A stretch of DNA of 46,950 nucleotides from Patescibacteria group bacterium (GTDB lineage: Bacteria; Patescibacteriota; Microgenomatia; Levybacterales; UBA12049), in contig JAMDAA010000001.1 of the NCBI GenBank assembly GCA_023484045.1, positions 1-46,950 of the forward strand. The letters are read 5' to 3'. Under the pieces are notes generated by a model. That model saw only the letters and a program-made list of their open reading frames with translations. It made no database searches and was not told the origin of the DNA. Of this stretch, positions 1 through 46,950 are shown one piece after another (the stretch's first letter is position 1; each line of letters starts with the position of its first letter). The position numbers were made by a program, and so were the translations under genes.

Positions 1-126
1 CGGCAGCCGTAACAAAACCGTCTCGTAATCCGATTAAGCGATTCCTCGGTCGCTAATATGTCCTTTCTCTCCGACTGCCTACTTAGTTTTCTTATGTTAT
101 CGGCAGACACACTAGAAGTATAAGTA

Positions 127-155
127 TTGTAGTTCTTCTTAATTCATGCTATAAT
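127..155 (+). promoter_or_regulatory. sigma70-type promoter of rpsO-pnp
   Basis: TTGTAG (127-132), 17 nt, TATAAT (150-155) with an extended -10 TG at 147-148; ATG 14 nt downstream. Confidence 0.65.
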
Positions 156-169
156 TAGTTGTTATAAAT

Positions 170-439
170 ATGCCACTTAGTGCGACACAGAAAGAAGAAG
201 TCATTAAAAAATTCCAAACCGCAAAGGGCGACACAGGAAGCCCCGAAGTGCAAATCGCGCTTCTAACAAGAAGAATCGATCGGTTAACGGAACATTTAAA
301 AGCGCATCAGCATGATGTTCACAGTCGACGCGGACTTTTATCGATGATCGCAAAAAGAAGAAGACTTATAAATTTTTTATCAAAATTAGAGAAAGAAAGA
401 GCCCTCGAAATCTCAAAAAAGATTGGGCTGAAAGATTAA
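170..439 (+). CDS. rpsO: 30S ribosomal protein S15
   Basis: 89 aa; DTGSPEVQIALLT and HDVHSRRGLL motifs; upstream of pnp as usual. Confidence 0.98.
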   Translation: MPLSATQKEEVIKKFQTAKGDTGSPEVQIALLTRRIDRLTEHLKAHQHDVHSRRGLLSMIAKRRRLINFLSKLEKERALEISKKIGLKD

Positions 440-443
440 CTGC

Positions 444-2753
444 ATGAAAAAAACCTCAAAAAGTTTAGAATTATCGGGTAAAACGATTACTCTTGAAACA
501 GGTTATCTCGCCCCACAAGCGACAGCCTCTGTTTTGGCGCGGATCGGGGACACGGAAGTTTTGGTAACGGTTGTAGAAGGTTCTGTTCGCGAGGACATCG
601 ATTATTTTCCACTAACGGTAGAATACGTAGAAAGATTATACGCCGGCGGAAAAATTAAAGGAAGTCGTTGGGTAAAAAGAGAAGGAAAACCATCTGATGA
701 TGCGATTTTAACAGCAAGACTTATCGATCGTTCGATTAGGCCTTTATTCCCAAAAGAATACAAAAATGAAGTTCAGGTTGTCGTGACTGTTTTATCGGTC
801 GACGGAGAAAACGAGCCGGATGTTTTGTCGATAACCGCTGTTTCCACAGCGCTTAATATCTCACGAATTCCATGGAAAGGTCCGATCGGTGCGGTAAGAG
901 TTGGATATGTTAAGGAAAAAGGAAACGGAAACGCAGAATTTATAATTAATCCGAGAGTTTCAGAAAGCGAATTCTCGGAACTCGATCTCGTCGCATCCCA
1001 GACAAAAGAAAAAACGATAATGTTAGAAGCCGGTGCGCTTCAAGTTTCGGAAATAATTGCGCTCGAAGCGGTTAAAAAAGCCCATGAAGAAACAAAAAAG
1101 ATAATTAACTTCATAGAGGACTTTACCAAAGAGACAGGACAGAAAAAACAAACAGTAGCTCCAGACTCGGTTTTATCGGAACTTATCGCAAGAATCGAAA
1201 AAAACTATAAAGAAGAAATCAAATCTTTTATTCCGGTTCGAGCATCGAAAGAATCTACTAATAGTAACGAATTATCGGGTTTGATCGATAAAATATTTGA
1301 GGAAGAAAAAACAGCAAACCCCGATCTTCCGATCGACAAAAAACTCGTCTCAAAGGCCACGGAGTACATCCTTTTTAAGGGAATTAGAGAAGATATTCTT
1401 AAAAAAGGAAAAAGACCGGATGGAAGAAAAATTAACGAGGTTAGAGAGATTTCCGGACAAACGTCGATGTTACCAAGAACCCATGGGTCGGCTGTTTTTC
1501 AACGCGGAGACACACAGGTTTTAACCGTCGTCACTTTGGGTTCGCCAAAACTAGAACAGCTAATAGAGTCAGCAGAAGGAGAAGAAACAAAAAGATATAT
1601 TCATCACTATTCGATGCCGCCGTACTCTGTCGGAGAAACCGGAAGAGTCGGATTTCCATCGAGACGCGAAATCGGACACGGGGCGCTGGCCGAACGCGCG
1701 ATCGTTTCTGTTGTTCCAAACCAGGATAAGTTTCCCTACACGATAAGAGTGGTTTCTGAAGTTTTGTCCTCGAACGGTTCGACATCGATGGCATCAACTT
1801 GCGGTTCGACACTTGCTCTAATGGACGCGGGCGTCCCGATTAGTAAACCGGTTTCCGGAATCGCGATGGGACTCATGACTTCTTCGTCCGGCGAAGCCGG
1901 ATCAGGGCAAGCCAATAAAGATGAATATGTAATTTTGAGTGACATATTAGGACTTGAAGATTTTTCGGGAGACATGGATTTTAAAGTTGCCGGGACTGAC
2001 ACTGGAATTACCGCAATTCAGCTCGATGTAAAAATTTCAGGACTTACGATAAAACAAATAGAAGAAACTTTGGAAAGGGCAAAAATCGGAAGACTTTTTA
2101 TTTTGGAAAAAATGGAGAAAATTCTACCCTCCTCCCGAACGCAGGTTTCTGAATTTGCACCGAAAATCGAAGTTACCCGTGTCCCGGTTGAAAAAATCGG
2201 CGAAGTCATCGGGCCAGGAGGACGGGTAATTAGAAACATTATCGCAGAAACAGGCGCAACAGTCGACGTTGAAGACGACGGGACAGTGACAATCTCCGGA
2301 ACTTCTGAAGAATCAGTCGCAAAAGCTATAGATTGGGTTAAAGGATTAACGCGCGAAATTACAGCCGGAGAAGTTTTTGATGGTACGGTTAAAAGAATTC
2401 TACCGTTTGGCGCGTTTGTCGAAGTGTTGCCGGGAAAAGAAGGAATGGTTCATGTTTCTCAAATGTCAACAGGATTCGTAAAAAACCCGAGCGATGTTGT
2501 TACAATCGGACAGAAAGTTAAAGTAAGAGTATCTGAAATCGATGAACAGGGAAGAATCAATTTGTCGATGCTTTTCGGGGAAGACGCGAATCAAACACAA
2601 AAACATCAAAATGTTCAAAGTCCAAAAAGCATGCATCCGTTGTCGATGCAATTTAGGAGAGAAAGGTCTGTAATTCCAGGAAAACCAAGTTTTAGAAAAA
2701 GAGGTTCTTTTAGGTCGCAATCCGGTCCCCGTTTTAATAAAAAACCGTATTAA
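444..2753 (+). CDS. pnp: polyribonucleotide nucleotidyltransferase (PNPase)
   Basis: 769 aa; two RNase PH domains (RLIDRSIRPLF; RREIGHGALAER; SNGSTSMAS), then KH and S1 domains. Confidence 0.98.
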   Translation: MKKTSKSLELSGKTITLETGYLAPQATASVLARIGDTEVLVTVVEGSVREDIDYFPLTVEYVERLYAGGKIKGSRWVKREGKPSDDAILTARLIDRSIRPLFPKEYKNEVQVVVTVLSVDGENEPDVLSITAVSTALNISRIPWKGPIGAVRVGYVKEKGNGNAEFIINPRVSESEFSELDLVASQTKEKTIMLEAGALQVSEIIALEAVKKAHEETKKIINFIEDFTKETGQKKQTVAPDSVLSELIARIEKNYKEEIKSFIPVRASKESTNSNELSGLIDKIFEEEKTANPDLPIDKKLVSKATEYILFKGIREDILKKGKRPDGRKINEVREISGQTSMLPRTHGSAVFQRGDTQVLTVVTLGSPKLEQLIESAEGEETKRYIHHYSMPPYSVGETGRVGFPSRREIGHGALAERAIVSVVPNQDKFPYTIRVVSEVLSSNGSTSMASTCGSTLALMDAGVPISKPVSGIAMGLMTSSSGEAGSGQANKDEYVILSDILGLEDFSGDMDFKVAGTDTGITAIQLDVKISGLTIKQIEETLERAKIGRLFILEKMEKILPSSRTQVSEFAPKIEVTRVPVEKIGEVIGPGGRVIRNIIAETGATVDVEDDGTVTISGTSEESVAKAIDWVKGLTREITAGEVFDGTVKRILPFGAFVEVLPGKEGMVHVSQMSTGFVKNPSDVVTIGQKVKVRVSEIDEQGRINLSMLFGEDANQTQKHQNVQSPKSMHPLSMQFRRERSVIPGKPSFRKRGSFRSQSGPRFNKKPY
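1882..1913 (+). repeat. short palindromic repeat inserted in-frame in pnp
   Basis: cttcgtccggcgaagccggatcagggcaagcc; 28/30 identical to the copy at 41618-41647; encodes SSGEAGSGQA in a PNPase loop. Confidence 0.75.
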
Positions 2754-2782
2754 TCCTTAATAACCATCGTATTTATTTTTTT

Positions 2783-2928
2783 ATCCGCCTTCGCAGAAAA
2801 CCATGGGTTTATTCATGGACGAACGCGTTAACAATGCTACGGCGGATGTTCGCCAGAAATTTAGGCGGATAACCCTCCGAAGCTTCAGCGAAGGAGGGTA
2901 TATAATAATACCACGAGTTTACTCGTGG
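2783..2928. repeat. cluster of nested/adjacent short palindromic elements
   Basis: atccgcc...ggcggat (2783-2847) enclosing ccatgggtttattcatgg (2801-2818); cgcc...ggcg (2851-2867); accctccgaagcttcagcgaaggagggt (2872-2899); ccacgagtttactcgtgg (2911-2928). Confidence 0.8.
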
Positions 2929-2946
2929 ACTCCATTGTTGTATTAT
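2918..2946 (+). promoter_or_regulatory. putative promoter, leaderless start of the Lon-like gene
   Basis: TTTACT (2918-2923), 17 nt, TATTAT (2941-2946), 6 nt, ATG 2953. Confidence 0.5.
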
Positions 2947-2952
2947 AAATTT

Positions 2953-4092
2953 ATGGATCCTATACAAACAGGTAATAGTTCTAGTGATAATAAAGATGTC
3001 GAAATAAAAAATTCTTCTAATGCGAGCGCTGCTGCAGACCAGATAAGACGACTCGGAGAAAAAATCGAAGACGCAAATTTACCCGAAGATCTTAAACAGC
3101 TTCTTATCGAAAGAATTCAAAGATTAACACTTCTCCGGGCGTCTTCCGGATATTTAAGTCCGAATTATATTATCGAATACGAAAACACGTCTTCTTATAT
3201 TAATTGGACTGTAAGTCTTCCGTGGGGGAAAATGACAAACGATATTTTGGATTTGGTAAAAGCGAAAGAAATTTTAAACAAAAACCATTATGGGTTAAAT
3301 TCGGTTAAGGACAGAATTTTAGAATATTTAGCATCGATAATTTTAAACGAAAAAAATAGAACTTCGGAAGTTGACTTTACGGTTTTACGGGCGCCGATTA
3401 TTTGTTTAGTAGGCCTTGTCGGAACCGGAAAAACAACACTAGCCTATTCTATAGCAGAGGCACTCGGTCGAAAATTTGAGCGTATTCCTTTCGGAGGAAT
3501 GGGAGATTCGAGGGCGTTGAGAGGTCAATCACGCGCATTTGCTGATGCAGAGCCAGGATTAATAATAAAAAAACTCGTTCATTCACAGGCAAAAAATTCG
3601 GTCATACTCCTTGATGAATTGGATAGAGTTTCTCAAGAAGCACGGGCCGATATAATGGGAGTACTCGTTGAGCTTTTGGACCCGGAACAAAACAGGGCGT
3701 TTACAGATCATTATATCGATTACCCATTCGATCTTTCTCAAGTTCTCTTTGTCGCGACCGCAAATAATACGACAAATATTTCAACGGCAGTTTTAGACAG
3801 GCTCGAAATTATTCAGATGCCGTCTTACACGGATGCTGAGAAAACTGCGATCGGAAAAGATTATTTGTTTCCGAAAATTCGTCTACAGACGGGTCTGCAA
3901 GAGAATCAATTGGTTATTGACGAGAATGTTTGGTCGTTAATTATTCGACCGTTGGGATTCGATTCGGGAATAAGAAGTCTTGAGAGAACAATTCAAGGGG
4001 TTTGCCGGAAAACGGCGCGTTCCATCGTCGAAGGCAAAGGCCAATCTTTTCATATCACAGCAGAAAATATTAAAGAATTTATGTCTCAGTAA
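2953..4092 (+). CDS. Lon-type AAA+ ATPase lacking the N-terminal LON domain and the C-terminal protease domain
   Basis: Lon-like motifs: WTVSLPWG, LNKNHYGLNSVKDRILEYLA, Walker A GLVGTGKTT, Walker B ILLDELD, LLDPEQN.AF.DHY...PFDLSQVLF.ATAN; ends right after the alpha subdomain. Start moved from 2803 to 2953 because the upstream part translates the palindrome cluster. Confidence 0.85.
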   Translation: MDPIQTGNSSSDNKDVEIKNSSNASAAADQIRRLGEKIEDANLPEDLKQLLIERIQRLTLLRASSGYLSPNYIIEYENTSSYINWTVSLPWGKMTNDILDLVKAKEILNKNHYGLNSVKDRILEYLASIILNEKNRTSEVDFTVLRAPIICLVGLVGTGKTTLAYSIAEALGRKFERIPFGGMGDSRALRGQSRAFADAEPGLIIKKLVHSQAKNSVILLDELDRVSQEARADIMGVLVELLDPEQNRAFTDHYIDYPFDLSQVLFVATANNTTNISTAVLDRLEIIQMPSYTDAEKTAIGKDYLFPKIRLQTGLQENQLVIDENVWSLIIRPLGFDSGIRSLERTIQGVCRKTARSIVEGKGQSFHITAENIKEFMSQ

Positions 4093-4095
4093 TTT

Positions 4096-5751
4096 ATGAA
4101 TAATCAAATTTCTTTTATCCCTCTAGGTGGAGTCGGCGATGTCACGCGAAACATGTATTTATACGAGACAGAAAGCGAGATATTAATTATTGATTGTGGT
4201 TTGGGTTTTGCCGACGAGACGATGCTCGGCGTCGATCTTTTGTTGCCCGACATATCGTATTTATTAAAGACAAAAAAGAAAATTGCCGGAATGGTGTTAA
4301 CCCACGGACATGAAGATCATATCGGCGCGCTTCCTTATATTTTACCCCAACTTCCGATTTTTCCGATATTCGCAACGCCTTTGACTGCCGCGCTCGCGAA
4401 TGAGAAACTTAAAGAATTTAACGTTTCGAGTCGTGTTAAAACAGTATTGTTCGACGAACAGGAAAAAACATTAGGCAATTTCAAAATTTTATTTATCCGT
4501 GTAACACATTCGGTGCCCGATGCTTCAAACTTATTAATAAAAACTCCTGCCGGCAATTTTTACCACGGGAGTGATTTTAAATTCGATTTAACCCCAGTCG
4601 ATGGAAAAAGAACAGAATTTCGTAAGATTGTAAACGGTGCAGATAACGGCATTACTTGTTTAATGTCTGATTGTTTGGGTTCGGAGCGACCGGGATATAC
4701 ACCTTCGGAACAAAGTTTATCAGAAAGTTTTGAAAGAGAGGCGAAAGTATGCAGGGGAAAACTTATTATTACAACTTATTCGTCCAATATATCGAGACTT
4801 AATCAGGCGATAAAAGCGGGCGAAAACGTGGGTCGAAAAATTTGTTTTGTCGGAAGGTCACTAATAAAAGCGAAAGAAGTCGCGCAAAGACTCGGTTATT
4901 TAAAAATTAATAACGGATCGGAAGTACAAATTGATGATCTTAAAAAATACAACGGAAAAAATTTATTATTGATCGTTGCCGGAAGTCAAGGGCAGGAAAA
5001 TTCGGCGATGACACGGATCGCAAACGACGAACATAGGGATGTAAAATTGAATCCCCAGGACACTGTGATTTTTTCGACGGATCCGATTCCCGGAAACGAA
5101 ATTTCGGTAAATGATTTAATAGATACGATCGCAAAAAAGGGTGCGAGAGTCGTTTATTCTGACATAAGCGGAGATTTTCATGTATCCGGACACGGTTCGG
5201 CGCTCGACATAATGCTTCTAATTTCACTTGTTAAGCCAAGATATTTCTTACCAATCGGCGGAACTTTCAGGCAAATGGTCGCTTACAGATCGCTTTGTGA
5301 AAAACTTGATTATAAGAGGGACGATGTGTTTTTAGTTGATGACGGACAGGAGATTATTTTTTCCCGGGGCAAAGTAACTTTAGGTAAAAAAATCGAAATT
5401 AAAAATGTATATGTAGATCAAATTAGCGGTGAAGAAGTCGAAGGTTTTGTTTTAAGAGACCGTCAAAAACTTTCGGAAGGGGGATTGGTTATTTTGTTGA
5501 CTGAAGTTTCGTCATCGACGGGCGAGATCGTTAATACGCCGACGATTATAATTCGCGGATTTCCTCAATCAGATATTAAAACCTTGGGTGGAAAACTCGA
5601 AAGACATTTAAAAAATACGATCAAAGTAAAGGCAGGAGGTGTGACAGACTGGATTTATATAAGAAAATTAATCGGCGAAACAAGCGAAAGATTTATTTTT
5701 AGAGAACTTCATCGTCACCCTCTGGTTTTACCGGTTGTTATCAAAGTATAA
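4096..5751 (+). CDS. rnj: ribonuclease J
   Basis: 551 aa; PLGG, THGHEDHIG metallo-beta-lactamase motif, THSVPD, beta-CASP region, HVSGH. Confidence 0.96.
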   Translation: MNNQISFIPLGGVGDVTRNMYLYETESEILIIDCGLGFADETMLGVDLLLPDISYLLKTKKKIAGMVLTHGHEDHIGALPYILPQLPIFPIFATPLTAALANEKLKEFNVSSRVKTVLFDEQEKTLGNFKILFIRVTHSVPDASNLLIKTPAGNFYHGSDFKFDLTPVDGKRTEFRKIVNGADNGITCLMSDCLGSERPGYTPSEQSLSESFEREAKVCRGKLIITTYSSNISRLNQAIKAGENVGRKICFVGRSLIKAKEVAQRLGYLKINNGSEVQIDDLKKYNGKNLLLIVAGSQGQENSAMTRIANDEHRDVKLNPQDTVIFSTDPIPGNEISVNDLIDTIAKKGARVVYSDISGDFHVSGHGSALDIMLLISLVKPRYFLPIGGTFRQMVAYRSLCEKLDYKRDDVFLVDDGQEIIFSRGKVTLGKKIEIKNVYVDQISGEEVEGFVLRDRQKLSEGGLVILLTEVSSSTGEIVNTPTIIIRGFPQSDIKTLGGKLERHLKNTIKVKAGGVTDWIYIRKLIGETSERFIFRELHRHPLVLPVVIKV

Positions 5752-5778
5752 ACTTATTTTTTTATAAACCTTATTAAC

Positions 5779-5807
5779 TTGTAGTTATATTTTTAAGTCT
5801 ATATAAT
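5779..5807 (+). promoter_or_regulatory. promoter of ftsK, predicted leaderless
   Basis: TTGTAG (5779-5784), 17 nt, TATAAT (5802-5807), 6 nt, ATG 5814. Confidence 0.65.
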
Positions 5808-5813
5808 TAGTTT

Positions 5814-7925
5814 ATGGCAAAAAGGAGACATTATAAGAAAAGACACTTCAAGGTTAAACTTCGAAAAGAAACTATATATTCGATTTTTGCTTTTGGTTTA
5901 ATACTCGCCGGCGTGCTTTTGTTTCTGTCTTTTTCCCGGTCGGGCGAAAATTTTGTTTTGGTAAGCGATCTTTTCTCTCAGAAATTCGGTTTCATGTCTT
6001 ACCTTTTTCCGTTTGTTTTAATTCTTTTTGGTCTATTTTTCCTACGACTTAGGATATTTTTATCCAAACCTAATGTCTCGATCGGTTTTGCGATTTTTTT
6101 TGTTTCACTTTTATCATTAGGGAAAAGCGGAGAAATAGGAAAAAGTATTTTTTCGACCCTTACCGAAATTTTAACCGTCGCCGGAGCGGATGCTGTTTTT
6201 ATTGCAGGGCTCGCCGTTGGTATAATCGTTATGTTTAATACATCAATCGATGAAATTTTTTCTGCAATAGCTTTTGCGTATAAAAACATTCATCGGTTAT
6301 TTCCGGGTAGAATATTTTCTGTTTTTAAAACAAAAAGGCCATTGCTTGTCCAATCAAAAGGGATCGCGATAAAAGGTGAACAAAAAGAATTAATGGGGTC
6401 GTCTTCTAAAAACGCCATTCCCTCCTTAGCATTAAAAAGAGAACCTGCTTTTCTTTCTGAAAAACTTGTCAGTAATACTTTGCAGGGGCAAATTTGGGAA
6501 TATCCGCCACTTAATCTTTTGTCCGATTCTGCCGGACATAAGGCAAACAGAGGAGATATTAAGAAAATAGCGAGCGTCATCGAAAAAACACTCCAGAGTT
6601 TTGGAATAGAAGCGCGGGTCGCAGAAGTTAATTTGGGTCCGGCTGTTACACAATACGCACTGGAGATCGCGCTCGGTACGAAAGTTTCTAAAATAACTTC
6701 GTTATCGAATGATTTAGCACTTGCGACCGAAGCGCCGACGGGACAGATAAGGATTGAAGCCCCTATCCCTGGAAGAAATTTAGTCGGAATCGAAATTCCA
6801 AACCGTTCTTTAGAAATTGTTTCTCTTAAAACGATGCTCGCATCGAATGTTATGCAAAAAAGTAAATCAAAACTTACTGTTTCTTTGGGTCTTGATGTTT
6901 CGGGTACTCCGGTCGTCGCAAACATAGCGAAGATGCCTCACGTTTTAATCGCTGGAACTACCGGTTCCGGAAAATCGGTATTGATTAATTCTTTTATATC
7001 CTCTCTTCTTTTTAGGGCATCACCAGCGGAAGTAAAACTTATACTGATCGATCCAAAAAGAGTGGAATTAACAGGTTACAACGGTATTCCACATTTATTA
7101 CATCCGGTAATCGTCGAATCAGACAAAATTTTATCGGCATTAAAATGGGCGATGGGAGAAATGGATAGACGTTATAAGATTTTTGCTGAAGCAAACGTAC
7201 GAAATATTGATTCATACAATGAACTTTCGGCTTTTCAGGCACTTCCCTATATCGTGATTTTTATTGATGAACTTGCGGATTTAATGGCATTTGCGCCGGT
7301 CGATGTCGAAGACGCGATCGCGCGTTTGGCCCAGATGGCGCGTGCTACGGGAATTCATCTTGTGGTTTCGACTCAAAGGCCATCTGTCGATGTATTAACA
7401 GGGCTTATTAAGGCGAATATTCCATGCAGAGTTGCGTTTAATGTATCTTCGATGATCGATTCGCGTGTTATTCTCGACACGCCGGGCGCGGAAAAACTTT
7501 TGGGTCGGGGAGACATGCTTTATATTCCGCCGGAACAAGCAAAACCGACTAGGATACAAGGTGCGTTTGTGTCGGACGGAGATGTTAAGAAACTCGTTGA
7601 TTACCTTAAATCCAAAGCGCCGGCCGTTGAGTATACAGAGGAAGTCACGAGTCAAAAAGTCACCCTTAAAAAAGGAGGAATCGCAGTCAGCTCTGATGGT
7701 CGTGATCCGTTTATTGAAGAGGCGATTAGAGTTATTTGCCAATTTGATAAAGCTTCGGCGTCGCTTCTTCAGAGACGTCTTAAGGTTGGTTACGCAAGAG
7801 CGGCGAGAATTTTGGATGAACTCGAAGGAATGGGAATTGTCGGACCGGGAGAAGGATCAAAACCACGAGACGTATTGGTTAAAAATGCGGACGAAATTAT
7901 TAATAATCTAAATGGCGGACAATAA
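5814..7925 (+). CDS. ftsK: DNA translocase FtsK/SpoIIIE
   Basis: N-terminal TM segments; PHVLIAGTTGSGKS Walker A; IFIDELADLM; C-terminal gamma domain (SASLLQRRLKVGYARAARI). Confidence 0.96.
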   Translation: MAKRRHYKKRHFKVKLRKETIYSIFAFGLILAGVLLFLSFSRSGENFVLVSDLFSQKFGFMSYLFPFVLILFGLFFLRLRIFLSKPNVSIGFAIFFVSLLSLGKSGEIGKSIFSTLTEILTVAGADAVFIAGLAVGIIVMFNTSIDEIFSAIAFAYKNIHRLFPGRIFSVFKTKRPLLVQSKGIAIKGEQKELMGSSSKNAIPSLALKREPAFLSEKLVSNTLQGQIWEYPPLNLLSDSAGHKANRGDIKKIASVIEKTLQSFGIEARVAEVNLGPAVTQYALEIALGTKVSKITSLSNDLALATEAPTGQIRIEAPIPGRNLVGIEIPNRSLEIVSLKTMLASNVMQKSKSKLTVSLGLDVSGTPVVANIAKMPHVLIAGTTGSGKSVLINSFISSLLFRASPAEVKLILIDPKRVELTGYNGIPHLLHPVIVESDKILSALKWAMGEMDRRYKIFAEANVRNIDSYNELSAFQALPYIVIFIDELADLMAFAPVDVEDAIARLAQMARATGIHLVVSTQRPSVDVLTGLIKANIPCRVAFNVSSMIDSRVILDTPGAEKLLGRGDMLYIPPEQAKPTRIQGAFVSDGDVKKLVDYLKSKAPAVEYTEEVTSQKVTLKKGGIAVSSDGRDPFIEEAIRVICQFDKASASLLQRRLKVGYARAARILDELEGMGIVGPGEGSKPRDVLVKNADEIINNLNGGQ

Positions 7926-7936
7926 AATTTTAAATT

Positions 7937-8578
7937 ATGTTAAAAATCGGTCAGAAACTCCGTGAAGAGCGCGTAAAAAAGAATTTAACCTTAGAAGAAA
8001 TTTCTAAAGCTACAAAAATTCGGGCTTCTTTTCTTTCTGCGATCGAAAAAGGGGATTATAAAAAACTTCCGTCACCTACTTACGCACAGGGATTCGTCAA
8101 AAATTACGCTGAATTTTTAGGTTTGTCATCGAATAAAGCATCAGCGCTTTTGAGACGCGAATTTGATGAGGAAAAAGCGCTCAGAATTTTACCGAAAGGA
8201 TTAGCAGGAAAAGAAGATTTTCCGGTTGAGGGAATAAAAATCCGAAAAATTCCGATAATCATAATTTTGATTTTTTTAATAGTTTTAGGTTATATAATTT
8301 TTCAATATAGATACACTTTCTTAAATCCGCCTCTAGAAATTAATTCCCCGAAAGAAAATGCAGTTATTGATTCGGAGATTGTTGAAATTTCAGGTAAAAC
8401 AGATTCAAATTCGATGGTATCGGTTAACAATAATCCGATTTCTGTTTCTGACGATGGGACATTTAAAAAAGATATTGATTTATTTCCCGGAAAATCGACG
8501 ATTAAAATAAAGGTGACCAACCGTTTTGGTAAAGAAACAATTATCGAGCGCCACGTCGAAATTAAACCTGGTTCTTGA
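7937..8578 (+). CDS. RodZ-like XRE HTH protein with TM helix and C-terminal Ig-like domain
   Basis: IGQKLREER...TLEEISKATKIR.SFL.AIE.G.Y..LP...YAQGF RodZ-type HTH; hydrophobic stretch; beta-rich C-terminus; follows ftsK. Confidence 0.8.
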   Translation: MLKIGQKLREERVKKNLTLEEISKATKIRASFLSAIEKGDYKKLPSPTYAQGFVKNYAEFLGLSSNKASALLRREFDEEKALRILPKGLAGKEDFPVEGIKIRKIPIIIILIFLIVLGYIIFQYRYTFLNPPLEINSPKENAVIDSEIVEISGKTDSNSMVSVNNNPISVSDDGTFKKDIDLFPGKSTIKIKVTNRFGKETIIERHVEIKPGS

Positions 8579-8603
8579 CATAAAAGCGTAAGTAGAGTAA
8601 CCT
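8575..8603 (+). promoter_or_regulatory. promoter, predicted leaderless
   Basis: TTGACA (8575-8580), 17 nt, TAACCT (8598-8603), 7 nt, ATG 8611. Confidence 0.6.
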
Positions 8604-8610
8604 ATTTTAT

Positions 8611-8901
8611 ATGATAGATGCTGCCCAACCAGTTCTTCTTTTAGTAATAATCGTTTTAGCATTCCTTCTTTTAATTTTAGGGATTCAAGTATTTTTTATT
8701 TTACGGGAACTTCGTCGGACGATTTCTAAAGCAAACAAAATTTTAGACGACACGGGTGTTATAACGGAAAGCGTTTCGAAGCCAATATCATCTTTGTCGA
8801 GCGTCGTGTCGGGAATAAAAACTGGGGTAAATTTCGCGAATTTTTTCAAAAGTAAATTCTATAAAGAGGACGAATCCGAAGGGAAAAAAAATAAAGACTG
8901 A
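8611..8901 (+). CDS. small membrane protein, DUF948/YtxG-like
   Basis: N-terminal TM helix then amphipathic heptad helix (LRELRRTISKANKILDD); paired with a YtxH-like gene. Confidence 0.6.
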   Translation: MIDAAQPVLLLVIIVLAFLLLILGIQVFFILRELRRTISKANKILDDTGVITESVSKPISSLSSVVSGIKTGVNFANFFKSKFYKEDESEGKKNKD

Positions 8902-8908
8902 GGAATTT

Positions 8909-9286
8909 ATGGACTACTGTGACAAAAAAAATAAATCAGGGAGTAGTTTTTTTAACGGATTTATATGGGGCGCTGTAATGGGTGCGGGAGTTTGTTATTT
9001 TTTAACGACAAAAACGGGCAAAAAACTTATAAAAAAATTAACAACAGATGGGTTGGAAGGAGTAACAGAAGTTACAAATTTAATAAGGGAAGAAGTAAAA
9101 CACTCTGAAGAGCCGCAAGTGCAGGATGATTTTGAAGAAGAGGCTGAAGAAGAAATTAAAACAAACGGCCATAAAAAAACTCAAGAGTCACCGATTAGAA
9201 AAATCACAACCTCAACCCAATCCTTAACCAAAGGTTTCGGAGGGCAAGCAAAACGATTTTTCAAAGGTATCCCCAAAAGAAGCTAA
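8909..9286 (+). CDS. YtxH-like protein
   Basis: FFNGFIWGAVMGAGVCYFLTTKTGKKLIKK matches the YtxH N-terminal pattern. Confidence 0.7.
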   Translation: MDYCDKKNKSGSSFFNGFIWGAVMGAGVCYFLTTKTGKKLIKKLTTDGLEGVTEVTNLIREEVKHSEEPQVQDDFEEEAEEEIKTNGHKKTQESPIRKITTSTQSLTKGFGGQAKRFFKGIPKRS

Positions 9287-9357
9287 ATCAAAGAATAATA
9301 TCTATTTTTCAAAAGGTTTCCTATAAAATTATTACTGGCTTAACCTCAATCCTTAAA

Positions 9358-9388
9358 TCTAATAATCTAGAATCTAGATCGTTAGACT
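9358..9388. repeat. short tcta/taga palindromic element, copy 1
   Basis: tctaataatctagaatctagatcgttagact; tctaataatctaga recurs exactly at 9617-9630. Confidence 0.55.
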
Positions 9389-9575
9389 ATTTAACCATTA
9401 TTAATGTCATCAATTGATGGACTAATGAACTTGTTTTGATGTCTTGAAACATTGAAAACAATTCAGTTTTTGGAATAAGACAAACAGAAATTGTGTTTTA
9501 TTATTTACTGAATGTTTCTCCGTGTGAAAGAGAATACGAAAGAAAAGATTTTTCTCTAGTAATTTAAATTTGTTT

Positions 9576-9596
9576 TTATAATCCGTATTTTTGGAT
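9576..9596. repeat. 21-bp direct repeat (copy of the mltG 3' end)
   Basis: ttataatccgtatttttggat, identical to 11270-11290. Confidence 0.9.
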
Positions 9597-9611
9597 GTTT
9601 GTGCCGAGTCT

Positions 9612-9640
9612 TCTAGTCTAATAATCTAGATCATTAGATT
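9612..9640. repeat. short tcta/taga palindromic element, copy 2
   Basis: tctagtctaataatctagatcattagatt; tctaat/attaga arms around atctagat. Confidence 0.55.
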
Positions 9641-9760
9641 AAAGTGATCAAATTTCCATATCTTACTAACTTCAAGAGATTGAACAATTTAGGGGCAAGA
9701 TTTTTTGCGGAGTACTTAAACTTAAAAAAAAGCTGAAATTAGTGGCGTTCAGTAGAACTT

Positions 9761-9769
9761 TGTTATAAT
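9761..9769 (+). promoter_or_regulatory. extended -10 promoter, predicted leaderless
   Basis: TGtTATAAT, 6 nt, ATG 9776. Confidence 0.55.
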
Positions 9770-9775
9770 ACATTT

Positions 9776-10936
9776 ATGACAGAAACAGGGGAATCAGATT
9801 CTCTTTTAGTCCAAAAAGATAATCCAGGAAGAGTCCTAATTCCTAATTCCAATACTGAAAGCGCAAATTTTACAGAACACTCTATCGGATATAAAAGTAA
9901 AGATTTACAACTTGAGTTTATTAAGCGGTGTATTGAGAATCTGGCGGTAAGGAGAGCCAGTGGGGGCAGAGAATCTGTTATAAATAGACAAAAAATTGAT
10001 GAAATTATAGAATCGATGGAACAGTCGTTTCGGGCAGTCGAAGAACAACCAACTATTTTTGATGTTGATTTTAAAGTACCGGAGGGTTTTGACTTGGAAA
10101 ATCAAGCAAAAAAAGCACTGGGGGATGCTGTAAAAATTATTTATGAATCCGGAATTTTTGACAGAGATATTTTAGTAGACGCTTCAAGATTTGCCGGTCC
10201 CGGTAACACTAAAATAATACAAGACAGGGAAGAATCCCGTTTAAATGTTGTTGACTATTTAAGGATGCTCGACAAAAAACGCCCGAATAGAAGGCAATTT
10301 TTACCTGTTCCGAAAAATAAAGGCGTAAGAAACGAAACAATAACATTAGAAATAGGAGAAAAAGCTCTAATGTATCTCGCAAGCCAGTTTTTGACTAATG
10401 CAAGATTTGTCGGATTAGATTTAGATTGGTCAGATGCTCTAAATTTGGCCTTAATTCTTAGCACTACACATGAGTACGCACATACAATTGATTTTGCGTT
10501 AGATACTAAAGGACGATCAACGCTAGTAAGAGCAGAAAAAGCTGGTTTTTTTAATGAAGAATATTGGAAAGATAGCGGTTTTGAAAAAAGAAGAGTTCAC
10601 CAAGAATGGTTTGCGAGGGGAGTTGAGAAGATGGTATTAAAAAGATATATGCAAAACATATTAAAATATCCTTCGGAAAAAATTGAATCATTATTCCTTT
10701 CTTTTCAAAAAGAAGACTTGGATCTGGCAAAAAAATCTTTCGACATAGTTCAGATTGGTAATAATAAAGGCATGAATGCTCGTGCGTTATCGGAAATTAT
10801 TTGGCTTGATCTTGAAAATGTAGTAGACGATGGTTCACGAGAATATAAAAGGATTCCAGATATTTTTTCTGTAATTAGTTATGGAGCAGAACCATATTCA
10901 GAGGATAAATTAAGACAACTTGCGGGAAAATCTTGA
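9776..10936 (+). CDS. hypothetical protein with HExxH zinc-binding motif (putative zincin metallopeptidase)
   Basis: 386 aa; STTHEYAHTID plus a downstream helix with Glu (HQEWFARGVE); no signal peptide seen. Confidence 0.55.
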   Translation: MTETGESDSLLVQKDNPGRVLIPNSNTESANFTEHSIGYKSKDLQLEFIKRCIENLAVRRASGGRESVINRQKIDEIIESMEQSFRAVEEQPTIFDVDFKVPEGFDLENQAKKALGDAVKIIYESGIFDRDILVDASRFAGPGNTKIIQDREESRLNVVDYLRMLDKKRPNRRQFLPVPKNKGVRNETITLEIGEKALMYLASQFLTNARFVGLDLDWSDALNLALILSTTHEYAHTIDFALDTKGRSTLVRAEKAGFFNEEYWKDSGFEKRRVHQEWFARGVEKMVLKRYMQNILKYPSEKIESLFLSFQKEDLDLAKKSFDIVQIGNNKGMNARALSEIIWLDLENVVDDGSREYKRIPDIFSVISYGAEPYSEDKLRQLAGKS

Positions 10937-10968
10937 CCAAAAGATTAATAGGGTATAATATTATTTCA

Positions 10969-11223
10969 ATGGCAGAGAATTCAGGAGAGATAAATACGGC
11001 AGTCACGGATCAGTTAGCAGTAGCTGATAAAAGTGTTGCTAAAAGTGTAAAGCGGTTTGCAGAGGCGAAGGGAAAGATGGAGGGAATTGAAGAGAAGGTT
11101 GGGCGACTAAATCAACGAATACCCCACATTCCTCCTGTTCAAAAGACCCCAGAAGATTTAAAAAGGGAGTCAGAAATAGAAGAAGAACTTCAGAAAATAA
11201 AACGGGAAGAACTAGGAAAATAA
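10969..11223 (+). CDS. hypothetical charged helical protein (84 aa)
   Basis: ATG 9 nt after TATAAT (10954-10959), TTGACC at 10933 (15-nt spacer, suboptimal); E/K-rich coiled-coil-like. Confidence 0.6.
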   Translation: MAENSGEINTAVTDQLAVADKSVAKSVKRFAEAKGKMEGIEEKVGRLNQRIPHIPPVQKTPEDLKRESEIEEELQKIKREELGK

Positions 11224-11269
11224 AATCAACAATACAACGCTTTTTCCACGAAACCCTAAGAAAAGCTAA

Positions 11270-11290
11270 TTATAATCCGTATTTTTGGAT
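11270..11290. repeat. 21-bp direct repeat, copy within the mltG 3' end
   Basis: identical to 9576-9596; on the minus strand encodes IQKYGL-stop. Confidence 0.9.
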
Positions 11291-12229
11291 ATTGGCGTTG
11301 TGTTCACTTATTGTTTTTGCGTAGTGATTATGGCCGGATTTATCAGATAAATAATAAAAATAATCGGTGCTCGCGGGGTTAATAACCGCTTTTATCGAAT
11401 CGAGTCCGGGGTTTGAGATCGGGCCGGGGGGTAGGCCGACATTTATATAAGTATTATAAGGAGAATCTAATTTTAAATCTTCTATAGTTAAAGATTTTTT
11501 CCACCAGGATTTTTCATCGAGCTGATAACCTAATATGTACTGGATTGTCGCATCGATCTGAAGCGGCATTCCGAGTTCCAATCGATTCATAATAACAGAC
11601 GCAATAAGCGGTCGATCTTCGGGATATTTTGCCTCTCTTTCGATTAGCGACGCAATAGTAATGATTTTATTTTTAGATAATTTTATTTTATTTTGTGGTG
11701 TTATACTTTCGTATTTTGTCTCAAAATTATTTTTAAACATCGAGATAATAAGATTGATATCGGCGTCTTTCGGAATAAGATAAGTATCGGGAAAAAGATA
11801 TCCCTCGTTGTCGATAAGAATTTTTTTCCAAGTCGGTTTATACGTCACTAAATTTGATTGTAAAATCTCGGCTATTTCTTCGGCGCGTTTTCCTTCCGGA
11901 ATCGTAACCCAAACGTCGAGGCTTCCGTGAGTTAAATTTTCCGCGACTTCTTCAGCACTCATGGAGGGGGAAAGTCTGAAATCTCCGGCCTGAATATTTT
12001 TTTCGATCCCTAATTTTTTGATCAAAATAAAAAACACAACAGGATCTCTTATTAGTTTTTTATCTTTAAGATTATTTGATATTTCTCTTACGCCTTCACC
12101 CTTATTTACAACAAAAATTACCTGTGATTTATTAGATTTATTTGTAGGGGAAAGACCGTTATTCCACCAAAATAAACCGGCGACTAAAATAACAACAAGT
12201 ATAATACAAAAAATCAATATTCTCTTCAT
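11270..12229 (-). CDS. mltG: endolytic murein transglycosylase MltG
   Basis: N-terminal TM; TIPEG, EGYLFPDTY, ASLIERE (catalytic Glu), LQIDATIQY, SPYNTY, GLPPGPISNPG. Confidence 0.96.
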   Translation of the reverse strand: MKRILIFCIILVVILVAGLFWWNNGLSPTNKSNKSQVIFVVNKGEGVREISNNLKDKKLIRDPVVFFILIKKLGIEKNIQAGDFRLSPSMSAEEVAENLTHGSLDVWVTIPEGKRAEEIAEILQSNLVTYKPTWKKILIDNEGYLFPDTYLIPKDADINLIISMFKNNFETKYESITPQNKIKLSKNKIITIASLIEREAKYPEDRPLIASVIMNRLELGMPLQIDATIQYILGYQLDEKSWWKKSLTIEDLKLDSPYNTYINVGLPPGPISNPGLDSIKAVINPASTDYFYYLSDKSGHNHYAKTISEHNANIQKYGL

Positions 12230-12243
12230 TTAATTTTTGTCAT

Positions 12244-13521
12244 TCAATACTCGATAATCGGGAAATTAACGATCGAGTCTTTTCCTTCCTTGAGATTATA
12301 CACGTTTTCACTAAAAAGTGTATAGATTATTTCTCCCTTCTGTATTTTTTCACCGATTTTCTTATTCAAAAAAATTCCTGCACCTTTTTGTTTCGGCGCG
12401 CCCAAAACTTTTGTGACGATCGTCGCGTTTTTACTGTGAATTTGTTTGACTGTTCCGCTTTTTTTGGCTTTAACTTCAAACAAATGTTTTCCGGGTTGCA
12501 GATCTTCACTATCGATATCAGGATTCCCACCTTGGGCCTTAATTATCTCCTGCATTTTTTTAAATGCGTCGCCCGACTGTAAAATATTGGTTGCCCAACC
12601 GATCGAATTTCCGTAGTTTTTTTTGACATCATTTTTTAATTTTTCCGATGAATCTTTTAGACAGAGATCAAGTAGGTTTCCGGCGAGATTTAAAGCCCTA
12701 ATTTCAAGATCAACCGGCCGATTTTCTTTTTGTTGTAAAACTCTGATTGCTTCCCTTGTTTCAAGAATCGGACCGATACCGCGTCCGGCCGGCTCGTCGG
12801 TTCTATGAGTAAGTACTTTTATTTTTATGTCAAATTTTCCTGCGAGATATTCAAATTTATCTTTAAGAATATTTGCGTCTTTGATCGTATGAACTTTTAC
12901 CATTTCGCCGTAGGGGAGATCAATCACTACATGGTTTGACCCGAATGCTATTTTTTTTGCCATGATCGATACTAAAATTTTGTCAAAACTTTCGAAAAGT
13001 AGTGGTTCTTCAACATGTATGATAATGTCGTCGGCCGGTGCAATTTTAAAACTTCCTCCCCAAACAATACACCCGTTTGTTTTCTCGACGATCTTATAAA
13101 TTTGTTCTCGCGTAAATGTTACAGGTGCTAAAACTTCCATGTCATCTGCGGTCCCGCCGGGAGTCGTTATTGCGCGCGATGAACTTTTCGGAATCGTAAA
13201 TCCGGCCGATGCGACAATCGGTACAACGATTAAGGTAGTTCTTGTTCCTGGAACGCCTCCGATAGAATGTTTGTCTGCGACGATTCCTTTAAACTTTAAT
13301 TTTTCACCGGTTTCGACCATCGCTTTTGTCAAATAATAAAGTTCCTGATTGGAAAAACCTTTTGAGTAACCCGATGCGGCAAAATAAGTTGTCAAAACAT
13401 TACTCAATTTTTTACTCGAAATTTGATCCATTATCGCATAAAGTTCTTCGTAGTTTAATTTTTTTCCGACTAATTTTTTCCTGATCGCGTCAAGCGCCAG
13501 GCTTTCGTTTCCATCTGTCAT
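12244..13521 (-). CDS. AMP phosphorylase-type / thymidine phosphorylase family nucleoside phosphorylase
   Basis: DKHSIGGVPG and IPKSSSRAITTPGGTAD are the archaeal AMP-phosphorylase-like variants of the family motifs; SD aaggag upstream. Confidence 0.85.
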   Translation of the reverse strand: MTDGNESLALDAIRKKLVGKKLNYEELYAIMDQISSKKLSNVLTTYFAASGYSKGFSNQELYYLTKAMVETGEKLKFKGIVADKHSIGGVPGTRTTLIVVPIVASAGFTIPKSSSRAITTPGGTADDMEVLAPVTFTREQIYKIVEKTNGCIVWGGSFKIAPADDIIIHVEEPLLFESFDKILVSIMAKKIAFGSNHVVIDLPYGEMVKVHTIKDANILKDKFEYLAGKFDIKIKVLTHRTDEPAGRGIGPILETREAIRVLQQKENRPVDLEIRALNLAGNLLDLCLKDSSEKLKNDVKKNYGNSIGWATNILQSGDAFKKMQEIIKAQGGNPDIDSEDLQPGKHLFEVKAKKSGTVKQIHSKNATIVTKVLGAPKQKGAGIFLNKKIGEKIQKGEIIYTLFSENVYNLKEGKDSIVNFPIIEY

Positions 13522-13667
13522 TAATGTTCTCCTTTTATTTGTTTAAAAGCGTATGAAGCAAGACTTTTTATTATAGAAATTATAAAATATAAAGCAGAAT
13601 TAATTATTCGGTAAATCGCTGGCCAGATTTTTTTGAGAAAAATAATGAATCTGTTTTCTTCGCGCAT
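13521..13667 (-). CDS. small amphipathic protein (48 aa), not in the ORF track
   Basis: MREENRFIIFLKKIWPAIYRIINSALYFIISIIKSLASYAFKQIKGEH; starts 3 nt after the sortase stop; its TAA overlaps the phosphorylase ATG (TAATG). Confidence 0.7.
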   Translation of the reverse strand: MREENRFIIFLKKIWPAIYRIINSALYFIISIIKSLASYAFKQIKGEH

Positions 13668-13670
13668 GTT

Positions 13671-14405
13671 TTATATTTTTTCGAGTCTTGCTTTGACAAG
13701 TAGTCTTTTCCAGGTTGTGCCGGGGGGCGTACAGGTTACCAAAGTTATATAACTATCATCATAATTTTGGCTAAAAATAGACGGATCGTCAGGATTAACG
13801 ACAGTAATATTAAATATCCGATACAAATATTCAATATCCTCTATTTTTACCCGAATTTCGTCCCCTGGTTTTAAGAGATAAATTGTGGCAAAAATTGTTT
13901 TGTAATCGTTTGGGTTAAAAAGCTGGGGTAACGTTGAGTGCCCGACGATTACGGCAGTGCCTTTATTCGGCGGAATCGCGGTACCAATGTAATCTATTAG
14001 ATGTTTACCTATATCGAAATCGGTTGTTGAAACAATTGCGTCTTTTATTCCGAGTTTTGATATTGATAGCGTGTAAGATGATATCTTTGGCGAATTCTGT
14101 TCTATTTTATGGATCGGAAACCAGTTTTGCGCATTAGTGTAATCGATCCCATTAATTTTTTCGGCGGTCGTTGTGATTAAACTTTCGATCGTTGATTTAT
14201 TAACAATTGTAGTTTTTGGTATTGGTGCCGCGAGTTCATTGGACGCAAAAACCGGCGCGAAATATATTTGCCAAGATATTAATGGAAAGAAAATATATAA
14301 GGTCGCGATAAAACCAAGAAGTGCGACTAAAAAACTTCCCAATTGTAAAATCTTTCGAAAACTAATTTTTATTCTTGCCTTACTTTTTAAATAATATTTA
14401 GTCAT
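13671..14405 (-). CDS. sortase family protein
   Basis: N-terminal TM; GHS (His), LVTC (Cys) and KR (Arg) catalytic triad. Confidence 0.92.
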   Translation of the reverse strand: MTKYYLKSKARIKISFRKILQLGSFLVALLGFIATLYIFFPLISWQIYFAPVFASNELAAPIPKTTIVNKSTIESLITTTAEKINGIDYTNAQNWFPIHKIEQNSPKISSYTLSISKLGIKDAIVSTTDFDIGKHLIDYIGTAIPPNKGTAVIVGHSTLPQLFNPNDYKTIFATIYLLKPGDEIRVKIEDIEYLYRIFNITVVNPDDPSIFSQNYDDSYITLVTCTPPGTTWKRLLVKARLEKI

Positions 14406-16731
14406 TACTATTGATAATTATTTTAATATTTCTTGCTTTTTGGGGTAGAATTTCCGGCAAAAACGGTATATTCGGAGAAAGAAATATAGATGAACCGGAT
14501 ACTTGAGGAAGTTTTGATAAAACTTCTTTTGCTTCTTTAAAAGATTTCCCTTTTATTTTTTCGGTCATTTTTTTTTCATCGATTTTCGATAGTAAAGAAG
14601 CTTTAATCGCAATAGTTCCCGTAACTTCTTTTTCATTTTTAATTTTTGGATTTTTAATTGAAGGATCTAGATTATTGATTACCATATCTTGAATGTCATT
14701 CTTTAGAAGATTGGCCGAAAAAGATTTAAGATCTTCGTTTAGATAAGAAAGTACGGTGTAGTCGATAGTTGCTTTAAGCGAGACAGAACTTGTTTCGTCT
14801 CCCGGTTTTTTGCTGAATTGTTTCTTGGAAAGAGTAATATCGGAGAAAACAGGAATTATCGAACTGTCAGAATTAATTTTTTTAATTATATCGTCCTTTG
14901 CTTTTTTCTCGAATTTTTTTGTAACTTCATCGGTTAATTTATCGACGTCATCTTTAGAGACGATCGTAATTTCTTTTTTCGTTCCGCCCGAAAACGCAGA
15001 ATCGTTTTTTGCAACAATTGTCGCTGTTGGATAGGAACTGATTGTAAATTTGGTACCTGATGGAAGATTATATTCTTTTCCAATTTCTTTTGCCGTAACG
15101 TCAGCCTTTTTGGTTACAGGCAGAGAACTCGCATCTCCCGAACCCGAAGAAATCGTAACATCTTTATCCAGAGTAAAATGCAGGTCGTTCGGCGATACGA
15201 TAGTTGTACCTGCGGGGAGAGTTTTTTCTTCTGTAAAACGACTGTACAAGGTGATCGACCCCTTTGCTTTGTCGCCGGTTTCTTTTTTTCCTGTCGCAGG
15301 AGTTGACGTGTCGCCACTCTCTGAAACAGAAATCGGTTTTCCCGCGATTATGTTTTTAGAAAAGTCGGTTTTTTTATCGATGACAAAGCTTATATCCTGG
15401 TTTTTTTCGACCGATTTCGGGTTAATATTTAATGTGACTTCTGCGCCGAGATAAAAAATATAGAAAACAAATAAGAGAATCAAAAGAGTGATTATAACCG
15501 GAGGAATAAAAATAATTTTGTTGCCAGATTTTAAAAATGAAGATGAGAACATTTTTTTGAAAGGAATGATTCGTATTATTCTGATCGGCAAAGCAAATAT
15601 ATTTTTAAAGATATTTCTTTTTTCTTTCATTCGATAATTTATTTGAATTTCTTCCGGCGCATTTGTCTCTTCTATTGTCTCTTTTTGTGGTTTTTGTTTT
15701 TCATCTTTTTCTTGTGTTTGTTTAAATCCCCTTGGGTTTTCAAACCTTTCCTCGCTTTTTTCGATCTCCTCTTTTTTTATTTTTTCGCCAATTTCTTCCG
15801 GAATTTCTTCCGGTTTAATTTCTGTTTTTAAAACATCCAGTTCTTTTACAAAACCGAAACTTTCTTCCTCGATATTTATTTTTTCGGGCTTTTTATCCGT
15901 TTCGATAATTTTTTCTTCGATTCTTGTTCGTGACCCATCGGTTACTAATTTTTCTTTCTGGGCGTCTTCTCCTAAAACTTCAAAGCCCATCTGGGTTGCC
16001 GCGCCGAAAAGTATAGCTTGGGAATCAAAACCTCTCGGAAGATTAACGATTTGGGGAACGTGTAAAAAGGGTAAACTTTTACTCCAAGTGTGACCGATAA
16101 ATTCCTGTGCCAGTTCTTCATTTTCCTTATCGTTGTAAATAATAATTCTGGATGGTAATACTTCGTAGTCTGTGAAATGATGCAGGATTCGATCGGTAGT
16201 TTTAGGAATAGGGTCTTCGATTTTTGTGGTTTTTGTTTCAATAATTTTTCCGGCCCGAACAAGAGAAACTGTAATATTTTTTTTGTCGACCTCAATAAGA
16301 ATCGCAGAAACAGGTGCTCCTTCTTCCTGTTGCAAATGGTGAGTAATTGCTTCTTGTATAACTAAAAACCCGATTGGCGAAAGGCCTAGGTCATCACTTG
16401 CTTTTTTAAGCTTGACAAGATACTCGTGTTTTATTTTTGATTGTTCGACCCAATTTTGTTTTACACCAAAAACCGTTTTTAATGTTTCGGTGTTTTCGGG
16501 AAGAGAGCTTTCAGCGATTGAAATTGCTTTATCCATCGTGTCGATTAACTCTTCCTCTGTGATATTTTCGATAGAGTCTTTAAAATACTCTTCGTTTTTT
16601 CCGATTACTTTAATTTTTGCTGCGATAACCTCAAAAACAACGGCGCTTATTTTTTCGTCTCTTAAAAGAAGAGCTAGATAATGCTCCGGCTTTTCTTTCT
16701 TTCCAAAAATCGAAGGCAGAGAAAGTTTCAT
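14398..16731 (-). CDS. membrane protein: N-terminal FtsA/PilM-like domain, acidic linker, TM helix, baseplate-J-like C-terminal domain
   Basis: N-terminal LALLLRDEKISAVVF and AILIEVDKKNITVSLV beta-strand pattern; TM IIFIPPVIITLLILLFVFYIFYL; C-terminal GSITLY...LPAGT...F...V.A...G..YNL pattern. Confidence 0.5.
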   Translation of the reverse strand: MKLSLPSIFGKKEKPEHYLALLLRDEKISAVVFEVIAAKIKVIGKNEEYFKDSIENITEEELIDTMDKAISIAESSLPENTETLKTVFGVKQNWVEQSKIKHEYLVKLKKASDDLGLSPIGFLVIQEAITHHLQQEEGAPVSAILIEVDKKNITVSLVRAGKIIETKTTKIEDPIPKTTDRILHHFTDYEVLPSRIIIYNDKENEELAQEFIGHTWSKSLPFLHVPQIVNLPRGFDSQAILFGAATQMGFEVLGEDAQKEKLVTDGSRTRIEEKIIETDKKPEKINIEEESFGFVKELDVLKTEIKPEEIPEEIGEKIKKEEIEKSEERFENPRGFKQTQEKDEKQKPQKETIEETNAPEEIQINYRMKEKRNIFKNIFALPIRIIRIIPFKKMFSSSFLKSGNKIIFIPPVIITLLILLFVFYIFYLGAEVTLNINPKSVEKNQDISFVIDKKTDFSKNIIAGKPISVSESGDTSTPATGKKETGDKAKGSITLYSRFTEEKTLPAGTTIVSPNDLHFTLDKDVTISSGSGDASSLPVTKKADVTAKEIGKEYNLPSGTKFTISSYPTATIVAKNDSAFSGGTKKEITIVSKDDVDKLTDEVTKKFEKKAKDDIIKKINSDSSIIPVFSDITLSKKQFSKKPGDETSSVSLKATIDYTVLSYLNEDLKSFSANLLKNDIQDMVINNLDPSIKNPKIKNEKEVTGTIAIKASLLSKIDEKKMTEKIKGKSFKEAKEVLSKLPQVSGSSIFLSPNIPFLPEILPQKARNIKIIINSND

Positions 16732-16732
16732 A

Positions 16733-18532
16733 TTAATTTTCGAGTTTCGCGTAGATTCGGCGTTGTCCGTGACCGATATTCTCTTGCTTTATTATAGTAA
16801 ACCTTTTGAGCTTACCTGTAAAATCCACGTGCGGTCCGCCACAAATTTCTTTACTAAAACCATTAATTATATAAACTTTTACTTTATCGGCATATTTTTC
16901 AGTAAAAAAACCTAAAGCACCAGATTTTAACGCTTCTTCTTTATCTACTATTTCAAAAGTTACCGGCAAATTTTCGTTGATCTTTTCGTTTATCAAATCT
17001 TCGATTTGTCTTATTTCTTCGTCTGTCAATTTTTCTGAGTGTGAAAAGTCAAAACGCAAACGCTCGACAGTAATATTGCTTCCCTTTTGTTCTACGTGAC
17101 TACCTAATATTTTTCTTAAAGCAGCGTGTAATAAGTGAGTCGCGGTGTGATATTTTATCGACATTTCGGAATTGTCTATTAACCCTCCTTTGAATTTTTT
17201 CTGGGCACCTGCTCTTGACAGTTTTTGGTGTTCTTCCATTTTTTTTGCAAATTCCTGTTCGTTAAATTCATATCCTAAGCTTTTTATTTGCGTCGGAGAA
17301 AGCCCGTGAGTAGAATAGAGAAGAAACGCATCATCGGACGAGATCGTTGAGACACCTTTTAGTTCATCTCCGATTTTATATTTTTTTTCGATCAATATTT
17401 TTGCTTTTTCGCGGGTCGTTAGATAAGATTGCTCTTCTTCTAAAATTGTGTTTTTGATATTTTCGAATTTTTGATCCAAATCGGGATCTGTTTCTTTGTA
17501 TTGTCCAATAATAGATTCGATTATCGACGTAATTTCTTTCCCGCCGATTTGATAAAAATTGTCGAAACCTCTCCTTATTAATCTTCTTAAAATATACCCC
17601 TGTTCTTTGTTCGACGGGGTGATATTTGATGCCGTTATAAAAGTTGATGCAATAAAATGATCTGTCATTATCCTCATTTCTTTTTTATGATCCTCGTATT
17701 TTTTCCCTGTTTCATTCTCGATAGCTTTTATTATTGGAGAAAAAAGACTTGTTTGAAAAATATCTGATTTATTTTCAATAGCGGCTAGTAATCTTTCTAA
17801 TCCGCCTCCAAAATCGACATTTTTTTGTGACAATTTTTCAAAATCATTATTCCGTATTTTCTTGTATTCCATAAAGACACTGTTTCCGATTTCTAAGAAT
17901 TTTTCACAGTCGCAGTTTATATGACATCTTTCGCCGTATTTTTTATCGTGTTCTATTCCCAAATCAAAAAACACTTCGCTGTCTGGCCCGCCCGGTTCAC
18001 CAATCGGCATGTCTTTTGGAATACCTGATCTTGACCACCAATTTTGTTTTGGTCCATAATAAAAAATTCTATTTTGTGAATTTATTCCAGCATTTTCAAA
18101 AAGATTTTTCCAAATCTTTGCCGATTCTTCGTCTTTTGGAATATCATCAAAGCCCTTAAAAACACTAACATAAAGCTTATTAGTTGGTAGCCCCAAACCT
18201 TTTGTTAAAAATTCAAAAAACCACGGAATTTGTTCACTTTTAAAATAATCACCCAAACTCCAATTTCCGAGCATTCTGAAAAACGTGATATGTCGATTGT
18301 CGCCGACCTCATCAACATCCTGCGCCCTAAAACAATTTTGAACATTCACCAATCTTTTTCCCATTGGGTGCAGTTCACCCAAAAAGTAGGGGACCAAAGG
18401 TTGCATACCCGAACTCGTAAAAAGGGTAGTCGGGTCGTTTTGCGGAACAATTGGCGAATTTTCGATCCTTTTATGTCCGCGTTTCTCAAAAAAAGAAATA
18501 TAAATATCGATAATTTCCCGCGCATTCAACAT
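16733..18532 (-). CDS. alaS: alanine--tRNA ligase (short form without C-Ala domain)
   Basis: DPTTLFTSSGMQP, RHITFFRMLGNWSLGDYFK, DFGGGLER, editing-domain HTATHLLH and EICGGPH; 599 aa. Confidence 0.96.
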   Translation of the reverse strand: MLNAREIIDIYISFFEKRGHKRIENSPIVPQNDPTTLFTSSGMQPLVPYFLGELHPMGKRLVNVQNCFRAQDVDEVGDNRHITFFRMLGNWSLGDYFKSEQIPWFFEFLTKGLGLPTNKLYVSVFKGFDDIPKDEESAKIWKNLFENAGINSQNRIFYYGPKQNWWSRSGIPKDMPIGEPGGPDSEVFFDLGIEHDKKYGERCHINCDCEKFLEIGNSVFMEYKKIRNNDFEKLSQKNVDFGGGLERLLAAIENKSDIFQTSLFSPIIKAIENETGKKYEDHKKEMRIMTDHFIASTFITASNITPSNKEQGYILRRLIRRGFDNFYQIGGKEITSIIESIIGQYKETDPDLDQKFENIKNTILEEEQSYLTTREKAKILIEKKYKIGDELKGVSTISSDDAFLLYSTHGLSPTQIKSLGYEFNEQEFAKKMEEHQKLSRAGAQKKFKGGLIDNSEMSIKYHTATHLLHAALRKILGSHVEQKGSNITVERLRFDFSHSEKLTDEEIRQIEDLINEKINENLPVTFEIVDKEEALKSGALGFFTEKYADKVKVYIINGFSKEICGGPHVDFTGKLKRFTIIKQENIGHGQRRIYAKLEN

Positions 18533-18538
18533 ACTTGA

Positions 18539-18547
18539 ATTATACCA
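18539..18547 (-). promoter_or_regulatory. extended -10 promoter of the alaS operon, predicted leaderless
   Basis: minus strand TGgTATAAT, 6 nt, ATG 18532. Confidence 0.65.
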
Positions 18548-18598
18548 CGAAAATACTTCTTAATCTTTTAATTTGATCTTTTAACATTAATTATTCCA

Positions 18599-18628
18599 TT
18601 GACAGTTTTAGAGTAAATCAACTATCCT
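18599..18628 (+). promoter_or_regulatory. putative promoter of the TrpR-like gene
   Basis: TTGACA (18599-18604), 18 nt, TATCCT (18623-18628); the palindrome starts 2 nt later. Confidence 0.5.
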
Positions 18629-18629
18629 A

Positions 18630-18657
18630 TGTATAATGCACTATTGCAATATACAAT
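18630..18657. repeat. palindromic direct repeat / putative operator, upstream copy
   Basis: tgtataatgcactattgcaatatacaat; 26/28 identical to 19075-19102; overlaps the start codon. Confidence 0.85.
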
Positions 18658-19066
18658 GACTCAGGTATCAAAACATAAACTTTCAAAGAAAACAGAAACG
18701 GAGTTAATCGGGAGTTTGATTACGGTGTTTTCAACAATAACTAACTCCAAAGAAATGGTTGTATTTATAAACGCTTTTTTAACCGATACAGAAAAACTTA
18801 TGCTGGCAAAACGCTTGGCACTTATTATTCTTATTTTAGAAGGAATGCCGGATTCACAAATATCGAGTATTCTTCATGTAACACGCATAACAGTTGCAAA
18901 AATGCGATATTTTTATGAAGCACGGGGTAAAGAAGGATACGATATTGCGCTTTCTAAAATAAATGTAGATAAAAGATTGAAAGCCTTTAAAAAAGTTCTT
19001 ATATCGCTTGCGCGCTATTCTGTTCGCGCCGCCGGTGGATATGTAAAACCCGGTATTATTGACTAA
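18656..19066 (+). CDS. TrpR-like (YerC/YecD-type) helix-turn-helix protein
   Basis: FLTDTEKLMLAKRLALIILILEG....QISSILHVTRITV family pattern; start taken at the second ATG (MTQVSK). Confidence 0.8.
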   Translation: MTQVSKHKLSKKTETELIGSLITVFSTITNSKEMVVFINAFLTDTEKLMLAKRLALIILILEGMPDSQISSILHVTRITVAKMRYFYEARGKEGYDIALSKINVDKRLKAFKKVLISLARYSVRAAGGYVKPGIID

Positions 19067-19070
19067 ATAA

Positions 19071-19104
19071 TTATTGTATATTGCACTATTACAATATACA
19101 ATAA
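19071..19104. repeat. palindromic direct repeat, downstream copy
   Basis: ttattgtatattg-cactatta-caatatacaataa, a perfect 13-bp inverted repeat beginning 5 nt after the stop codon. Confidence 0.9.
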
Positions 19105-19195
19105 AAGCGTAAGGTGATGGATTGCGTTCAAGATCCATGGAAGGAATGCCGTGGTACTTCAGTTTCTGACAAGAGGCCGATTTAATGAAGAAGAG

Positions 19196-20149
19196 CTATC
19201 TTTTTATCTGCGACTGGCCCCATAAGAATGGGGCGTTTTGGTGTTTTAGATAAGAAAAAGCAGAAAATGCAGCCCTGGCGCCAAGACCGATTGCTGTTGA
19301 GATTTGTTCGATCGAAAGCCCGACGCTCACGATATCGCCGGCTGCAAAAACTCCTTGAATATTTGTTGTGAGTTTATCGTCTACTTTAATATATCCTTTT
19401 TCATCAATATTAATTCCCAGGGGAATCGCGAGCGCGCTACCAGGAACTCCGCCGATTTCGATAAAAACTTTTTCAATATTTAATGTTTTTTCGGTATCAT
19501 TTGCCTTAATTTTTATTCCGGTTGCTTTTTGCCCGTCGCCTAAAATTTCTAAAACTTGTGTGCTATATAGAATTTCGATTTTCGGATCATTTTTTATTTT
19601 TTCGATAAGAATCGGGTCGCTTCTTAGTTCAGAGCCGCGATATATAAGATAAATTTTACTCGCAGCGCTAGCAAGTTGTATTACCGCCTGAACCGCGCTG
19701 TTTGCGCCGCCGATAACCGCAACGGTTTTATTTTCGTATTCAAATTTTTCACATGTTGCGCAGTATTGTACGCCTTTTCCAGTATATTCATTTTCTCCCG
19801 TAATATTTAATTTTCGCCTTTCTGCGCCGGTCGCAATAATAAGAGTTGAGCTATCAAAATTTTTTCCGCTTTCGGTCGTTAATCGGAAGCCGTTTTCAAT
19901 CTTTTCGATTTTAGAAACAGACTCGTTTAAAATTTCTCCTCCGCGTTTTTTTACTTGAGTAGCCATTTTTTCAGCTAAGTCTTTTCCTGAAATCTCTTCG
20001 AATCCGGGATAGTTTATAATATCTGGCGCAAGACTCATTTGCCCACCTAATATGTCTCCGACTACAATATGCTTTAATTTAAAGCACGAGGCATAAATTG
20101 AAGCGGTGAGTCCTGAAGGTCCGCAGCCGATAATTATAAGATCGTACAT
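19196..20149 (-). CDS. trxB: thioredoxin reductase (FAD/NADPH)
   Basis: IIIGCGPSGL FAD motif, YCATC redox motif, VIGGANSA NADPH motif, GVFAAGD. Confidence 0.9.
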   Translation of the reverse strand: MYDLIIIGCGPSGLTASIYASCFKLKHIVVGDILGGQMSLAPDIINYPGFEEISGKDLAEKMATQVKKRGGEILNESVSKIEKIENGFRLTTESGKNFDSSTLIIATGAERRKLNITGENEYTGKGVQYCATCEKFEYENKTVAVIGGANSAVQAVIQLASAASKIYLIYRGSELRSDPILIEKIKNDPKIEILYSTQVLEILGDGQKATGIKIKANDTEKTLNIEKVFIEIGGVPGSALAIPLGINIDEKGYIKVDDKLTTNIQGVFAAGDIVSVGLSIEQISTAIGLGARAAFSAFSYLKHQNAPFLWGQSQIKR

Positions 20150-20156
20150 AGCTTAA

Positions 20157-20165
20157 ATAATACCA
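20157..20165 (-). promoter_or_regulatory. extended -10 promoter of trxB, predicted leaderless
   Basis: minus strand TGgTATTAT, 7 nt, ATG 20149. Confidence 0.5.
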
Positions 20166-20214
20166 TAAAAAAAATAACAAAACTATTTTTAGTCCATTAA
20201 TATACTATAGGTTA

Positions 20215-20244
20215 TTGACAGGGAAAAGGGGAGTATGTTATACA
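20215..20244 (+). promoter_or_regulatory. putative rpoBC promoter
   Basis: TTGACA (20215-20220), 18 nt, TATACA preceded by TG; the -10 lacks the final T. Confidence 0.4.
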
Positions 20245-20340
20245 CTAAACACTCTATATAATGTTATTTCCATAAGGGTGGGTTGCACTCGGTGTTTTTT
20301 GTTGTATAGAAGTCTATAGGTTTACTTAGAAATTATTCAG

Positions 20341-23300
20341 ATGCTCAAAAATCATAATTACATTGCAAGACAAAATTGGGGTAAATCTTACTCCCTACTG
20401 CCAAAACTCGATTTACTCGCTGTTCAAAAAGAATCTTATAAGTGGTTCAAAGAACACGCGGTTAAAGAGATACTCGATGAGATTTCTCCGATCGATGATT
20501 TTACAGAAAAAAACTGGACGTTAACTTTAAACGACTATCGTTTCGGAAAACCTTCGACGACACCCCAAAACGCACTGGTTAAAGGAATAACATACGATGT
20601 CCCCCTTTATGTAAAAACAACTTTGGTAAACAAAAAAACAGAAAAGAAAATGAACGCAGAAGTGTTTTTGGGCGATATTCCCGAGATGACAGAAAGGGGC
20701 ACTTTTATCGTAAACGGGATCGAAAGAGCGGTTGTTAATCAATTAGTCAGATCTCCGGGAGTATTTTTTACTGCCGTCGCAGACCCCGTTACCGGAAAAA
20801 TGCTTTATAACGCCGAAATAAGACCGATTCATGGTTCGTGGCTCGAGTTTTCGACGACTAGACACGCGACGATCACAGTAAAGATCGATAGAAGAAGAAA
20901 GTTTTTAGTAACGACATTCTTAAGGGCCCTCGGAATTTCCTCGAATGATCAACTAAAAGAAAGCTTCAAGGAAATTGACTCAGAAGACAAAGACGAACAC
21001 ATAAAAAACACACTCGAAAAAGACGAAACCACGACAGAGGCAGAAGCGGTTGTCGAAATTTTCAAAAAAATGCATCCGGGAGAACCGATCGTTCTCGAAA
21101 AAGTTAGAGAAAACATAACGAGTCTTTTTTTCAATAGCAGAAGATATGATTTGGGAATGGTTGGAAGATATAAAATAAACAAGAAATTAAACGAAACGCC
21201 GGGGTTTAGGTTCTCGGAAGAACGTGTTTTAACAATCGACGATATAATCGGGGCGATAAATTATCTTATTTTACTGCTTTCCGGAAAAGGAATAATCGAT
21301 GATATCGACAGTCTCGCAAACAGAAGAGTTAGAAGTGTAGGAGAATTAGTCGCGACGACCGCATTTAGGGTCGGTGTTTTAAGACTCGAAAGAAGCATTA
21401 AAGAAAGAATGAGCCTGATTCAGGCAGATGTTCCTGTGTCAATCCCCTCTTTAATTAACGCGCGACCGATTATGGCGTCGATCAACGAATTTTTCAGGAC
21501 CTCGCAACTTTCAACAATCCTCGACCAAACAAATCCCTTATCCGAAATAGACAATTTAAACCGCTTGACAGTTATGGGTATCGGCGGAGTTTCCAGAGAA
21601 AGAGCGGCGTTTTCGATCCGCGACATTAATAGCTCTCAATATAGTAGAATTTGTCCGATCAGGTCTCCCGAAGGACCAAACATAGGGCTCGTAACTTATT
21701 TAACTTTGTACGCGAGGATCAATAAATACGGTTTTATCGAAGCGCCGTATCGAGAAGTAGAAGTTAAGAAAAATGGTAAAAAAACAACGGTTAAAGCTTT
21801 GGATGAAATTATTTATCTCGACGCAGAAGATGAAGCAAAGCATTATATTACCGGCGCAACGGTTTTGTCGGACGAAAACAGGATCGAAGACGAAATGGTT
21901 CCGGCAAGGTACAGCGGAGAATTTTTGGAAGTCGAGAAAGAAAAAATCGAATATGTCGATCTTACACCAAGACAGGTTGTCGGAAGCGCGGCTTCTCTTA
22001 TTCCATTTGTTTCTCACGATGACGCGCAAAGATCGCTTATGGGTACTCACATGCAATGTCAGGCAGTACCTTTAGTAAAACCCGAGAGTCCGATCGTCGG
22101 AACGGGAATGGAAGGATCGGTCGCACAAGTTATGCATAGGGTTGTTACGGCGCCGTTTGACGGAAAAATCGAATCGATCGATAGTAAATTACTCGTTTTG
22201 AAAGGATCAAAAGGAGAAAAAGCTATTTTTTCGATCGAGACTTTCAAAAGAACAGCGCAGGCGACCTGTTACACGCAAAAAGTAATAGTCGATGCTGGCC
22301 AAAAAATTAAAAAAGGAGACGTCTTAATCGATGGACCGGCTGCTCAATTTGGAGAACTGGCTTTGGGTCAAAATTTATTGATCGCGTACGCATCGCTCGA
22401 CGGATTGGGATACGAAGACGCGATCGTTGTTTCCGAAAGATTAGTTAAAGAAGACATTTTTTCTTCGATCCACATTGAAAAATACGAGACGTCGGTCGTT
22501 GAGACAAAGCTCGGACCAGAAGAGACGACCCGCGACATTCCTAATGTTTCAGAGGAAGATCTGGCAAATTTAGACGAAGACGGAATCATCGTCGTCGGGA
22601 GCGAAGTCGAGTCAGGAGATATATTGGTCGGTAAAATCGCTCCAAAAGGAGAAACAGAGTTAACCGCAGAAGAAAGATTACTCCGGGCGATTTTTGGTGA
22701 ACAGGCGCGGGAAGTCCGAGACACATCTTTAAGAATACCAAACGGTGAGAGAGGAACTGTAATAAACGTTCAAATTCTCGATCGAAAAGGCGGAGACGAA
22801 TTAGAACCGGGGACGATAAAAAAGATCCTCGTTGAAGTCGCGCAATACAGGCATATTGTCGTCGGAGATAAACTCGCCGGGAGACACGGGAATAAAGGAG
22901 TTATTTCAAAAATTTTACCAGTTTCTGACATGCCGTATCTTACAGATGGGACACCGGTTGATATTCTTATTTCACCGATAAGCGTTTTGGCGCGTATGAA
23001 TTTGGGACAATTACTCGAAGCGCATCTTGGATGGGCGGCACAAAAACTCGGAATGAAAATTGCGGTTCCGGTTTTCGAAAGAATAGAGGAAGAAAGAATA
23101 CTTTCTCTTATTAAAAAGGCGGGTCTCCCCGAAAGCGGAAAATCGGCTCTTTACGACGGTAGAACGGGAAAAGCCTACGAAAATCAAGTCGTTGTCGGCA
23201 TAGAATACGTTATGAAACTTATTCACATGGTTGAAGATAAAACTCATGCAAGATCGACCGGTCCGTATTCACTAGTTACACAGCAGCCATTGGGTGGAAA

Positions 23301-23691
23301 AGCGCAAATGGGGGGACAGAGACTCGGAGAAATGGAAGTTTGGGCGCTCGAAGCACACAGGGCGCGTTATATATTACAGGAAATGTTGACGATTAAATCA
23401 GATGATATTGTAGGACGCGCAAAGGCGTTTGAGGCGATCGTTAAAGGAACGGATATTCCAACACCCAAAGTTCCAGAGTCATTTAAAGTTCTTATTAAAG
23501 AACTTCAGGCGCTCGGTCTTAATGTTGTGTTAACCGGTGCAGAGGTAACAGAAGAAGTAAAAGAGCCTATTTTAGAAGAAAAAGAGGAACAAAAAGTTGA
23601 GGAAGAAGCAAAAGAGCTCCAGGAAACTTTAGGTGGGAAAGAGGTTACAACCGGAACAGAACAGGGAATGGAGGTCGCGAGTAATGAATAA
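20341..23691 (+). CDS. rpoB: RNA polymerase beta subunit
   Basis: NGIERAVVNQLVRSPG, CPIRSPEGPNIGL, GDKLAGRHGNKG, GGQRLGEMEVWALEA. Confidence 0.99.
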   Translation: MLKNHNYIARQNWGKSYSLLPKLDLLAVQKESYKWFKEHAVKEILDEISPIDDFTEKNWTLTLNDYRFGKPSTTPQNALVKGITYDVPLYVKTTLVNKKTEKKMNAEVFLGDIPEMTERGTFIVNGIERAVVNQLVRSPGVFFTAVADPVTGKMLYNAEIRPIHGSWLEFSTTRHATITVKIDRRRKFLVTTFLRALGISSNDQLKESFKEIDSEDKDEHIKNTLEKDETTTEAEAVVEIFKKMHPGEPIVLEKVRENITSLFFNSRRYDLGMVGRYKINKKLNETPGFRFSEERVLTIDDIIGAINYLILLLSGKGIIDDIDSLANRRVRSVGELVATTAFRVGVLRLERSIKERMSLIQADVPVSIPSLINARPIMASINEFFRTSQLSTILDQTNPLSEIDNLNRLTVMGIGGVSRERAAFSIRDINSSQYSRICPIRSPEGPNIGLVTYLTLYARINKYGFIEAPYREVEVKKNGKKTTVKALDEIIYLDAEDEAKHYITGATVLSDENRIEDEMVPARYSGEFLEVEKEKIEYVDLTPRQVVGSAASLIPFVSHDDAQRSLMGTHMQCQAVPLVKPESPIVGTGMEGSVAQVMHRVVTAPFDGKIESIDSKLLVLKGSKGEKAIFSIETFKRTAQATCYTQKVIVDAGQKIKKGDVLIDGPAAQFGELALGQNLLIAYASLDGLGYEDAIVVSERLVKEDIFSSIHIEKYETSVVETKLGPEETTRDIPNVSEEDLANLDEDGIIVVGSEVESGDILVGKIAPKGETELTAEERLLRAIFGEQAREVRDTSLRIPNGERGTVINVQILDRKGGDELEPGTIKKILVEVAQYRHIVVGDKLAGRHGNKGVISKILPVSDMPYLTDGTPVDILISPISVLARMNLGQLLEAHLGWAAQKLGMKIAVPVFERIEEERILSLIKKAGLPESGKSALYDGRTGKAYENQVVVGIEYVMKLIHMVEDKTHARSTGPYSLVTQQPLGGKAQMGGQRLGEMEVWALEAHRARYILQEMLTIKSDDIVGRAKAFEAIVKGTDIPTPKVPESFKVLIKELQALGLNVVLTGAEVTEEVKEPILEEKEEQKVEEEAKELQETLGGKEVTTGTEQGMEVASNE

Positions 23692-26600
23692 TCCAAAAAA
23701 TAAAGATTTAATGATTGTTGATTTTAGTTCGCTTAAGATTCTTCTTGCGAGTAAAGAGGATATAATGAACTGGTCTTATGGCGAAATTACAAAACCTGAA
23801 ACGATTAATTACAGAACACTGCGGCCTGAAAAAGACGGTCTTTTCGACGAAAGAATTTTCGGACCGACAAAAGATTGGGAGTGTTATTGTGGAAAATATA
23901 AAAGGATAAGATATAAAGGAATCGTTTGCGATAAATGCGGTGTCGAGGTTACGTTATCGAGAGTTCGCCGGGAAAGAATGGGACATATCGCTCTGGCTTG
24001 TCCTGTCGCGCACGTATGGTTTTTTAAAGGACCATCTTCTTCTCTATCATTAATTCTGGATGTTTCGCAAAAGAATTTGGAATCGGTTATTTATTACGCT
24101 TCTTATCTTGTAACCGCGATCGACGAAAAGAAAAAAGAACACGCACTTTCACAATTTGCAAAAATAATCGATGACCGAAAGAAAAAACAGGAAAAAGATA
24201 AAGAAATAGAAGAAAAAAGGATAGATAAAGAAATAGAAGAAAAATTAAAAGAAGCAAAAGGGGTAAATATTACAAAAGAGCAAAAACAACTTATTACTCA
24301 GGAGCTTGCGCTTCTTAAAAGACAGAAAAATACACGACTTTCGGAGCGTCTGGAAGCCGAAAACAAAAAGCTCGACGAAATCGCAGAAGCACTTTCCAAG
24401 CTTTTAAAAAGTCTTAAAGTAGGAAGTGTTCTTTCGGAAGACGAATATTTCAAGCTTTTGGAATACGAGATTCCTGTTTTCTTTACGATAAAAACCGGCG
24501 CGCAGGCGATTTTGGAATTATTAGACAAGGTTGATATTTCTTCGCTTATTGTTTCTCTTCGGGGTGAATCGGAAAAAGCGAGTGGTGCAAAATATTTAAA
24601 AATTATCAAAAGATTAAGACTTCTTGAAATGATGAGGAAGGCCGGAGTAAATGTTTCTTCGACGATTTTTACGGTTTTACCGGTAATTCCGCCGGATTTA
24701 AGGCCGATGGTGCAATTAGTCGGAGGGAGATTTGCGACATCTGACTTAAACGATTTATACAGAAGGATAATAAACAGAAATAACAGACTTAAACATTTAA
24801 TGGCACTTGGTGCTCCCGAAATAATTCTCCGAAACGAAAAAAGAATGCTTCAGGAATCGGTTGACACGCTTATCGATATGTCACAAAGGACCCAGGTTGT
24901 TGCGTCTCCACTTCGATCTCTTTCAGACATGTTGCGTGGAAAACAGGGAAGATTCAGACAAAATTTACTCGGTAAAAGGGTTGATTATTCTGGTCGTTCC
25001 GTAATCGTCGTAGGCCCGAACTTGTCACTTTCGCAATGCGGTCTTCCGAAAGATATGGCGCTTGAGATGTTTAAACCCTTTGTTCTTCGGGAGGTAATAG
25101 TCCGGGGTTACGCACCGAACATAAAATCGGCAAAACGGTATATCGAAAAAAAGCCGCCGGAAGTTTTTGATATTCTGGAAGAGATAACAAAAAATCATCC
25201 GGTTTTATTAAACCGCGCACCGACACTTCATAAACTTGGTATTCAAGCATTTTATCCGGTTTTGATCGAAGGATCGGCGATTAGTATTCATCCATGCGTT
25301 TGTTCGGGATACAACGCGGATTTTGATGGCGATCAAATGGCAGTTCATATTCCACTCTCGCAAAAAGCCCAGGAAGAGGCGATTAAACTTATGATGCCAA
25401 GTTTCAACTTATTGAAACCGGCCGACGGTAATCCGATTACGCTTCCAAACAGAGAAATGGCTGTCGGAGTTTTCTTTTTGACAACAATGGATGAAAGATA
25501 CAGAAAAGAAGAGACTTCGTGTTTTGCAGATATAAACGAAGTATTTTTGGCACATTCGCTAAATAAAATAAATTTACGCGAACCGATTAATGTCCGGGTC
25601 GAAAATAAAATAACCGAAACAACAGTCGGAAGATTAATGTTTAACGAAAAACTTCCGAAAGCTCTAGGTTTTATCAATCAAGCTGTTAAGGCTTCAACAA
25701 TTCGAAAAATTGTAACAACAGCGATCGCAGCGTGCACATCTGGGGAAGTAGCGGAGCTTATCGATAATATTAAAAACCTCGGATTTTACGCCGCGACGAT
25801 TTCCGGAGTTTCGGTATCGGTTTTTGATAATCAGATGGTTCCGGAAAAAGAGAAACTTATCGAAGATGCAGAAACGAAGATTTCAGAGATAAGCGACGAA
25901 TATCAATCAGGACTTATTACGCTCGATGAGAGGAAAAGATTATCAAATGATACTTGGCTTAAAACAACAGACGCGATCGCAGAACTTACATGGAATAGTT
26001 TAAAATCGACGAATCCGATCAAAACATTTATCGATTCCGAAGGAACAAGGGTCGGTAAAGATCAGTTAAAACAGTTGTCGGCGATCCGGGGTCTTATTTT
26101 AGACCCGTTGGGTAAAATTGTCGAACTTCCGATTAAGTCAAACTTCAGAGAAGGTTTGTCAATTTTTGAATATGTTACATCGGCCAGGGGTTCGAGAAAA
26201 GGATTAACAGACTCGGCTTTAAAAACAGCAAACGCGGGCTATTTAACAAGAAGGTTAGTCGATGTAGCACACGACGTTATTATAAGAAATGAAGATTGTG
26301 GAACAACAGAGGGAATAACGATTCCGGAAGAAAAGAGCAGGGCGTCGTTTGCCGATCGGTTAATCGGAAGATTGGCTTTAAACGATATACATTCCAAAAA
26401 AACAAAGAAAATTATCGTTAAGAAAAATGAGGAGATAACAGAAGAGAAGGCAAAAGCAATAATAGACAGCGAGGTAAAGGAAGTTATTGTCAGGTCTCCT
26501 TTAACGTGTAAACATTTATACGGTTTGTGTGCTAACTGCTATGGTTGGGATTTTGCGACAAGAAGAAAAGTTGAGCTTGGTATACCCGTTGGAGTTGTTG

Positions 26601-27385
26601 CGGCGCAATCGATCGGAGAGCCGGGAACACAACTCACAATGAGGGTTAGACATTTCGGAGGAGTTGTAATGTCAGACGTTACCCAAGGTCTTCCGAGGGT
26701 TGAGGAATTGTTCGAGATGAGAACACCGAAAAACCTTTCCCCGATCACAGAGATTAGCGGTAAGGCAAAAATTGAAACAAGAGACGATGGATATGTCGTA
26801 AAAATTAAAAACACAAAGATAAAGCCGATCGAAGAGCGCGAATATTTTGTTCCACTCGCGGCAGAACTCTTGATCGCAGACGGCGATGACGTTGTGGCCG
26901 GGACTCCTCTGGCCGAAGGACATCTTGATCCAAAAGAAGTACTCAAAGTTAGAGGGTTGACTCAAACACAACAATATATCGTAAATGAAGCTCAAAGAGT
27001 TTATGAATCACAGGGAATCGCGATAAACGATAAACATTTCGAAGTAATTTTACGCAAAATGTCGGACAAAGTGATTGTTGAAACAGTCGGCGATACATCG
27101 TTTATCCCCGGCGACTTTATTACAAAAACGAGATTTGAAGAAATAAACAAAGAAATGATCGCCCAAGGTGCAGAACCGGCGACCGGAAGAAGAGTTGTTT
27201 TGGGTATTACAAAAGCCGCTTTATTCTCGGATTCGTGGTTATCTGCGTCGTCGTTCCAGGAGACGACAAAAGTTTTAACCGAAGCTGCACTCGAAGGTCG
27301 CGAGGATAAGCTTATCGGACTTAAAGAAAATGTTATTATCGGACGCCTAATTCCGGTTGAAGGAACTAGGGCTGATAAGGTATAA
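23684..27385 (+). CDS. rpoC: RNA polymerase beta' subunit
   Basis: zinc finger CYCGKY...CDKC, NADFDGDQM catalytic motif, LKENVIIGRLIP; start moved to ATG 23684 overlapping the rpoB end. Confidence 0.99.
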   Translation: MNNPKNKDLMIVDFSSLKILLASKEDIMNWSYGEITKPETINYRTLRPEKDGLFDERIFGPTKDWECYCGKYKRIRYKGIVCDKCGVEVTLSRVRRERMGHIALACPVAHVWFFKGPSSSLSLILDVSQKNLESVIYYASYLVTAIDEKKKEHALSQFAKIIDDRKKKQEKDKEIEEKRIDKEIEEKLKEAKGVNITKEQKQLITQELALLKRQKNTRLSERLEAENKKLDEIAEALSKLLKSLKVGSVLSEDEYFKLLEYEIPVFFTIKTGAQAILELLDKVDISSLIVSLRGESEKASGAKYLKIIKRLRLLEMMRKAGVNVSSTIFTVLPVIPPDLRPMVQLVGGRFATSDLNDLYRRIINRNNRLKHLMALGAPEIILRNEKRMLQESVDTLIDMSQRTQVVASPLRSLSDMLRGKQGRFRQNLLGKRVDYSGRSVIVVGPNLSLSQCGLPKDMALEMFKPFVLREVIVRGYAPNIKSAKRYIEKKPPEVFDILEEITKNHPVLLNRAPTLHKLGIQAFYPVLIEGSAISIHPCVCSGYNADFDGDQMAVHIPLSQKAQEEAIKLMMPSFNLLKPADGNPITLPNREMAVGVFFLTTMDERYRKEETSCFADINEVFLAHSLNKINLREPINVRVENKITETTVGRLMFNEKLPKALGFINQAVKASTIRKIVTTAIAACTSGEVAELIDNIKNLGFYAATISGVSVSVFDNQMVPEKEKLIEDAETKISEISDEYQSGLITLDERKRLSNDTWLKTTDAIAELTWNSLKSTNPIKTFIDSEGTRVGKDQLKQLSAIRGLILDPLGKIVELPIKSNFREGLSIFEYVTSARGSRKGLTDSALKTANAGYLTRRLVDVAHDVIIRNEDCGTTEGITIPEEKSRASFADRLIGRLALNDIHSKKTKKIIVKKNEEITEEKAKAIIDSEVKEVIVRSPLTCKHLYGLCANCYGWDFATRRKVELGIPVGVVAAQSIGEPGTQLTMRVRHFGGVVMSDVTQGLPRVEELFEMRTPKNLSPITEISGKAKIETRDDGYVVKIKNTKIKPIEEREYFVPLAAELLIADGDDVVAGTPLAEGHLDPKEVLKVRGLTQTQQYIVNEAQRVYESQGIAINDKHFEVILRKMSDKVIVETVGDTSFIPGDFITKTRFEEINKEMIAQGAEPATGRRVVLGITKAALFSDSWLSASSFQETTKVLTEAALEGREDKLIGLKENVIIGRLIPVEGTRADKV

Positions 27386-27391
27386 TAAGAA

Positions 27392-27495
27392 ACTCAAAGG
27401 TCAAAAATCAAAGATCAAAAATTACAACTTAAAAGTAAAAGTTTTAAGCTTTAAGATTTAATTTTGAAATTTGCGATTTAAGTTTTGAATTTGAC
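27392..27495. repeat. heptamer-periodic imperfect inverted repeat (rpoC-rpsL spacer)
   Basis: tcaaa at 27394, 27401, 27408, 27415, then a mirrored ttt(g/a)a series from 27443 to 27494. Confidence 0.75.
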
Positions 27496-27513
27496 TGACT
27501 GAAAGGAAGGAAC

Positions 27514-27972
27514 ATGCCGACATTATCACAATTGTCTAAAAGAGGAAGAAAAAGAAAAGTTAAGAAAACCCGATCAATGGCGATGAGAAGGTTATTTAAT
27601 GCTAAAGACCGCGTTTATACAAATATAGCTTCCCCTCAAAAACGGGGAGTTGTCACTTTGGTAAAAACGATGACGCCGAAAAAACCGAATTCGGCTTTAA
27701 GAAAAGTCGCGAGGGTTAAGCTTTCAAACAGAATGGAAGTCACAGCCTATATTCAGGGAGTCGGACATTCGCTCTCGGAACACGGAATCGTATTAGTGAA
27801 AGGTGGAAGAGTTAAAGATTTACCGGGAGTTAAATATCATATTGTCCGCGGAAAATATGATCTTTTGGGCGTTGAAGGAAGAAAAACATCGAGAAGTAAA
27901 TATGGAACAAAGCGCGGTGGAGGAACTCCTCAAAGAGTTGCGCCTGCGGCACCGACTGCGCAGACAGTATAG
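27514..27972 (+). CDS. rpsL: 30S ribosomal protein S12
   Basis: [21 protein letters not shown]; SD gaaaggaagg upstream. Confidence 0.99.
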
Positions 27973-28105
27973 AATTGAATTTTTGAAGTGAGAAGTTAGA
28001 TTTTCTTGAGATCGAGTTCTTGAGTTTTTGAATTTTCGATCGATCAAAGTATTAAATACTCAAGATCAAGTAAATCAAGAAATTCTAATTTCAAAAAATC
28101 TAAAT
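27973..28105. repeat. long imperfect inverted repeat filling the rpsL-rpsG spacer
   Basis: tttttgaa/ttcaaaaa, ttagattttcttga/tcaagaaattctaa and cttgagt/actcaag arm pairs around a central cgatcg. Confidence 0.75.
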
Positions 28106-28109
28106 AAAT

Positions 28110-28583
28110 ATGAGACACAAAAAAACCGAAAAAAGAATAATAGAACCGGACAAAATTTATAAAAACCGTCTAGTTGCGATTTTTATAAATAAAATTATGA
28201 AAGATGGTAAAAAAACGACAGCAGAGAAGGTTTTTTATGGTTCATTGGAAAAAATAAAACAACAGCAAAAAAACCCGGTCGATGTCTTTGAACTCGCGAT
28301 CCAAAACGTTGGGCCAAAAATCGAAGTTAAGCCAAGGAGAGTCGGTGGAGCATCATACCAGGTTCCGGCAGAAGTCAGAGGAGATCGAAGAGTTTCGCTC
28401 GCGATGCGATGGATAATCGCCGCGGCAAAAGCGAGATCAAGCAAGGATTACCGTGGTTTCGGTGAAAAATTAGCAGCAGAATTTTTAGATGCGTCACAAA
28501 ATTTGGGTGCTGCGATTAAAAAAAGAGACGTTGTTCAAAAACAAGCCGAAGCCAATAAAGCTTTTGCCCACTTCCGTTGGTAA
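28110..28583 (+). CDS. rpsG: 30S ribosomal protein S7
   Basis: MKDGKK, RRVGGASYQVP, AEANKAFAHFRW. Confidence 0.99.
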   Translation: MRHKKTEKRIIEPDKIYKNRLVAIFINKIMKDGKKTTAEKVFYGSLEKIKQQQKNPVDVFELAIQNVGPKIEVKPRRVGGASYQVPAEVRGDRRVSLAMRWIIAAAKARSSKDYRGFGEKLAAEFLDASQNLGAAIKKRDVVQKQAEANKAFAHFRW

Positions 28584-28587
28584 AAAT

Positions 28588-28911
28588 ATGTCGCCAGAAT
28601 ATATACCTCCAGAAGATGATGTTCGCATCAAATTTGTAAGAATTGGAGAAAATGTTATTGTCACAGATATAGGTTCTCCTCATGAAGGATTAGTTATTAA
28701 GGATGGTCTTTGGGAAACATTAATAGAACTTAGAAAGAAAGGAGATTTTGAACAATTAGACGCTGGTTTTCTTGCTTCCTTTGGAAGAAGAATACTTATT
28801 GGTGGAGGATCACAGAGCCTAGGTTTGCCAGTAGCAGAAGAAGCAAGGAAAATTTCTGTAGAAGTGATAAAAGCAAAAAGCCCAGATCACGAGGTTATCG
28901 GTAGATACTAA
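28588..28911 (+). CDS. hypothetical protein (107 aa)
   Basis: ATG 4 nt after the rpsG stop; the longer ORF-track start lies inside rpsG; no recognised motif. Confidence 0.65.
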   Translation: MSPEYIPPEDDVRIKFVRIGENVIVTDIGSPHEGLVIKDGLWETLIELRKKGDFEQLDAGFLASFGRRILIGGGSQSLGLPVAEEARKISVEVIKAKSPDHEVIGRY

Positions 28912-29534
28912 TTTCCAATCGAAATTCCCAGAATTTTCTCCCCGATTTCGATTTTCTTAACAACATCCATTCCCGAAGTTACGATTCCAAAATTTGTGTA
29001 TTGGTTGTTGAGCCATGAAGCGTCGGTTTTTGTGATGAAAAACTGCGCATCATTGGAAACTTTAATATCTTGTCCTCTTGCAACTCCCAAAGACCCGACA
29101 ATAAAGGGTTCACTGTTTAATTCAGTCGGCATTTTCCCGCCGCCGGTTCCATTACCAGATGGGTCCCCTCCCTGAATAACCCAATCTTCGACTCGGTGAA
29201 AAGTTAAATTGTTGTAAAATCCACTTTTTACTTTATCGGAAAAATTTTTCACTGTGTTTGGGGCTTTGTCAGAAAAAAGAGTGAGCGTTATATCGCCTTT
29301 ACTTGTTTTAATTACGGCTTTGGATATTTTATTTTCCTCTGGCGTAGGAGAAACAGTCGGGGAATTTACAGAAGGCTCTGAAACAACTTGAGTTGGTGTT
29401 AAGACTTGTGTTTGATCGGAACTGGTGCTTTCTCCTTTTAAGTCTGGCATTTTTATATTTGTTTTATTGGCAAATATTAGTATAGCAGAAACTCCGGCGA
29501 CAACTAAGATGATAAATAAAAATATTTTATTCAC
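28908..29534 (-). CDS. cyclophilin-type peptidyl-prolyl isomerase with N-terminal membrane anchor
   Basis: GFYNNLTFHRV...IQGGDP.G.GTGG, QFFIT, YTNFG.V..GMDVV; S/T/P-rich linker. Confidence 0.92.
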   Translation of the reverse strand: MNKIFLFIILVVAGVSAILIFANKTNIKMPDLKGESTSSDQTQVLTPTQVVSEPSVNSPTVSPTPEENKISKAVIKTSKGDITLTLFSDKAPNTVKNFSDKVKSGFYNNLTFHRVEDWVIQGGDPSGNGTGGGKMPTELNSEPFIVGSLGVARGQDIKVSNDAQFFITKTDASWLNNQYTNFGIVTSGMDVVKKIEIGEKILGISIGN

Positions 29535-29540
29535 TTTGCC

Positions 29541-29549
29541 ATTTTAACA
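29541..29549 (-). promoter_or_regulatory. extended -10 promoter of the cyclophilin, predicted leaderless
   Basis: minus strand TGtTAAAAT, 6 nt, GTG 29534. Confidence 0.55.
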
Positions 29550-29619
29550 AAAAACAAAAAAATAATCACTTAGTTTTTGCGCTTTGTTTATTTAAACTAT
29601 AGAATCTGAGGATAAATTA

Positions 29620-29628
29620 TGATATACT
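29620..29628 (+). promoter_or_regulatory. extended -10 promoter of fusA
   Basis: TGaTATACT, 45 nt upstream of the fusA ATG. Confidence 0.5.
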
Positions 29629-29637
29629 TTGGACAAT

Positions 29638-29671
29638 CTCAAATCTCAAAGATCTAAGATTTGAGTTTTTT
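29638..29671 (+). terminator. hairpin plus U-tract in the fusA leader (terminator/attenuator-like)
   Basis: ctcaaatct/agatttgag 9-bp stem followed by tttttt, ending just before ATG 29674. Confidence 0.35.
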
Positions 29672-29673
29672 AT

Positions 29674-31818
29674 ATGGCAGACGAGAAAAGAGAAACGGAT
29701 TTAAATAAAATCCGAAACATCGGAATTATTGCACATATCGACGCCGGTAAAACTACAACGACAGAACGTATTTTGTTTTATACGGGCAGAACCTACAAGA
29801 TCGGCGACATCGACGAGGGAACAACAGTTATGGACTGGATGGAGCAGGAAAGAGAGCGCGGAATTACGATCGTTTCGGCTGCTACAACCGCTTTTTGGAC
29901 TCACTCGGATTTAACAAGTCAAGGAAAAAAAGATTTATACAGAATAAATATTATCGATACTCCCGGACACGTTGATTTTACAGCCGAAGTCGAGAGATCT
30001 CTTCGTGTTTTAGATGGTGGCATCACAGTTTTAGACGCAGAAGAAGGAGTTCAGTCCCAATCCGAAACAGTCTGGCGACAGGCAGATAAATATAAAGTCC
30101 CGAGAATTTGTTTTGTTAATAAAATGGACAAACTCGGCGCGGACTTTTTGGCGACGGTTAAATCGATCGAAGACAGACTCGGAGCAAACCCTGCGATTAT
30201 GGTTTTACCGGTCGGCGCAGAGCAAACTTTTAGAGGCATTGTCGATCTTTTAACAAAAAAAGTTCTTATCTGGGGATCGGATGAACTCGGGGCAAAATAC
30301 GAGACGAAAGATGAAATTCCGTCAGAAATGAAAGACGAGGTCGAACAATATCGTCACAAACTAATCGAAAAAATTGCAGAAACAGATGATGTATTACTAG
30401 AAAAATATCTTGCTAACGAAGAACCTACAGTAAAAGAATTAAAAGATGCTTTAAGAAGAGCGGTAATAGCGTATAAATTAGTGCCGATTTATGCCGGATC
30501 TTCACTTCGGAATAAAGGGGTTCAGCCGCTTTTGGATGCTGTTATAGATTATTTACCATCGCCTTTGGAGACACCTCCTATAAAAGGATTAAACTCAAAA
30601 ACAGGAGAAGAGGAAACACGGGAGTCTGATCCAAAAGGACCAATCGCCGGTCTTGCTTTTAAAATCCAGATCGATCCGCACGTCGGAAGACTTACATATT
30701 TCAGAGTATATTCGGGAACAATCGCGTCAGGATCGTATATTCATAATAGTGTAAAAAACACAACTGAGAGAATTGGAAGAATTCTTCTGATGCACGCAAA
30801 CCATAGAGAGGAAATAAAAGAGGCGCTTGCAGGAGAAATAGTTGCTTTAGTTGGATTAAAAGAAACAGGAACAGGAGATACGCTTTGTGACGAAAAACAA
30901 CCGATAATTTTAGAAAAAATTACTTTTCCGGAACCTGTTATTTCGCTCGCGATCGAACCAAAAACTAAAGCAGATCAGGAAAAACTTGGATTTGCGCTTA
31001 AAAGATTATCCGAAGAAGACCCGACATTTGGAATCAAAACAAATCACGAGACGGGTCAAACTATAATTTCGGGAATGGGAGAATTGCAACTAGAAATTAT
31101 GGTCGACCGGATGAAGCGCGAATTTAATGTTTTGGCAAATGTAGGAGCACCGCAGGTAGCCTACAAAGAAACAGTAAAAATTAAAGCCGAAGCAGAGGGA
31201 AAATATATTCGGCAGTCCGGAGGACGCGGACAATACGGGCATTGTTTCTTGCGCGTTGAGCCAAAACCCAGAGGCGAAGGAAATGAGTTCGTCAATGCGA
31301 TTAAGGGAGGAGCGATTCCGCAGGAGTTTATCGGTTCGGTCGAAAAAGGATCTAAAGAATCGATGGAAAACGGAGCTCTTCTTGGATACCCTTTGGTTGA
31401 CATGACAGTTACGCTTTACGACGGAAGTTATCACGACGTCGACTCTTCGGATATCGCGTTTAAGATCGCGGCCAGCATGGCTTTACAATCAGCCGTTAAA
31501 AAAGCAGAGATTACACTTTTGGAGCCGATAATGAAGGTAGAAGTTACAACGCCATCGGAATTTATGGGAGATGTGATCGGTGATTTGTCTGCAAAAAGGG
31601 CACAGATTTTAGGAACAGAAGAAAGGGCAAAGGCGACGATTATACTTTCAATGGTTCCACTCGCTGAACTTTCGGGTTACGCGACAACGCTTCGATCAAT
31701 GTCTCAAGGTCGTGCCAGCTACTATATGGAACCATCACATTACGAAGAAGTTCCGCGAAACATAATCGAGCAGATGCTCGCCAAATCCACATTTACCGGC
31801 AGAGTCGGGGAGAGATAA
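29674..31818 (+). CDS. fusA: elongation factor G
   Basis: [26 protein letters not shown]; domain [13 protein letters not shown] and DVDSS. Confidence 0.99.
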
Positions 31819-31826
31819 TCATTTTC

Positions 31827-31855
31827 TTGCAGAAATTATTCTTCTGAAATATAAT
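31827..31855 (+). promoter_or_regulatory. promoter of the DinB-GNAT unit
   Basis: TTGCAG (31827-31832), 17 nt, TATAAT (31850-31855). Confidence 0.6.
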
Positions 31856-31869
31856 CTCAGCATAGTTAT

Positions 31870-32353
31870 ATGAATTTTAGAAATTCTTTGCTTGAAATAA
31901 TTTTTAACTCTTTTAAATGGGCGAGGAATAATACAATTGAAATTTTAGAACAGGCAGAACAGAATAATATTCTTTCTTTCACTCCCAAAAATTCAAAATT
32001 TACTTTTCAGTCGATTGCTTTTCAATTTCAATGCATTGTCACAACAACAGATACTTATTTATCGAAAATTAACAAAAAACAATAATCAACAGTTTGGAGT
32101 TTTACTGCAAAAAGGCAAGATTCTTAATAAGAAAGATATTGAGACAGAAGAATTAAAAAAATTATTAAAATCACAGCTTGTTGTTTTGGAGGAATTACTT
32201 AGAGATTTTGACGAAGATCAAATTAAAGATAATATCGAGTCGATAATATCACTATTAAGTCATGAACATCTTCATCAAGGTCAGCTTGTTGTAATGCTTA
32301 GAGAAGCGGGAATAGATTTACCCGAGAGGTTTAAAAAATCTTGGAATATATGA
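31870..32353 (+). pseudogene. DinB/DUF664-like protein split by a 1-nt insertion near 32058-32060
   Basis: ORFs 31870-32085 and 32015-32353 join as ...TTTDTY|YRKLTK... if one T is removed from tatttatcga, giving 160 aa; C-terminal HEHLHQGQL DinB-type His motif. Confidence 0.75.
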
Positions 32354-32907
32354 AACAAGGAAGAGTGGTTTTTGAAGGAACAACAAAAAAGGAGAATAAA
32401 ATAGTAATCAGATATGTTACAAGATATGACGCTCCGGAAATGCGAAGGCTAATAAATGAAATTTCAAAAGAAAAATCATTTATACGATTTCAAGGGGAGG
32501 AAATTAGTGTCGAGGAGGAAGAAAAATATCTTAAGGAGGAGCTTAATAAAGTTGAAAAGGGAACAGCAGTGAAACTTCATGCGTTTTTCGAAGATAAACT
32601 TATCGGAGTAGCAGACATTCATCTAAGAGATAAAGTTGAGAACCATGAGGGTACATTCGGGATAATAGTCGCAAAAGAATTTCGGGGAGAAGGAATCGGA
32701 AGGTTATTAATGGAATTTGCTTTAAAAGAAGCAGAAAAAGAGCTTCTGGGACTTAGAATTATCACGCTCGGTGTTTTCGGAGGAAATGATTTAGCTGAGA
32801 AAATGTATAAGAGCTTCGGATTTAAAGAATACGGAAGACTTCCTGAGGGAATTTTGAGAAGAGGAAAATACATAGATCACGTTTTTATGTATAAAAAGAT
32901 AAGGTAA
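32350..32907 (+). CDS. GNAT family N-acetyltransferase
   Basis: IVAKEFRGEGIGRLLM acetyl-CoA motif, N..A..MY.SFGFKEYG; ATGA overlap with the DinB stop. Confidence 0.92.
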   Translation: MKQGRVVFEGTTKKENKIVIRYVTRYDAPEMRRLINEISKEKSFIRFQGEEISVEEEEKYLKEELNKVEKGTAVKLHAFFEDKLIGVADIHLRDKVENHEGTFGIIVAKEFRGEGIGRLLMEFALKEAEKELLGLRIITLGVFGGNDLAEKMYKSFGFKEYGRLPEGILRRGKYIDHVFMYKKIR

Positions 32908-32955
32908 CTTCTCGTTTTATTTCTCCCCGTTGACTAAAAGAGGTAGAATTAAAGT

Positions 32956-34122
32956 ATGTTTAAAAAGATTCCGAAGAATGTTTTTGTTTTGGGATTGGTT
33001 AGTTTTTTCAACGACACGGCCTCGGAAATGGTTTATCCGATTATTCCGATATTTTTGACTTCGGTTTTGGGTGCCCCGATCTCAATAGTTGGTTTAATCG
33101 AGGGGATTGCCGAGGCGACAGCGTCGGTAATGAAATTTGTTTCGGGATATATTTCGGACAAAGCACAAAAGCGAAAAATTTTTGTTATCGGGGGATACGG
33201 ATTAGGCTCAATTTCTAAATTGTTAATCGGATTTGCGTATTCCTGGCCTTTTGTTCTTTTTGCGCGGTTTATCGATAGATTGGGAAAAGGAGTCAGGACT
33301 GCGGCGCGCGATTCACTCCTTTTACAAAATACCACGTCGCAGAATAAAGGTTATATTTTCGGTTTTCACCGCGCGATGGATTCGGCGGGGGCGGTCTTGG
33401 GACCATTATTAGCGATCCTTCTTTTAACATATTTTAATGAAAATATAAGGACGATTTTTTTCCTTGCGTTTATCCCTTCTTTTATCGGAGTTTTACTTTT
33501 AATAATTTTTGTCAGAGAAAAGAGACAAGAGAAAACAGGAGAAAAAATAAAAATAAAACTTAGATGGCGAGGTTTGAATTCAAAATTTCAATTATTTTTT
33601 ATAATCAGTATGATTTTTGCGCTTGGCAACAGTTCGGACGCATTTTTAATTTTAAGATCAAAACAACTTGGATTAACAACGGTTTTAGTCGTTTTAACCT
33701 ATGTTTTATATAATCTTTCGCAAACCATTTTTTCGACACCGGGTGGAAGACTCGCTGATAAAATCGGCGCGCGAAAAGTTTTTGCGTTCGGATTAATCGT
33801 TTTTGCGTTTGTGTATTTTGTTTTTGGAATAATTAATAATCCTCTATGGGTTTGGATCGTTTTTCCAGTCTACGGAATTTACATAGCATTCACAGACGGA
33901 GTTTCTAGAGCGTATATCAGTGAATTTGTCGAGCAGAGAGAATCGGGAACATATTTTGGGGTTTACCAAATGGGAATAGCCTTGTGTGGTTTTTTTGCAT
34001 CATTTATCGGAGGAATTTTATGGACAAGTTTTGGCCCGCAATGGACATTTTTCTTCGGCGCCATAATGGCAATTTTAGCCTTAATAATTCTTATTTATGG
34101 AAAAATCTTTAGTGAGATTTAG
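32956..34122 (+). CDS. MFS transporter
   Basis: about 12 hydrophobic segments; motif A variants GYISDKAQKRK and GRLADKIGARK; TAGAAT (32944-32949) 6 nt before the ATG. Confidence 0.92.
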   Translation: MFKKIPKNVFVLGLVSFFNDTASEMVYPIIPIFLTSVLGAPISIVGLIEGIAEATASVMKFVSGYISDKAQKRKIFVIGGYGLGSISKLLIGFAYSWPFVLFARFIDRLGKGVRTAARDSLLLQNTTSQNKGYIFGFHRAMDSAGAVLGPLLAILLLTYFNENIRTIFFLAFIPSFIGVLLLIIFVREKRQEKTGEKIKIKLRWRGLNSKFQLFFIISMIFALGNSSDAFLILRSKQLGLTTVLVVLTYVLYNLSQTIFSTPGGRLADKIGARKVFAFGLIVFAFVYFVFGIINNPLWVWIVFPVYGIYIAFTDGVSRAYISEFVEQRESGTYFGVYQMGIALCGFFASFIGGILWTSFGPQWTFFFGAIMAILALIILIYGKIFSEI

Positions 34123-34154
34123 TTCGATGGATTATATATAATATTACTAGGAAA

Positions 34155-34811
34155 ATGAGAAAATTTAATCCTGTTAGTTTTTTTTGGATCTTGCCTTATT
34201 GGATTGTTTTTACTTCTGGTTTTATTCTTTTTATAGTCATCGCTTTTAAGAGAAATTCCTTGATTGATCTTATCGAGGCGTTTGCATTCGTTTCATTAAT
34301 AGTCTTTTTCTATTTGATAAAAGCAAGATTCGGTTTAGTTTTTAATGAAAAAGAAATGCTTATAAACCACTTTACAGGAAAAAGGTATATAATTCCCGCG
34401 GAATCGATAAGAGGTGTTTTTGTAAGAAAGGGTATTGTGGGAAGAATTTTTGGCTTATCTGATTTATTTATAGAGTTTTTTGATCCAAAAGTCATGAATA
34501 AATATCCTATGAAATTTTTGGGTCTTCCTATTAAAGATGGTTCTCTTTTAGATTTTCCGGGTGTTTGGGGAAATTTAATTTGTATTCCCTCAGTGTCTTT
34601 AAAAAATGTAAATTTAATTACATCAGAAATTAATAGAATAACAGGAAAAAATTTTATAACAGCAGATTTAGGGGTGTCTTTTCCTTGGTACAGAAGGCTT
34701 TCAAAAATAAATTACTTTTTGTCTTTATCATTAATATTATTAATAACGGTTCTTGTTATAGTAGTTATAGTTTTATATTTTTTACTTAATTACTTTATTG
34801 CCAAACAGTAG
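34155..34811 (+). CDS. membrane protein with bacterial PH-like domain
   Basis: two N-terminal TM helices, IRGVFVRKGIVGRIFGLSDL pattern, C-terminal TM. Confidence 0.5.
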   Translation: MRKFNPVSFFWILPYWIVFTSGFILFIVIAFKRNSLIDLIEAFAFVSLIVFFYLIKARFGLVFNEKEMLINHFTGKRYIIPAESIRGVFVRKGIVGRIFGLSDLFIEFFDPKVMNKYPMKFLGLPIKDGSLLDFPGVWGNLICIPSVSLKNVNLITSEINRITGKNFITADLGVSFPWYRRLSKINYFLSLSLILLITVLVIVVIVLYFLLNYFIAKQ

Positions 34812-34825
34812 GGATTTTCTTTTAC

Positions 34826-34960
34826 ATGGAAGAATCTTCAAAAAAATCCGAAACCACTAAGCCAAAAAATTATGAATTTTTCAGGTGGATCGCGATTGGT
34901 TTTTCGATCGTCTCTTTTTTCACCGCAATCGCTATCATTTTATTTCTAATTTTTCATTAA
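34826..34960 (+). CDS. small tail-anchored membrane protein (44 aa), not in the ORF track
   Basis: MEESSKKSETTKPKNYEFFRWIAIGFSIVSFFTAIAIILFLIFH; fills the gap between neighbours. Confidence 0.55.
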   Translation: MEESSKKSETTKPKNYEFFRWIAIGFSIVSFFTAIAIILFLIFH

Positions 34961-34981
34961 ATTGCTTTGGGCTCTTTTTAA

Positions 34982-35010
34982 TTGACTCTGGAATCTAACT
35001 CTTCTACAAT
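34982..35010 (+). promoter_or_regulatory. promoter of the methyltransferase-like gene, predicted leaderless
   Basis: TTGACT (34982-34987), 17 nt, TACAAT (35005-35010), 7 nt, ATG 35018. Confidence 0.6.
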
Positions 35011-35017
35011 TCCCATT

Positions 35018-35704
35018 ATGGAAACAGATTATTTTAAAACAGATAGCATGCTGATTGCTGCGATAAAGGAACAAGAAAAGAAAAGGCCAAATTACAGAAG
35101 AGATAGAGGATTATTGGAATACAGCTATCTCATTGATCTTGATTTGCCTAGTATTTCTAGAAAATTTATTAGAGAGAAAGGATTTTTTAAATGGTACGAT
35201 ATGTGTTGCGGTGATTTTAATATTGGTAGAGATTTCGTCCATTCTTATTCTTCTCTCTTTCTCAATAAACTTGAAATAAGAGGCATAGATATAGATATCA
35301 AAACGCCGGAAGATCAAATTTCTTACGATGGGGCATTAATTATTAGTAAGGGAAATGTGATAAGCTATCCAATACCGCCTGATGTTGATTTAATTACTTG
35401 TGTTAACGGTCTCTATTTAATTGATGAAGTACTTGGATTTAATAAAGTTTGTGAAGCCATTGAGCATTGGTATAATTCCTTATCGGTGGGAGGATTACTT
35501 CTAACAATGAGAGAGCGTCCTTTAATTGGACACGGGACAAGCTCTTTTAATATTGCAAAATATCTCAAATCACAATTGGGAGACTCTGTAGAGGATCATG
35601 AATCCTCCTTACTTGAACCCATGGATCGTCATGACTATATCAGAATTACAAAATTAAGTCCTAATCACCTTAGTGTTCCTCGTTCTTTTGGAAGCTCTGT
35701 ATAA
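35018..35704 (+). CDS. class I SAM-dependent methyltransferase-like protein
   Basis: WYDMCCGDF motif I variant, IRGIDID motif II, DLIT.V motif IV, W.NSLSVGG. Confidence 0.55.
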   Translation: METDYFKTDSMLIAAIKEQEKKRPNYRRDRGLLEYSYLIDLDLPSISRKFIREKGFFKWYDMCCGDFNIGRDFVHSYSSLFLNKLEIRGIDIDIKTPEDQISYDGALIISKGNVISYPIPPDVDLITCVNGLYLIDEVLGFNKVCEAIEHWYNSLSVGGLLLTMRERPLIGHGTSSFNIAKYLKSQLGDSVEDHESSLLEPMDRHDYIRITKLSPNHLSVPRSFGSSV

Positions 35705-35735
35705 AATTATGTATTCACTTTAATGATATATATCA

Positions 35736-36182
35736 TTAAAGTATTTCAGAGGCTGATTTAATTGTATCTTTTATTTTCATTAATACATTTTTTGGGATTT
35801 TGAAGTTTTTATTATAAGGAGCGTAGTTTTTGCCCCAATTTTTGTCTTCGAAAGCTATTCCCTTAAAAACAACCTTTTTAGAATAGCGCGGAATAAAATG
35901 TAAATGAACGTGCCTTTCAACATTTCCCAAAGTCGCGTAATTAAACATATCGGCGCCGAAAACTTTTTTTACGACATCTCTTAAATTTTTGGTAATTTTA
36001 AACAACTCTTTTAATTCGTTTTCGTTAATGTCAAAAAAATCTTCGAGATGTCTTTTCAGTAAAATTACACATCTGCCTAAATAGTATTGATCTTCCTGCA
36101 ATCCTATTTTCCAATATTTATATTCTTTAATATCGAGTTTTTTATATTTCTCCGGCGGATTGCAAACTTCACACCCGTTGAT
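35736..36182 (-). CDS. HIT family hydrolase; frame open from an ATC at 36182
   Basis: HVHLH histidine triad; the in-frame extension upstream of the ORF-track TTG (36101) reads INGCEVCNPPEKYKKLDIKEYKYWKIG, including a CxxC. Confidence 0.8.
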   Translation of the reverse strand: MNGCEVCNPPEKYKKLDIKEYKYWKIGLQEDQYYLGRCVILLKRHLEDFFDINENELKELFKITKNLRDVVKKVFGADMFNYATLGNVERHVHLHFIPRYSKKVVFKGIAFEDKNWGKNYAPYNKNFKIPKNVLMKIKDTIKSASEIL

Positions 36183-36188
36183 TACTTG

Positions 36189-36197
36189 ATTATATCA
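36189..36197 (-). promoter_or_regulatory. extended -10 promoter of the HIT gene
   Basis: minus strand TGaTATAAT, 6 nt, ATC 36182. Confidence 0.6.
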
Positions 36198-36242
36198 AAA
36201 CATTTTTCATTTTTTATTAATTTATGTATAATAGCAAGCTAT

Positions 36243-36560
36243 ATGCTAGAAAGATTGATAAGTATCAAGACTCGAATTTGTAGAGAAATTTATATCTCCC
36301 CTGCAAAAGAATTGGAGGAATTTGCTTCGAAAGTTTTGCGGGGCGAGATTCCTGATTTTGCGGAAGGCGGCAAGAAAGTTCAATTAATCGATTTTTATGG
36401 GGATAGAGCCCGTTTTCGAATTCCTTGGGGAAAAGACGGACTGGAGAAAAGTTTTCATGCAGTAGTACATCCAGATACAGGACAAGTTTATTATAAATGT
36501 GAAGGTTTTTTTATGTCTGACAAACATGATTGGTCGAAAAATACTGATTTTGGGTCTTGA
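36243..36560 (+). CDS. hypothetical protein (105 aa)
   Basis: ATG 10 nt after TATAAT (36227-36232); the longer ORF-track start overlaps the HIT gene and its promoter. Confidence 0.6.
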   Translation: MLERLISIKTRICREIYISPAKELEEFASKVLRGEIPDFAEGGKKVQLIDFYGDRARFRIPWGKDGLEKSFHAVVHPDTGQVYYKCEGFFMSDKHDWSKNTDFGS

Positions 36561-36585
36561 CGGCGGGTGAAAAATATTGTATATT
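36557..36585 (+). promoter_or_regulatory. promoter of tuf-rpsJ
   Basis: TTGACG (36557-36562), 17 nt, TATATT (36580-36585). Confidence 0.6.
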
Positions 36586-36633
36586 CCATTTATCCTTAAA
36601 AAAGATTAGGAATATATTTTTGTTGTAAATAAT

Positions 36634-37818
36634 ATGGCAGAAGGAAAATTTGAAAGAAAAAAACCACACGTAAATATCGGGACTATCGGTCACGTCGACC
36701 ATGGTAAGACAACCTTAACCGCAGCGATTGCGACTGTTCTTTCTAAGAAGGGAATGGCAACTGCAAAGAAGTACGAAGACATCGACAACGCCCCAGAAGA
36801 AAAAGCAAGAGGAGTCACAATCAATATCACCCATATCGAATACGAAACAGAAAAAAGACACTACGCACACATCGACGCCCCAGGACACGCAGATTACATC
36901 AAAAACATGATTACCGGTGCCGCTCAAATGGACGGCGCGATTTTAGTAGTTTCAGCTCCAGACGGCCCGATGCCACAGACAAGGGAACATATTTTATTGG
37001 CATACCAGGTCGGAGTTCCGGCGATCGTAGTTTTCTTAAATAAATGCGACATGGTTTCTGACGCAGAGCTTTTGGATCTGGTTGAAATGGAAGTTCGAGA
37101 GCTTTTGACAAAATATAAGTATCCCGGAGATAAAGTTACAATTATCAGGGGATCGGCCTTAAAAGCTTTAGAAGGCGATGCGGAAGCAGAAAAACAAATT
37201 TTAGCTCTTATGGACGCGGTTGATAACGATATCCCTACCCCAACAAGAGACACGGATAAGCCATTTTTAATGCCGGTTGAAGATGTTTTTTCGATTAAAG
37301 GACGCGGAACAGTCGTTACCGGAAGAATCGACCGGGGCAAGATTAAAATTAACGATCCTGTCGAAATCGTCGGAATTAAAGCCACAAAACAATCGGTCGT
37401 AACAGGTGTCGAGATGTTCAGAAAGCAATTAGACGACGCGCAGGCGGGCGACAACGTCGGAATTTTACTCCGAGGGGTTGAAAAGGCAGACGTCGAAAGA
37501 GGACAAGTTATCGCAAAGCCAGGAAGCATTACTCCACACAAGGAATTTGAAGCAGAAGTTTATATTTTAGCCAAAGAGGAGGGGGGTCGACACACACCAT
37601 TTTTTACGGGTTACAGGCCCCAATTCTATATTAGAACAACTGATGTGACTGCAGAAGTAGCCCTCCCGAAAGGCGTCGAAATGGTTATGCCGGGAGATAG
37701 CACAAAAATGACGGTAAAACTTATTTCCCCGATCGCACTCGAAGAAGGTTTGAGATTCGCTATCCGCGAAGGCGGAAAAACAGTCGGAGCAGGAGTAATC
37801 TCAAAAATAATCGCCTAG
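36634..37818 (+). CDS. tuf: elongation factor Tu
   Basis: [29 protein letters not shown]. Confidence 0.99.
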
Positions 37819-37849
37819 CACCTTATCAAACTGGTGTTTTTTTAAACTC

Positions 37850-38158
37850 ATGCCTAAAGGAAGAATTAGAGTACGTTTAAAAAGTTATGACGCGAGAATC
37901 ATCGATTCTTGCTGTCAGCAAATCTTAGATACGGCAATAAGAACCGGAGCTAAGGTCGTAGGTCCGATTCCCCTGCCGACTCAACGGAGTGTTTACGCCA
38001 TTAATAAATCTCCTTTTATAGATAAGGATGCTAGAGACCACTTTGAAATTAGAATTCACAAAAGACTTATAGACATTGTTTCGCCGACTGACAAGACGAT
38101 CGACAGCCTTACTCATTTGGAATTACCGGCTGGAGTAGACATTGAGATAAAAATGTAG
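37850..38158 (+). CDS. rpsJ: 30S ribosomal protein S10
   Basis: IRVRLKSYD, GPIPLPT, HKRLIDI. Confidence 0.98.
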   Translation: MPKGRIRVRLKSYDARIIDSCCQQILDTAIRTGAKVVGPIPLPTQRSVYAINKSPFIDKDARDHFEIRIHKRLIDIVSPTDKTIDSLTHLELPAGVDIEIKM

Positions 38159-38330
38159 ACTTCTTTTTCTTTCGCTTGGGAATACGCTTTTTCTTGTCAC
38201 CGCGCCTAGTTTTGTTAGTCCAGATGGTGCCTAATAATTAGTCGCTTTTTTTGTTTTTATAATAAATTATTTACTATCATTCGTTCCGGCGAAAAAACGT
38301 ACTCCTCGCTTAGTAAAATTTTTGAATAGC

Positions 38331-38359
38331 TTGCATTCGATTTCTAAATATTATACAAT
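38331..38359 (+). promoter_or_regulatory. internal promoter upstream of rplC
   Basis: TTGCAT (38331-38336), 17 nt, TACAAT (38354-38359). Confidence 0.6.
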
Positions 38360-38424
38360 GTGATGAATATATGGAGGTGGTTTAAAGCCTAGAACCTTAA
38401 AGCTCACAAGGGTTTAAAAATAAT

Positions 38425-38450
38425 AGGTAGCCAAGTGGGCTACCTTTTTT
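38425..38450 (+). terminator. intrinsic-terminator-like hairpin in the rplC leader
   Basis: aggtagcc-aagtg-ggctacct followed by ttttt, 10 nt before the rplC ATG. Confidence 0.55.
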
Positions 38451-38460
38451 GTTGGGACGT

Positions 38461-39171
38461 ATGATAAACGCAATTATTGGACAAAAAATCGATCAAACAC
38501 ATCGCTTTTTAGAGGATGGAAAAAGAATTCCGGTAACGGAAGTTTTTCTTATGGATAATCCGATTACCGCGATTAAAACTAAAGAAAAGAACGGCTACAA
38601 CGCCGTTCAAATCGGTTTTGGGAGCAAAAAACATTCAAATAAATCGGTTTTGGGAAACGTAAAAGGAGCGGGTTTAAAAACTGCTCCTTTACTTTTAAGG
38701 GAAGTAAGAGTTAGTGAAGAAGATGTTCTGAATATAAAACCGGGGGATTTAATTAAAGTCTTGGATGTTTTAAAGCCGGGAGATATTATCGATGTTTCGG
38801 GTGTTTCTAAAGGTAAAGGGTTTGCGGGCGGGGTTAAAAGATATCATTTTAAGGGAGGACCGAGGACCCATGGTCAATCAGACCGGGAAAGAGCGCCGGG
38901 ATCGATCGGACAATCGACTACTCCGGGAAGAGTATATAAGGGTAAGAGAATGGCAGGAAAAATGGGTGCCGAAAATGTCACAGTTAAAAATTTGCAGGTC
39001 GTTGGTGTATTAGAAAATAAGGTTTTAATCAAAGGACTAATTCCCGGATTCAAAAACAGTTTTGTAGTAATCAAAAAAACAGGAGAAGCTAAGAAATTCA
39101 TTCCTCTTTATAAAGAAGAGTCAAAAGAGATAAAAACAGAAATTCAGGAGGAAAAAAATGCCGATAAATAA
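38461..39171 (+). CDS. rplC: 50S ribosomal protein L3
   Basis: GYNAVQIGF, SKGKGFAGGVKR, HGQSDRERAPGSIG; start at ATG 38461. Confidence 0.98.
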   Translation: MINAIIGQKIDQTHRFLEDGKRIPVTEVFLMDNPITAIKTKEKNGYNAVQIGFGSKKHSNKSVLGNVKGAGLKTAPLLLREVRVSEEDVLNIKPGDLIKVLDVLKPGDIIDVSGVSKGKGFAGGVKRYHFKGGPRTHGQSDRERAPGSIGQSTTPGRVYKGKRMAGKMGAENVTVKNLQVVGVLENKVLIKGLIPGFKNSFVVIKKTGEAKKFIPLYKEESKEIKTEIQEEKNADK

Positions 39172-39937
39172 AATCAAAGATCAAAGTGCAAAGCTCAAAA
39201 CCAAAGTGCAAAGCTCAAAACCTAGAACAGGAGGAACGGTAAAAACGGTTCGGTCATCTGCTTTAAAAACAGCTAAGAAACCAGCTGTTCAAAGAGTTAG
39301 TGGATTACAGATCGAGGTTTTTGACATAAAAGGTAAAGTTGTCAAAAAGATTAGTTTGTCTAAAGAAATTTTTGGGGTAAAAGTAAATAGGCAGCTTCTT
39401 TCGCAAGCCGTACGAGTATATTTAGCTAATCAAAGAGAAGGTACAGCATCGACCAAAACGCGCGGAGAAGTAAGAGGGTCGACCAGAAAGATTTACAAGC
39501 AAAAAGGGACCGGAAGGGCAAGACACGGTGCGATTCGCGCCCCGATTTTTGTTCACGGAGGAATCGTTTTTGGTCCAAAACCCAGAGATTATTCTTTAAA
39601 GCTTACTAAAAAAATGAGAAAAGCGGCATTATCTTCGGCATTGTCTTTAATGTATAAAAACAACGAAATAAAAATTTTGTCAGGACTTGGCGGTATAAAA
39701 CCAAAAACTAAAGAAATAGCAGGTGTTATTAAAAATTTGGGTCTTGATACTAAAAAAACCGATACTATTTTGATTTTGCCGGGCAAGGTCGAAAATGTTT
39801 ACAGGGCGGCAAGAAACATAGAAGGATTAGACATTACTTACGCGAATCAATTAAATGCGTATGAAATATTAGCGAGCAAGATGCTCCTTTTAATGGACGA
39901 ATCGATGCCTGTAATCGAAAAACATTTTGAAAGGTGA
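39158..39937 (+). CDS. rplD: 50S ribosomal protein L4 with about 45-aa N-terminal extension
   Basis: TKTRGEVRG...QKGTGRARHG...GGIVFGPKPR. Confidence 0.97.
   Translation: MPINKIKDQSAKLKTKVQSSKPRTGGTVKTVRSSALKTAKKPAVQRVSGLQIEVFDIKGKVVKKISLSKEIFGVKVNRQLLSQAVRVYLANQREGTASTKTRGEVRGSTRKIYKQKGTGRARHGAIRAPIFVHGGIVFGPKPRDYSLKLTKKMRKAALSSALSLMYKNNEIKILSGLGGIKPKTKEIAGVIKNLGLDTKKTDTILILPGKVENVYRAARNIEGLDITYANQLNAYEILASKMLLLMDESMPVIEKHFER
39182..39221 (+). repeat. 20-bp tandem duplication within the rplD 5' end
   Basis: caaagtgcaaagctcaaaac twice, embedded in (t/g/c)caaa units spaced about 7 nt. Confidence 0.85.
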
Positions 39938-39945
39938 GAATAATT

Positions 39946-40239
39946 ATGGATTTACAAAATATTTTAATAAGACCGATCGTTACTGAAAAATCGATGGCAG
40001 ACGCGGGAACTGGTAAATTTACGTTCGAAGTAGCAAAAGAAGCGGATAAAGGGATGATTAAGAAAGCGGTTGAAAATAAATTTAAGGTAAATGTCGTTTC
40101 TGTTTCGACGAGTATTGTTAAGGGCAAGAAAAAGAGGCAAGGAAATCGGAGAAAAGAAGTTTTGGGATCATCTTGGAAAAAAGCGATAGTAAGACTTAAA
40201 ACGGGTGAAAAAATCGGTCTTTTTGAGACCGTAAAATAA
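39946..40239 (+). CDS. rplW: 50S ribosomal protein L23
   Basis: ILIRPIVTEKS, WKKAIVRL; ATG start preferred over GTG 39934. Confidence 0.96.
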   Translation: MDLQNILIRPIVTEKSMADAGTGKFTFEVAKEADKGMIKKAVENKFKVNVVSVSTSIVKGKKKRQGNRRKEVLGSSWKKAIVRLKTGEKIGLFETVK

Positions 40240-40260
40240 TCCTTCGGCAAGGCTCAGGAT
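40239..40260. repeat. short palindromic repeat (ttcgacaagctca family)
   Basis: atccttcggcaaggctcaggat between rplW and rplB. Confidence 0.7.
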
Positions 40261-40267
40261 AAAATAT

Positions 40268-41011
40268 ATGAAAAAATTAAAGATAATTAAGAAAAAAAAT
40301 TCAGGTCGGGATAATTCAGGTCAGGTTGTTGTACGCCATCAGGGAGGCCAACATAAAAGATATTTGAGGACTATTGATTTTAGACGCGATAAGCTTGGAG
40401 TTTCGGGAAGAGTTGTATCGATCGAATACGATCCGAATAGAAGTGCTGATATAGCGCTTGTTCAATACGCAGACGGTGAAAAAAGGTATATTTTAAAACC
40501 GGAAGGATTGAAGCTAAATACTGTTATCGTTTCGGGTAAAATAGATATCGATCCAAAAATCGGAAACGCGATGCCGCTTGAGCTTATGCCGCTTGGCACT
40601 ATTGTTCATAGTGTTGAATTAACACCGGGTAAGGGTGCTCAGCTTGCGCGAAGCGCCGGAACATCGGCTGTTGTTACAGCTAAAGAAGAAGGCATGGTGC
40701 ATTTAAAACTTCCCTCGGGAGAAATGCGGAGGGTAAGAGTAGGATGTTTTGCGACGGTCGGACAACTTGGTAATATAGAATGGAAAAACGAAGTTTTTGG
40801 AACAGCGGGCCGCAAGGTAAGAATGGGAATTAGGCCATCTGTTCGCGGAGTTGCGCAAAACCCAAGATCTCATCCTCACGGAGGAGGAGAAGGTAGAAGC
40901 GGTATCGGAATGTCCACACCAAAAACTTTTTATGGGAGACCGGCTGTTGGAAAAACGCGAAAAAAGGGTAAATATTCAGATAAATATATTATTACAAGGA
41001 GGAAAAAATAG
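40268..41011 (+). CDS. rplB: 50S ribosomal protein L2
   Basis: [33 protein letters not shown]. Confidence 0.98.
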
Positions 41012-41295
41012 TGAGCAGATCAACAAAAAAAGGACCATACATAGATAAGAAATTAATGAAAAAAGTTATGATGCAAAAACAGAGTGGAGATAAAACGCCG
41101 ATTAAAACGTGGAAACGGTCGAGTCAGATTCCGCCGGAATTTGTGGGTCACACGTTTATGGTTCATAACGGCCGGAATTTTATTAATGTTTTTGTTGTTG
41201 AAGCAATGGTTGGGTATCGCTTGGGTGAATTTTCACCGACCAGAACATTTAGAAGTCACGGAAGAGTAGTCGCAAGAGAAATTTCAAAGACTTAA
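41011..41295 (+). CDS. rpsS: 30S ribosomal protein S19
   Basis: [26 protein letters not shown]; GTG start overlaps the rplB stop. Confidence 0.98.
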
Positions 41296-41299
41296 AAAT

Positions 41300-41683
41300 A
41301 TGGAAATTGTAGCTAGAAGTAAATCAGTAAGAATATCTCCTCGAAAAATAAGATTAGTCGCATCGGCGATTAAGAATATTTCGGTCGAAAAAGCATTAAT
41401 TTTACTTTCGACAGTGGAGAAAAGAGCTGCGATCGATATAGAAAAAACCTTAAAGAGCGCGGTCGCAAACGCGGTACACAACGGAAAACTTAATAAGAAC
41501 ACGCTTCTGGTTGATCGGATCGAAGTCAATGAGGGGCCGACGCTTAAAAGATTTCGGCCTTCGACAAGGGGTCGCGTTCATCCGTATAAAAAAAGAAGTA
41601 GTCACATAATGGTTGTCCTTCGTCCGGCAAAGCCGGATCAGGACAAGTTGTTAAAGGAGGTCAAAAATGGGACAAAAAGTTAA
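41300..41683 (+). CDS. rplV: 50S ribosomal protein L22
   Basis: RISPRKIRLV, SAVANA, RFRPSTRGR, KRSSHI. Confidence 0.97.
   Translation: MEIVARSKSVRISPRKIRLVASAIKNISVEKALILLSTVEKRAAIDIEKTLKSAVANAVHNGKLNKNTLLVDRIEVNEGPTLKRFRPSTRGRVHPYKKRSSHIMVVLRPAKPDQDKLLKEVKNGTKS
41617..41647 (+). repeat. short palindromic repeat translated within the rplV 3' end
   Basis: ccttcgtccggcaaagccggatcaggacaag; near-identical to 1882-1913. Confidence 0.75.
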
Positions 41684-42314
41684 TCCACAAATCTTAAGAC
41701 TTGGAACAATTTATAACTGGAGTAGCGTCTGGTTCGCTAAAAAAAGATATAAAGATCTTCTTTTAGAAGATTATAAAATCAGGAAAGCATTGATGGATAG
41801 GTTATCACACGCAGGCGTAGCAAAAATTGAAATCGAACGGTCGATAAATAGCCTGAGAATTACAGCGTACGTGTCGCGACCGGGAATCGTGATCGGGAAA
41901 TCCGGTGCGGGATTAGAAGAGCTCGAAAAATTCTTATTAACAGTTTTACCATTTAAAAAAGAGGGCAAGAATAATCCGAAAATCGATATTAGGGTAGAGC
42001 AGGTAAAAGAACCAAATTTAGATGCGTATTTAGTCGCAAAAAATATTTCGGACCAATTGATTAGAAGGGTAAGACACAAAAAAGTTATGATGCAAACGGT
42101 CGAAAAAGTTATGGGTGCAGGCGCCAAAGGAGTAAAAATCGTTTTATCAGGAAGAATCGCGGGCGCAGAAATCGGAAGACGGGAAAAGGCGCAAAGGGGT
42201 ACTGTTCCCCTGTCAACAATTCGGGAACACATAAATTTTGCGAGTGTTCCGTCTTTAACAAAAAAAGGTTATATCGGAGTAAAGGTCTGGATAAATAAAC
42301 CAGAAGGGAAATAA
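41667..42314 (+). CDS. rpsC: 30S ribosomal protein S3
   Basis: MGQKVNP, RPGIVIGKSG, SGRIAGAEIGR. Confidence 0.98.
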   Translation: MGQKVNPQILRLGTIYNWSSVWFAKKRYKDLLLEDYKIRKALMDRLSHAGVAKIEIERSINSLRITAYVSRPGIVIGKSGAGLEELEKFLLTVLPFKKEGKNNPKIDIRVEQVKEPNLDAYLVAKNISDQLIRRVRHKKVMMQTVEKVMGAGAKGVKIVLSGRIAGAEIGRREKAQRGTVPLSTIREHINFASVPSLTKKGYIGVKVWINKPEGK

Positions 42315-42324
42315 AAATGAATAG

Positions 42325-42445
42325 TAATTTGCTGAGGTCGATAACGAAAATTTTCTTGGATCGCAGACGGATAAAGCTCATTCTTTTCATCAAATCTTCG
42401 GCCGTAGTGCGACCAGCGAAAATTTTGTTATCTCCCCGCAAATTA
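42325..42445. repeat. about 120-nt imperfect inverted repeat between rpsC and rplP
   Basis: taatttgc/gcaaatta, gataac/gttatc, aaaatttt/aaaatttt, tggatcgca/tgcgacca and acgg/ccgt nested arms. Confidence 0.75.
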
Positions 42446-42456
42446 TATGGAGGTTT

Positions 42457-42864
42457 ATGTTAGTTCCAAGAAGAGCAAAATACAGAAAACAACACAGGGG
42501 TACGATGAAGGGAAACGCGCATGCTGGTACACGGATATCGTTTGGCGAGTTTGGATTAAGTTCAATGAGTACGGGTTGGGTTACGAGCCGCCAGATCGAA
42601 GCCGCAAGACGCGCGATCACGCATTTTACGCAAAGAGGCGGAAGAGTTTGGATCAGAATTTTTCCTGACAAACCGATTACAAAAAAACCTGCAGAAACGA
42701 GAATGGGAAGCGGGAAAGGTGATGTTTATGAATATGTCGTGACGATTAAACCCGGAAGAATGTTATTTGAAATGGGAGGAGTAACTAAAGATATAGCGTT
42801 TGAAGCTTTAAGACTGGCATCACATAAATTGCCGGTTAAAACAAGAATTGTTGAGAAAAGATAA
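42457..42864 (+). CDS. rplP: 50S ribosomal protein L16
   Basis: [25 protein letters not shown]; SD ggagg upstream. Confidence 0.98.
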
Positions 42865-42866
42865 TC

Positions 42867-43073
42867 ATGAAAACAAAAGACAAAAAAGAAATGTTTACAA
42901 AAAAGATTCCGGAATTAAAAGTGCTTCTTAAAGAAGCAAAGGACGCGTTGTTTAATTTAAAAATGGATCACGCGCAAAAAAAACTCAAAAACACGAAGTT
43001 GATTTTTGGAAAAAGAAAAGAGATCGCGAGAATTATGACAGCGATCAGAGAAGTAGAATTTACAAGCAAATAA
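42867..43073 (+). CDS. rpmC: 50S ribosomal protein L29
   Basis: position in the operon; LFNLKM...LKNT...RKEIARIMT. Confidence 0.92.
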   Translation: MKTKDKKEMFTKKIPELKVLLKEAKDALFNLKMDHAQKKLKNTKLIFGKRKEIARIMTAIREVEFTSK

Positions 43074-43074
43074 A

Positions 43075-43122
43075 TATGACCCTTCGATAAACTCAGGGTC
43101 ATAGTGAGGTATTCGAACTATG
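43075..43122. repeat. two abutting short palindromic repeats supplying the rpsQ start codon
   Basis: tatgacccttcgataaactcagggtcata plus catagtgaggtattcgaactatg. Confidence 0.8.
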
Positions 43123-43347
43123 AAAATATTAGAAGGAATAGTATTATCGGTAAAAAAACAGAACACTGTGATTGTCGAAGTTACAAGAAGAAAGCCTCAC
43201 CCTTTGTATAAAAAACTTATGAAGGTGAGTAAAAAATATAAAGCCGACACCGCGGGATTAAAGGTTGAACCTTTAAATAGGGTTAGAATCGGAGAAACGA
43301 GACCGATTTCCAAAGATAAACATTTTAAAATAATTAAAATTTTATGA
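43120..43347 (+). CDS. rpsQ: 30S ribosomal protein S17
   Basis: HPLYKK, ETRPISKDKHF. Confidence 0.97.
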   Translation: MKILEGIVLSVKKQNTVIVEVTRRKPHPLYKKLMKVSKKYKADTAGLKVEPLNRVRIGETRPISKDKHFKIIKIL

Positions 43348-43390
43348 TCCTGAGCTTGTCGAAGGATCATAGTGAGGTATTCGAACTATG
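43343..43390. repeat. two abutting short palindromic repeats supplying the rplN start codon
   Basis: tatgatcctgagcttgtcgaaggatcata plus catagtgaggtattcgaactatg (43367-43391 identical to 43099-43123). Confidence 0.8.
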
Positions 43391-43762
43391 ATACAACACA
43401 GAAGTATTTTAAAAGTTGCGGACAATTCGGGCGCAAAATCGCTTTCGGTTATTCATATTTTTGGCGGGTCAAAGAGAAGATATGGGTTTTTAGGCGATGT
43501 GTTAAATTGCGTTGTTAAAGAAGCGTCTCCCATAGGGCAAGTAAAGAACGGAGAGATTGTTAAAGTTATTTTGGTTCGAACACGAAAAGAACACGGGAGA
43601 TCTGACGGTTCATATATTAGGTTTTCGGACAATGCCGGTGTTATAATAGACAATCCGAAAGACAAAAATCCGAAAGCGACGAGGATTTTTGGACCGATTG
43701 CCAGAGAAGTTAAAGACAAAGGTTTTAATAAAATCGCGAGTATGGCGGAGGAGGTTTTATAA
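43388..43762 (+). CDS. rplN: 50S ribosomal protein L14
   Basis: [26 protein letters not shown]. Confidence 0.98.
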
Positions 43763-44067
43763 TGAAATTACGAAAGGGTGATGAAGTTAAAATAGTTTCG
43801 GGAAAAGATAAAGGAAAGACGGGAAAAATCGATAAGATTTTACTTAAAGTTAATAAAGTTTTGATTACGGGAGTAAATCAATATAAAAAACATATGAAGT
43901 CAAGATCTCAAAAACAAAAATCGGAAATTATTACAATCACAAAGCCGTTACCCGTTTCAAATGTTCAACTGATGTGTCCGAAGTGTCACGCGATAACAAG
44001 AGTCGGTTTTACAAGTGATGCCGATAAAAAAGTCAGGGTTTGCGCTAAATGTGATCAACAGATATAA
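43762..44067 (+). CDS. rplX: 50S ribosomal protein L24
   Basis: KOW motif KGDEVKIVSGKDKGKTG, SNVQL, CPKC...C. Confidence 0.97.
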   Translation: MKLRKGDEVKIVSGKDKGKTGKIDKILLKVNKVLITGVNQYKKHMKSRSQKQKSEIITITKPLPVSNVQLMCPKCHAITRVGFTSDADKKVRVCAKCDQQI

Positions 44068-44070
44068 AAA

Positions 44071-44637
44071 ATGAAAAGTAATAATAATTTAGAAGAAAAA
44101 TTTAAAAAAGAAATCGTGAAGAGCTTGCAGGAAGAACTTGGGATTAAAAATCCGATGGCAGTGCCTAAAATTACAAGAATCGTCGTCAACATGGGAGTTA
44201 AAGACGCGATCGCGGACAAAAAGAATATAGAAAAAGCGTCTGGTATTCTTGCTCAGATAACAGGACAAAAACCAAAAGTTACAAAAGCAAAAACATCGAT
44301 TGCAGCGTTTAAATTAAGGGAAGGACAGGAAATCGGACTTATGGTAACATTACGCGGTAAAAGAATGTATGATTTTTTTGAAAAATTAGTCGATATCGTT
44401 TTACCAAGACTCAGAGATTTTCACGGGGTCAGAAAAACGAGTTTTGACGGACACGGAAATTATTCGCTCGGATTTTCTGAATTTACGGTTTTTCCCGAGA
44501 TCGATCAGGGAAAAGTGGAAAGAGTTCAGGGTTTGGAAATAAATATTGTTACAACGGCAAAAAATAACAAAAACGGATTTGTATTACTTGAGGCACTTGG
44601 AATGCCGTTTGAAAAGAAAGGTGAGGTTAAAAAATAA
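44071..44637 (+). CDS. rplE: 50S ribosomal protein L5
   Basis: VPKITRIVVNMG, SIAAFKLREG, LPRLRDFHG. Confidence 0.98.
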   Translation: MKSNNNLEEKFKKEIVKSLQEELGIKNPMAVPKITRIVVNMGVKDAIADKKNIEKASGILAQITGQKPKVTKAKTSIAAFKLREGQEIGLMVTLRGKRMYDFFEKLVDIVLPRLRDFHGVRKTSFDGHGNYSLGFSEFTVFPEIDQGKVERVQGLEINIVTTAKNNKNGFVLLEALGMPFEKKGEVKK

Positions 44638-44640
44638 AGT

Positions 44641-44826
44641 ATGGCAAAAGTTTCGAGTATAGTTAAATTCAAAAAGAAACAGAAATTTACCGTTCGGGAG
44701 AAAAACCGATGCAATCTTTGCGGGAGATCACGAGGTTATATGCGGCGTTTCGGAGTGTGCAGAATGTGTTTCAGGGAACTCGCGATGAAAGGAGAATTGC
44801 CAGGAGTGGTTAAATCCAGCTGGTAG
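44641..44826 (+). CDS. rpsN: 30S ribosomal protein S14, zinc-binding (type Z)
   Basis: 61 aa; RCNLCGR...CRMCFR four-Cys motif; LPGVVKSSW. Confidence 0.97.
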
Positions 44827-44846
44827 TTTGGGTAAAACTCACTATG
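44822..44846. repeat. degenerate short palindromic repeat overlapping the rpsN stop and rpsH start
   Basis: ggtagtttgggtaaaactcactatg, variant of 45232-45254. Confidence 0.6.
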
Positions 44847-45236
44847 AATTATCAAGTTTCAGATTTTGTTATAAGACTTAAAAACGCTTGTTTAGCAAAA
44901 AAAAGAGAAATTACGACACCTTACACAAAGATTGGCAAGGCGATCGGTGATGTTTTGGTAAAAGAAAAATATTTAGATAGTTTAAGACAGGAAATAGTTG
45001 ATGGTAAAAAATTTTTAAAAGCGAAAATAAGGTACGAGAAAAGAAGACCGGTTTTGAGTGAAGTAATGATTATTTCAAAACCATCACTTAGAATTTATAT
45101 ACAGGCTAAAAAAGAAACGAAGAGAAAAAACAAAAATATGGGAATTTCAGTTGTTTCAACAAACTTAGGGATCATGACGGAAAAGGAGGCAAAGCTTAAA
45201 GGAGTCGGAGGAGAACTTCTCTTTACTCTTTGGTAG
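44844..45236 (+). CDS. rpsH: 30S ribosomal protein S8
   Basis: SDFVIRLKNA, ISKPSLRIY, VSTNLGIMT, GVGGEL. Confidence 0.97.
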   Translation: MNYQVSDFVIRLKNACLAKKREITTPYTKIGKAIGDVLVKEKYLDSLRQEIVDGKKFLKAKIRYEKRRPVLSEVMIISKPSLRIYIQAKKETKRKNKNMGISVVSTNLGIMTEKEAKLKGVGGELLFTLW

Positions 45237-45254
45237 TTCGACAAGCTCACTATG
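45232..45254. repeat. short palindromic repeat overlapping the rpsH stop and rplF start
   Basis: ggtagttcgacaagctcactatg. Confidence 0.8.
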
Positions 45255-45836
45255 TCAAAAATTGGAAGAATGCCGATCGAAATAAAAGAGGGAGTCAATA
45301 TTACTGTCGAAAATGGACGGGTAAAAGTTAGTGGTTCAAAAGGTGAGTTATCGTTTGTTTTACCGAAGCAAATAGAAGTAAAAACCCCTTCGACAAGCTC
45401 AGGGCAAGGTGAAAATAATAAAATAATCGTTTCTCCAAAATCCGATGATAAAAATTTAAGACCGGTGTTTGGATTAACAAGAGCGCAGATCGCAAATATG
45501 GTTAAAGGAGTAACAGATGGGTTTGAGAAAAAACTAGAACTTTCGGGAGTCGGATACAGGGCGCAAACTACAGGTGATGAACTTGTTTTATCTCTCGGTT
45601 TTTCGCATCCTGTTAAAATTAAAGCTACGCCTGGAATAAAATTTGCGGTCGCGGAAAACGTTATTACGGTGTCCGGTATAGATAAAACATTGGTCGGAGA
45701 CATTGCGGCAAAAATTAGAAAAGTCAGACAACCCGATCCGTACAAAGCAAAAGGAGTTTCGTATCAGGGTGAAAGAATTAGAAGAAAGGCCGGTAAAGCG
45801 ACGAAAGCTGTAGGAGGCGCCTTGGGCGGAAAATAA
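45252..45836 (+). CDS. rplF: 50S ribosomal protein L6
   Basis: MSKIGRMPI, GVGYRA, RQPDPYKAKGV. Confidence 0.98.
   Translation: MSKIGRMPIEIKEGVNITVENGRVKVSGSKGELSFVLPKQIEVKTPSTSSGQGENNKIIVSPKSDDKNLRPVFGLTRAQIANMVKGVTDGFEKKLELSGVGYRAQTTGDELVLSLGFSHPVKIKATPGIKFAVAENVITVSGIDKTLVGDIAAKIRKVRQPDPYKAKGVSYQGERIRRKAGKATKAVGGALGGK
45386..45408 (+). repeat. short palindromic repeat inserted in-frame in rplF
   Basis: cccttcgacaagctcagggcaag encoding PSTSSGQ. Confidence 0.8.
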
Positions 45837-45837
45837 T

Positions 45838-46191
45838 ATGGAAAAAAGATCATGTGAGCAAAAAAGGAAAATTAGGACAAGAGCGAAGATTAAAGGCATA
45901 AGTAAAAAGTTGAGACTTTCAGTTTTTAGATCGAATAGATTTATATATGCGCAGATCGTAGACGATGAAAAGAAAAAGACGATTTTAGGTGTTTCCGAAA
46001 AAGATTTGAATCGGAAGAACAAAACTACTGGAAAAAAGATCGATTCGGCAAAAGAGCTCGGGGTTATTCTAGCCGAAAAAGCAAAAGAGAAAAAAATCAA
46101 AGAAGTTGTTTTTGACAGAGGAAGTTATGCGTATTTGGGACGAGTAAAAGCGTTTGCAGAAGGTGCGAGAGAAGGAGGTCTTAAATTTTAA
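45838..46191 (+). CDS. rplR: 50S ribosomal protein L18
   Basis: RLSVFRSNRFIYAQIVDD, VFDRGSYAYLGRVKAFAEGAREGGL. Confidence 0.97.
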   Translation: MEKRSCEQKRKIRTRAKIKGISKKLRLSVFRSNRFIYAQIVDDEKKKTILGVSEKDLNRKNKTTGKKIDSAKELGVILAEKAKEKKIKEVVFDRGSYAYLGRVKAFAEGAREGGLKF

Positions 46192-46670
46192 TGGATAATT
46201 TTGCGAGAAGAATGGATTTTCCGAGAAGCGAATTTGAAGAAAAAATTATTCAGGTAAACCGTGTGTCGAAGAAAACAAAAGGCGGAAACAAAATCGGATT
46301 TTCGGTTTTGGTCGTCGTCGGGGACAAAAAAGGCCGAGTCGGCGTGGGTATGGGAAAAGCGGCTGATGTCTCGAGTGCAATAAAAAAAGGGGTTGCGGTT
46401 GCAAAAAAACATTTAATAAAAGCGCCTGTCGTAAACGGAACTATTCCGCACGAAATTTATGTTAAACTGGGAGCAGCGAAAATTATGCTGAAGCCCGCGC
46501 CAAAAGGCAGCGGTGTAATCGCGGGTGGAGCCGTAAGAAATGTCGTCGCGGCAGCCGGAATTCAAAATATCTCATCTAAAGTTTTGGGGACAAAAAATCA
46601 GGCATCGAACGTTTACGCGACGCTTGAGGCATTGAAAAGATTAGCGGAAAGTCAAAACAGAAAGATTTAA
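46191..46670 (+). CDS. rpsE: 30S ribosomal protein S5
   Basis: RVSKKTKGG, LKPAPKGSGVIAGG. Confidence 0.98.
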   Translation: MDNFARRMDFPRSEFEEKIIQVNRVSKKTKGGNKIGFSVLVVVGDKKGRVGVGMGKAADVSSAIKKGVAVAKKHLIKAPVVNGTIPHEIYVKLGAAKIMLKPAPKGSGVIAGGAVRNVVAAAGIQNISSKVLGTKNQASNVYATLEALKRLAESQNRKI

Positions 46671-46673
46671 AGT

Positions 46674-46950
46674 ATGAGTATGTTAAAGCTTAAAAAAATA
46701 GTCGTGAAGAAAAAGAGGAGATTAGGACAAGGTCATGGTTCGGGAAGAGTAAAAACTTCCGGTCGCGGAACAAAAGGTCAAAACGCAAGAGGTAAAAGAT
46801 CGCTTTGGTTTGAAGGCGGCGCAGTTTCTTTAATTAAAAGACTTCCGTTTAGACGTGGTAAGGGAAGAAATAAGGTTTTTAAGAAAAAACCGATCACAAT
46901 AAATATAAAGGTTTTGAATATTTTTCCAAAAAGCAGTGTAATTGATATAA
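46674..46950 (+). CDS. rplO: 50S ribosomal protein L15 (partial, runs off the window)
   Basis: MSMLKLKKIVVKKKRRLGQGHGSGRVKTSGRGTKGQNARG...FEGG...LIKRLP; not in the ORF track because no stop is in the window. Confidence 0.95.
   Translation, partial: MSMLKLKKIVVKKKRRLGQGHGSGRVKTSGRGTKGQNARGKRSLWFEGGAVSLIKRLPFRRGKGRNKVFKKKPITINIKVLNIFPKSSVIDI

Follow-up and report, generated by a model that had tools for sequence, protein, structure and literature searches.

In the 46,950-nt stretch of DNA analyzed here (the window), mltG and a ytxH-like gene converge on a block that holds two further ORFs, two copies of a 21-bp sequence, and two palindromes (Table 1). The mltG ORF aligns with profile positions 1 to 275 of 275 in the Pfam YceG/MltG family (E = 1.2e-82). 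Its homologues number in the thousands, and those with names belong to Levybacteria or other Patescibacteria. The ytxH-like gene matches Pfam YtxH with E = 1.7e-5, below the Pfam cut-off, and carries a lineage-specific, in-frame extra segment of 33 nt (9216-9248) that the contigs of relatives skip. Both genes are intact. Synteny is kept in relatives, in the order sortase, phosphorylase, mltG, then (convergent with it) ytxH, a DUF948-like gene, a rodZ-like gene, and ftsK. The last of these lies three genes away from the block, which may be coincidence.

Table 1. Positions of genes, repeats, and other features at the mltG-ytxH junction of the window.
Feature	Positions	Strand	Basis or placement
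Live ytxH-like gene, 125 aa, convergent with mltG	8909-9286	+	Pfam YtxH and synteny
ORF-free 289-bp spacer between the live ytxH stop and M′	9287-9575		Six-frame translation
pal1, second copy of the palindrome	9352-9390		66 nt past the ytxH stop
M′, distal 21-bp repeat copy, fossil mltG end	9576-9596	-	Sequence comparison
pal2, palindrome AGTCTAATAATCTAGATCATTAGATTAAAG	9614-9644		17 nt from the distal repeat copy M′
Cargo gene 1, 386 aa, uncharacterized family	9776-10936	+	38 remote homologues
Cargo gene 2, orphan 84-aa ORF (96 aa from TTG at 10933)	10969-11223	+	ORF list
Y′, decayed ytxH 3′-end fossil, 57 nt	11213-11269	+	Alignment to ytxH ends
M, proximal 21-bp repeat copy	11270-11290	-	Last six mltG codons and stop (IQKYGL*)
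mltG, endolytic transglycosylase, YceG family, 319 aa, intact	11270-12229	-	Pfam PF02618

The stop codons of mltG and ytxH are 0 bp apart in the closest relative (loci L005 and L006, MltG 84% identical), and the gap measures -4 to 19 nt in 17 of 26 related Levybacteria loci. The window has 1983 bp of extra DNA at this point (9287-11269). A contig from run X5, derived from a relative of about 82% identity, joins position 9286 directly to 11313. The empty site that a previous, sequence-only reading of this DNA had suggested looking for was found in every related locus examined, the closest relative included. These comparisons show that the block is a lineage-specific insertion. In this respect the earlier reading stands, but the 1694 bp between the repeats, to which it had confined the insertion, do not account for all of the extra DNA. 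The base composition of the block (GC 0.33-0.38) is the same as that of its flanks.

The locus is real DNA and not an assembly artifact, as identical sequence is present in five runs of two studies. Logan assemblies of two separate runs agree with the window at every base (100% identity), one over 7265-13381 and the other over 8036-13381. Both repeat copies are also covered, again with 0 differences, by low-depth contigs from another two runs, and a run from a different study yielded 0-difference pieces at 9166-9419 and 11013-11166. Depth is about 41x in runs SRR10252151 and SRR10267473.

The 21-mer TTATAATCCGTATTTTTGGAT has exactly two copies in the window, both exact, both found on the plus strand, and 1694 bp apart from start to start. 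No further copy was found in the window at up to three mismatches, and two matches occurred in none of 100 shuffled sequences. Identity extends to 24 nt with one mismatch, and outside the exact repeat the sequence is unlike on both sides. Read in the sense of mltG, the distal copy ends ...RLGTNIQKYGL*. Several claims of the sequence-only reading are confirmed by these data: the exact 21-bp duplication, for which shuffled sequences give no counterpart; the assignment of one copy to the mltG end, now backed by the ORF and its Pfam match; and the authenticity of the duplication, since the independent identical assemblies rule out an artifact. The same is true of its two unrecognized genes between the repeats (ORFs of 386 and 84 aa without Pfam match) and of the absence of an integrase from the block, neither ORF having a recombinase match.

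An exact repeat with unlike flanks has the look of an att-type crossover core, judged from its sequence. The only inverted repeat within the 21-mer is 4 bp long (ATCC...GGAT). No tRNA, tmRNA, or Rfam family was detected in the window; the site is therefore not a tRNA-type att site. In relatives, the equivalent of the 21-mer is a single copy at the mltG end with 19 to 20 of 21 positions identical. Because the sequence is so strongly conserved in Levybacteria mltG, the exact identity of the two copies could be due to a related donor just as well as to a recombinase core. M′ with its flanks (9573-9601) agrees at 28 of 29 positions with the mltG end of the Levybacteria locus L008 and at only 25 of 29 with that of the window itself. 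L008 comes from the same sample as the window genome. We consider it very improbable that the copy at 9576 has nothing to do with the insertion, whether as a coincidental match or as a sequence maintained for some separate role. The 21-mer is AT-rich and has a TATAAT-like box, which speaks for such a view, but shuffling gave no second copy even at up to three mismatches, the mltG frame is kept through N-IQKYGL* and the stop codon, and a companion fossil of ytxH in the matching position is independently significant.

This ytxH fossil, Y′, is a new observation beyond the sequence-only reading, made by alignment. It adjoins the mltG stop at 0 bp, the same spacing that the live ytxH end has in the closest relative. 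The score of its anchored alignment is 16 (null -4.9 ± 3.8), a value reached by 3e-4 of the 42-mers in the window, and its local score against the L005 ytxH end is 33, where the best among 8492 random 70-mers is 29. Y′ is identical to the window's own ytxH end at 41 of 58 positions once the 33-nt extra segment is removed, and to the L008-type ytxH end, its best match, at 45 of 61. Its translation, KINNTT.LFPRN.PKKS*, compares with KLKSTTKRFFRGVPKKS*. By sequence, then, both gene ends are duplicated in the circularly permuted order M-Y′-cargo-M′-...-Y, as expected from one crossover between a junction-like circle and the chromosome. The duplicated stretch is 21 bp long; with the two fossils included it comes to about 85 bp.

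The two fossils have decayed to unequal degrees. Y′ is 71% identical to the live ytxH end, whereas M′ matches at 21 of 21 positions, after which similarity drops abruptly. If M′ had decayed like Y′, a run of at least 21 matches in 29 nt would have p = 0.002. This inequality fits a crossover core with differently derived arms better than equally old native copies.

We give an even chance to the reading that a small circle entered the mltG-ytxH junction by a single (Campbell-type) crossover and that the block is its relic, now fixed. The incoming circle would have carried the two genes and an attachment region that copied a Levybacterial junction, with about 25 to 29 nt of mltG end running straight into about 57 nt of ytxH end. 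Strand exchange would have occurred within the 21 bp exactly common to the circle and the chromosomal mltG end. The product, read in the sense of mltG, would be mltG, 21-mer, ytxH-end fossil, the two cargo genes (antisense), palindrome, 21-mer, 289-bp spacer, and live ytxH. Both the circular intermediate and the crossover within the 21-mer are what we infer from this order. The attachment region was probably foreign and derived from Levybacteria, as the flanks of M′ (28/29) and Y′ (45/61) are closer to the L008 type, a preference that hangs on few bases. An enzyme would presumably have acted in trans; a tyrosine-type recombinase fits the 21-bp core best, and RecA acting on short homology is the alternative. 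The sequence-only reading had proposed an att-bounded element at mltG. The insertion, the att-like repeat, and the lack of an integrase all remain; the target, judging from the 57-nt ytxH fossil, would be the whole mltG-end/ytxH-end junction and not mltG alone.

Several observations sit less well with a Campbell-type insertion. It needs the 289-bp spacer to have been there beforehand, and the closest relative lacks it. Neither the block nor the window has a recombinase, no second example at mltG occurs among the 26 loci, and block and flanks share the same GC content. The cargo has no close relative (best 32% identity), so that the circulating element would not have been sampled, and homologues of the cargo occur in ordinary contexts without repeats. 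In its favor, a block behind secA that contains a homologous cargo gene shows parallel bracketing (see below).

The same order M, Y′, insert, M′, Y would also result from local duplication without any mobile element, an explanation that we regard as unlikely. Illegitimate repair at staggered breaks, or template switching, would have joined foreign or rearranged DNA to the site; about 85 bp of native junction would have been doubled around the insert, the unused ends would have decayed, and the 289-bp spacer would have arisen separately. The repeat and fossil data fit this course equally well, and it calls for no recombinase, of which none was found; the host-like GC content and the lack of any sign of mobility agree with it. 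However, the unused copies should then be equally old, yet Y′ has 29% differences and M′ none in 21 (p about 0.002). M′ should also adjoin the live ytxH end, yet lies 289 bp away from it, and a second precise insertion would be needed. Moreover, the flanks of M′ and Y′ lean to another lineage, and the bracketing of a homologous cargo gene at secA is easier to explain by a shared mechanism.

A counterpart of the spacer is missing from most relatives, the gap being -4 to 19 nt at 17 of 26 loci and 128 to 312 nt at six. The spacer may be the stump of an earlier insertion. A third copy of each gene end can be made out in it, weakly and at marginal significance (p about 0.05 each). The idea that the spacer contains a GIY-YIG gene or another small one was dropped, since six-frame translation gives only short ORFs.

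The palindromes lie on either side of M′. The palindrome motif is AGTCTAATRATYTAGATCATTAGA, and both copies have a 10-6-10 layout; pal1 is inverted relative to pal2 and has a 7-nt internal duplication. As RNA, pal1 forms a hairpin of -9.9 kcal/mol (z = -3.2), and pal2 folds weakly. We rejected both as strong terminators, because they fold only weakly (z from -0.5 to -3.2 within the window) and a consensus scan calls none there. The segment from pal1 to pal2 (9352-9644) has inverted ends and a possible TTAAA duplication and encloses the 21-mer; the cargo is not bracketed by the palindromes. As a candidate MITE carrying the 21-mer it is weak: related loci totaling 1.3 Mb contain no further copy, only single palindromes in L094, L095, and L097. 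In these three loci the motif, at about 90% identity, adjoins an accessory methyltransferase gene. The palindrome was not found in viral contigs.

The larger cargo protein contains the motifs HExxH...E (H232, E233, H236, and E277), FAGPGN, and a C-terminal PYSE. In an alignment of 32 family members, the four residues of the first motif are invariant or nearly so, the downstream glutamate following HExxH after about 41 residues. A word-indexed search of 5.8e9 clusters returned only the protein itself, and a search of 1.84e9 representatives gave 38 remote homologues at 21 to 32% identity; all those with context checked come from Patescibacteria or similar contigs. No close homologue was found in about 15 billion proteins, the best being 32% identical, and a scan of genome contigs with this protein gave no match. 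The AlphaFold2 model is confident (pLDDT 85.8, pTM 0.85) and places HExxH in a long helix. The protein has no match in Pfam, among PDB sequences or folds, or in BFVD, the best Foldseek hits having E = 0.57 (PDB) and E = 0.077 (BFVD), and none of the 32 family members matches Pfam or NCBIfam. By its motifs, the protein is predicted to be a cytoplasmic, zinc-dependent hydrolase, and its family, which shares a zinc-hydrolase motif and has no relative detectable by fold, appears to be undescribed. HExxH with a third zinc ligand is the pattern that defines zincins, and the sequence and fold searches place this protein in no described peptidase family. It resembles gluzincin-type zinc metallopeptidases in both motif parts, HExxH and the downstream glutamate, but differs from them in having no Pfam, NCBIfam, PDB-sequence, PDB-fold, or viral-fold match; the likeness is one of motif.

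The 84-aa ORF is predicted to be helical or coiled, and its last codons enter the ytxH fossil. It has no significant match in Pfam, PHROG, PADLOC, or NCBIfam, and by tblastn it is present only in the window's own contigs. No cargo protein matched the defense-system library, and no trace of the cargo was found in the RNA-seq runs. The sequence-only reading had credited both genes with promoters of their own. Boxes can be seen by eye, TGTTATAAT at 9762-9770 (-10-like, 5 nt upstream of the ATG of the 386-aa ORF) and TTGACC-N17-TAATAT at 10933-10961, but a consensus promoter scan does no better than chance (8 sites versus 6.9 in shuffled sequences).

The layout also allows for double-strand-break repair or homing-type copying, which we consider improbable: a break at the mltG end would have been mended from a donor allele, taken up by transformation from another Levybacterium, that held the cassette together with replacement gene ends. 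The cassette does lie directly behind a conserved, intact gene whose last bases recur at the far end, and the fossils lean to another lineage. Against this, no nuclease gene is present in the block, the 386-aa protein matches no nuclease family, and the spacer holds no recognizable remnant of one; nor was a donor allele with the cassette at mltG found in the 26 loci.

A homologue of the 386-aa gene in another Levybacteria MAG (L090 and L091) lies within a 2.8-kb block behind secA. An exact 16-mer from the secA 3′ end flanks that block on both sides, each copy encoding KKCHYP (0 of 200 shuffled sequences), and a weaker third copy of the 16-mer is located between the two genes of the block. The locus shows signs of two cassettes in tandem. 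A 360-aa neighbor in L090 has an HExxH motif (HEFSH) and was rejected as a family member by hhalign. Four other homologues have ordinary, densely packed neighborhoods in which no repeats bracket the gene: it follows gyrA in two cases, belongs to a suf operon in a third, and adjoins a PD-(D/E)XK gene in the fourth. Two other insertions were set aside as parallels for lack of bracketing repeats, a methyltransferase insertion in L097 and L095 and a two-ORF cargo in L008. A more speculative idea, which we hold to be rather unlikely, is that Levybacteria, and perhaps other ultra-small bacteria, harbor tiny recombinase-less cassettes at the 3′ ends of housekeeping genes such as mltG and secA. These would duplicate 16 to 21 bp, pile up in tandem, use an attachment region that mimics the junction, and be moved in trans or by the HExxH protein that they often carry, with the conserved palindrome near the core as the binding site of the enzyme.

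Nothing indicates present-day mobility of the block. A 1694-bp skip, the back-joint of a circle, and an empty site in the same strain were all absent from the contigs of five runs, although contigs drop rare forms, and no presence/absence polymorphism of the block was seen across these runs. No integrase or other recombinase was detected in the block or elsewhere in the 47-kb window. In each of the 26 related loci, the mltG end is present only once. A metagenome scan with a single protein did better than an MltG-alignment scan of genome contigs, whose patterns were too general and recovered few Levybacteria. Three expectations of the sequence-only reading found no support in these data: the excised circle, for which assembled contigs, losing rare forms, gave no joint; other cargo at mltG in relatives, where the 26 loci showed no related cassette; and mobilization in trans.

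The block could still be an active, integrase-less cassette moved in trans by a tyrosine recombinase encoded elsewhere, by host Xer, or by the 386-aa protein itself, but we think there is little chance of this. An exact 21-bp direct repeat brackets the cargo, and the secA locus is built alike, with a homologous gene and indications of a tandem arrangement. On the other hand, the sequence is invariant in five runs, with no circle or empty-site joint and no close copy anywhere. The 21-mer, compared by eye with the consensus, is not like the conserved XerD arm of dif, and four homologues reside in stable operon contexts without repeats.

Together, these data describe a two-gene islet of about 2 kb in an ultra-small Levybacteria bacterium that looks like the fixed remnant of a small integrating cassette. 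Little is understood of how ultra-small Patescibacteria, whose genomes are tiny and streamlined, acquire genes. The locus is a rare gene gain that can be traced and dated: its cargo can be read, and so can the empty site and the two displaced gene ends. Together with the secA locus, it hints that genes may be gained repeatedly in this group by way of small cassettes entering where conserved genes end. It also exposes an undescribed HExxH family that can be tested directly by expression and assay. For now, the block is a well-documented relic and not a new mobile system.

Among known systems, transposons and IS elements end in inverted repeats, leave short duplications of the target site, and encode a transposase. 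The block has no inverted repeats at 9597 and 11269, its duplication measures 21 or about 85 bp, and it lacks a transposase. An integron cassette consists of a promoter-less ORF followed by attC, an imperfect palindrome of 57 to 141 bp with RYYYAAC/GTTRRRY ends, and lies in an array. Here the genes have -10 boxes of their own (by eye), the palindrome is 26 to 34 bp long with AAT/ATT in place of AAC/GTT, and it is located upstream of the cargo, not downstream as attC would be. The mobile ORFs (mORFs) of fungal mitochondria, which supply the host gene with a fresh 3′ end and push the old one aside, and free-standing homing-endonuclease genes are alike in sitting at the end of a conserved gene whose end is supplied or preserved and whose displaced copy lies downstream, but they encode their own endonuclease and the block has no recognizable nuclease. 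Integrative elements exploiting XerCD (IMEX), such as CTX-phi, TLC, and the gonococcal genetic island, insert at dif. They share with the block the direct target repeats and the lack of an integrase, using the host recombinase instead, but the repeat described here is a gene end, lacks paired 11-bp arms around a 6-bp center, and by eye has no match to the conserved XerD arm.

The direct repeats that characterize integrative elements are present as the exact 21-mer pair. Tyrosine-integrase islands and prophages that enter a gene at its 3′ end and bring a replacement for that end resemble the block in the gene-end repeat, the intact target, the empty site in relatives, and the similarity of the arms past the core; the block differs in its size of about 1.7 to 2 kb and in having no integrase, excisionase, phage, or conjugation gene. 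We found no report of mltG as an att site in the literature searched. The CIMEs (cis-mobilizable elements) of streptococci, such as the one beside ICESt1/ICESt3 at the fda 3′ end of Streptococcus thermophilus, owe their definition to a cognate element that bears an integrase and shares their att site, and none was seen at mltG in the 26 loci. The block is also at least 10 times smaller than typical CIMEs, lies in Patescibacteria, and has an attachment region that copies both convergent genes. Like CIMEs, it is flanked by att-type direct repeats at the 3′ end of a protein-coding housekeeping gene that stays intact, and it lacks genes for recombination and transfer, including an integrase and excisionase of its own. 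Tandem accretion at one site is a known way in which CIMEs form, and it is this process that the secA locus resembles.

The extra DNA between the convergent mltG and ytxH-like genes was truly inserted there; its anatomy is att-like and it lacks an integrase. The 46,950-bp window contains two exact copies of the 21-mer TTATAATCCGTATTTTTGGAT, one of which (M) is the reverse complement of the final six codons of mltG (IQKYGL) plus the stop; the other (M′) is distal. No further copy was found in the window at up to three mismatches, two matches were seen in 0 of 100 shuffles, and identity can be extended to 24 nt with one mismatch. The mltG ORF matches the full Pfam YceG/MltG profile (E = 1.2e-82), and the named homologues of its product are from Candidatus Levybacteria and other Patescibacteria. 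The sequence-only reading, which described an exact 21-bp duplication of the mltG end, is thus confirmed on this point. Repeat and block are not assembly artefacts, since two Logan assemblies (contigs assembled from sequencing runs), made from different runs, agree with the window at 100% identity throughout the region, low-depth contigs of two further runs span each repeat copy with no differences, and parts of the block appear unchanged in a run that belongs to another study.

Positions of features in the window and at related loci
Feature	Position	Strand	Remark
live ytxH-like gene	8909-9286	+	
17-nt repeat	9211-9227		second copy 9339-9356
extra segment of ytxH	9216-9248		33 nt, in frame
block	9287-11269		1983 bp
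pal1	9352-9390		7-nt internal duplication
M′ with flanks	9573-9601		
M′	9576-9596		
pal2	9614-9644		
TGTTATAAT	9762-9770 (9762-9778 with the ATG)		
386-aa ORF	9776-10936		
84-aa ORF	10969-11223		
Y′	11213-11269		57 nt; directly beside mltG stop
M	11270-11290		
mltG	11270-12229	-	319 aa
fusA/tuf interval	32341-36560		
L008, Levybacterium of same sample	4627-5436		two-ORF cargo
L090, secA block	5330-8142		2.8 kb
L093, homologue with repeats	6928-8300		
L094, palindrome	2291-2321		
L095, palindrome	5853-5883		
L097, palindrome	4371-4401		
L159, gyrA with intein	1127-4954		

Related genomes share the gene order sortase, nucleoside/AMP phosphorylase, mltG, then convergently ytxH-like, DUF948-like, rodZ-like and ftsK. 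We compared the distance between the mltG and ytxH stops across 26 related loci; it is -4 to 19 nt at 17 loci, 128-312 nt at six, and 810 nt in L008, where two small ORFs of unrelated sequence lie in the gap. The closest relative, whose MltG is 84% identical (GCA_023485715.1 and a same-sample contig), has 0 bp between the mltG stop and the ytxH stop, the latter as its reverse complement. This is the junction without the block for which the earlier reading had proposed to search. At none of the 26 loci does the local mltG end recur. With these short gaps, the entire interval between the two stops in the window is extra; extra DNA does lie between the repeats as proposed, but the insertion exceeds the 1694 bp measured from repeat to repeat. 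The L008 interval holds a different cargo of two ORFs (130 and 140 aa) at the same junction with no duplication, and its 130-aa ORF matches phrog_4700 (function unknown).

Directly beside the mltG stop lies a decayed copy of a ytxH 3′ end (Y′), in the position and orientation of the live ytxH end of the closest relative. Anchored at a single position, its alignment scores 16 (null, -4.9 ± 3.8; 3e-4 of window 42-mers reach this score); a local alignment without an anchor reaches 33 against the ytxH end of the relative, compared with at most 29 among 8492 random 70-mers. It translates as KINNTT.LFPRN.PKKS followed by a stop, versus KLKSTTKRFFRGVPKKS and a stop. In the sense of mltG, the locus reads mltG, M, Y′, 84-aa ORF, 386-aa ORF, pal2, 17 nt, M′, a 289-bp spacer with pal1, the live end Y, and ytxH, with both cargo ORFs antisense to mltG. 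Each of the junction's two gene ends is duplicated, and the cargo sits between the unused copies. The mltG end is duplicated as claimed, but according to Y′ the target was the whole convergent junction rather than mltG alone. Live ytxH also carries an in-frame extra segment missing in relatives, and the 17-nt CTCAACCCAATCCTTAA at the start of this segment is repeated just left of pal1.

The order M-Y′-cargo-M′-Y is most likely a circular permutation produced by a single crossover between chromosome and circle. A circle bearing a junction-like site (M°|Y°) and the cargo would have crossed over once with the chromosome within the 21-mer, the two molecules differing in origin; the model needs a chromosome that already carried the 289-bp spacer. 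Simple local duplication of native sequence would also supply second copies of the gene ends, and we favour it less because the unused copies have decayed unequally and because the M′ arms and Y′ lean to another lineage. Whereas Y′ has 29% differences, M′ has none over its 21 nt, followed by abrupt loss of similarity on both sides; were M′ decaying like Y′, a run of at least 21 matches in 29 nt would have a probability of 0.002. M′ with its flanks matches the L008 mltG end at 28/29 positions versus 25/29 for the window's own, and Y′ is identical to the ytxH end of L008 at 45/61, to that of the window at 41/58 (the 33-nt lineage-specific segment left out), and to that of the closest relative (L005) at 38/58. 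Tyrosine-recombinase att sites typically look like this, with a shared core of 21 bp between arms that differ, and 21 bp is about the lower limit for RecA-dependent recombination. Neither the block nor the 47-kb window encodes a recombinase, so for the crossover reading we infer the enzyme.

The block is identical wherever covered in five runs from two studies, and its GC content is that of its flanks. Among the assembled contigs of these runs, in which rare forms may be missed, none showed a 1694-bp skip, a back-joint or a strain-level empty site; junction-skipping contigs came only from relatives of about 82-84% identity. Mobilisation in trans, as suggested earlier, and current mobility found no support here, and the first reading of an att-bounded, integrase-less islet behind mltG is partly supported. 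In the spacer, at whose position some relatives have 128-312 nt, each gene end recurs as a weak third copy (p about 0.05 in either case), and the second palindrome copy lies there too; these hint that the spacer may be what is left of an earlier cassette. Otherwise the window holds core genes, with pnp, rnj, ftsK, rpoB, rpoC and those for ribosomal proteins. fusA and tuf, normally neighbours in the str operon, are kept apart here by genes for a GNAT acetyltransferase and an MFS transporter together with three ORFs that lack a Pfam match, which may represent another insertion into a core operon.

The two copies of the palindrome AGTCTAATRATYTAGATCATTAGAYTAAAGT flank M′ in inverted orientation. 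Its motif (26-31 nt, AGTCTAATRATYTAGATCATTAGA...) occurs once each in three Levybacteria contigs (L094, L095 and L097), adjoining an accessory gene for a SAM-methyltransferase that has been inserted between DUF948 and rodZ. The palindrome has a 10-6-10 layout with modest RNA folding and is 90% conserved across lineages whose MltG is 62% identical; it was not found in viral contigs. It may be a terminator, a protein-binding site or a cassette end.

The 386-aa ORF has no match in Pfam, PHROGs, PADLOC, NCBIfam or PDB sequences, and a word-indexed search of 5.8 billion clusters returned only itself. HMMER, run in full over 1.84 billion representatives, recovered 38 relatives that are similar in length and 21-32% identical. 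In the family alignment, HExxH and a Glu 41 residues further on are invariant, and FAGPGN and a C-terminal PY(S/T)E are conserved. From this alignment AlphaFold2 built a largely helical model of good confidence (pLDDT 85.8, pTM 0.85), for which Foldseek gave no significant match in PDB or BFVD. From the motif, we read the protein as a predicted zinc-dependent hydrolase of an undescribed family. For the 84-aa ORF, whose final codons overlap Y′, no relatives were found. The cargo sequence was found in no RNA run. The promoters assigned to the two genes are candidates, with -10 boxes identified by eye. TGTTATAAT ends 5 nt 5′ of the 386-aa ORF ATG and no Shine-Dalgarno sequence is visible, which suggests a leaderless or near-leaderless mRNA.

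Homologues of the 386-aa protein are located in mutually unrelated genomic places. They lie directly after gyrA in two lineages (L092 and L159), within a suf operon (L158) and beside a PD-(D/E)XK gene (L162), in each case with no bracketing repeat. The gyrA of L159, a related bacterium, contains an intein with a LAGLIDADG domain. In L093, a ~57-nt repeat (TGAGCGGGTGAGGGGA...) that is not a host gene end brackets the homologue with three copies; one copy overlaps the homologue's stop codon. Behind secA in Levybacteria MAGs (L090 and L091), a repeat brackets a block encoding a 360-aa protein with HEFSH and a 367-aa homologue. The exact 16-mer AAAAATGCCATTATCC encodes KKCHYP 16 nt before the secA stop and recurs 23 nt past the stop of the homologue, there reading QKCHYPSLI and a stop (two matches in 0 of 200 shuffles); a weaker third copy of the secA end (FKKCHMNSDLVQ and a stop) lies between the two genes. 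This single parallel shares the design seen at mltG and looks like a pair of cassettes piled up behind one gene.

The block is a small islet without a recombinase at the end of a gene, a kind already known and barely described in these bacteria; the secA parallel and the undescribed HExxH protein family give it some added interest. It differs from ordinary integrase islands in having no integrase, from IMEX in that its repeats are not dif-like, from transposons in having neither inverted ends nor transposase and too long a duplication, and from integron cassettes in having no attC. Like homing-type mobile ORFs it preserves and displaces a host gene end, but without a recognisable nuclease. The closest system is the streptococcal CIME, an att-flanked, recombinase-less block formed by accretion at the 3′ end of a housekeeping gene; that class is defined by a cognate integrase-bearing element, and the likeness here is in the anatomy of the block.

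Follow-up and report, generated by a model that had tools for sequence, protein, structure and literature searches.

A gene in the window (by which we mean the whole 46,950-nt stretch of DNA analysed here) codes for a TrpR-fold helix-turn-helix protein and is bracketed by two near-identical palindromic sites, a layout that recurs among its homologues. Judging from sequence comparison, we consider it probable that the protein is dimeric and that the palindromes are its own operators, with the upstream one (site 1) serving in autorepression and the downstream one (site 2) either as a partner in looping or as a roadblock. Here, we infer DNA binding, repression, and a role for site 2; the repeat pair itself, its place at the gene, and its recurrence across the family are directly observed.

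A TrpR-fold protein between two palindromes

By homology and predicted structure, the gene (18656..19066, plus strand) specifies a protein of 136 amino acids. Profile scores for it are sub-threshold, with 19.9 bits for PF01371 (Trp repressor; cut-off of 27), 22.8 for HTH_23 (cut-off of 24.6), and 12.9 for TIGR01321 (cut-off of 67), and a precomputed PF01371 match is present on many homologues. However weak this sequence-only call, the fold confirms the assignment to TrpR. The AlphaFold2 model of the monomer (mean pLDDT of 81) gave TrpR or TrpR-like structures as all of its top 26 Foldseek matches in the PDB (including 3frw, 3kor, 1trr, and 3g1c), with TM values of 0.66-0.76 by target length and probabilities of 0.96-1.00, and the family profile matches 3frw with an E-value of 1.3e-4. 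As modeled, the protein has the TrpR-type all-helical fold, with the helix-turn-helix located in helices D and E. The recognition helix is LHVTRITVAKMRYF, and the C-terminal part adds two further helices and a conserved tail of basic character (RAAGGYVKPGIID); in the model, the C-terminal helices at residues 92-126 are candidates for dimer-dimer contacts. No catalytic motif was found in the 136 residues, only the helix-turn-helix, and searches of PHROGs, PADLOC, and Rfam returned no matches. The family numbers 708 clusters at 50% identity (E<=1e-10) and forms a separate Patescibacteria clade.

The gene is bracketed by a 28-nt direct repeat, TGTATAWTGCACTATTRCAATATACAAT, with copies at 18630-18657 and 19075-19102 that are identical at 26 positions (93%) and lie 445 nt apart from start to start, just as an earlier note made from the sequence had described and a repeat search has now confirmed. 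The same holds for the perfect inverted repeat it had seen downstream, whose 13-nt arms (19071-19083 and 19092-19104) are 100% complementary and separated by an 8-nt spacer. Site 1, the probable operator 1 (18630..18657, unstranded), has the core TGTATAATGCACTATTGCAATATACA at 18630-18655 and is a weaker palindrome (score of 8) than site 2, the probable operator 2 (19071..19104, unstranded), which is a perfect 13-8-13 palindrome with the core TGTATATTGCACTATTACAATATACA at 19075-19100 and begins 5 nt past the stop codon of the regulator gene. When the window was searched for the 26-mer with up to three mismatches, there were two matches in 46,950 nt, both of them the flanking sites, and no shuffle gave two (mean of 0.00). 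Similarly, the skeleton TGTATA-N14-TATACA with at most one mismatch is found in the 47-kb window at the flanking sites only (0.06 expected). By chance, no such pair would be expected.

The 8-nt spacers of the two sites, CACTATTG and CACTATTA, match at seven of eight positions, are asymmetric, and have a direct orientation. In both copies, the central 10 nt are GCACTATTRC, while all close relatives have AGGTTAAYCY; the site of these relatives is TGTATAATAGGTTAATCTATTATACA, and the center of the window site includes GCACTATT. The recognition helix is the same in the window and its close relatives despite the changed center of the site. As a separate observation, we noticed that the two copies share their deviations as well as this window-specific center while the helix is unchanged, a pattern less suggestive of independent selection for binding than of copying from site to site.

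Ahead of the gene is a predicted sigma-70-type promoter (18599..18628, plus strand), in which TTGACA and TATCCT are 18 nt apart and 10 of 12 positions match the consensus. Two homologous loci (L087 and L088) have TTGACA-N18-TAcTAT at the equivalent position, immediately before the palindrome. In the window, the palindrome begins 2 nt past the -10 box and spans the position at which transcription is expected to start. Bases 18656-57, with which the upstream repeat ends, supply the AT of the ATG used by homologues, as seen from the alignment of MTQVSK with MPxVSK, and another ATG in frame, at 18629, is unlikely to be the true start. The upstream copy is placed where the earlier note had put it, over the predicted start site and the first bases of the ATG.

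The neighboring genes are alaS (16733-18532, minus strand) on one side and a trxB-like gene (19196-20149, minus strand), convergent to the regulator gene, on the other, with rpoB, a sortase gene, and a Baseplate_J-like gene also nearby. That recombinase, transposase, and trp genes are absent, as had been noted before, holds for the six typed genes around the cassette.

Layout and specificity across the family

Taking a locus as bracketed when the match between its two flanks, upstream and downstream, exceeds the 99th percentile of same-locus controls, we found the same arrangement in 66 of 78 homologous loci, which come from many Patescibacteria lineages. The palindrome sequence varies among lineages, and at each gene the two copies match each other. 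The upstream site is centered a median of 18.5 nt before the ATG and the downstream site a median of 21.5 nt past the stop codon, and the window gene fits this layout in having matching cognate palindromes at both places. In 207 kb of Levybacteria-type loci, the motif class scarcely occurs away from the two ends of the family gene. Moreover, the same 18-26-mers persist across genera. Most family sites are perfect palindromes without a spacer, so the 13-8-13 geometry is particular to the lineage of the window, and in most relatives site 1 lies past the -35 box but ahead of the start site and is hence predicted to be untranscribed. Where sites are asymmetric, both copies have the same deviations, the orientation is direct in 17 cases and inverted in 2, and the identity is confined to 26-34 nt.

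On the compared sequences, the palindrome type tracks the recognition helix, such that site and protein change together. Thus, the helix TRITVAKMRYF is paired with TGTATAAT..ATTATACA, TRETVAR with TGCATCATATATCGATATATGATGCA, and GVTRQTVxRxWKD with GGTATGATATATCATACC. Paralogues from one genome that are 54% identical (L010 and L012) have different palindrome pairs, and two others that are 83% identical (L035 and L055) have one pair in common. The idea in the earlier note that each paralogue would have a cognate palindrome pair of its own is borne out by these loci, with diverged paralogues of the same genome differing in their sites. A metagenome scan with GGTATGATATATCATACC gave at least 120 loci, including many single matches 17-56 nt before small XRE-type genes; as such single matches may come from unrelated organisms, only same-genome contigs were used.

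Autorepression through cognate palindromes, which the earlier note had proposed, is well supported by this comparison, namely by the family-wide layout, the specificity, and the position of the promoter. The TrpR fold and the TGTA...TACA outer half-site are also in keeping with it. Because site 1 directly follows the -10 box and extends over the transcription start to the ATG, a protein bound there would shut its own promoter, which amounts to negative autoregulation. Site 2 most likely acts together with site 1, and in one of two ways. It might anchor the far end of a protein-bridged loop, ~445 bp in length, that encloses the gene, in the manner of lambda CI, or it might be a roadblock that halts RNA polymerase where the reading frame ends, in the manner of LacI at O3. 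A roadblock at this place would also shield the gene from convergent transcription. The two sites are 419-611 nt apart from center to center across the family, and no signal of helical phasing was detected in this spacing at periods of 10-11.3 nt (Rayleigh p >=0.33); the spacing thus offers no positive support for a loop, although phasing matters little at ~450 bp. The loss of site 2 showed no clear pattern with respect to the C-terminal tail.

Gain of the module and alternative readings

When the junctions are compared, the whole module is seen to have been gained between trxB and alaS in the lineage of the window. In six contigs from five distinct organisms (L081, L082, L083, L209, L210, and L212/213), which span three depths of relatedness, trxB is directly beside alaS without the module. 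The extra segment in the window is ~640 nt long (18556..19195, unstranded, with boundaries accurate to about 5 nt) and includes the promoter, site 1, the gene, and site 2, along with 74 and 95 nt of outer flank. Its ends share no more than an inverted match of 6 nt (CTTCTT at 18556-61 and AAGAAG at 19188-93), which may be chance, and no clear terminal inverted repeats or target duplication of the segment were found, a vague TTCR repeat being distrusted. In the six empty junctions, no palindrome, part of a palindrome, or gene remnant was found. This does not support the suggestion in the earlier note of a 445-bp cassette excised between the palindromes, as the empty junctions retain no palindrome (the single one it had thought to look for included) and the extra DNA reaches 74 and 95 nt beyond the sites. 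What survives of its mobility proposal is that the module was gained whole here and has moved among relatives, whereas loxP-like excision does not, there being no recombinase among the six neighbors. Comparison of the contigs from the mine-tailings runs X1-X3 with the 52 nt around site 2 returned the home contig only and missed site 1 as well, which marks the method as too insensitive; these DNA runs were seen as Logan contigs, in which rare excision products are not visible.

Import of the segment by homologous recombination with the 5' end of alaS was also considered and is unlikely, since alaS shows a flat profile of nucleotide identity to L082 over its length. Here, the amino-acid identities of AlaRS conflict with the TrxB tree, whereas the nucleotide identities agree with ((window, L082), L081). 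The contexts in which close homologues of the regulator gene are found number at least four (alaS/trxB, alaS/123-aa gene, FeS_assembly_P/recR, and rpmG/tRNA), and at similar divergence the trxB-alaS synteny is retained in all six contigs. Within clades, the context is stable, as with rpmG-gene-tRNA in L004-7 and L014.

This gain, with its six empty contigs from five organisms, and the various contexts of close homologues favor a reading in which palindrome and protein make up a self-propagating pair, either REPtron-like without a transposase or an organizer of the chromosome by way of dispersed sites, like ParB/parS or MatP/matS, and in which autoregulation is secondary. The sites would be copied or homogenized, the site-gene-site module would relocate as a unit, and the protein would mark, protect, or spread the sites. 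Also in keeping with it are the asymmetric sites, with their 17:2 preponderance of direct copies, and the lineage-specific center that is common to both window copies while the helix is unchanged, which looks more like site-to-site copying than selection for binding. In addition, one Parcubacteria genome has at least eight exact 18-mers, several of them inside open reading frames; the same 18-mer is in frame within essential genes, which is unusual for a promoter operator, and one copy encodes, in frame, the residues GMIYHT inserted into a loop of ArgRS that is rich in gaps. Self-propagation would explain both these in-frame copies and the shared center in the window. Even so, we regard it as rather unlikely, both as a whole and as to the copying and relocation of sites and module. 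The protein is a helix-turn-helix without a catalytic motif, its gene has neither an HUH nor a recombinase gene linked to it, and the inserted segment lacks defined terminal repeats or a clear target duplication. The orthologous copies of L005 and L006 are more alike than are the two copies within one genome, which speaks against rapid homogenization. Moreover, the position is stable within clades, no additional copy is present in the 47-kb window, and gene order in these genomes is fluid in general. A RAYT-like (Y1_Tnp) gene near a third site in L021 proved to be a separate IS200-type insertion with its own hairpins.

According to another reading, site 1 is autoregulatory and site 2, with no interplay between them, is an operator or promoter element of the next gene or a bidirectional terminator. 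Its attraction is that, in 39 of 54 loci, the feature that follows has the same direction and is often nearby, with argS just 18-80 nt past site 2 in six loci of the Kaiserbacteria type, and that the Parcubacteria palindrome TGGTATGATATATCATACCA can be read as two opposed extended -10-like elements. In the window, the minus strand of site 2 has a predicted fold of -14.8 kcal/mol (z-score of -3.6) and is followed by UAAUUAUUUAGU, 95 nt past the trxB stop. However, the position of site 2 follows the stop codon of the regulator and not the next start, being closer to that stop than to the next feature in 43 of the 54 loci (p=1.4e-5); among the 26 loci with spacers of >=100 nt, this is so in 24. 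It is kept where the next gene is co-directional (39 loci) and also where it is convergent (15 loci, the window included). In none of 57 family sites is there a run of T (at least six in the 9 nt past the hairpin), and palindromes as unlike as GGTGCCTCGATATATCGAGGCACC and ATTATCCGATTAATCGATTATTCGGATAAT cannot all be elements for RNA polymerase. In view of this, we take independent sites to be unlikely, and across the compared loci we assign site 2 to the 3' end of the regulator gene and not to the neighboring gene. As an intrinsic terminator, site 2 was rejected, having neither a G+C-rich stem nor a T-run; in the window, its stem is all A/T-rich and is followed by AAAAGCG on the plus strand.

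Very unlikely, in our estimation, are sites that act only as RNA or DNA hairpins (with a 5' stem that masks the AUG and a stabilizer or terminator at the 3' end, or as cruciforms) and have no sequence-specific protein partner. Both copies can indeed fold as RNA (-8.6 kcal/mol upstream and -12.2 kcal/mol downstream, with z-scores of -1.2 and -3.1), as can the minus strand of site 2, symmetry is what is conserved, and a start ~7 nt past TATCCT would put most of site 1 in the 5' UTR. Yet hairpins conserve pairing rather than sequence, and the two copies keep the same sequence, unpaired centers included, with no compensatory changes seen that maintain pairing but break the identity of the copies. 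Moreover, the sequence type follows the recognition helix, site 1 is predicted to be untranscribed in most relatives, and Rfam gave no match.

Lastly, the excision or integration of the 445-bp cassette by a tyrosine (Xer-like) recombinase at Cre/loxP-like 13-8-13 sites can draw on the formal geometry downstream, asymmetric spacers in direct orientation, the existence of empty trxB-alaS junctions, and a convergent Xer-like gene or remnant adjoining three distant homologues (L016, L019, and L021), but it is hardly tenable, as there is no single-site empty allele, the indel extends past the sites by 74 and 95 nt, the two spacers differ, most sites of the family lack a spacer and, as perfect palindromes, would give recombination no directionality, the six neighbors include no recombinase, and the site varies with the helix-turn-helix protein and not with a host recombinase, differing even between paralogues of one genome. 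A loxP-type excisable cassette is hence not supported and is largely refuted.

Significance and comparison with known systems

Gene regulation in Patescibacteria (CPR) is almost unknown, with few members cultivated, and the family offers a candidate regulator-operator pair that is testable in E. coli or in vitro. It also provides a natural specificity series, in which helix variants go with palindrome variants, same-genome paralogues with different sites among them. With the palindromes read as operators of the regulator, the stop-locked second site points to the insulation or feedback limitation of a regulator gene, whether by a loop or by a 3' roadblock. In turn, the gain at trxB-alaS and the copying-like sites raise the question of whether short operator palindromes spread in reduced genomes. 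Self-propagation, if true, would mean a REPtron- or parS-like system whose protein is a plain helix-turn-helix and not a transposase. We found no published description of the bracketed layout as a trait conserved within a family of cellular regulators, and to this extent the claim in the earlier note that no such system had been described stands; in its general form, it was too strong, given lambda cI and lacI O3.

With Cre/loxP, the locus shares the 13-8-13 downstream copy and two copies in direct orientation, but the spacers differ, a recombinase is missing from the six neighbors, no single-site empty allele is seen, and the geometry is not family-wide. As in REP/RAYT systems, a gene lies between palindrome copies, which in some relatives are dispersed and also occur within genes. 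Unlike these systems, however, there is no HUH/Y1 transposase domain, the palindrome has few copies (about ten per Mb by a rough estimate from few data), and the 47-kb window has no additional palindrome copies.

The LacI operator O3 is within the final part of lacI and serves chiefly as an auxiliary operator of the next operon, and the truncated lacI mRNA arising from a roadblock there is handled by tmRNA. LacI autoregulates through this RNA polymerase roadblock at O3, the operator at the 3' end of lacI (PMC3711431). In contrast, site 2 of the window begins 5 nt past the stop codon, and the family keeps it even with a convergent next gene. In phage lambda, the cI gene is situated between OL and OR. 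A repressor gene between its own operators is the likeness here, as the window has putative operators on both sides. Looping by CI between two operator sets ~2.3 kb apart tunes its autoregulation (PMC5880393, PMC3708714). In lambda, the operators are triple, 2.3 kb apart, and each at a lytic promoter, and the fold is unrelated, whereas the window has single sites that hug the reading frame ~445 bp apart, with no promoter at site 2.

The operators of E. coli TrpR are palindromic with TGTA...TACA outer half-sites, and TrpR represses itself via an operator over its own promoter; the same outer half-site is found in proteobacterial HisR operators (PMC9413887). The palindromes of the window share it. 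With E. coli TrpR (trpEDCBA, aroH, and trpR operators), the window protein has its fold in common (Foldseek matches 1trr, 1tro, and 1zt9), and the palindromic type of its putative operator too. It differs in being 136 residues long with two more C-terminal helices and a basic tail, in a Pfam score that is sub-threshold, in a site of 26 bp as against 20, in the second site past the stop codon, and in the absence of trp genes. HisR/YerC proteins use lineage-specific 20-bp palindromes, are often autoregulated, and have occasional paralogues (PMC9413887). Those of Firmicutes (3frw, 3g1c, and 3kor) are the best profile and structure matches of the window protein. Nonetheless, HisR has fewer than 100 residues, controls histidine biosynthesis or transport, and has its site only upstream of hisR, while the window protein has 136 residues, its gene has alaS, trxB, and rpoB for neighbors and no his genes, its sites in 47 kb are the flanking ones only, and these bracket the gene on both sides.

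The regulator and its two palindromes

In domain searches, the 136-aa TrpR-like regulator encoded at 18656-19066 (plus strand) scored below the cut-offs of both PF01371 (19.9 bits against 27) and HTH_23 (22.8 against 24.6), and the NCBIfam models gave nothing useful for this protein. A profile built from 30 members of its family, that is, its Patescibacteria homologues, matched the YerC/HisR-type structures 3frw, 3g1c, and 3kor (best E=1.3e-4). The AlphaFold2 model of the regulator (pLDDT 81) has seven helices, and since its best 26 matches in the PDB are all Trp repressors or TrpR-like proteins (TM 0.66-0.76 by target length), the predicted fold is that of TrpR, plus two extra C-terminal helices. 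Also conserved in the family is a C-terminal tail, RAAGGYVKPxILD. At 90% clustering there were 163 family matches, the names of their sources including Levybacteria and Patescibacteria, and a full scan gave 708 clusters (50% identity) at E<=1e-10 and 2,164 at E<=1e-3; PHROGs and PADLOC have no entry for this family.

The regulator gene lies between two copies of a 28-nt direct repeat (18630-18657 and 19075-19102), which a repeat search found to be identical at 26 of 28 positions and 445 nt apart, start to start. The same search recovered, at 19071-19104, the perfect inverted repeat that the earlier note had described for the downstream copy, with 13-nt arms and an 8-nt spacer. That the gene is bracketed by near-identical palindromes, as had been claimed, was confirmed, with no further 26-mer core (up to 3 mismatches) elsewhere in the 46,950-nt window and two matches in no shuffle; moreover, a TGTATA-N14-TATACA skeleton is confined in the window to the same two places (0.06 expected). 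A predicted promoter, a consensus match (TTGACA-18-TATCCT), ends at 18628, and therefore the copy before the ATG (site 1, 18630-18657) begins 2 nt past the -10 box, spans the expected start site, and reaches into the ATG, in agreement with the placement proposed earlier. Because homologues in the alignment start with MPxVSK at the position of 18656, an in-frame ATG at 18629 is probably unused. The copy after the stop (site 2, 19071-19104) has its proximal edge 5 nt past the stop codon. As for the reported lack of trp genes or a recombinase nearby, this holds for the six typed neighbour genes, which include alaS (divergent), a trxB-like gene (convergent), rpoB, and sortase and Baseplate_J-like genes.

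A -35-like hexamer, TTGAC(T), is spelled at 19058-19063, 11 nt ahead of site 2, by the conserved C-terminal codons (I/L)(L/I/F)D-stop, as it is around the stops of homologues; it was rejected as a promoter -35, having the wrong spacing to any -10-like hexamer in the window. The convergent trxB-like gene contains, within its 3' end and 150 nt past the regulator stop, a G+C-rich hairpin with a T-run (GCCCCATAAGAATGGGGC GTTTTGGTGT; 19217-19234, plus strand). The hairpin could be the actual plus-strand terminator, or it may reflect coding sequence only, since a similar hairpin occurs in L082, a relative without the regulator at this junction.

Layout and site specificity across the family

We compared 80 genomic loci with relatives of the regulator (Levy-, Curtiss-, Shapiro-, Gottesman-, Woese-, Roizman-, Kaiser-, and Paceibacteria, and others), and in nearly all a palindrome stands directly before the start codon, with a matching copy after the stop in most. 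In fact, upstream and downstream flanks match in 66 of the 78 loci having both, at a local alignment score >11.5, which is the 99th percentile for control segments from the same locus. The palindromes vary strongly among lineages (e.g., TGTATAATAAGTTAGTATATTATACA, TGCATCATATATCGATATATGATGCA, GGTATGATATATCATACC, TGTACGATATATCGTACA, and ATTATCCGATTAATCGATTATTCGGATAAT), with the copies at one gene being alike. Across 207 kb of Levybacteria-type loci, TGYATNNT-N10-ANNATRCA is nearly confined to both ends of the family gene (two extra copies), and no copy lies in the 13-kb locus of a relative without the gene at the trxB-alaS junction.

When sorted by recognition helix, the loci fall into palindrome types, with TRITVAKMRYF going with TGTATAAT..ATTATACA, TRETVAR and TLETVAR with TGCATCATATATCGATATATGATGCA, TRVTVS with TGTATCAT..ATGATACA, GVTRQTVxRxWKD with GGTATGATATATCATACC, and SMSPSTxDIMSLK with TGTACGATATATCGTACA. 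Moreover, the same-genome paralogues L010/L012 (54% identical) have unlike palindrome pairs, as do L003/L014, while L035/L055 (83% identical, same helix) have one palindrome in common. Paralogues thus each have their own cognate pair, a check that the earlier note had proposed, and because diverged paralogues within a genome differ in this way, the sequence comparisons settle that the determinant of palindrome type is local. The outer half-site, TGTA...TACA, is in addition shared with the operators of TrpR and of proteobacterial HisR (PMC9413887). As helix type, paralogues, and half-site agree, we infer that the palindromes are the protein's own binding sites, and autorepression through them, which the first of the two readings in the earlier note joined with DNA looping, gains support from the family layout and the helix-palindrome match.

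Among the individual loci, L013 has three cognate palindromes (2800-2829, 2969-2998, and 3413-3442), of which the first two flank a tRNA-Arg gene (minus strand) and the last two the regulator gene. In L021 (4019-4965), a third cognate palindrome adjoins what remains of the 3' part of a convergent Xer-like gene, broken by an IS200-like Y1_Tnp gene (PF01797, 33 bits) with its own CCCGACGTG / CACGTCGGG hairpins; the convergent Xer-like gene at the equivalent place is intact in L016 and L019, the latter also having a LexA-like gene upstream. The tRNA downstream of the regulator in L005, L006, and L007 (rpmG-regulator-tRNA context) is tRNA-Trp, which could reflect a true tryptophan link or, by coincidence, the conservation of the rpmG/tRNA-Trp/secE neighbourhood. 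A 'trp repressor gene' at the head of a tRNA-Trp/TrpRS-A operon in CPR bacteria has been mentioned in passing (PMC5370408).

Certain observations fall outside a simple operator model. Where sites are asymmetric, both copies deviate alike and point the same way (17 direct vs 2 inverted), and the identity between copies ends sharply at 26-34 nt, which would suit palindromes that are copied or spreading, as REP palindromes with a RAYT transposase do in REPtrons; the regulator protein, however, has no catalytic domain, and we regard such copying as unlikely. Likewise, the central 10 nt read GCACTATTRC in both window copies and AGGTTAAYCY in all close relatives, despite a window recognition helix that is that of L004, a lineage-specific centre that copying could account for, yet L005/L006 argue against rapid homogenisation and an extra palindrome copy is absent in the window. 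The Parcubacteria-type site occurs at no fewer than 120 metagenome loci, and among the matches listed a family gene is present in 17, so that most listed sites are without one, a further point for copying; all 17 have an adjacent site (both sites in 16, downstream only in L124, whose contig ends inside the regulator gene). Also in its favour, one 55% G+C Parcubacteria genome (that of L026) has at least eight exact copies of the A/T-rich 18-mer GGTATGATATATCATACC, which is cognate to the TrpR-like gene there, as counted on contigs of equal coverage (among them L121:2731-2748, L102:2259, L115:1343, L118:1085, L135:9658, and L155:3254). Several fall within ORFs that, judging by their N-terminal motifs, are uvrC-, dus-, mutY-, holB-, and murD-like, and one in ArgRS encodes GMIYHT in an insertion of a gap-rich variable loop, homologues being without the insertion.

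On at least 19 metagenome contigs (L103, L116, L119, L127, L128, L139, L140, L162, L187, and others; L096, L107, L132, L138, L143, L201, and L204), GGTATGATATATCATACC lies 17-56 nt upstream of two small XRE-type HTH gene families (about 90 and 72 aa). These sites may be members of a TrpR-like regulon or unrelated self-operators.

Insertion at the trxB-alaS junction

Mapping metagenome contigs to the window revealed a relative (L081; TrxB 73% identical to the window's) in which the equivalents of 18551 and 19338 are separated by only 147 nt. A closer relative, L082 (NCBI MAG GCA_023485715.1; TrxB 87%), has the gene order of the window (rpoC-rpoB, then trxB-alaS-Baseplate_J-sortase), and L083 is a second contig with the same genes as L082; in all three, the alaS TGGTATAAT promoter lies within 9-14 nt after the trxB stop. 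Farther from the window are L209, L210, and L212/213 (TrxB 66-68%), where trxB likewise stands directly before alaS, with spacers of 40-238 nt that hold neither a regulator gene nor a palindrome remnant. Since these related junctions are empty and nucleotide identities nest the window with L082, grouping as ((window, L082), L081), the window carries a derived 640-nt insertion (about 18556-19195) made up of promoter, site, gene, and site, plus outer flanks of 74 and 95 nt. The insert ends share only a 6-nt inverted match. Close homologues are found in other contexts, namely between alaS and a gene of 123-125 aa (L087, L088), FeS_assembly_P/recR (L084-86), and rpmG/tRNA gene (L004-7, L014), and the module thus moves more readily than its neighbour genes do.

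Import by homologous recombination left no sign, identity along alaS being flat. A small incongruence was seen in this gene (16733-18532), which adjoins the insertion: over the first 255 aa of AlaRS, L081 and L082 are 84% identical vs 78-81% to the window, whereas TrxB and nucleotide identities pair the window with L082. The 238-nt spacer of L210 (4985-5222) contains an unrelated hairpin (TTTCAGGATCTCGC...GCGAGATGCTGAAA-like) and GAAAATTG repeats, and therefore the junction gathers different inserts per lineage.

The second reading in the earlier note, a 445-bp excisable cassette, finds no support in that form, as the search it proposed for empty alaS-trxB sites with a single palindrome found six empty junctions, from five organisms, with a palindrome retained in none, the indel has its ends well beyond the palindromes, the six typed neighbours include no recombinase gene, and, unlike loxP, the window copies have unequal spacers (CACTATTG vs CACTATTA) and most family sites are spacer-less.

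Position and candidate roles of the downstream site

Among 57 pairs, the centre of site 1 is at a median of 18.5 nt (IQR 15.5-26.5) before the ATG and that of site 2 at 21.5 nt (IQR 16.5-37.5) past the stop, the proximal edge of site 2 being, for most Levybacteria-type loci, 1-8 nt past the stop (5 nt in the window). Of 54 loci, 43 have site 2 closer to the regulator stop than to the next feature (p=1.4e-5), as do 24 of the 26 with spacers >=100 nt (median relative position 0.17). As this anchoring to the stop codon is found whatever the direction of the next feature (39 loci have it co-directional and 15, the window among them, convergent), we assign site 2 to the regulator gene, at its 3' end, and it is in general not the operator of the next gene. 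An intrinsic terminator was rejected, with at least 6 T in the next 9 nt at 0 of 57 sites; what follows the plus-strand hairpin of site 2 (-12.2 kcal/mol) in the window is AAAAGCG. The centres of the two sites are 419 to 611 nt apart (median 460), and no 10-11 nt periodicity was found in this spacing (Rayleigh p >=0.33), which, at such a loop size, speaks neither for nor against a loop.

In the mechanism that we favour, site 1 would be the autorepression operator, in the classic position, and site 2 a second operator for the same gene. Together with site 1, the latter could anchor a loop enclosing the gene. Alternatively, a block at site 2 might stall polymerase, such that the RNA would end at or just inside the stop codon, which might feed back on protein output; such a roadblock would also shield the regulator gene from the convergent trxB transcript. 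Because site 2 is anchored to the stop codon, both candidate roles fit, and neither is preferred.

Our literature search found work on HisR/YerC in Firmicutes (PMC9413887), and nothing on the regulator family or the bracketed layout. Nor did we find a description of a 3' operator added to a TrpR-type autorepressor and kept as a family trait. In lambda, the cI gene sits between OL and OR, and, in roadblock studies, polymerase stalls about 14 nt before the block. Lambda CI loops between OL and OR (PMC5880393), and the two sites of the regulator could anchor a loop as these do. LacI, in turn, forms a roadblock at O3, where its own gene ends (PMC3711431), and site 2 is similarly located at the 3' end of the regulator's own gene.

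Follow-up and report, generated by a model that had tools for sequence, protein, structure and literature searches.

Hairpin-forming miniature repeats at gene junctions and start codons of the S10/spc operon in a Patescibacteria group bacterium

Hairpin repeats in the S10/spc operon

The S10/spc operon of an ultra-small, Levybacteria-type Patescibacteria group bacterium (GCA_023484045.1; G000) was analyzed within a 46,950-nt stretch of contig JAMDAA010000001.1, referred to here as the window. Between positions 40239 and 45410, the window contains nine copies of a hairpin family, seven at gene junctions and two in frame within rplV and rplF (Table 1). The 13–14-nt loop, TTCGRC..CTCA, is conserved, whereas the stem is variable and co-varies, with the types CCC/GGG, TCC/GGA, CAC/GTG, TGC/GCA, TAG/CTA, and TGG/CCA. 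All seven intergenic sites listed in a preliminary description of this DNA are present; the two in-frame units had been missed. As that description stated, the arm ACTATG supplies the ATG of rpsQ, rplN, rpsH, and rplF, and the hairpins overlap TGG-TAG gene ends, i.e., the stops of rpsN and rpsH form 5′ hairpin arms.

Table 1. Positions of hairpin-family features in the S10/spc segment of the window
Feature	Position	Strand	Context
Single hairpin ATCC-TTCGGCAAGGCTCA-GGAT	40239..40260	+	rplW stop (TAA ends 40239) to rplB start (40268)
In-frame unit GTCC-TTCG[TCCGGCAAAGCCGGA]TCA-GGAC-AAG	41615..41647	+	3′ end of rplV
Two-hairpin start-codon cassette	43076..43123	+	Precedes rpsQ; rpsQ ATG 43120
Two-hairpin start-codon cassette	43344..43391	+	Precedes rplN; rplN ATG 43388
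Degenerate hairpin TAG-TTTGGGTAAAACTCA-CTA(TG)	44824..44846	+	rpsN stop (TAG 44824-26) to rpsH start (44844)
Hairpin TAG-TTCGACAAGCTCA-CTA(TG)	45234..45254	+	rpsH stop (TAG 45234-36) to rplF start (45252)
In-frame 24-nt unit CCC-TTCGACAAGCTCA-GGG-CAAG	45385..45409	+	Inside rplF

The exact 13-mer TTCGACAAGCTCA occurs in the window at 43351(−), 45237(+), and 45389(+). With up to two mismatches there are six matches vs 1.43 expected, and six were reached in none of 100 shuffles. The 25-mer TCATAGTGAGGTATTCGAACTATGA is found at 43099 and 43367, with none expected; it is identical before rpsQ and rplN and carries an SD-like GAGGT, as had been noted, and it proved to be a family copy in reverse orientation (loop TGAGGTATTCGAA vs TGAGCTTGTCGAA).

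The family is not confined to this operon. A census of the 0.9-Mb genome, which the preliminary description had proposed, found at least 87 copies whose stem has 3 bp or more, as opposed to 5–10 in reversed or shuffled controls. Non-coding DNA makes up 9% of the genome, yet it houses 63% of the copies; the 32 of 87 copies in coding sequence (37%) are all in frame. Units sit in both orientations, those within genes are translated in any of the three frames on either strand, and tandem arrays occur. In the S10/spc operon, 5 of 13 junctions are occupied vs ~8% of gaps genome-wide. The basic unit thus described is 21–24 nt long, with a 3-bp stem (usually YCC/GGR), the 13–14-nt loop, and often a CAAG tail. 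Its base 17-mer is present in >120 viral contigs ranging from 32 to 72% GC. Matches in sequence archives came from metagenomic DNA contigs and one RNA-labelled run containing ~6% of the words.

Filled and empty sites in relatives

In most of 30 relatives, the junctions are empty, having 1–4 nt or an overlapping stop/start; hence the copies are insertions rather than conserved regulatory sites and behave like REP/MITE-type elements, in support of the REP-like nature first suggested for them. Comparisons with a relative of the same genus (G001), which has 26 copies vs 87 in G000, yielded filled/empty pairs with exact 21/24-nt inserts and no target duplication, as well as 44/48-nt composites. These comparisons indicate that the basic unit inserts precisely, both between genes and in frame within genes; they revealed no obvious fixed target for it. 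At orthologous sites, elements are inverted or replaced between genomes.

The rplW/rplB junction is empty in G001 (TAA-TAGA-TATATG), giving a net insert of 21 nt in G000. At the rplV site, G001 has a canonical unit, GTCC-TTCGACAAGCTCA-GGAC-AAG (..VVLRQAQDKLL..), and G000 has ..VVLRPAKPDQDKLL.., with a second small hairpin nested in the loop (fold of −22.3 kcal/mol, z −3.7). The unit inside rplF encodes eight extra residues, PSTSSGQG, found in none of 29 aligned relatives. The rpsQ cassette is a 44-nt insertion relative to G001, whose junction is TAA-CT-ATGAAAATA. At rplN, G001 does have the cassette, with loop 1 oriented as usual (CCC-TTCGACAGGCTCA-GGG) and an ancestral GGAGG-N7-ATGA retained immediately upstream; the cassette is in none of the other 28 relatives compared, which mostly have an overlapping ATGA or a 1–4-nt gap.

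Both junctions flanking rpsH are occupied in other genera as well. The rpsN/rpsH gap is 1–10 nt in most relatives, and independent family members are found there in four other genera (G003, G007, G009, and G010); G009 has identical TAG/CTA arms and an inverted loop (TGAGCTAGTCGAA). For rpsH/rplF, most relatives have tggtaa-(1–4 nt)-atg, and other family members are present in four other genera (G003, G009, G011, and G023). In G000, the rpsH and rplF hairpin stems are weak (z about 0), and there is no SD in the rpsH/rplF hairpin.

A start-codon cassette built from two units

The element preceding rpsQ and rplN is a derived 44–47-nt composite of two units in inverted orientation, found mainly in Microgenomates, e.g., Levybacteria. 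Its consensus is ATGA-YCC-loop1-GGR-TCATNN-TGAGGWATTCGAA-NNATGA. Hairpin 1 begins with the pre-existing ATGA of the target, i.e., an old start or an overlapping stop/start; because the cassette sits directly after it, this old signal survives upstream. The loop of hairpin 2 contains the SD, GAGG; a new ATGA closing this hairpin provides the start codon of the gene, and the central TCAT can pair with either flanking ATGA. In the rpsQ cassette, hairpin 1 consists of ATGA#1 (43076-79), CCC, loop 1 TTCGATAAACTCA (43083-95), and GGG; hairpin 2 consists of TCATAG (43099-104), loop 2 TGAGGTATTCGAA with the SD (43105-17), and CTATGA (43118-23). In the rplN cassette, ATGA#1 (43344-47) includes the rpsQ stop, TGA, and is followed by TCC, an inverted loop 1 TGAGCTTGTCGAA (43351-63), GGA, TCATAG, loop 2 TGAGGTATTCGAA, and CTATGA.

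We collected 96 distinct cassettes (26 genome loci and 79 metagenome contigs), preceding at least 48 gene families in Microgenomates. The genes include those for GAPDH, RmlA, FtsX, SmpB, NusB, NrdR, and many others; since so many are non-ribosomal, the cassette is not a ribosomal-protein device, and the suggested tuning of ribosomal protein stoichiometry is not supported in that form. All 71 cassettes with hairpin 1 follow an ATGA, although the pattern used to find them did not include it; the cassette also ends in ATGA, an arrangement compatible with a 4-bp duplication. The SD is invariably in the loop and the AUG invariably at one stem position. In 88 of the 96, the arms of hairpin 2 pair by Watson-Crick rules, with seven arm types, and the hairpin 1 inner stems are of five Watson-Crick types; where pairing is not Watson-Crick, G.U on the mRNA strand predominates (nine vs three A.C). 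In an orthologous membrane-protein gene, a change of the start from ATG to GTG is accompanied by a change of the facing arm from TCAT to TCAC. Hairpin 2 is also kept with compensatory changes across genera before a membrane-protein gene (MxxLLQSLLL) and a gene starting MTATGHA. The earlier proposal that the arms copy the local target thus holds in part: the cassette is bracketed by ATGA and its TCAT pairs with either copy, but the NN arm positions are not copied from each target and the basic 21/24-nt units have no duplication at all. These variable positions seem to be part of the element itself, changing in a compensatory manner.

Additional features concern the old start. ATG#1 is preceded by an SD-like word in 31% of cassettes; the figure for random windows is 9%. 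One tandem double cassette was found, in which the target of the second is the ATGA of the first. The ORF from ATG#1 ends at TGA#2 in 43 of 46 frame-2 cassettes, or at a UGA in loop 2, with read-through in 2 of 71. The frame bias of this mini-ORF has a confounder in that loops of 15 nt are already rare in the basic family, and it may therefore not reflect selection on the frame. RNA folding of the cassette gives several competing conformers, one of which pairs loop 1 with loop 2 over the SD; this pairing is the minimum-free-energy fold in several copies. We found no description of bacterial miniature repeats with their own ribosome-binding site and a new ATG.

Known systems, mobilization, and the most probable reading

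Several known repeats resemble this family in part. REP/REPIN elements are mobilized by RAYT (Bertels and Rainey 2011, PMC3116915) and include GTAG- and CGTC-tagged palindromes (Di Nocera et al. 2013, PMC3733652). Like them, the family consists of short, high-copy, probably transcribed hairpins between co-directional genes, some intragenic, in a genome with Y1-type genes, often as inverted doublets able to fold into a larger hairpin, i.e., the cassette and a 48-nt composite (C10 22133 and C32 73101). Unlike them, it conserves the loop rather than the palindromic stem and tag; there is no conserved GTAG/CGTC, and the GGTAG at rpsH and at rplF is the Trp-stop of the upstream gene. It also departs from an extragenic location in its in-frame coding copies, and the cassette has an SD and a start codon. 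Rickettsia palindromic elements (Ogata et al. 2000, as summarized in PMC10969869) are described in that summary as selfish elements of ~100–150 bp that sit in frame in essential protein genes and add a short, conserved peptide. The L6 insert +PSTSSGQG and the L22 tail parallel such peptides; in contrast to the elements as summarized there, our units are 21–24 nt and lie in any of three frames on either strand.

Other parallels are of behavior. The small dispersed repeats SDR1–8 of Nostoc/Anabaena are reportedly 21–27-nt hairpins with compensatory changes, said to be confined to one cyanobacterial subgroup. The present family is like them in unit size, compensatory change, lack of duplication, nested insertions (here in the rplV loop and the G003 rpsH/rplF junction), and lack of an associated gene. 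The likeness is one of behavior only, since the sequence and lineage differ and the family loop spans CPR genomes as well as the viral contigs; we know of no start-codon cassette described for SDRs. Double-hairpin elements of fungal (Allomyces) mitochondrial DNA are another parallel; our family shares with these small two-hairpin mobile repeats an intergenic and in-frame coding location and a presence that varies between close relatives, but they are organellar, unrelated in sequence, and without start-codon anchoring or a ribosome-binding site. Finally, IS200/IS605 elements and PATEs are recognized as single-stranded DNA hairpins; an internal guide reads the target, a fixed tetra- or pentanucleotide, and insertion takes place on its 3′ side with no duplication. 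TCAT:ATGA is a formal analogue of this guide/target pairing, in anatomy only.

It is conceivable, although unlikely, that these are classical REP/REPIN or PATE-like miniature elements that the Y1 HUH transposases of the genome would mobilize in trans, acting on single-stranded DNA, with the target ATGA read by TCAT pairing. G000 has nine PF01797-type (HUH, Y-motif) Y1/RAYT-like genes vs none in G001, which has three to four times fewer elements. Y1 and element counts correlate across 41 genomes (Spearman 0.47), with kinship ignored and with Y1 counts elsewhere (≤5) that may be lower bounds. The doublet structure of the cassette, its position directly 3′ of a fixed tetranucleotide, and the duplication-free basic units also fit. 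However, the palindromes bordering the nine genes are low in copy number, differ from gene to gene, and bear no relation to TTCG..CTCA; a family member lies within 700 nt of just one gene. No candidate mobilizer of the kind proposed earlier, a RAYT or GIY-YIG gene with this repeat on its flanks, was found in G000, nor was a TnpA-bearing full-length element with the family's ends; the analysis likewise revealed neither a transposition event nor an intermediate. Moreover, elements exist without any Y1 gene in G016 (97% complete; 14 units and four loop-2 motifs) and G001 (11 units and one cassette).

Host regulatory RNAs, i.e., translational operators, processing/stability sites, or a three-arm riboswitch-like toggle, kept for expression control with spread being secondary, are an improbable explanation overall. 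The compensatory change in the orthologous cassette and the cross-genus retention of hairpin 2 would also fit a host-beneficial regulatory role, and the constant SD and AUG placement, the G.U preference, and the possible switching between conformers point the same way. Against this, the same junctions lack elements in most relatives, elements differ between two species of one genus, the basic unit also lies in frame inside proteins and in both orientations, and the downstream genes are functionally unrelated. The window hairpins have no Rfam match at gathering score and merely noise at E <5, and neither a ribosomal-protein autoregulatory leader nor a known RNA family was recognized. Very unlikely, in our judgment, is an origin without transposition, by replication template switching, quasi-palindrome correction, or short-patch gene conversion between similar initiation regions. 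Loop inversions at orthologous sites (rpsQ/rplN in G000 vs G001; rpsN/rpsH in G000 vs G009) are typical of a stem-mediated flip or of template switching, tandem arrays and tandem cassettes exist, and the new rpsQ cassette, with an identical 25-mer, is 270 bp from the older rplN cassette. Nevertheless, precise 24-nt inserts with the same loop occur in dozens of unlinked, unrelated contexts, including protein interiors, and the same 17-mer is in viral contigs of widely differing GC content; the closest loop of like orientation, loop 1 of the G001 rplN cassette, has 3 mismatches in 13 positions to the rpsQ loop 1, for which matching loops are found at other places in the genome.

We consider it probable that this S10/spc segment has been colonized by a selfish, non-coding, hairpin-forming miniature insertion element whose design keeps the downstream gene translated; that design would explain its persistence at very tight junctions. 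The cassette would supply its own SD and AUG, and the more stable hairpin 1 would tend to mask the old AUG. A ribosome arriving from the old AUG or the upstream cistron would stop either in the cassette interior or at the UGA that overlaps the new AUG, and could re-initiate from there. At rpsH and at rplF, a single hairpin would place the stop (UAG) and start (AUG) at its two stem feet, only 15–17 nt apart; termination-reinitiation coupling may still be possible.

A more elaborate and quite tentative idea is that the cassette is a translation-initiation module that is complete in itself and able to move. Pairing of its TCAT would guide it to ATGA starts; hairpin 1 would conceal the old AUG, a new SD would be exposed in a loop, and hairpin 2 would have a new AUG at its foot. 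The RNA would act as a three-arm toggle (TCAT with ATGA#1 or ATGA#2, and loop 1:loop 2 masking the SD), its state depending on ribosomes coming from the upstream cistron or from a relay ORF of 15–16 codons. In that case, what began as a selfish element would now be a portable means of rewiring translational coupling in reduced genomes, and some universal factor would recognize the conserved loop common to phyla and phages.

Miniature repeats are usually seen as intergenic passengers; here, a family sits to the nucleotide on the stops and starts of essential, tightly coupled ribosomal-protein genes, and one derivative replaces the ribosome-binding site and start codon in at least 48 gene families. 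If the cassette neutralizes its own insertion or modulates coupling, it would provide a portable initiation module of natural origin and very small size, a way to learn how reduced CPR genomes maintain translation coupling, and a tractable case of a conserved-loop, variable-stem repeat. For annotation, the inserts yield spurious peptides (PSTSSGQ, FDKLR, LRQAQ, and PELVEG) and shifted starts.

Family of short hairpins in the genome and its ribosomal protein operon

The genome under study (G000) is 900 kb in length, with 37% GC and 38 contigs, the window being contig C9. A preliminary description listed seven palindromic repeat sites in the ribosomal protein operon of the window, and all seven are present (Table). 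Every one of them is a short hairpin whose stem varies in sequence and whose loop matches TTCGACAAGCTCA, either directly or as the reverse complement. The window contains three exact copies of the loop 13-mer; when up to two mismatches are allowed, there are six matches, compared with 1.4 expected. Two further copies, absent from that list, lie within rplV and rplF (Table); the rplF copy adds the peptide PSTSSGQG, which is not present in 29 relatives.

Table. Coordinates of features in the genome under study
Contig	Position	Feature
C9	39934-45836	Genes rplW, rplB, rpsS, rplV, rpsC, rplP, rpmC, rpsQ, rplN, rplX, rplE, rpsN, rpsH, rplF
C9	40239-45254	Seven repeat sites
C9	41615-41647	Additional intragenic copy, rplV
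C9	45385-45409	Additional intragenic copy, rplF
C9	43344-47	First ATGA at the rpsQ/rplN junction
C9	42315-42456	142-nt MITE-like insert, rpsC/rplP spacer
C22	1800-1943	Arms akin to the 142-nt insert
C34	812-866	Arms akin to the 142-nt insert
C7	3532	24-nt insert, TCCTTCGACTCCGCTCAGGACAAG
C31	2813-2950	Array of six hairpin units
C1	11266-11895	Diverged IS200/RAYT-like Y1 gene
C6	5456-6124	Diverged IS200/RAYT-like Y1 gene
C12	7119-7805	Diverged IS200/RAYT-like Y1 gene
C14	33868-34518	Diverged IS200/RAYT-like Y1 gene
C35	8962-9612	Diverged IS200/RAYT-like Y1 gene
C35	18125-18817	Diverged IS200/RAYT-like Y1 gene
C36	29609-30292	Diverged IS200/RAYT-like Y1 gene
C38	5823-6494	Diverged IS200/RAYT-like Y1 gene
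C38	32582-33247	Diverged IS200/RAYT-like Y1 gene

A genome-wide census was made by scanning for TTCG-N(3-20)-CTCA between complementary flanking bases, counting stems of at least 3 bp. There are 87 such copies in the genome, compared with 5-10 in reversed or shuffled controls, so the motif is not limited to the operon junctions. A motif confined to the operon junctions and conserved among distant taxa, which would have suggested a regulatory site, is not what we observe. Rather, the family is real, structured, and high-copy. The stems co-vary (CCC/GGG, TCC/GGA, GCC/GGC, CAC/GTG, TGC/GCA, TAG/CTA, TGG/CCA, and ATAC/GTAT), the two ends of the loop, TTCG and CTCA, are invariant, and the loop centres define sub-families (ACAAG, ACTTCG, ATAAA, and others). 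Non-coding DNA makes up 9% of the genome, yet it holds 55 of the 87 copies. Copies between genes have a mixed orientation relative to transcription (13 same, 20 opposite). The 32 intragenic copies have a sense bias (25 versus 7), being read in any of the three sense frames (PSTSSGQ, PFDKLRA, LRQAQGK) or antisense (PELVEG). G.T and A.C pairs in the stems of basic units in this genome and in a same-genus genome (G001) are too few for a strand comparison.

The family extends well beyond this genome. Of 41 relatives, 31 contain the 17-mer CCTTCGACAAGCTCAGG, whereas a reversed control gave zero matches; the 17-mer is also present in >120 viral contigs with 32-72% GC, where the stems are often longer and lineage-specific. 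Rfam has nothing relevant in the whole window at gathering score, or in 40100-45500 at E <5. We found no description of hairpin repeats from Patescibacteria in the literature, and literature searches with the loop sequence and the encoded peptides gave chance matches only. One intergenic region on C31, between divergent genes, has six hairpin units in tandem with a period of 24 (AGTAG-TTCGATAAACTCA-CTACT-A); this array is not present at the orthologous site in the same-genus genome.

Two-hairpin cassette that holds start codons

The rpsQ and rplN junctions share a composite of two hairpins, here called the cassette, with the layout ATGA - YCC - loop 1 - GGR - TCATAG - TGAGGTATTCGAA - CTATGA; the final ATG is the start codon of the gene. 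The 25-mer reported to be identical before rpsQ and rplN is indeed identical. It is a reverse-orientation family member in which four central loop bases are altered (CTTG to GTAT), and this alteration creates GAGG. The Shine-Dalgarno (SD)-like word noted earlier within the repeat is this GAGG, located in loop 2, with the start ATG 10 nt downstream. The central TCAT is complementary to both the first and the second ATGA. A third copy in the genome, before a membrane-protein gene, has a GTG start and an opposing TCAC arm, i.e., a compensatory pair; a fourth, before gap (GAPDH), consists of hairpin 2 only.

We searched for cassettes using hairpin 2 alone (TCATNN-TGAGGWATTCGAA-NNATGA). Among named genome records, there are 26 loci, mostly in Levybacteria, Curtissbacteria, Gottesmanbacteria, and other Microgenomates/Patescibacteria MAGs, with full cassettes in several Gammaproteobacteria-labelled MAGs and a single, apparently chance, match in Mucilaginibacter; the records with the same cassette as the window are Levybacteria/Microgenomates MAGs. 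Metagenome contigs gave 79 matches, and viral contigs gave none. Duplicate removal leaves 96 distinct cassettes, almost all with a real ORF downstream, representing at least 48 gene families. These include ribosomal proteins (S17, L14, L24, L36, L5, L2, L18), GAPDH, RmlA, FtsX, SmpB, NusB, NrdR, Prs, RecO, YebC, and response regulators. For rpsQ, rplN, and numerous other genes, both the SD and the start codon lie within the composite. A role specific to ribosomal protein stoichiometry, as proposed in the preliminary description, is not supported.

The stems of the cassette are kept by compensatory change. Arm pairs were counted by position; a MAFFT alignment of the cassettes mis-registered hairpin 1. 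The arms of hairpin 2 are Watson-Crick in 88 of 96 cassettes and comprise seven types (AG/CT, AC/GT, AT/AT, GG/CC, GC/GC, GT/AC, and AA/TT). Hairpin 1 is found in 71 of the 96, with five types of inner stem (CCC/GGG, CAC/GTG, TCC/GGA, TAC/GTA, and CTC/GAG), and has ATGA at its start in all 71, even though this position is outside the search pattern. Non-Watson-Crick pairs on the mRNA strand are more often G.U (9) than A.C (3), which hints weakly that folding is relevant at the RNA level. When the cassette is folded on its own, the 7-bp hairpin 1 is predicted to be more stable than the 6-bp hairpin 2 in 71/71 cases, with mean predicted energies of -7.8 and -3.1 kcal/mol, respectively. For cassettes of the genome under study, the predicted minimum-energy fold has a 6-bp hairpin 1 stacked on a 5-bp hairpin 2, leaving GAGG mostly unpaired; for other cassettes, the best predicted fold is a REPIN-like arrangement of loop 1 paired to loop 2, which would cover the SD.

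In a sequencing run from mine tailings, the summed contig depth over the cassette (window 43073-43163) is ~307, compared with ~12 on the flanks, and loose contig ends at the cassette run into other genes, e.g., rpmJ and an ftsX-like gene. This indicates that many co-occurring genomes in the tailings share a near-identical cassette sequence. The runs that hold the window are metagenomic DNA, plus one RNA-labelled run with ~6% of sampled words. In metagenomes, where the ORF behind the cassette begins with MKVAHIF or MKIAHVF, the gene is acylphosphatase-like, and its coding sequence also contains an apparent in-frame basic unit (..FILRQAQDLPL..).

Insertion, turnover, and the old start codon

We compared junctions in 30 relatives and the whole same-genus genome. 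The empty sites sought in relatives exist: at rpmC/rpsQ, rpsQ/rplN, rpsN/rpsH, and rpsH/rplF, most relatives have stop and start codons that overlap or are 1-4 nt apart. In the same-genus genome, which has 26 family copies compared with 87, rplW/rplB and rpmC/rpsQ (TAA-CT-ATG) are empty. Clean filled/empty pairs reveal exact 24-nt inserts without target duplication, e.g., on C7 (Table), as well as inserts of 21 nt, 44 nt (rpmC/rpsQ), and 48 nt (two composites). The elements are therefore present or absent by insertion, and the repeat copies are insertions. Since other genera hold independent family members at rpsN/rpsH, rpsH/rplF, and rplN/rplX, these are recurrent sites of landing or retention. 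The elements also differ internally between genomes: loop 1 at rpsQ/rplN is inverted relative to the same-genus genome, the loop at rpsN/rpsH is inverted relative to another relative (G009) with identical TAG/CTA arms, and the rplV site, which has a canonical loop in the same-genus genome, has a second small hairpin nested within the loop (+9 nt, in frame).

The cassette lies directly 3' of an old ATGA. In cassette-less relatives, rpsQ and rplN often overlap as GGAGG-N7-ATGA; in others, 1-4 nt separate the two genes. The same-genus genome reads GGAGGAACAAAA-ATGA-[cassette]-TACAACAC, retaining the old SD and old ATGA directly 5' of the cassette, and the first ATGA in the window still provides the rpsQ stop codon. 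An SD-like word is found 5' of the first ATG in 31% of cassettes, compared with 9% of random windows. In a tandem double cassette, the ATGA closing the first is the ATGA opening the second. The retained ATGA and the tandem indicate that the cassette adjoins ATGA on its 3' side and remakes ATGA at its own end, either as a 4-bp duplication or as an end borne by the element.

The two ATGA sequences are spaced by 44 nt (20 cassettes), 45 nt (21), 46 nt (4), or 47 nt (26). With 44- or 47-nt spacing, the ORF from the first ATG (e.g., MTLRQAQGHSEVFEL followed by a stop) ends at a TGA overlapping the new ATG and is open in 43/46 cases; with 45-nt spacing, it stops at the TGA in loop 2. Out-of-frame run-through into the gene is possible in only 2/71 cassettes. 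This frame bias at first appeared highly significant; however, the basic family itself seldom has 15-nt loops, so the rarity of 46-nt cassettes is not alone proof of frame selection. At rpsH and rplF, where the hairpins are predicted to be weak, a single small stem has the stop codon at one foot and the start codon at the other, at a distance of 15-17 nt. In bacterial termination-reinitiation, such a distance is within reach of the terminating ribosome, which could reach the start codon at the other foot of the stem. More generally, ribosomes from the old start or the upstream cistron would terminate where re-initiation is possible, and the element is probably selfish, persisting in tight junctions by bringing a working initiation region.

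The preliminary description suggested seeking a mobiliser, i.e., a RAYT/TnpA-Y1 or GIY-YIG gene flanked by the same repeat. There are nine PF01797-type (Y1) genes with HUH and Y-motifs in the genome (210-235 residues; Table) and none in the same-genus genome, and Y1 gene count is correlated with element count across 41 genomes (rho 0.47, with kinship ignored and counts outside the genome under study of at most five among the matches listed). None of the nine is flanked by the repeat. Most lie between palindromes of their own that differ among the genes, and a TTGACA-like word precedes most of them. These palindromes have few copies and bear no relation to TTCG..CTCA, a family copy lies within 700 nt of just one of the nine genes, and one relative without Y1 genes (G016) contains 14 units and four loop-2 motifs; the linkage that defines REP/RAYT systems is thus absent. 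We therefore reject RAYT as the cognate mobiliser on the available evidence.

Small dispersed repeats of Nostoc, which are 21-27 nt, and mitochondrial double-hairpin elements are among the closest elements described. So too are REP/REPINs (PMC3116915, PMC3733652), and Rickettsia palindromic elements are similar in their in-frame insertion (PMC10969869). A miniature repeat seated on a start codon and supplying both SD and ATG is not known for any of these four groups, and a 2024 review of prokaryotic MITEs mentions no MITE as the source of a start codon or SD.

Other repeats at the same junctions

The rpsC/rplP spacer of the window holds a different, long inverted-repeat insert (Table), with a predicted fold of -41.4 kcal/mol (z -3.4). 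The same-genus genome and most relatives lack this insert, with 1-4 nt separating the two genes, and related arms occur on two other contigs (Table) and on several contigs of the same-genus genome. Unrelated repeats, composed of 7-10-nt tandem words arranged in mirrored arms (e.g., CTCAAAACTCAAATGTCAAAACTCAAAA...TTTGAGCTTTGCGTTTTG), occupy rpsC/rplP, rpsQ/rplN, and rplE/rpsN junctions at five loci in relatives (L007, L014, L021, L028, and L029). In another family (f2; L025-L030), rpmJ (L36; MKVQASVKKRC...) is located between rplX and rplE, where it is not found in the genome under study or its family. Lastly, double hairpins of more than one type adjoin start codons. At rpsH/rplF, a further composite of two hairpins, common to two genera (L179 in G023 and L185 in G009), terminates at the rplF ATG: ACCC-TTCGRCTAACGCTCA-GGGT, then TTGTTAT-TTAAC-ATAACAA-T, then ATG.
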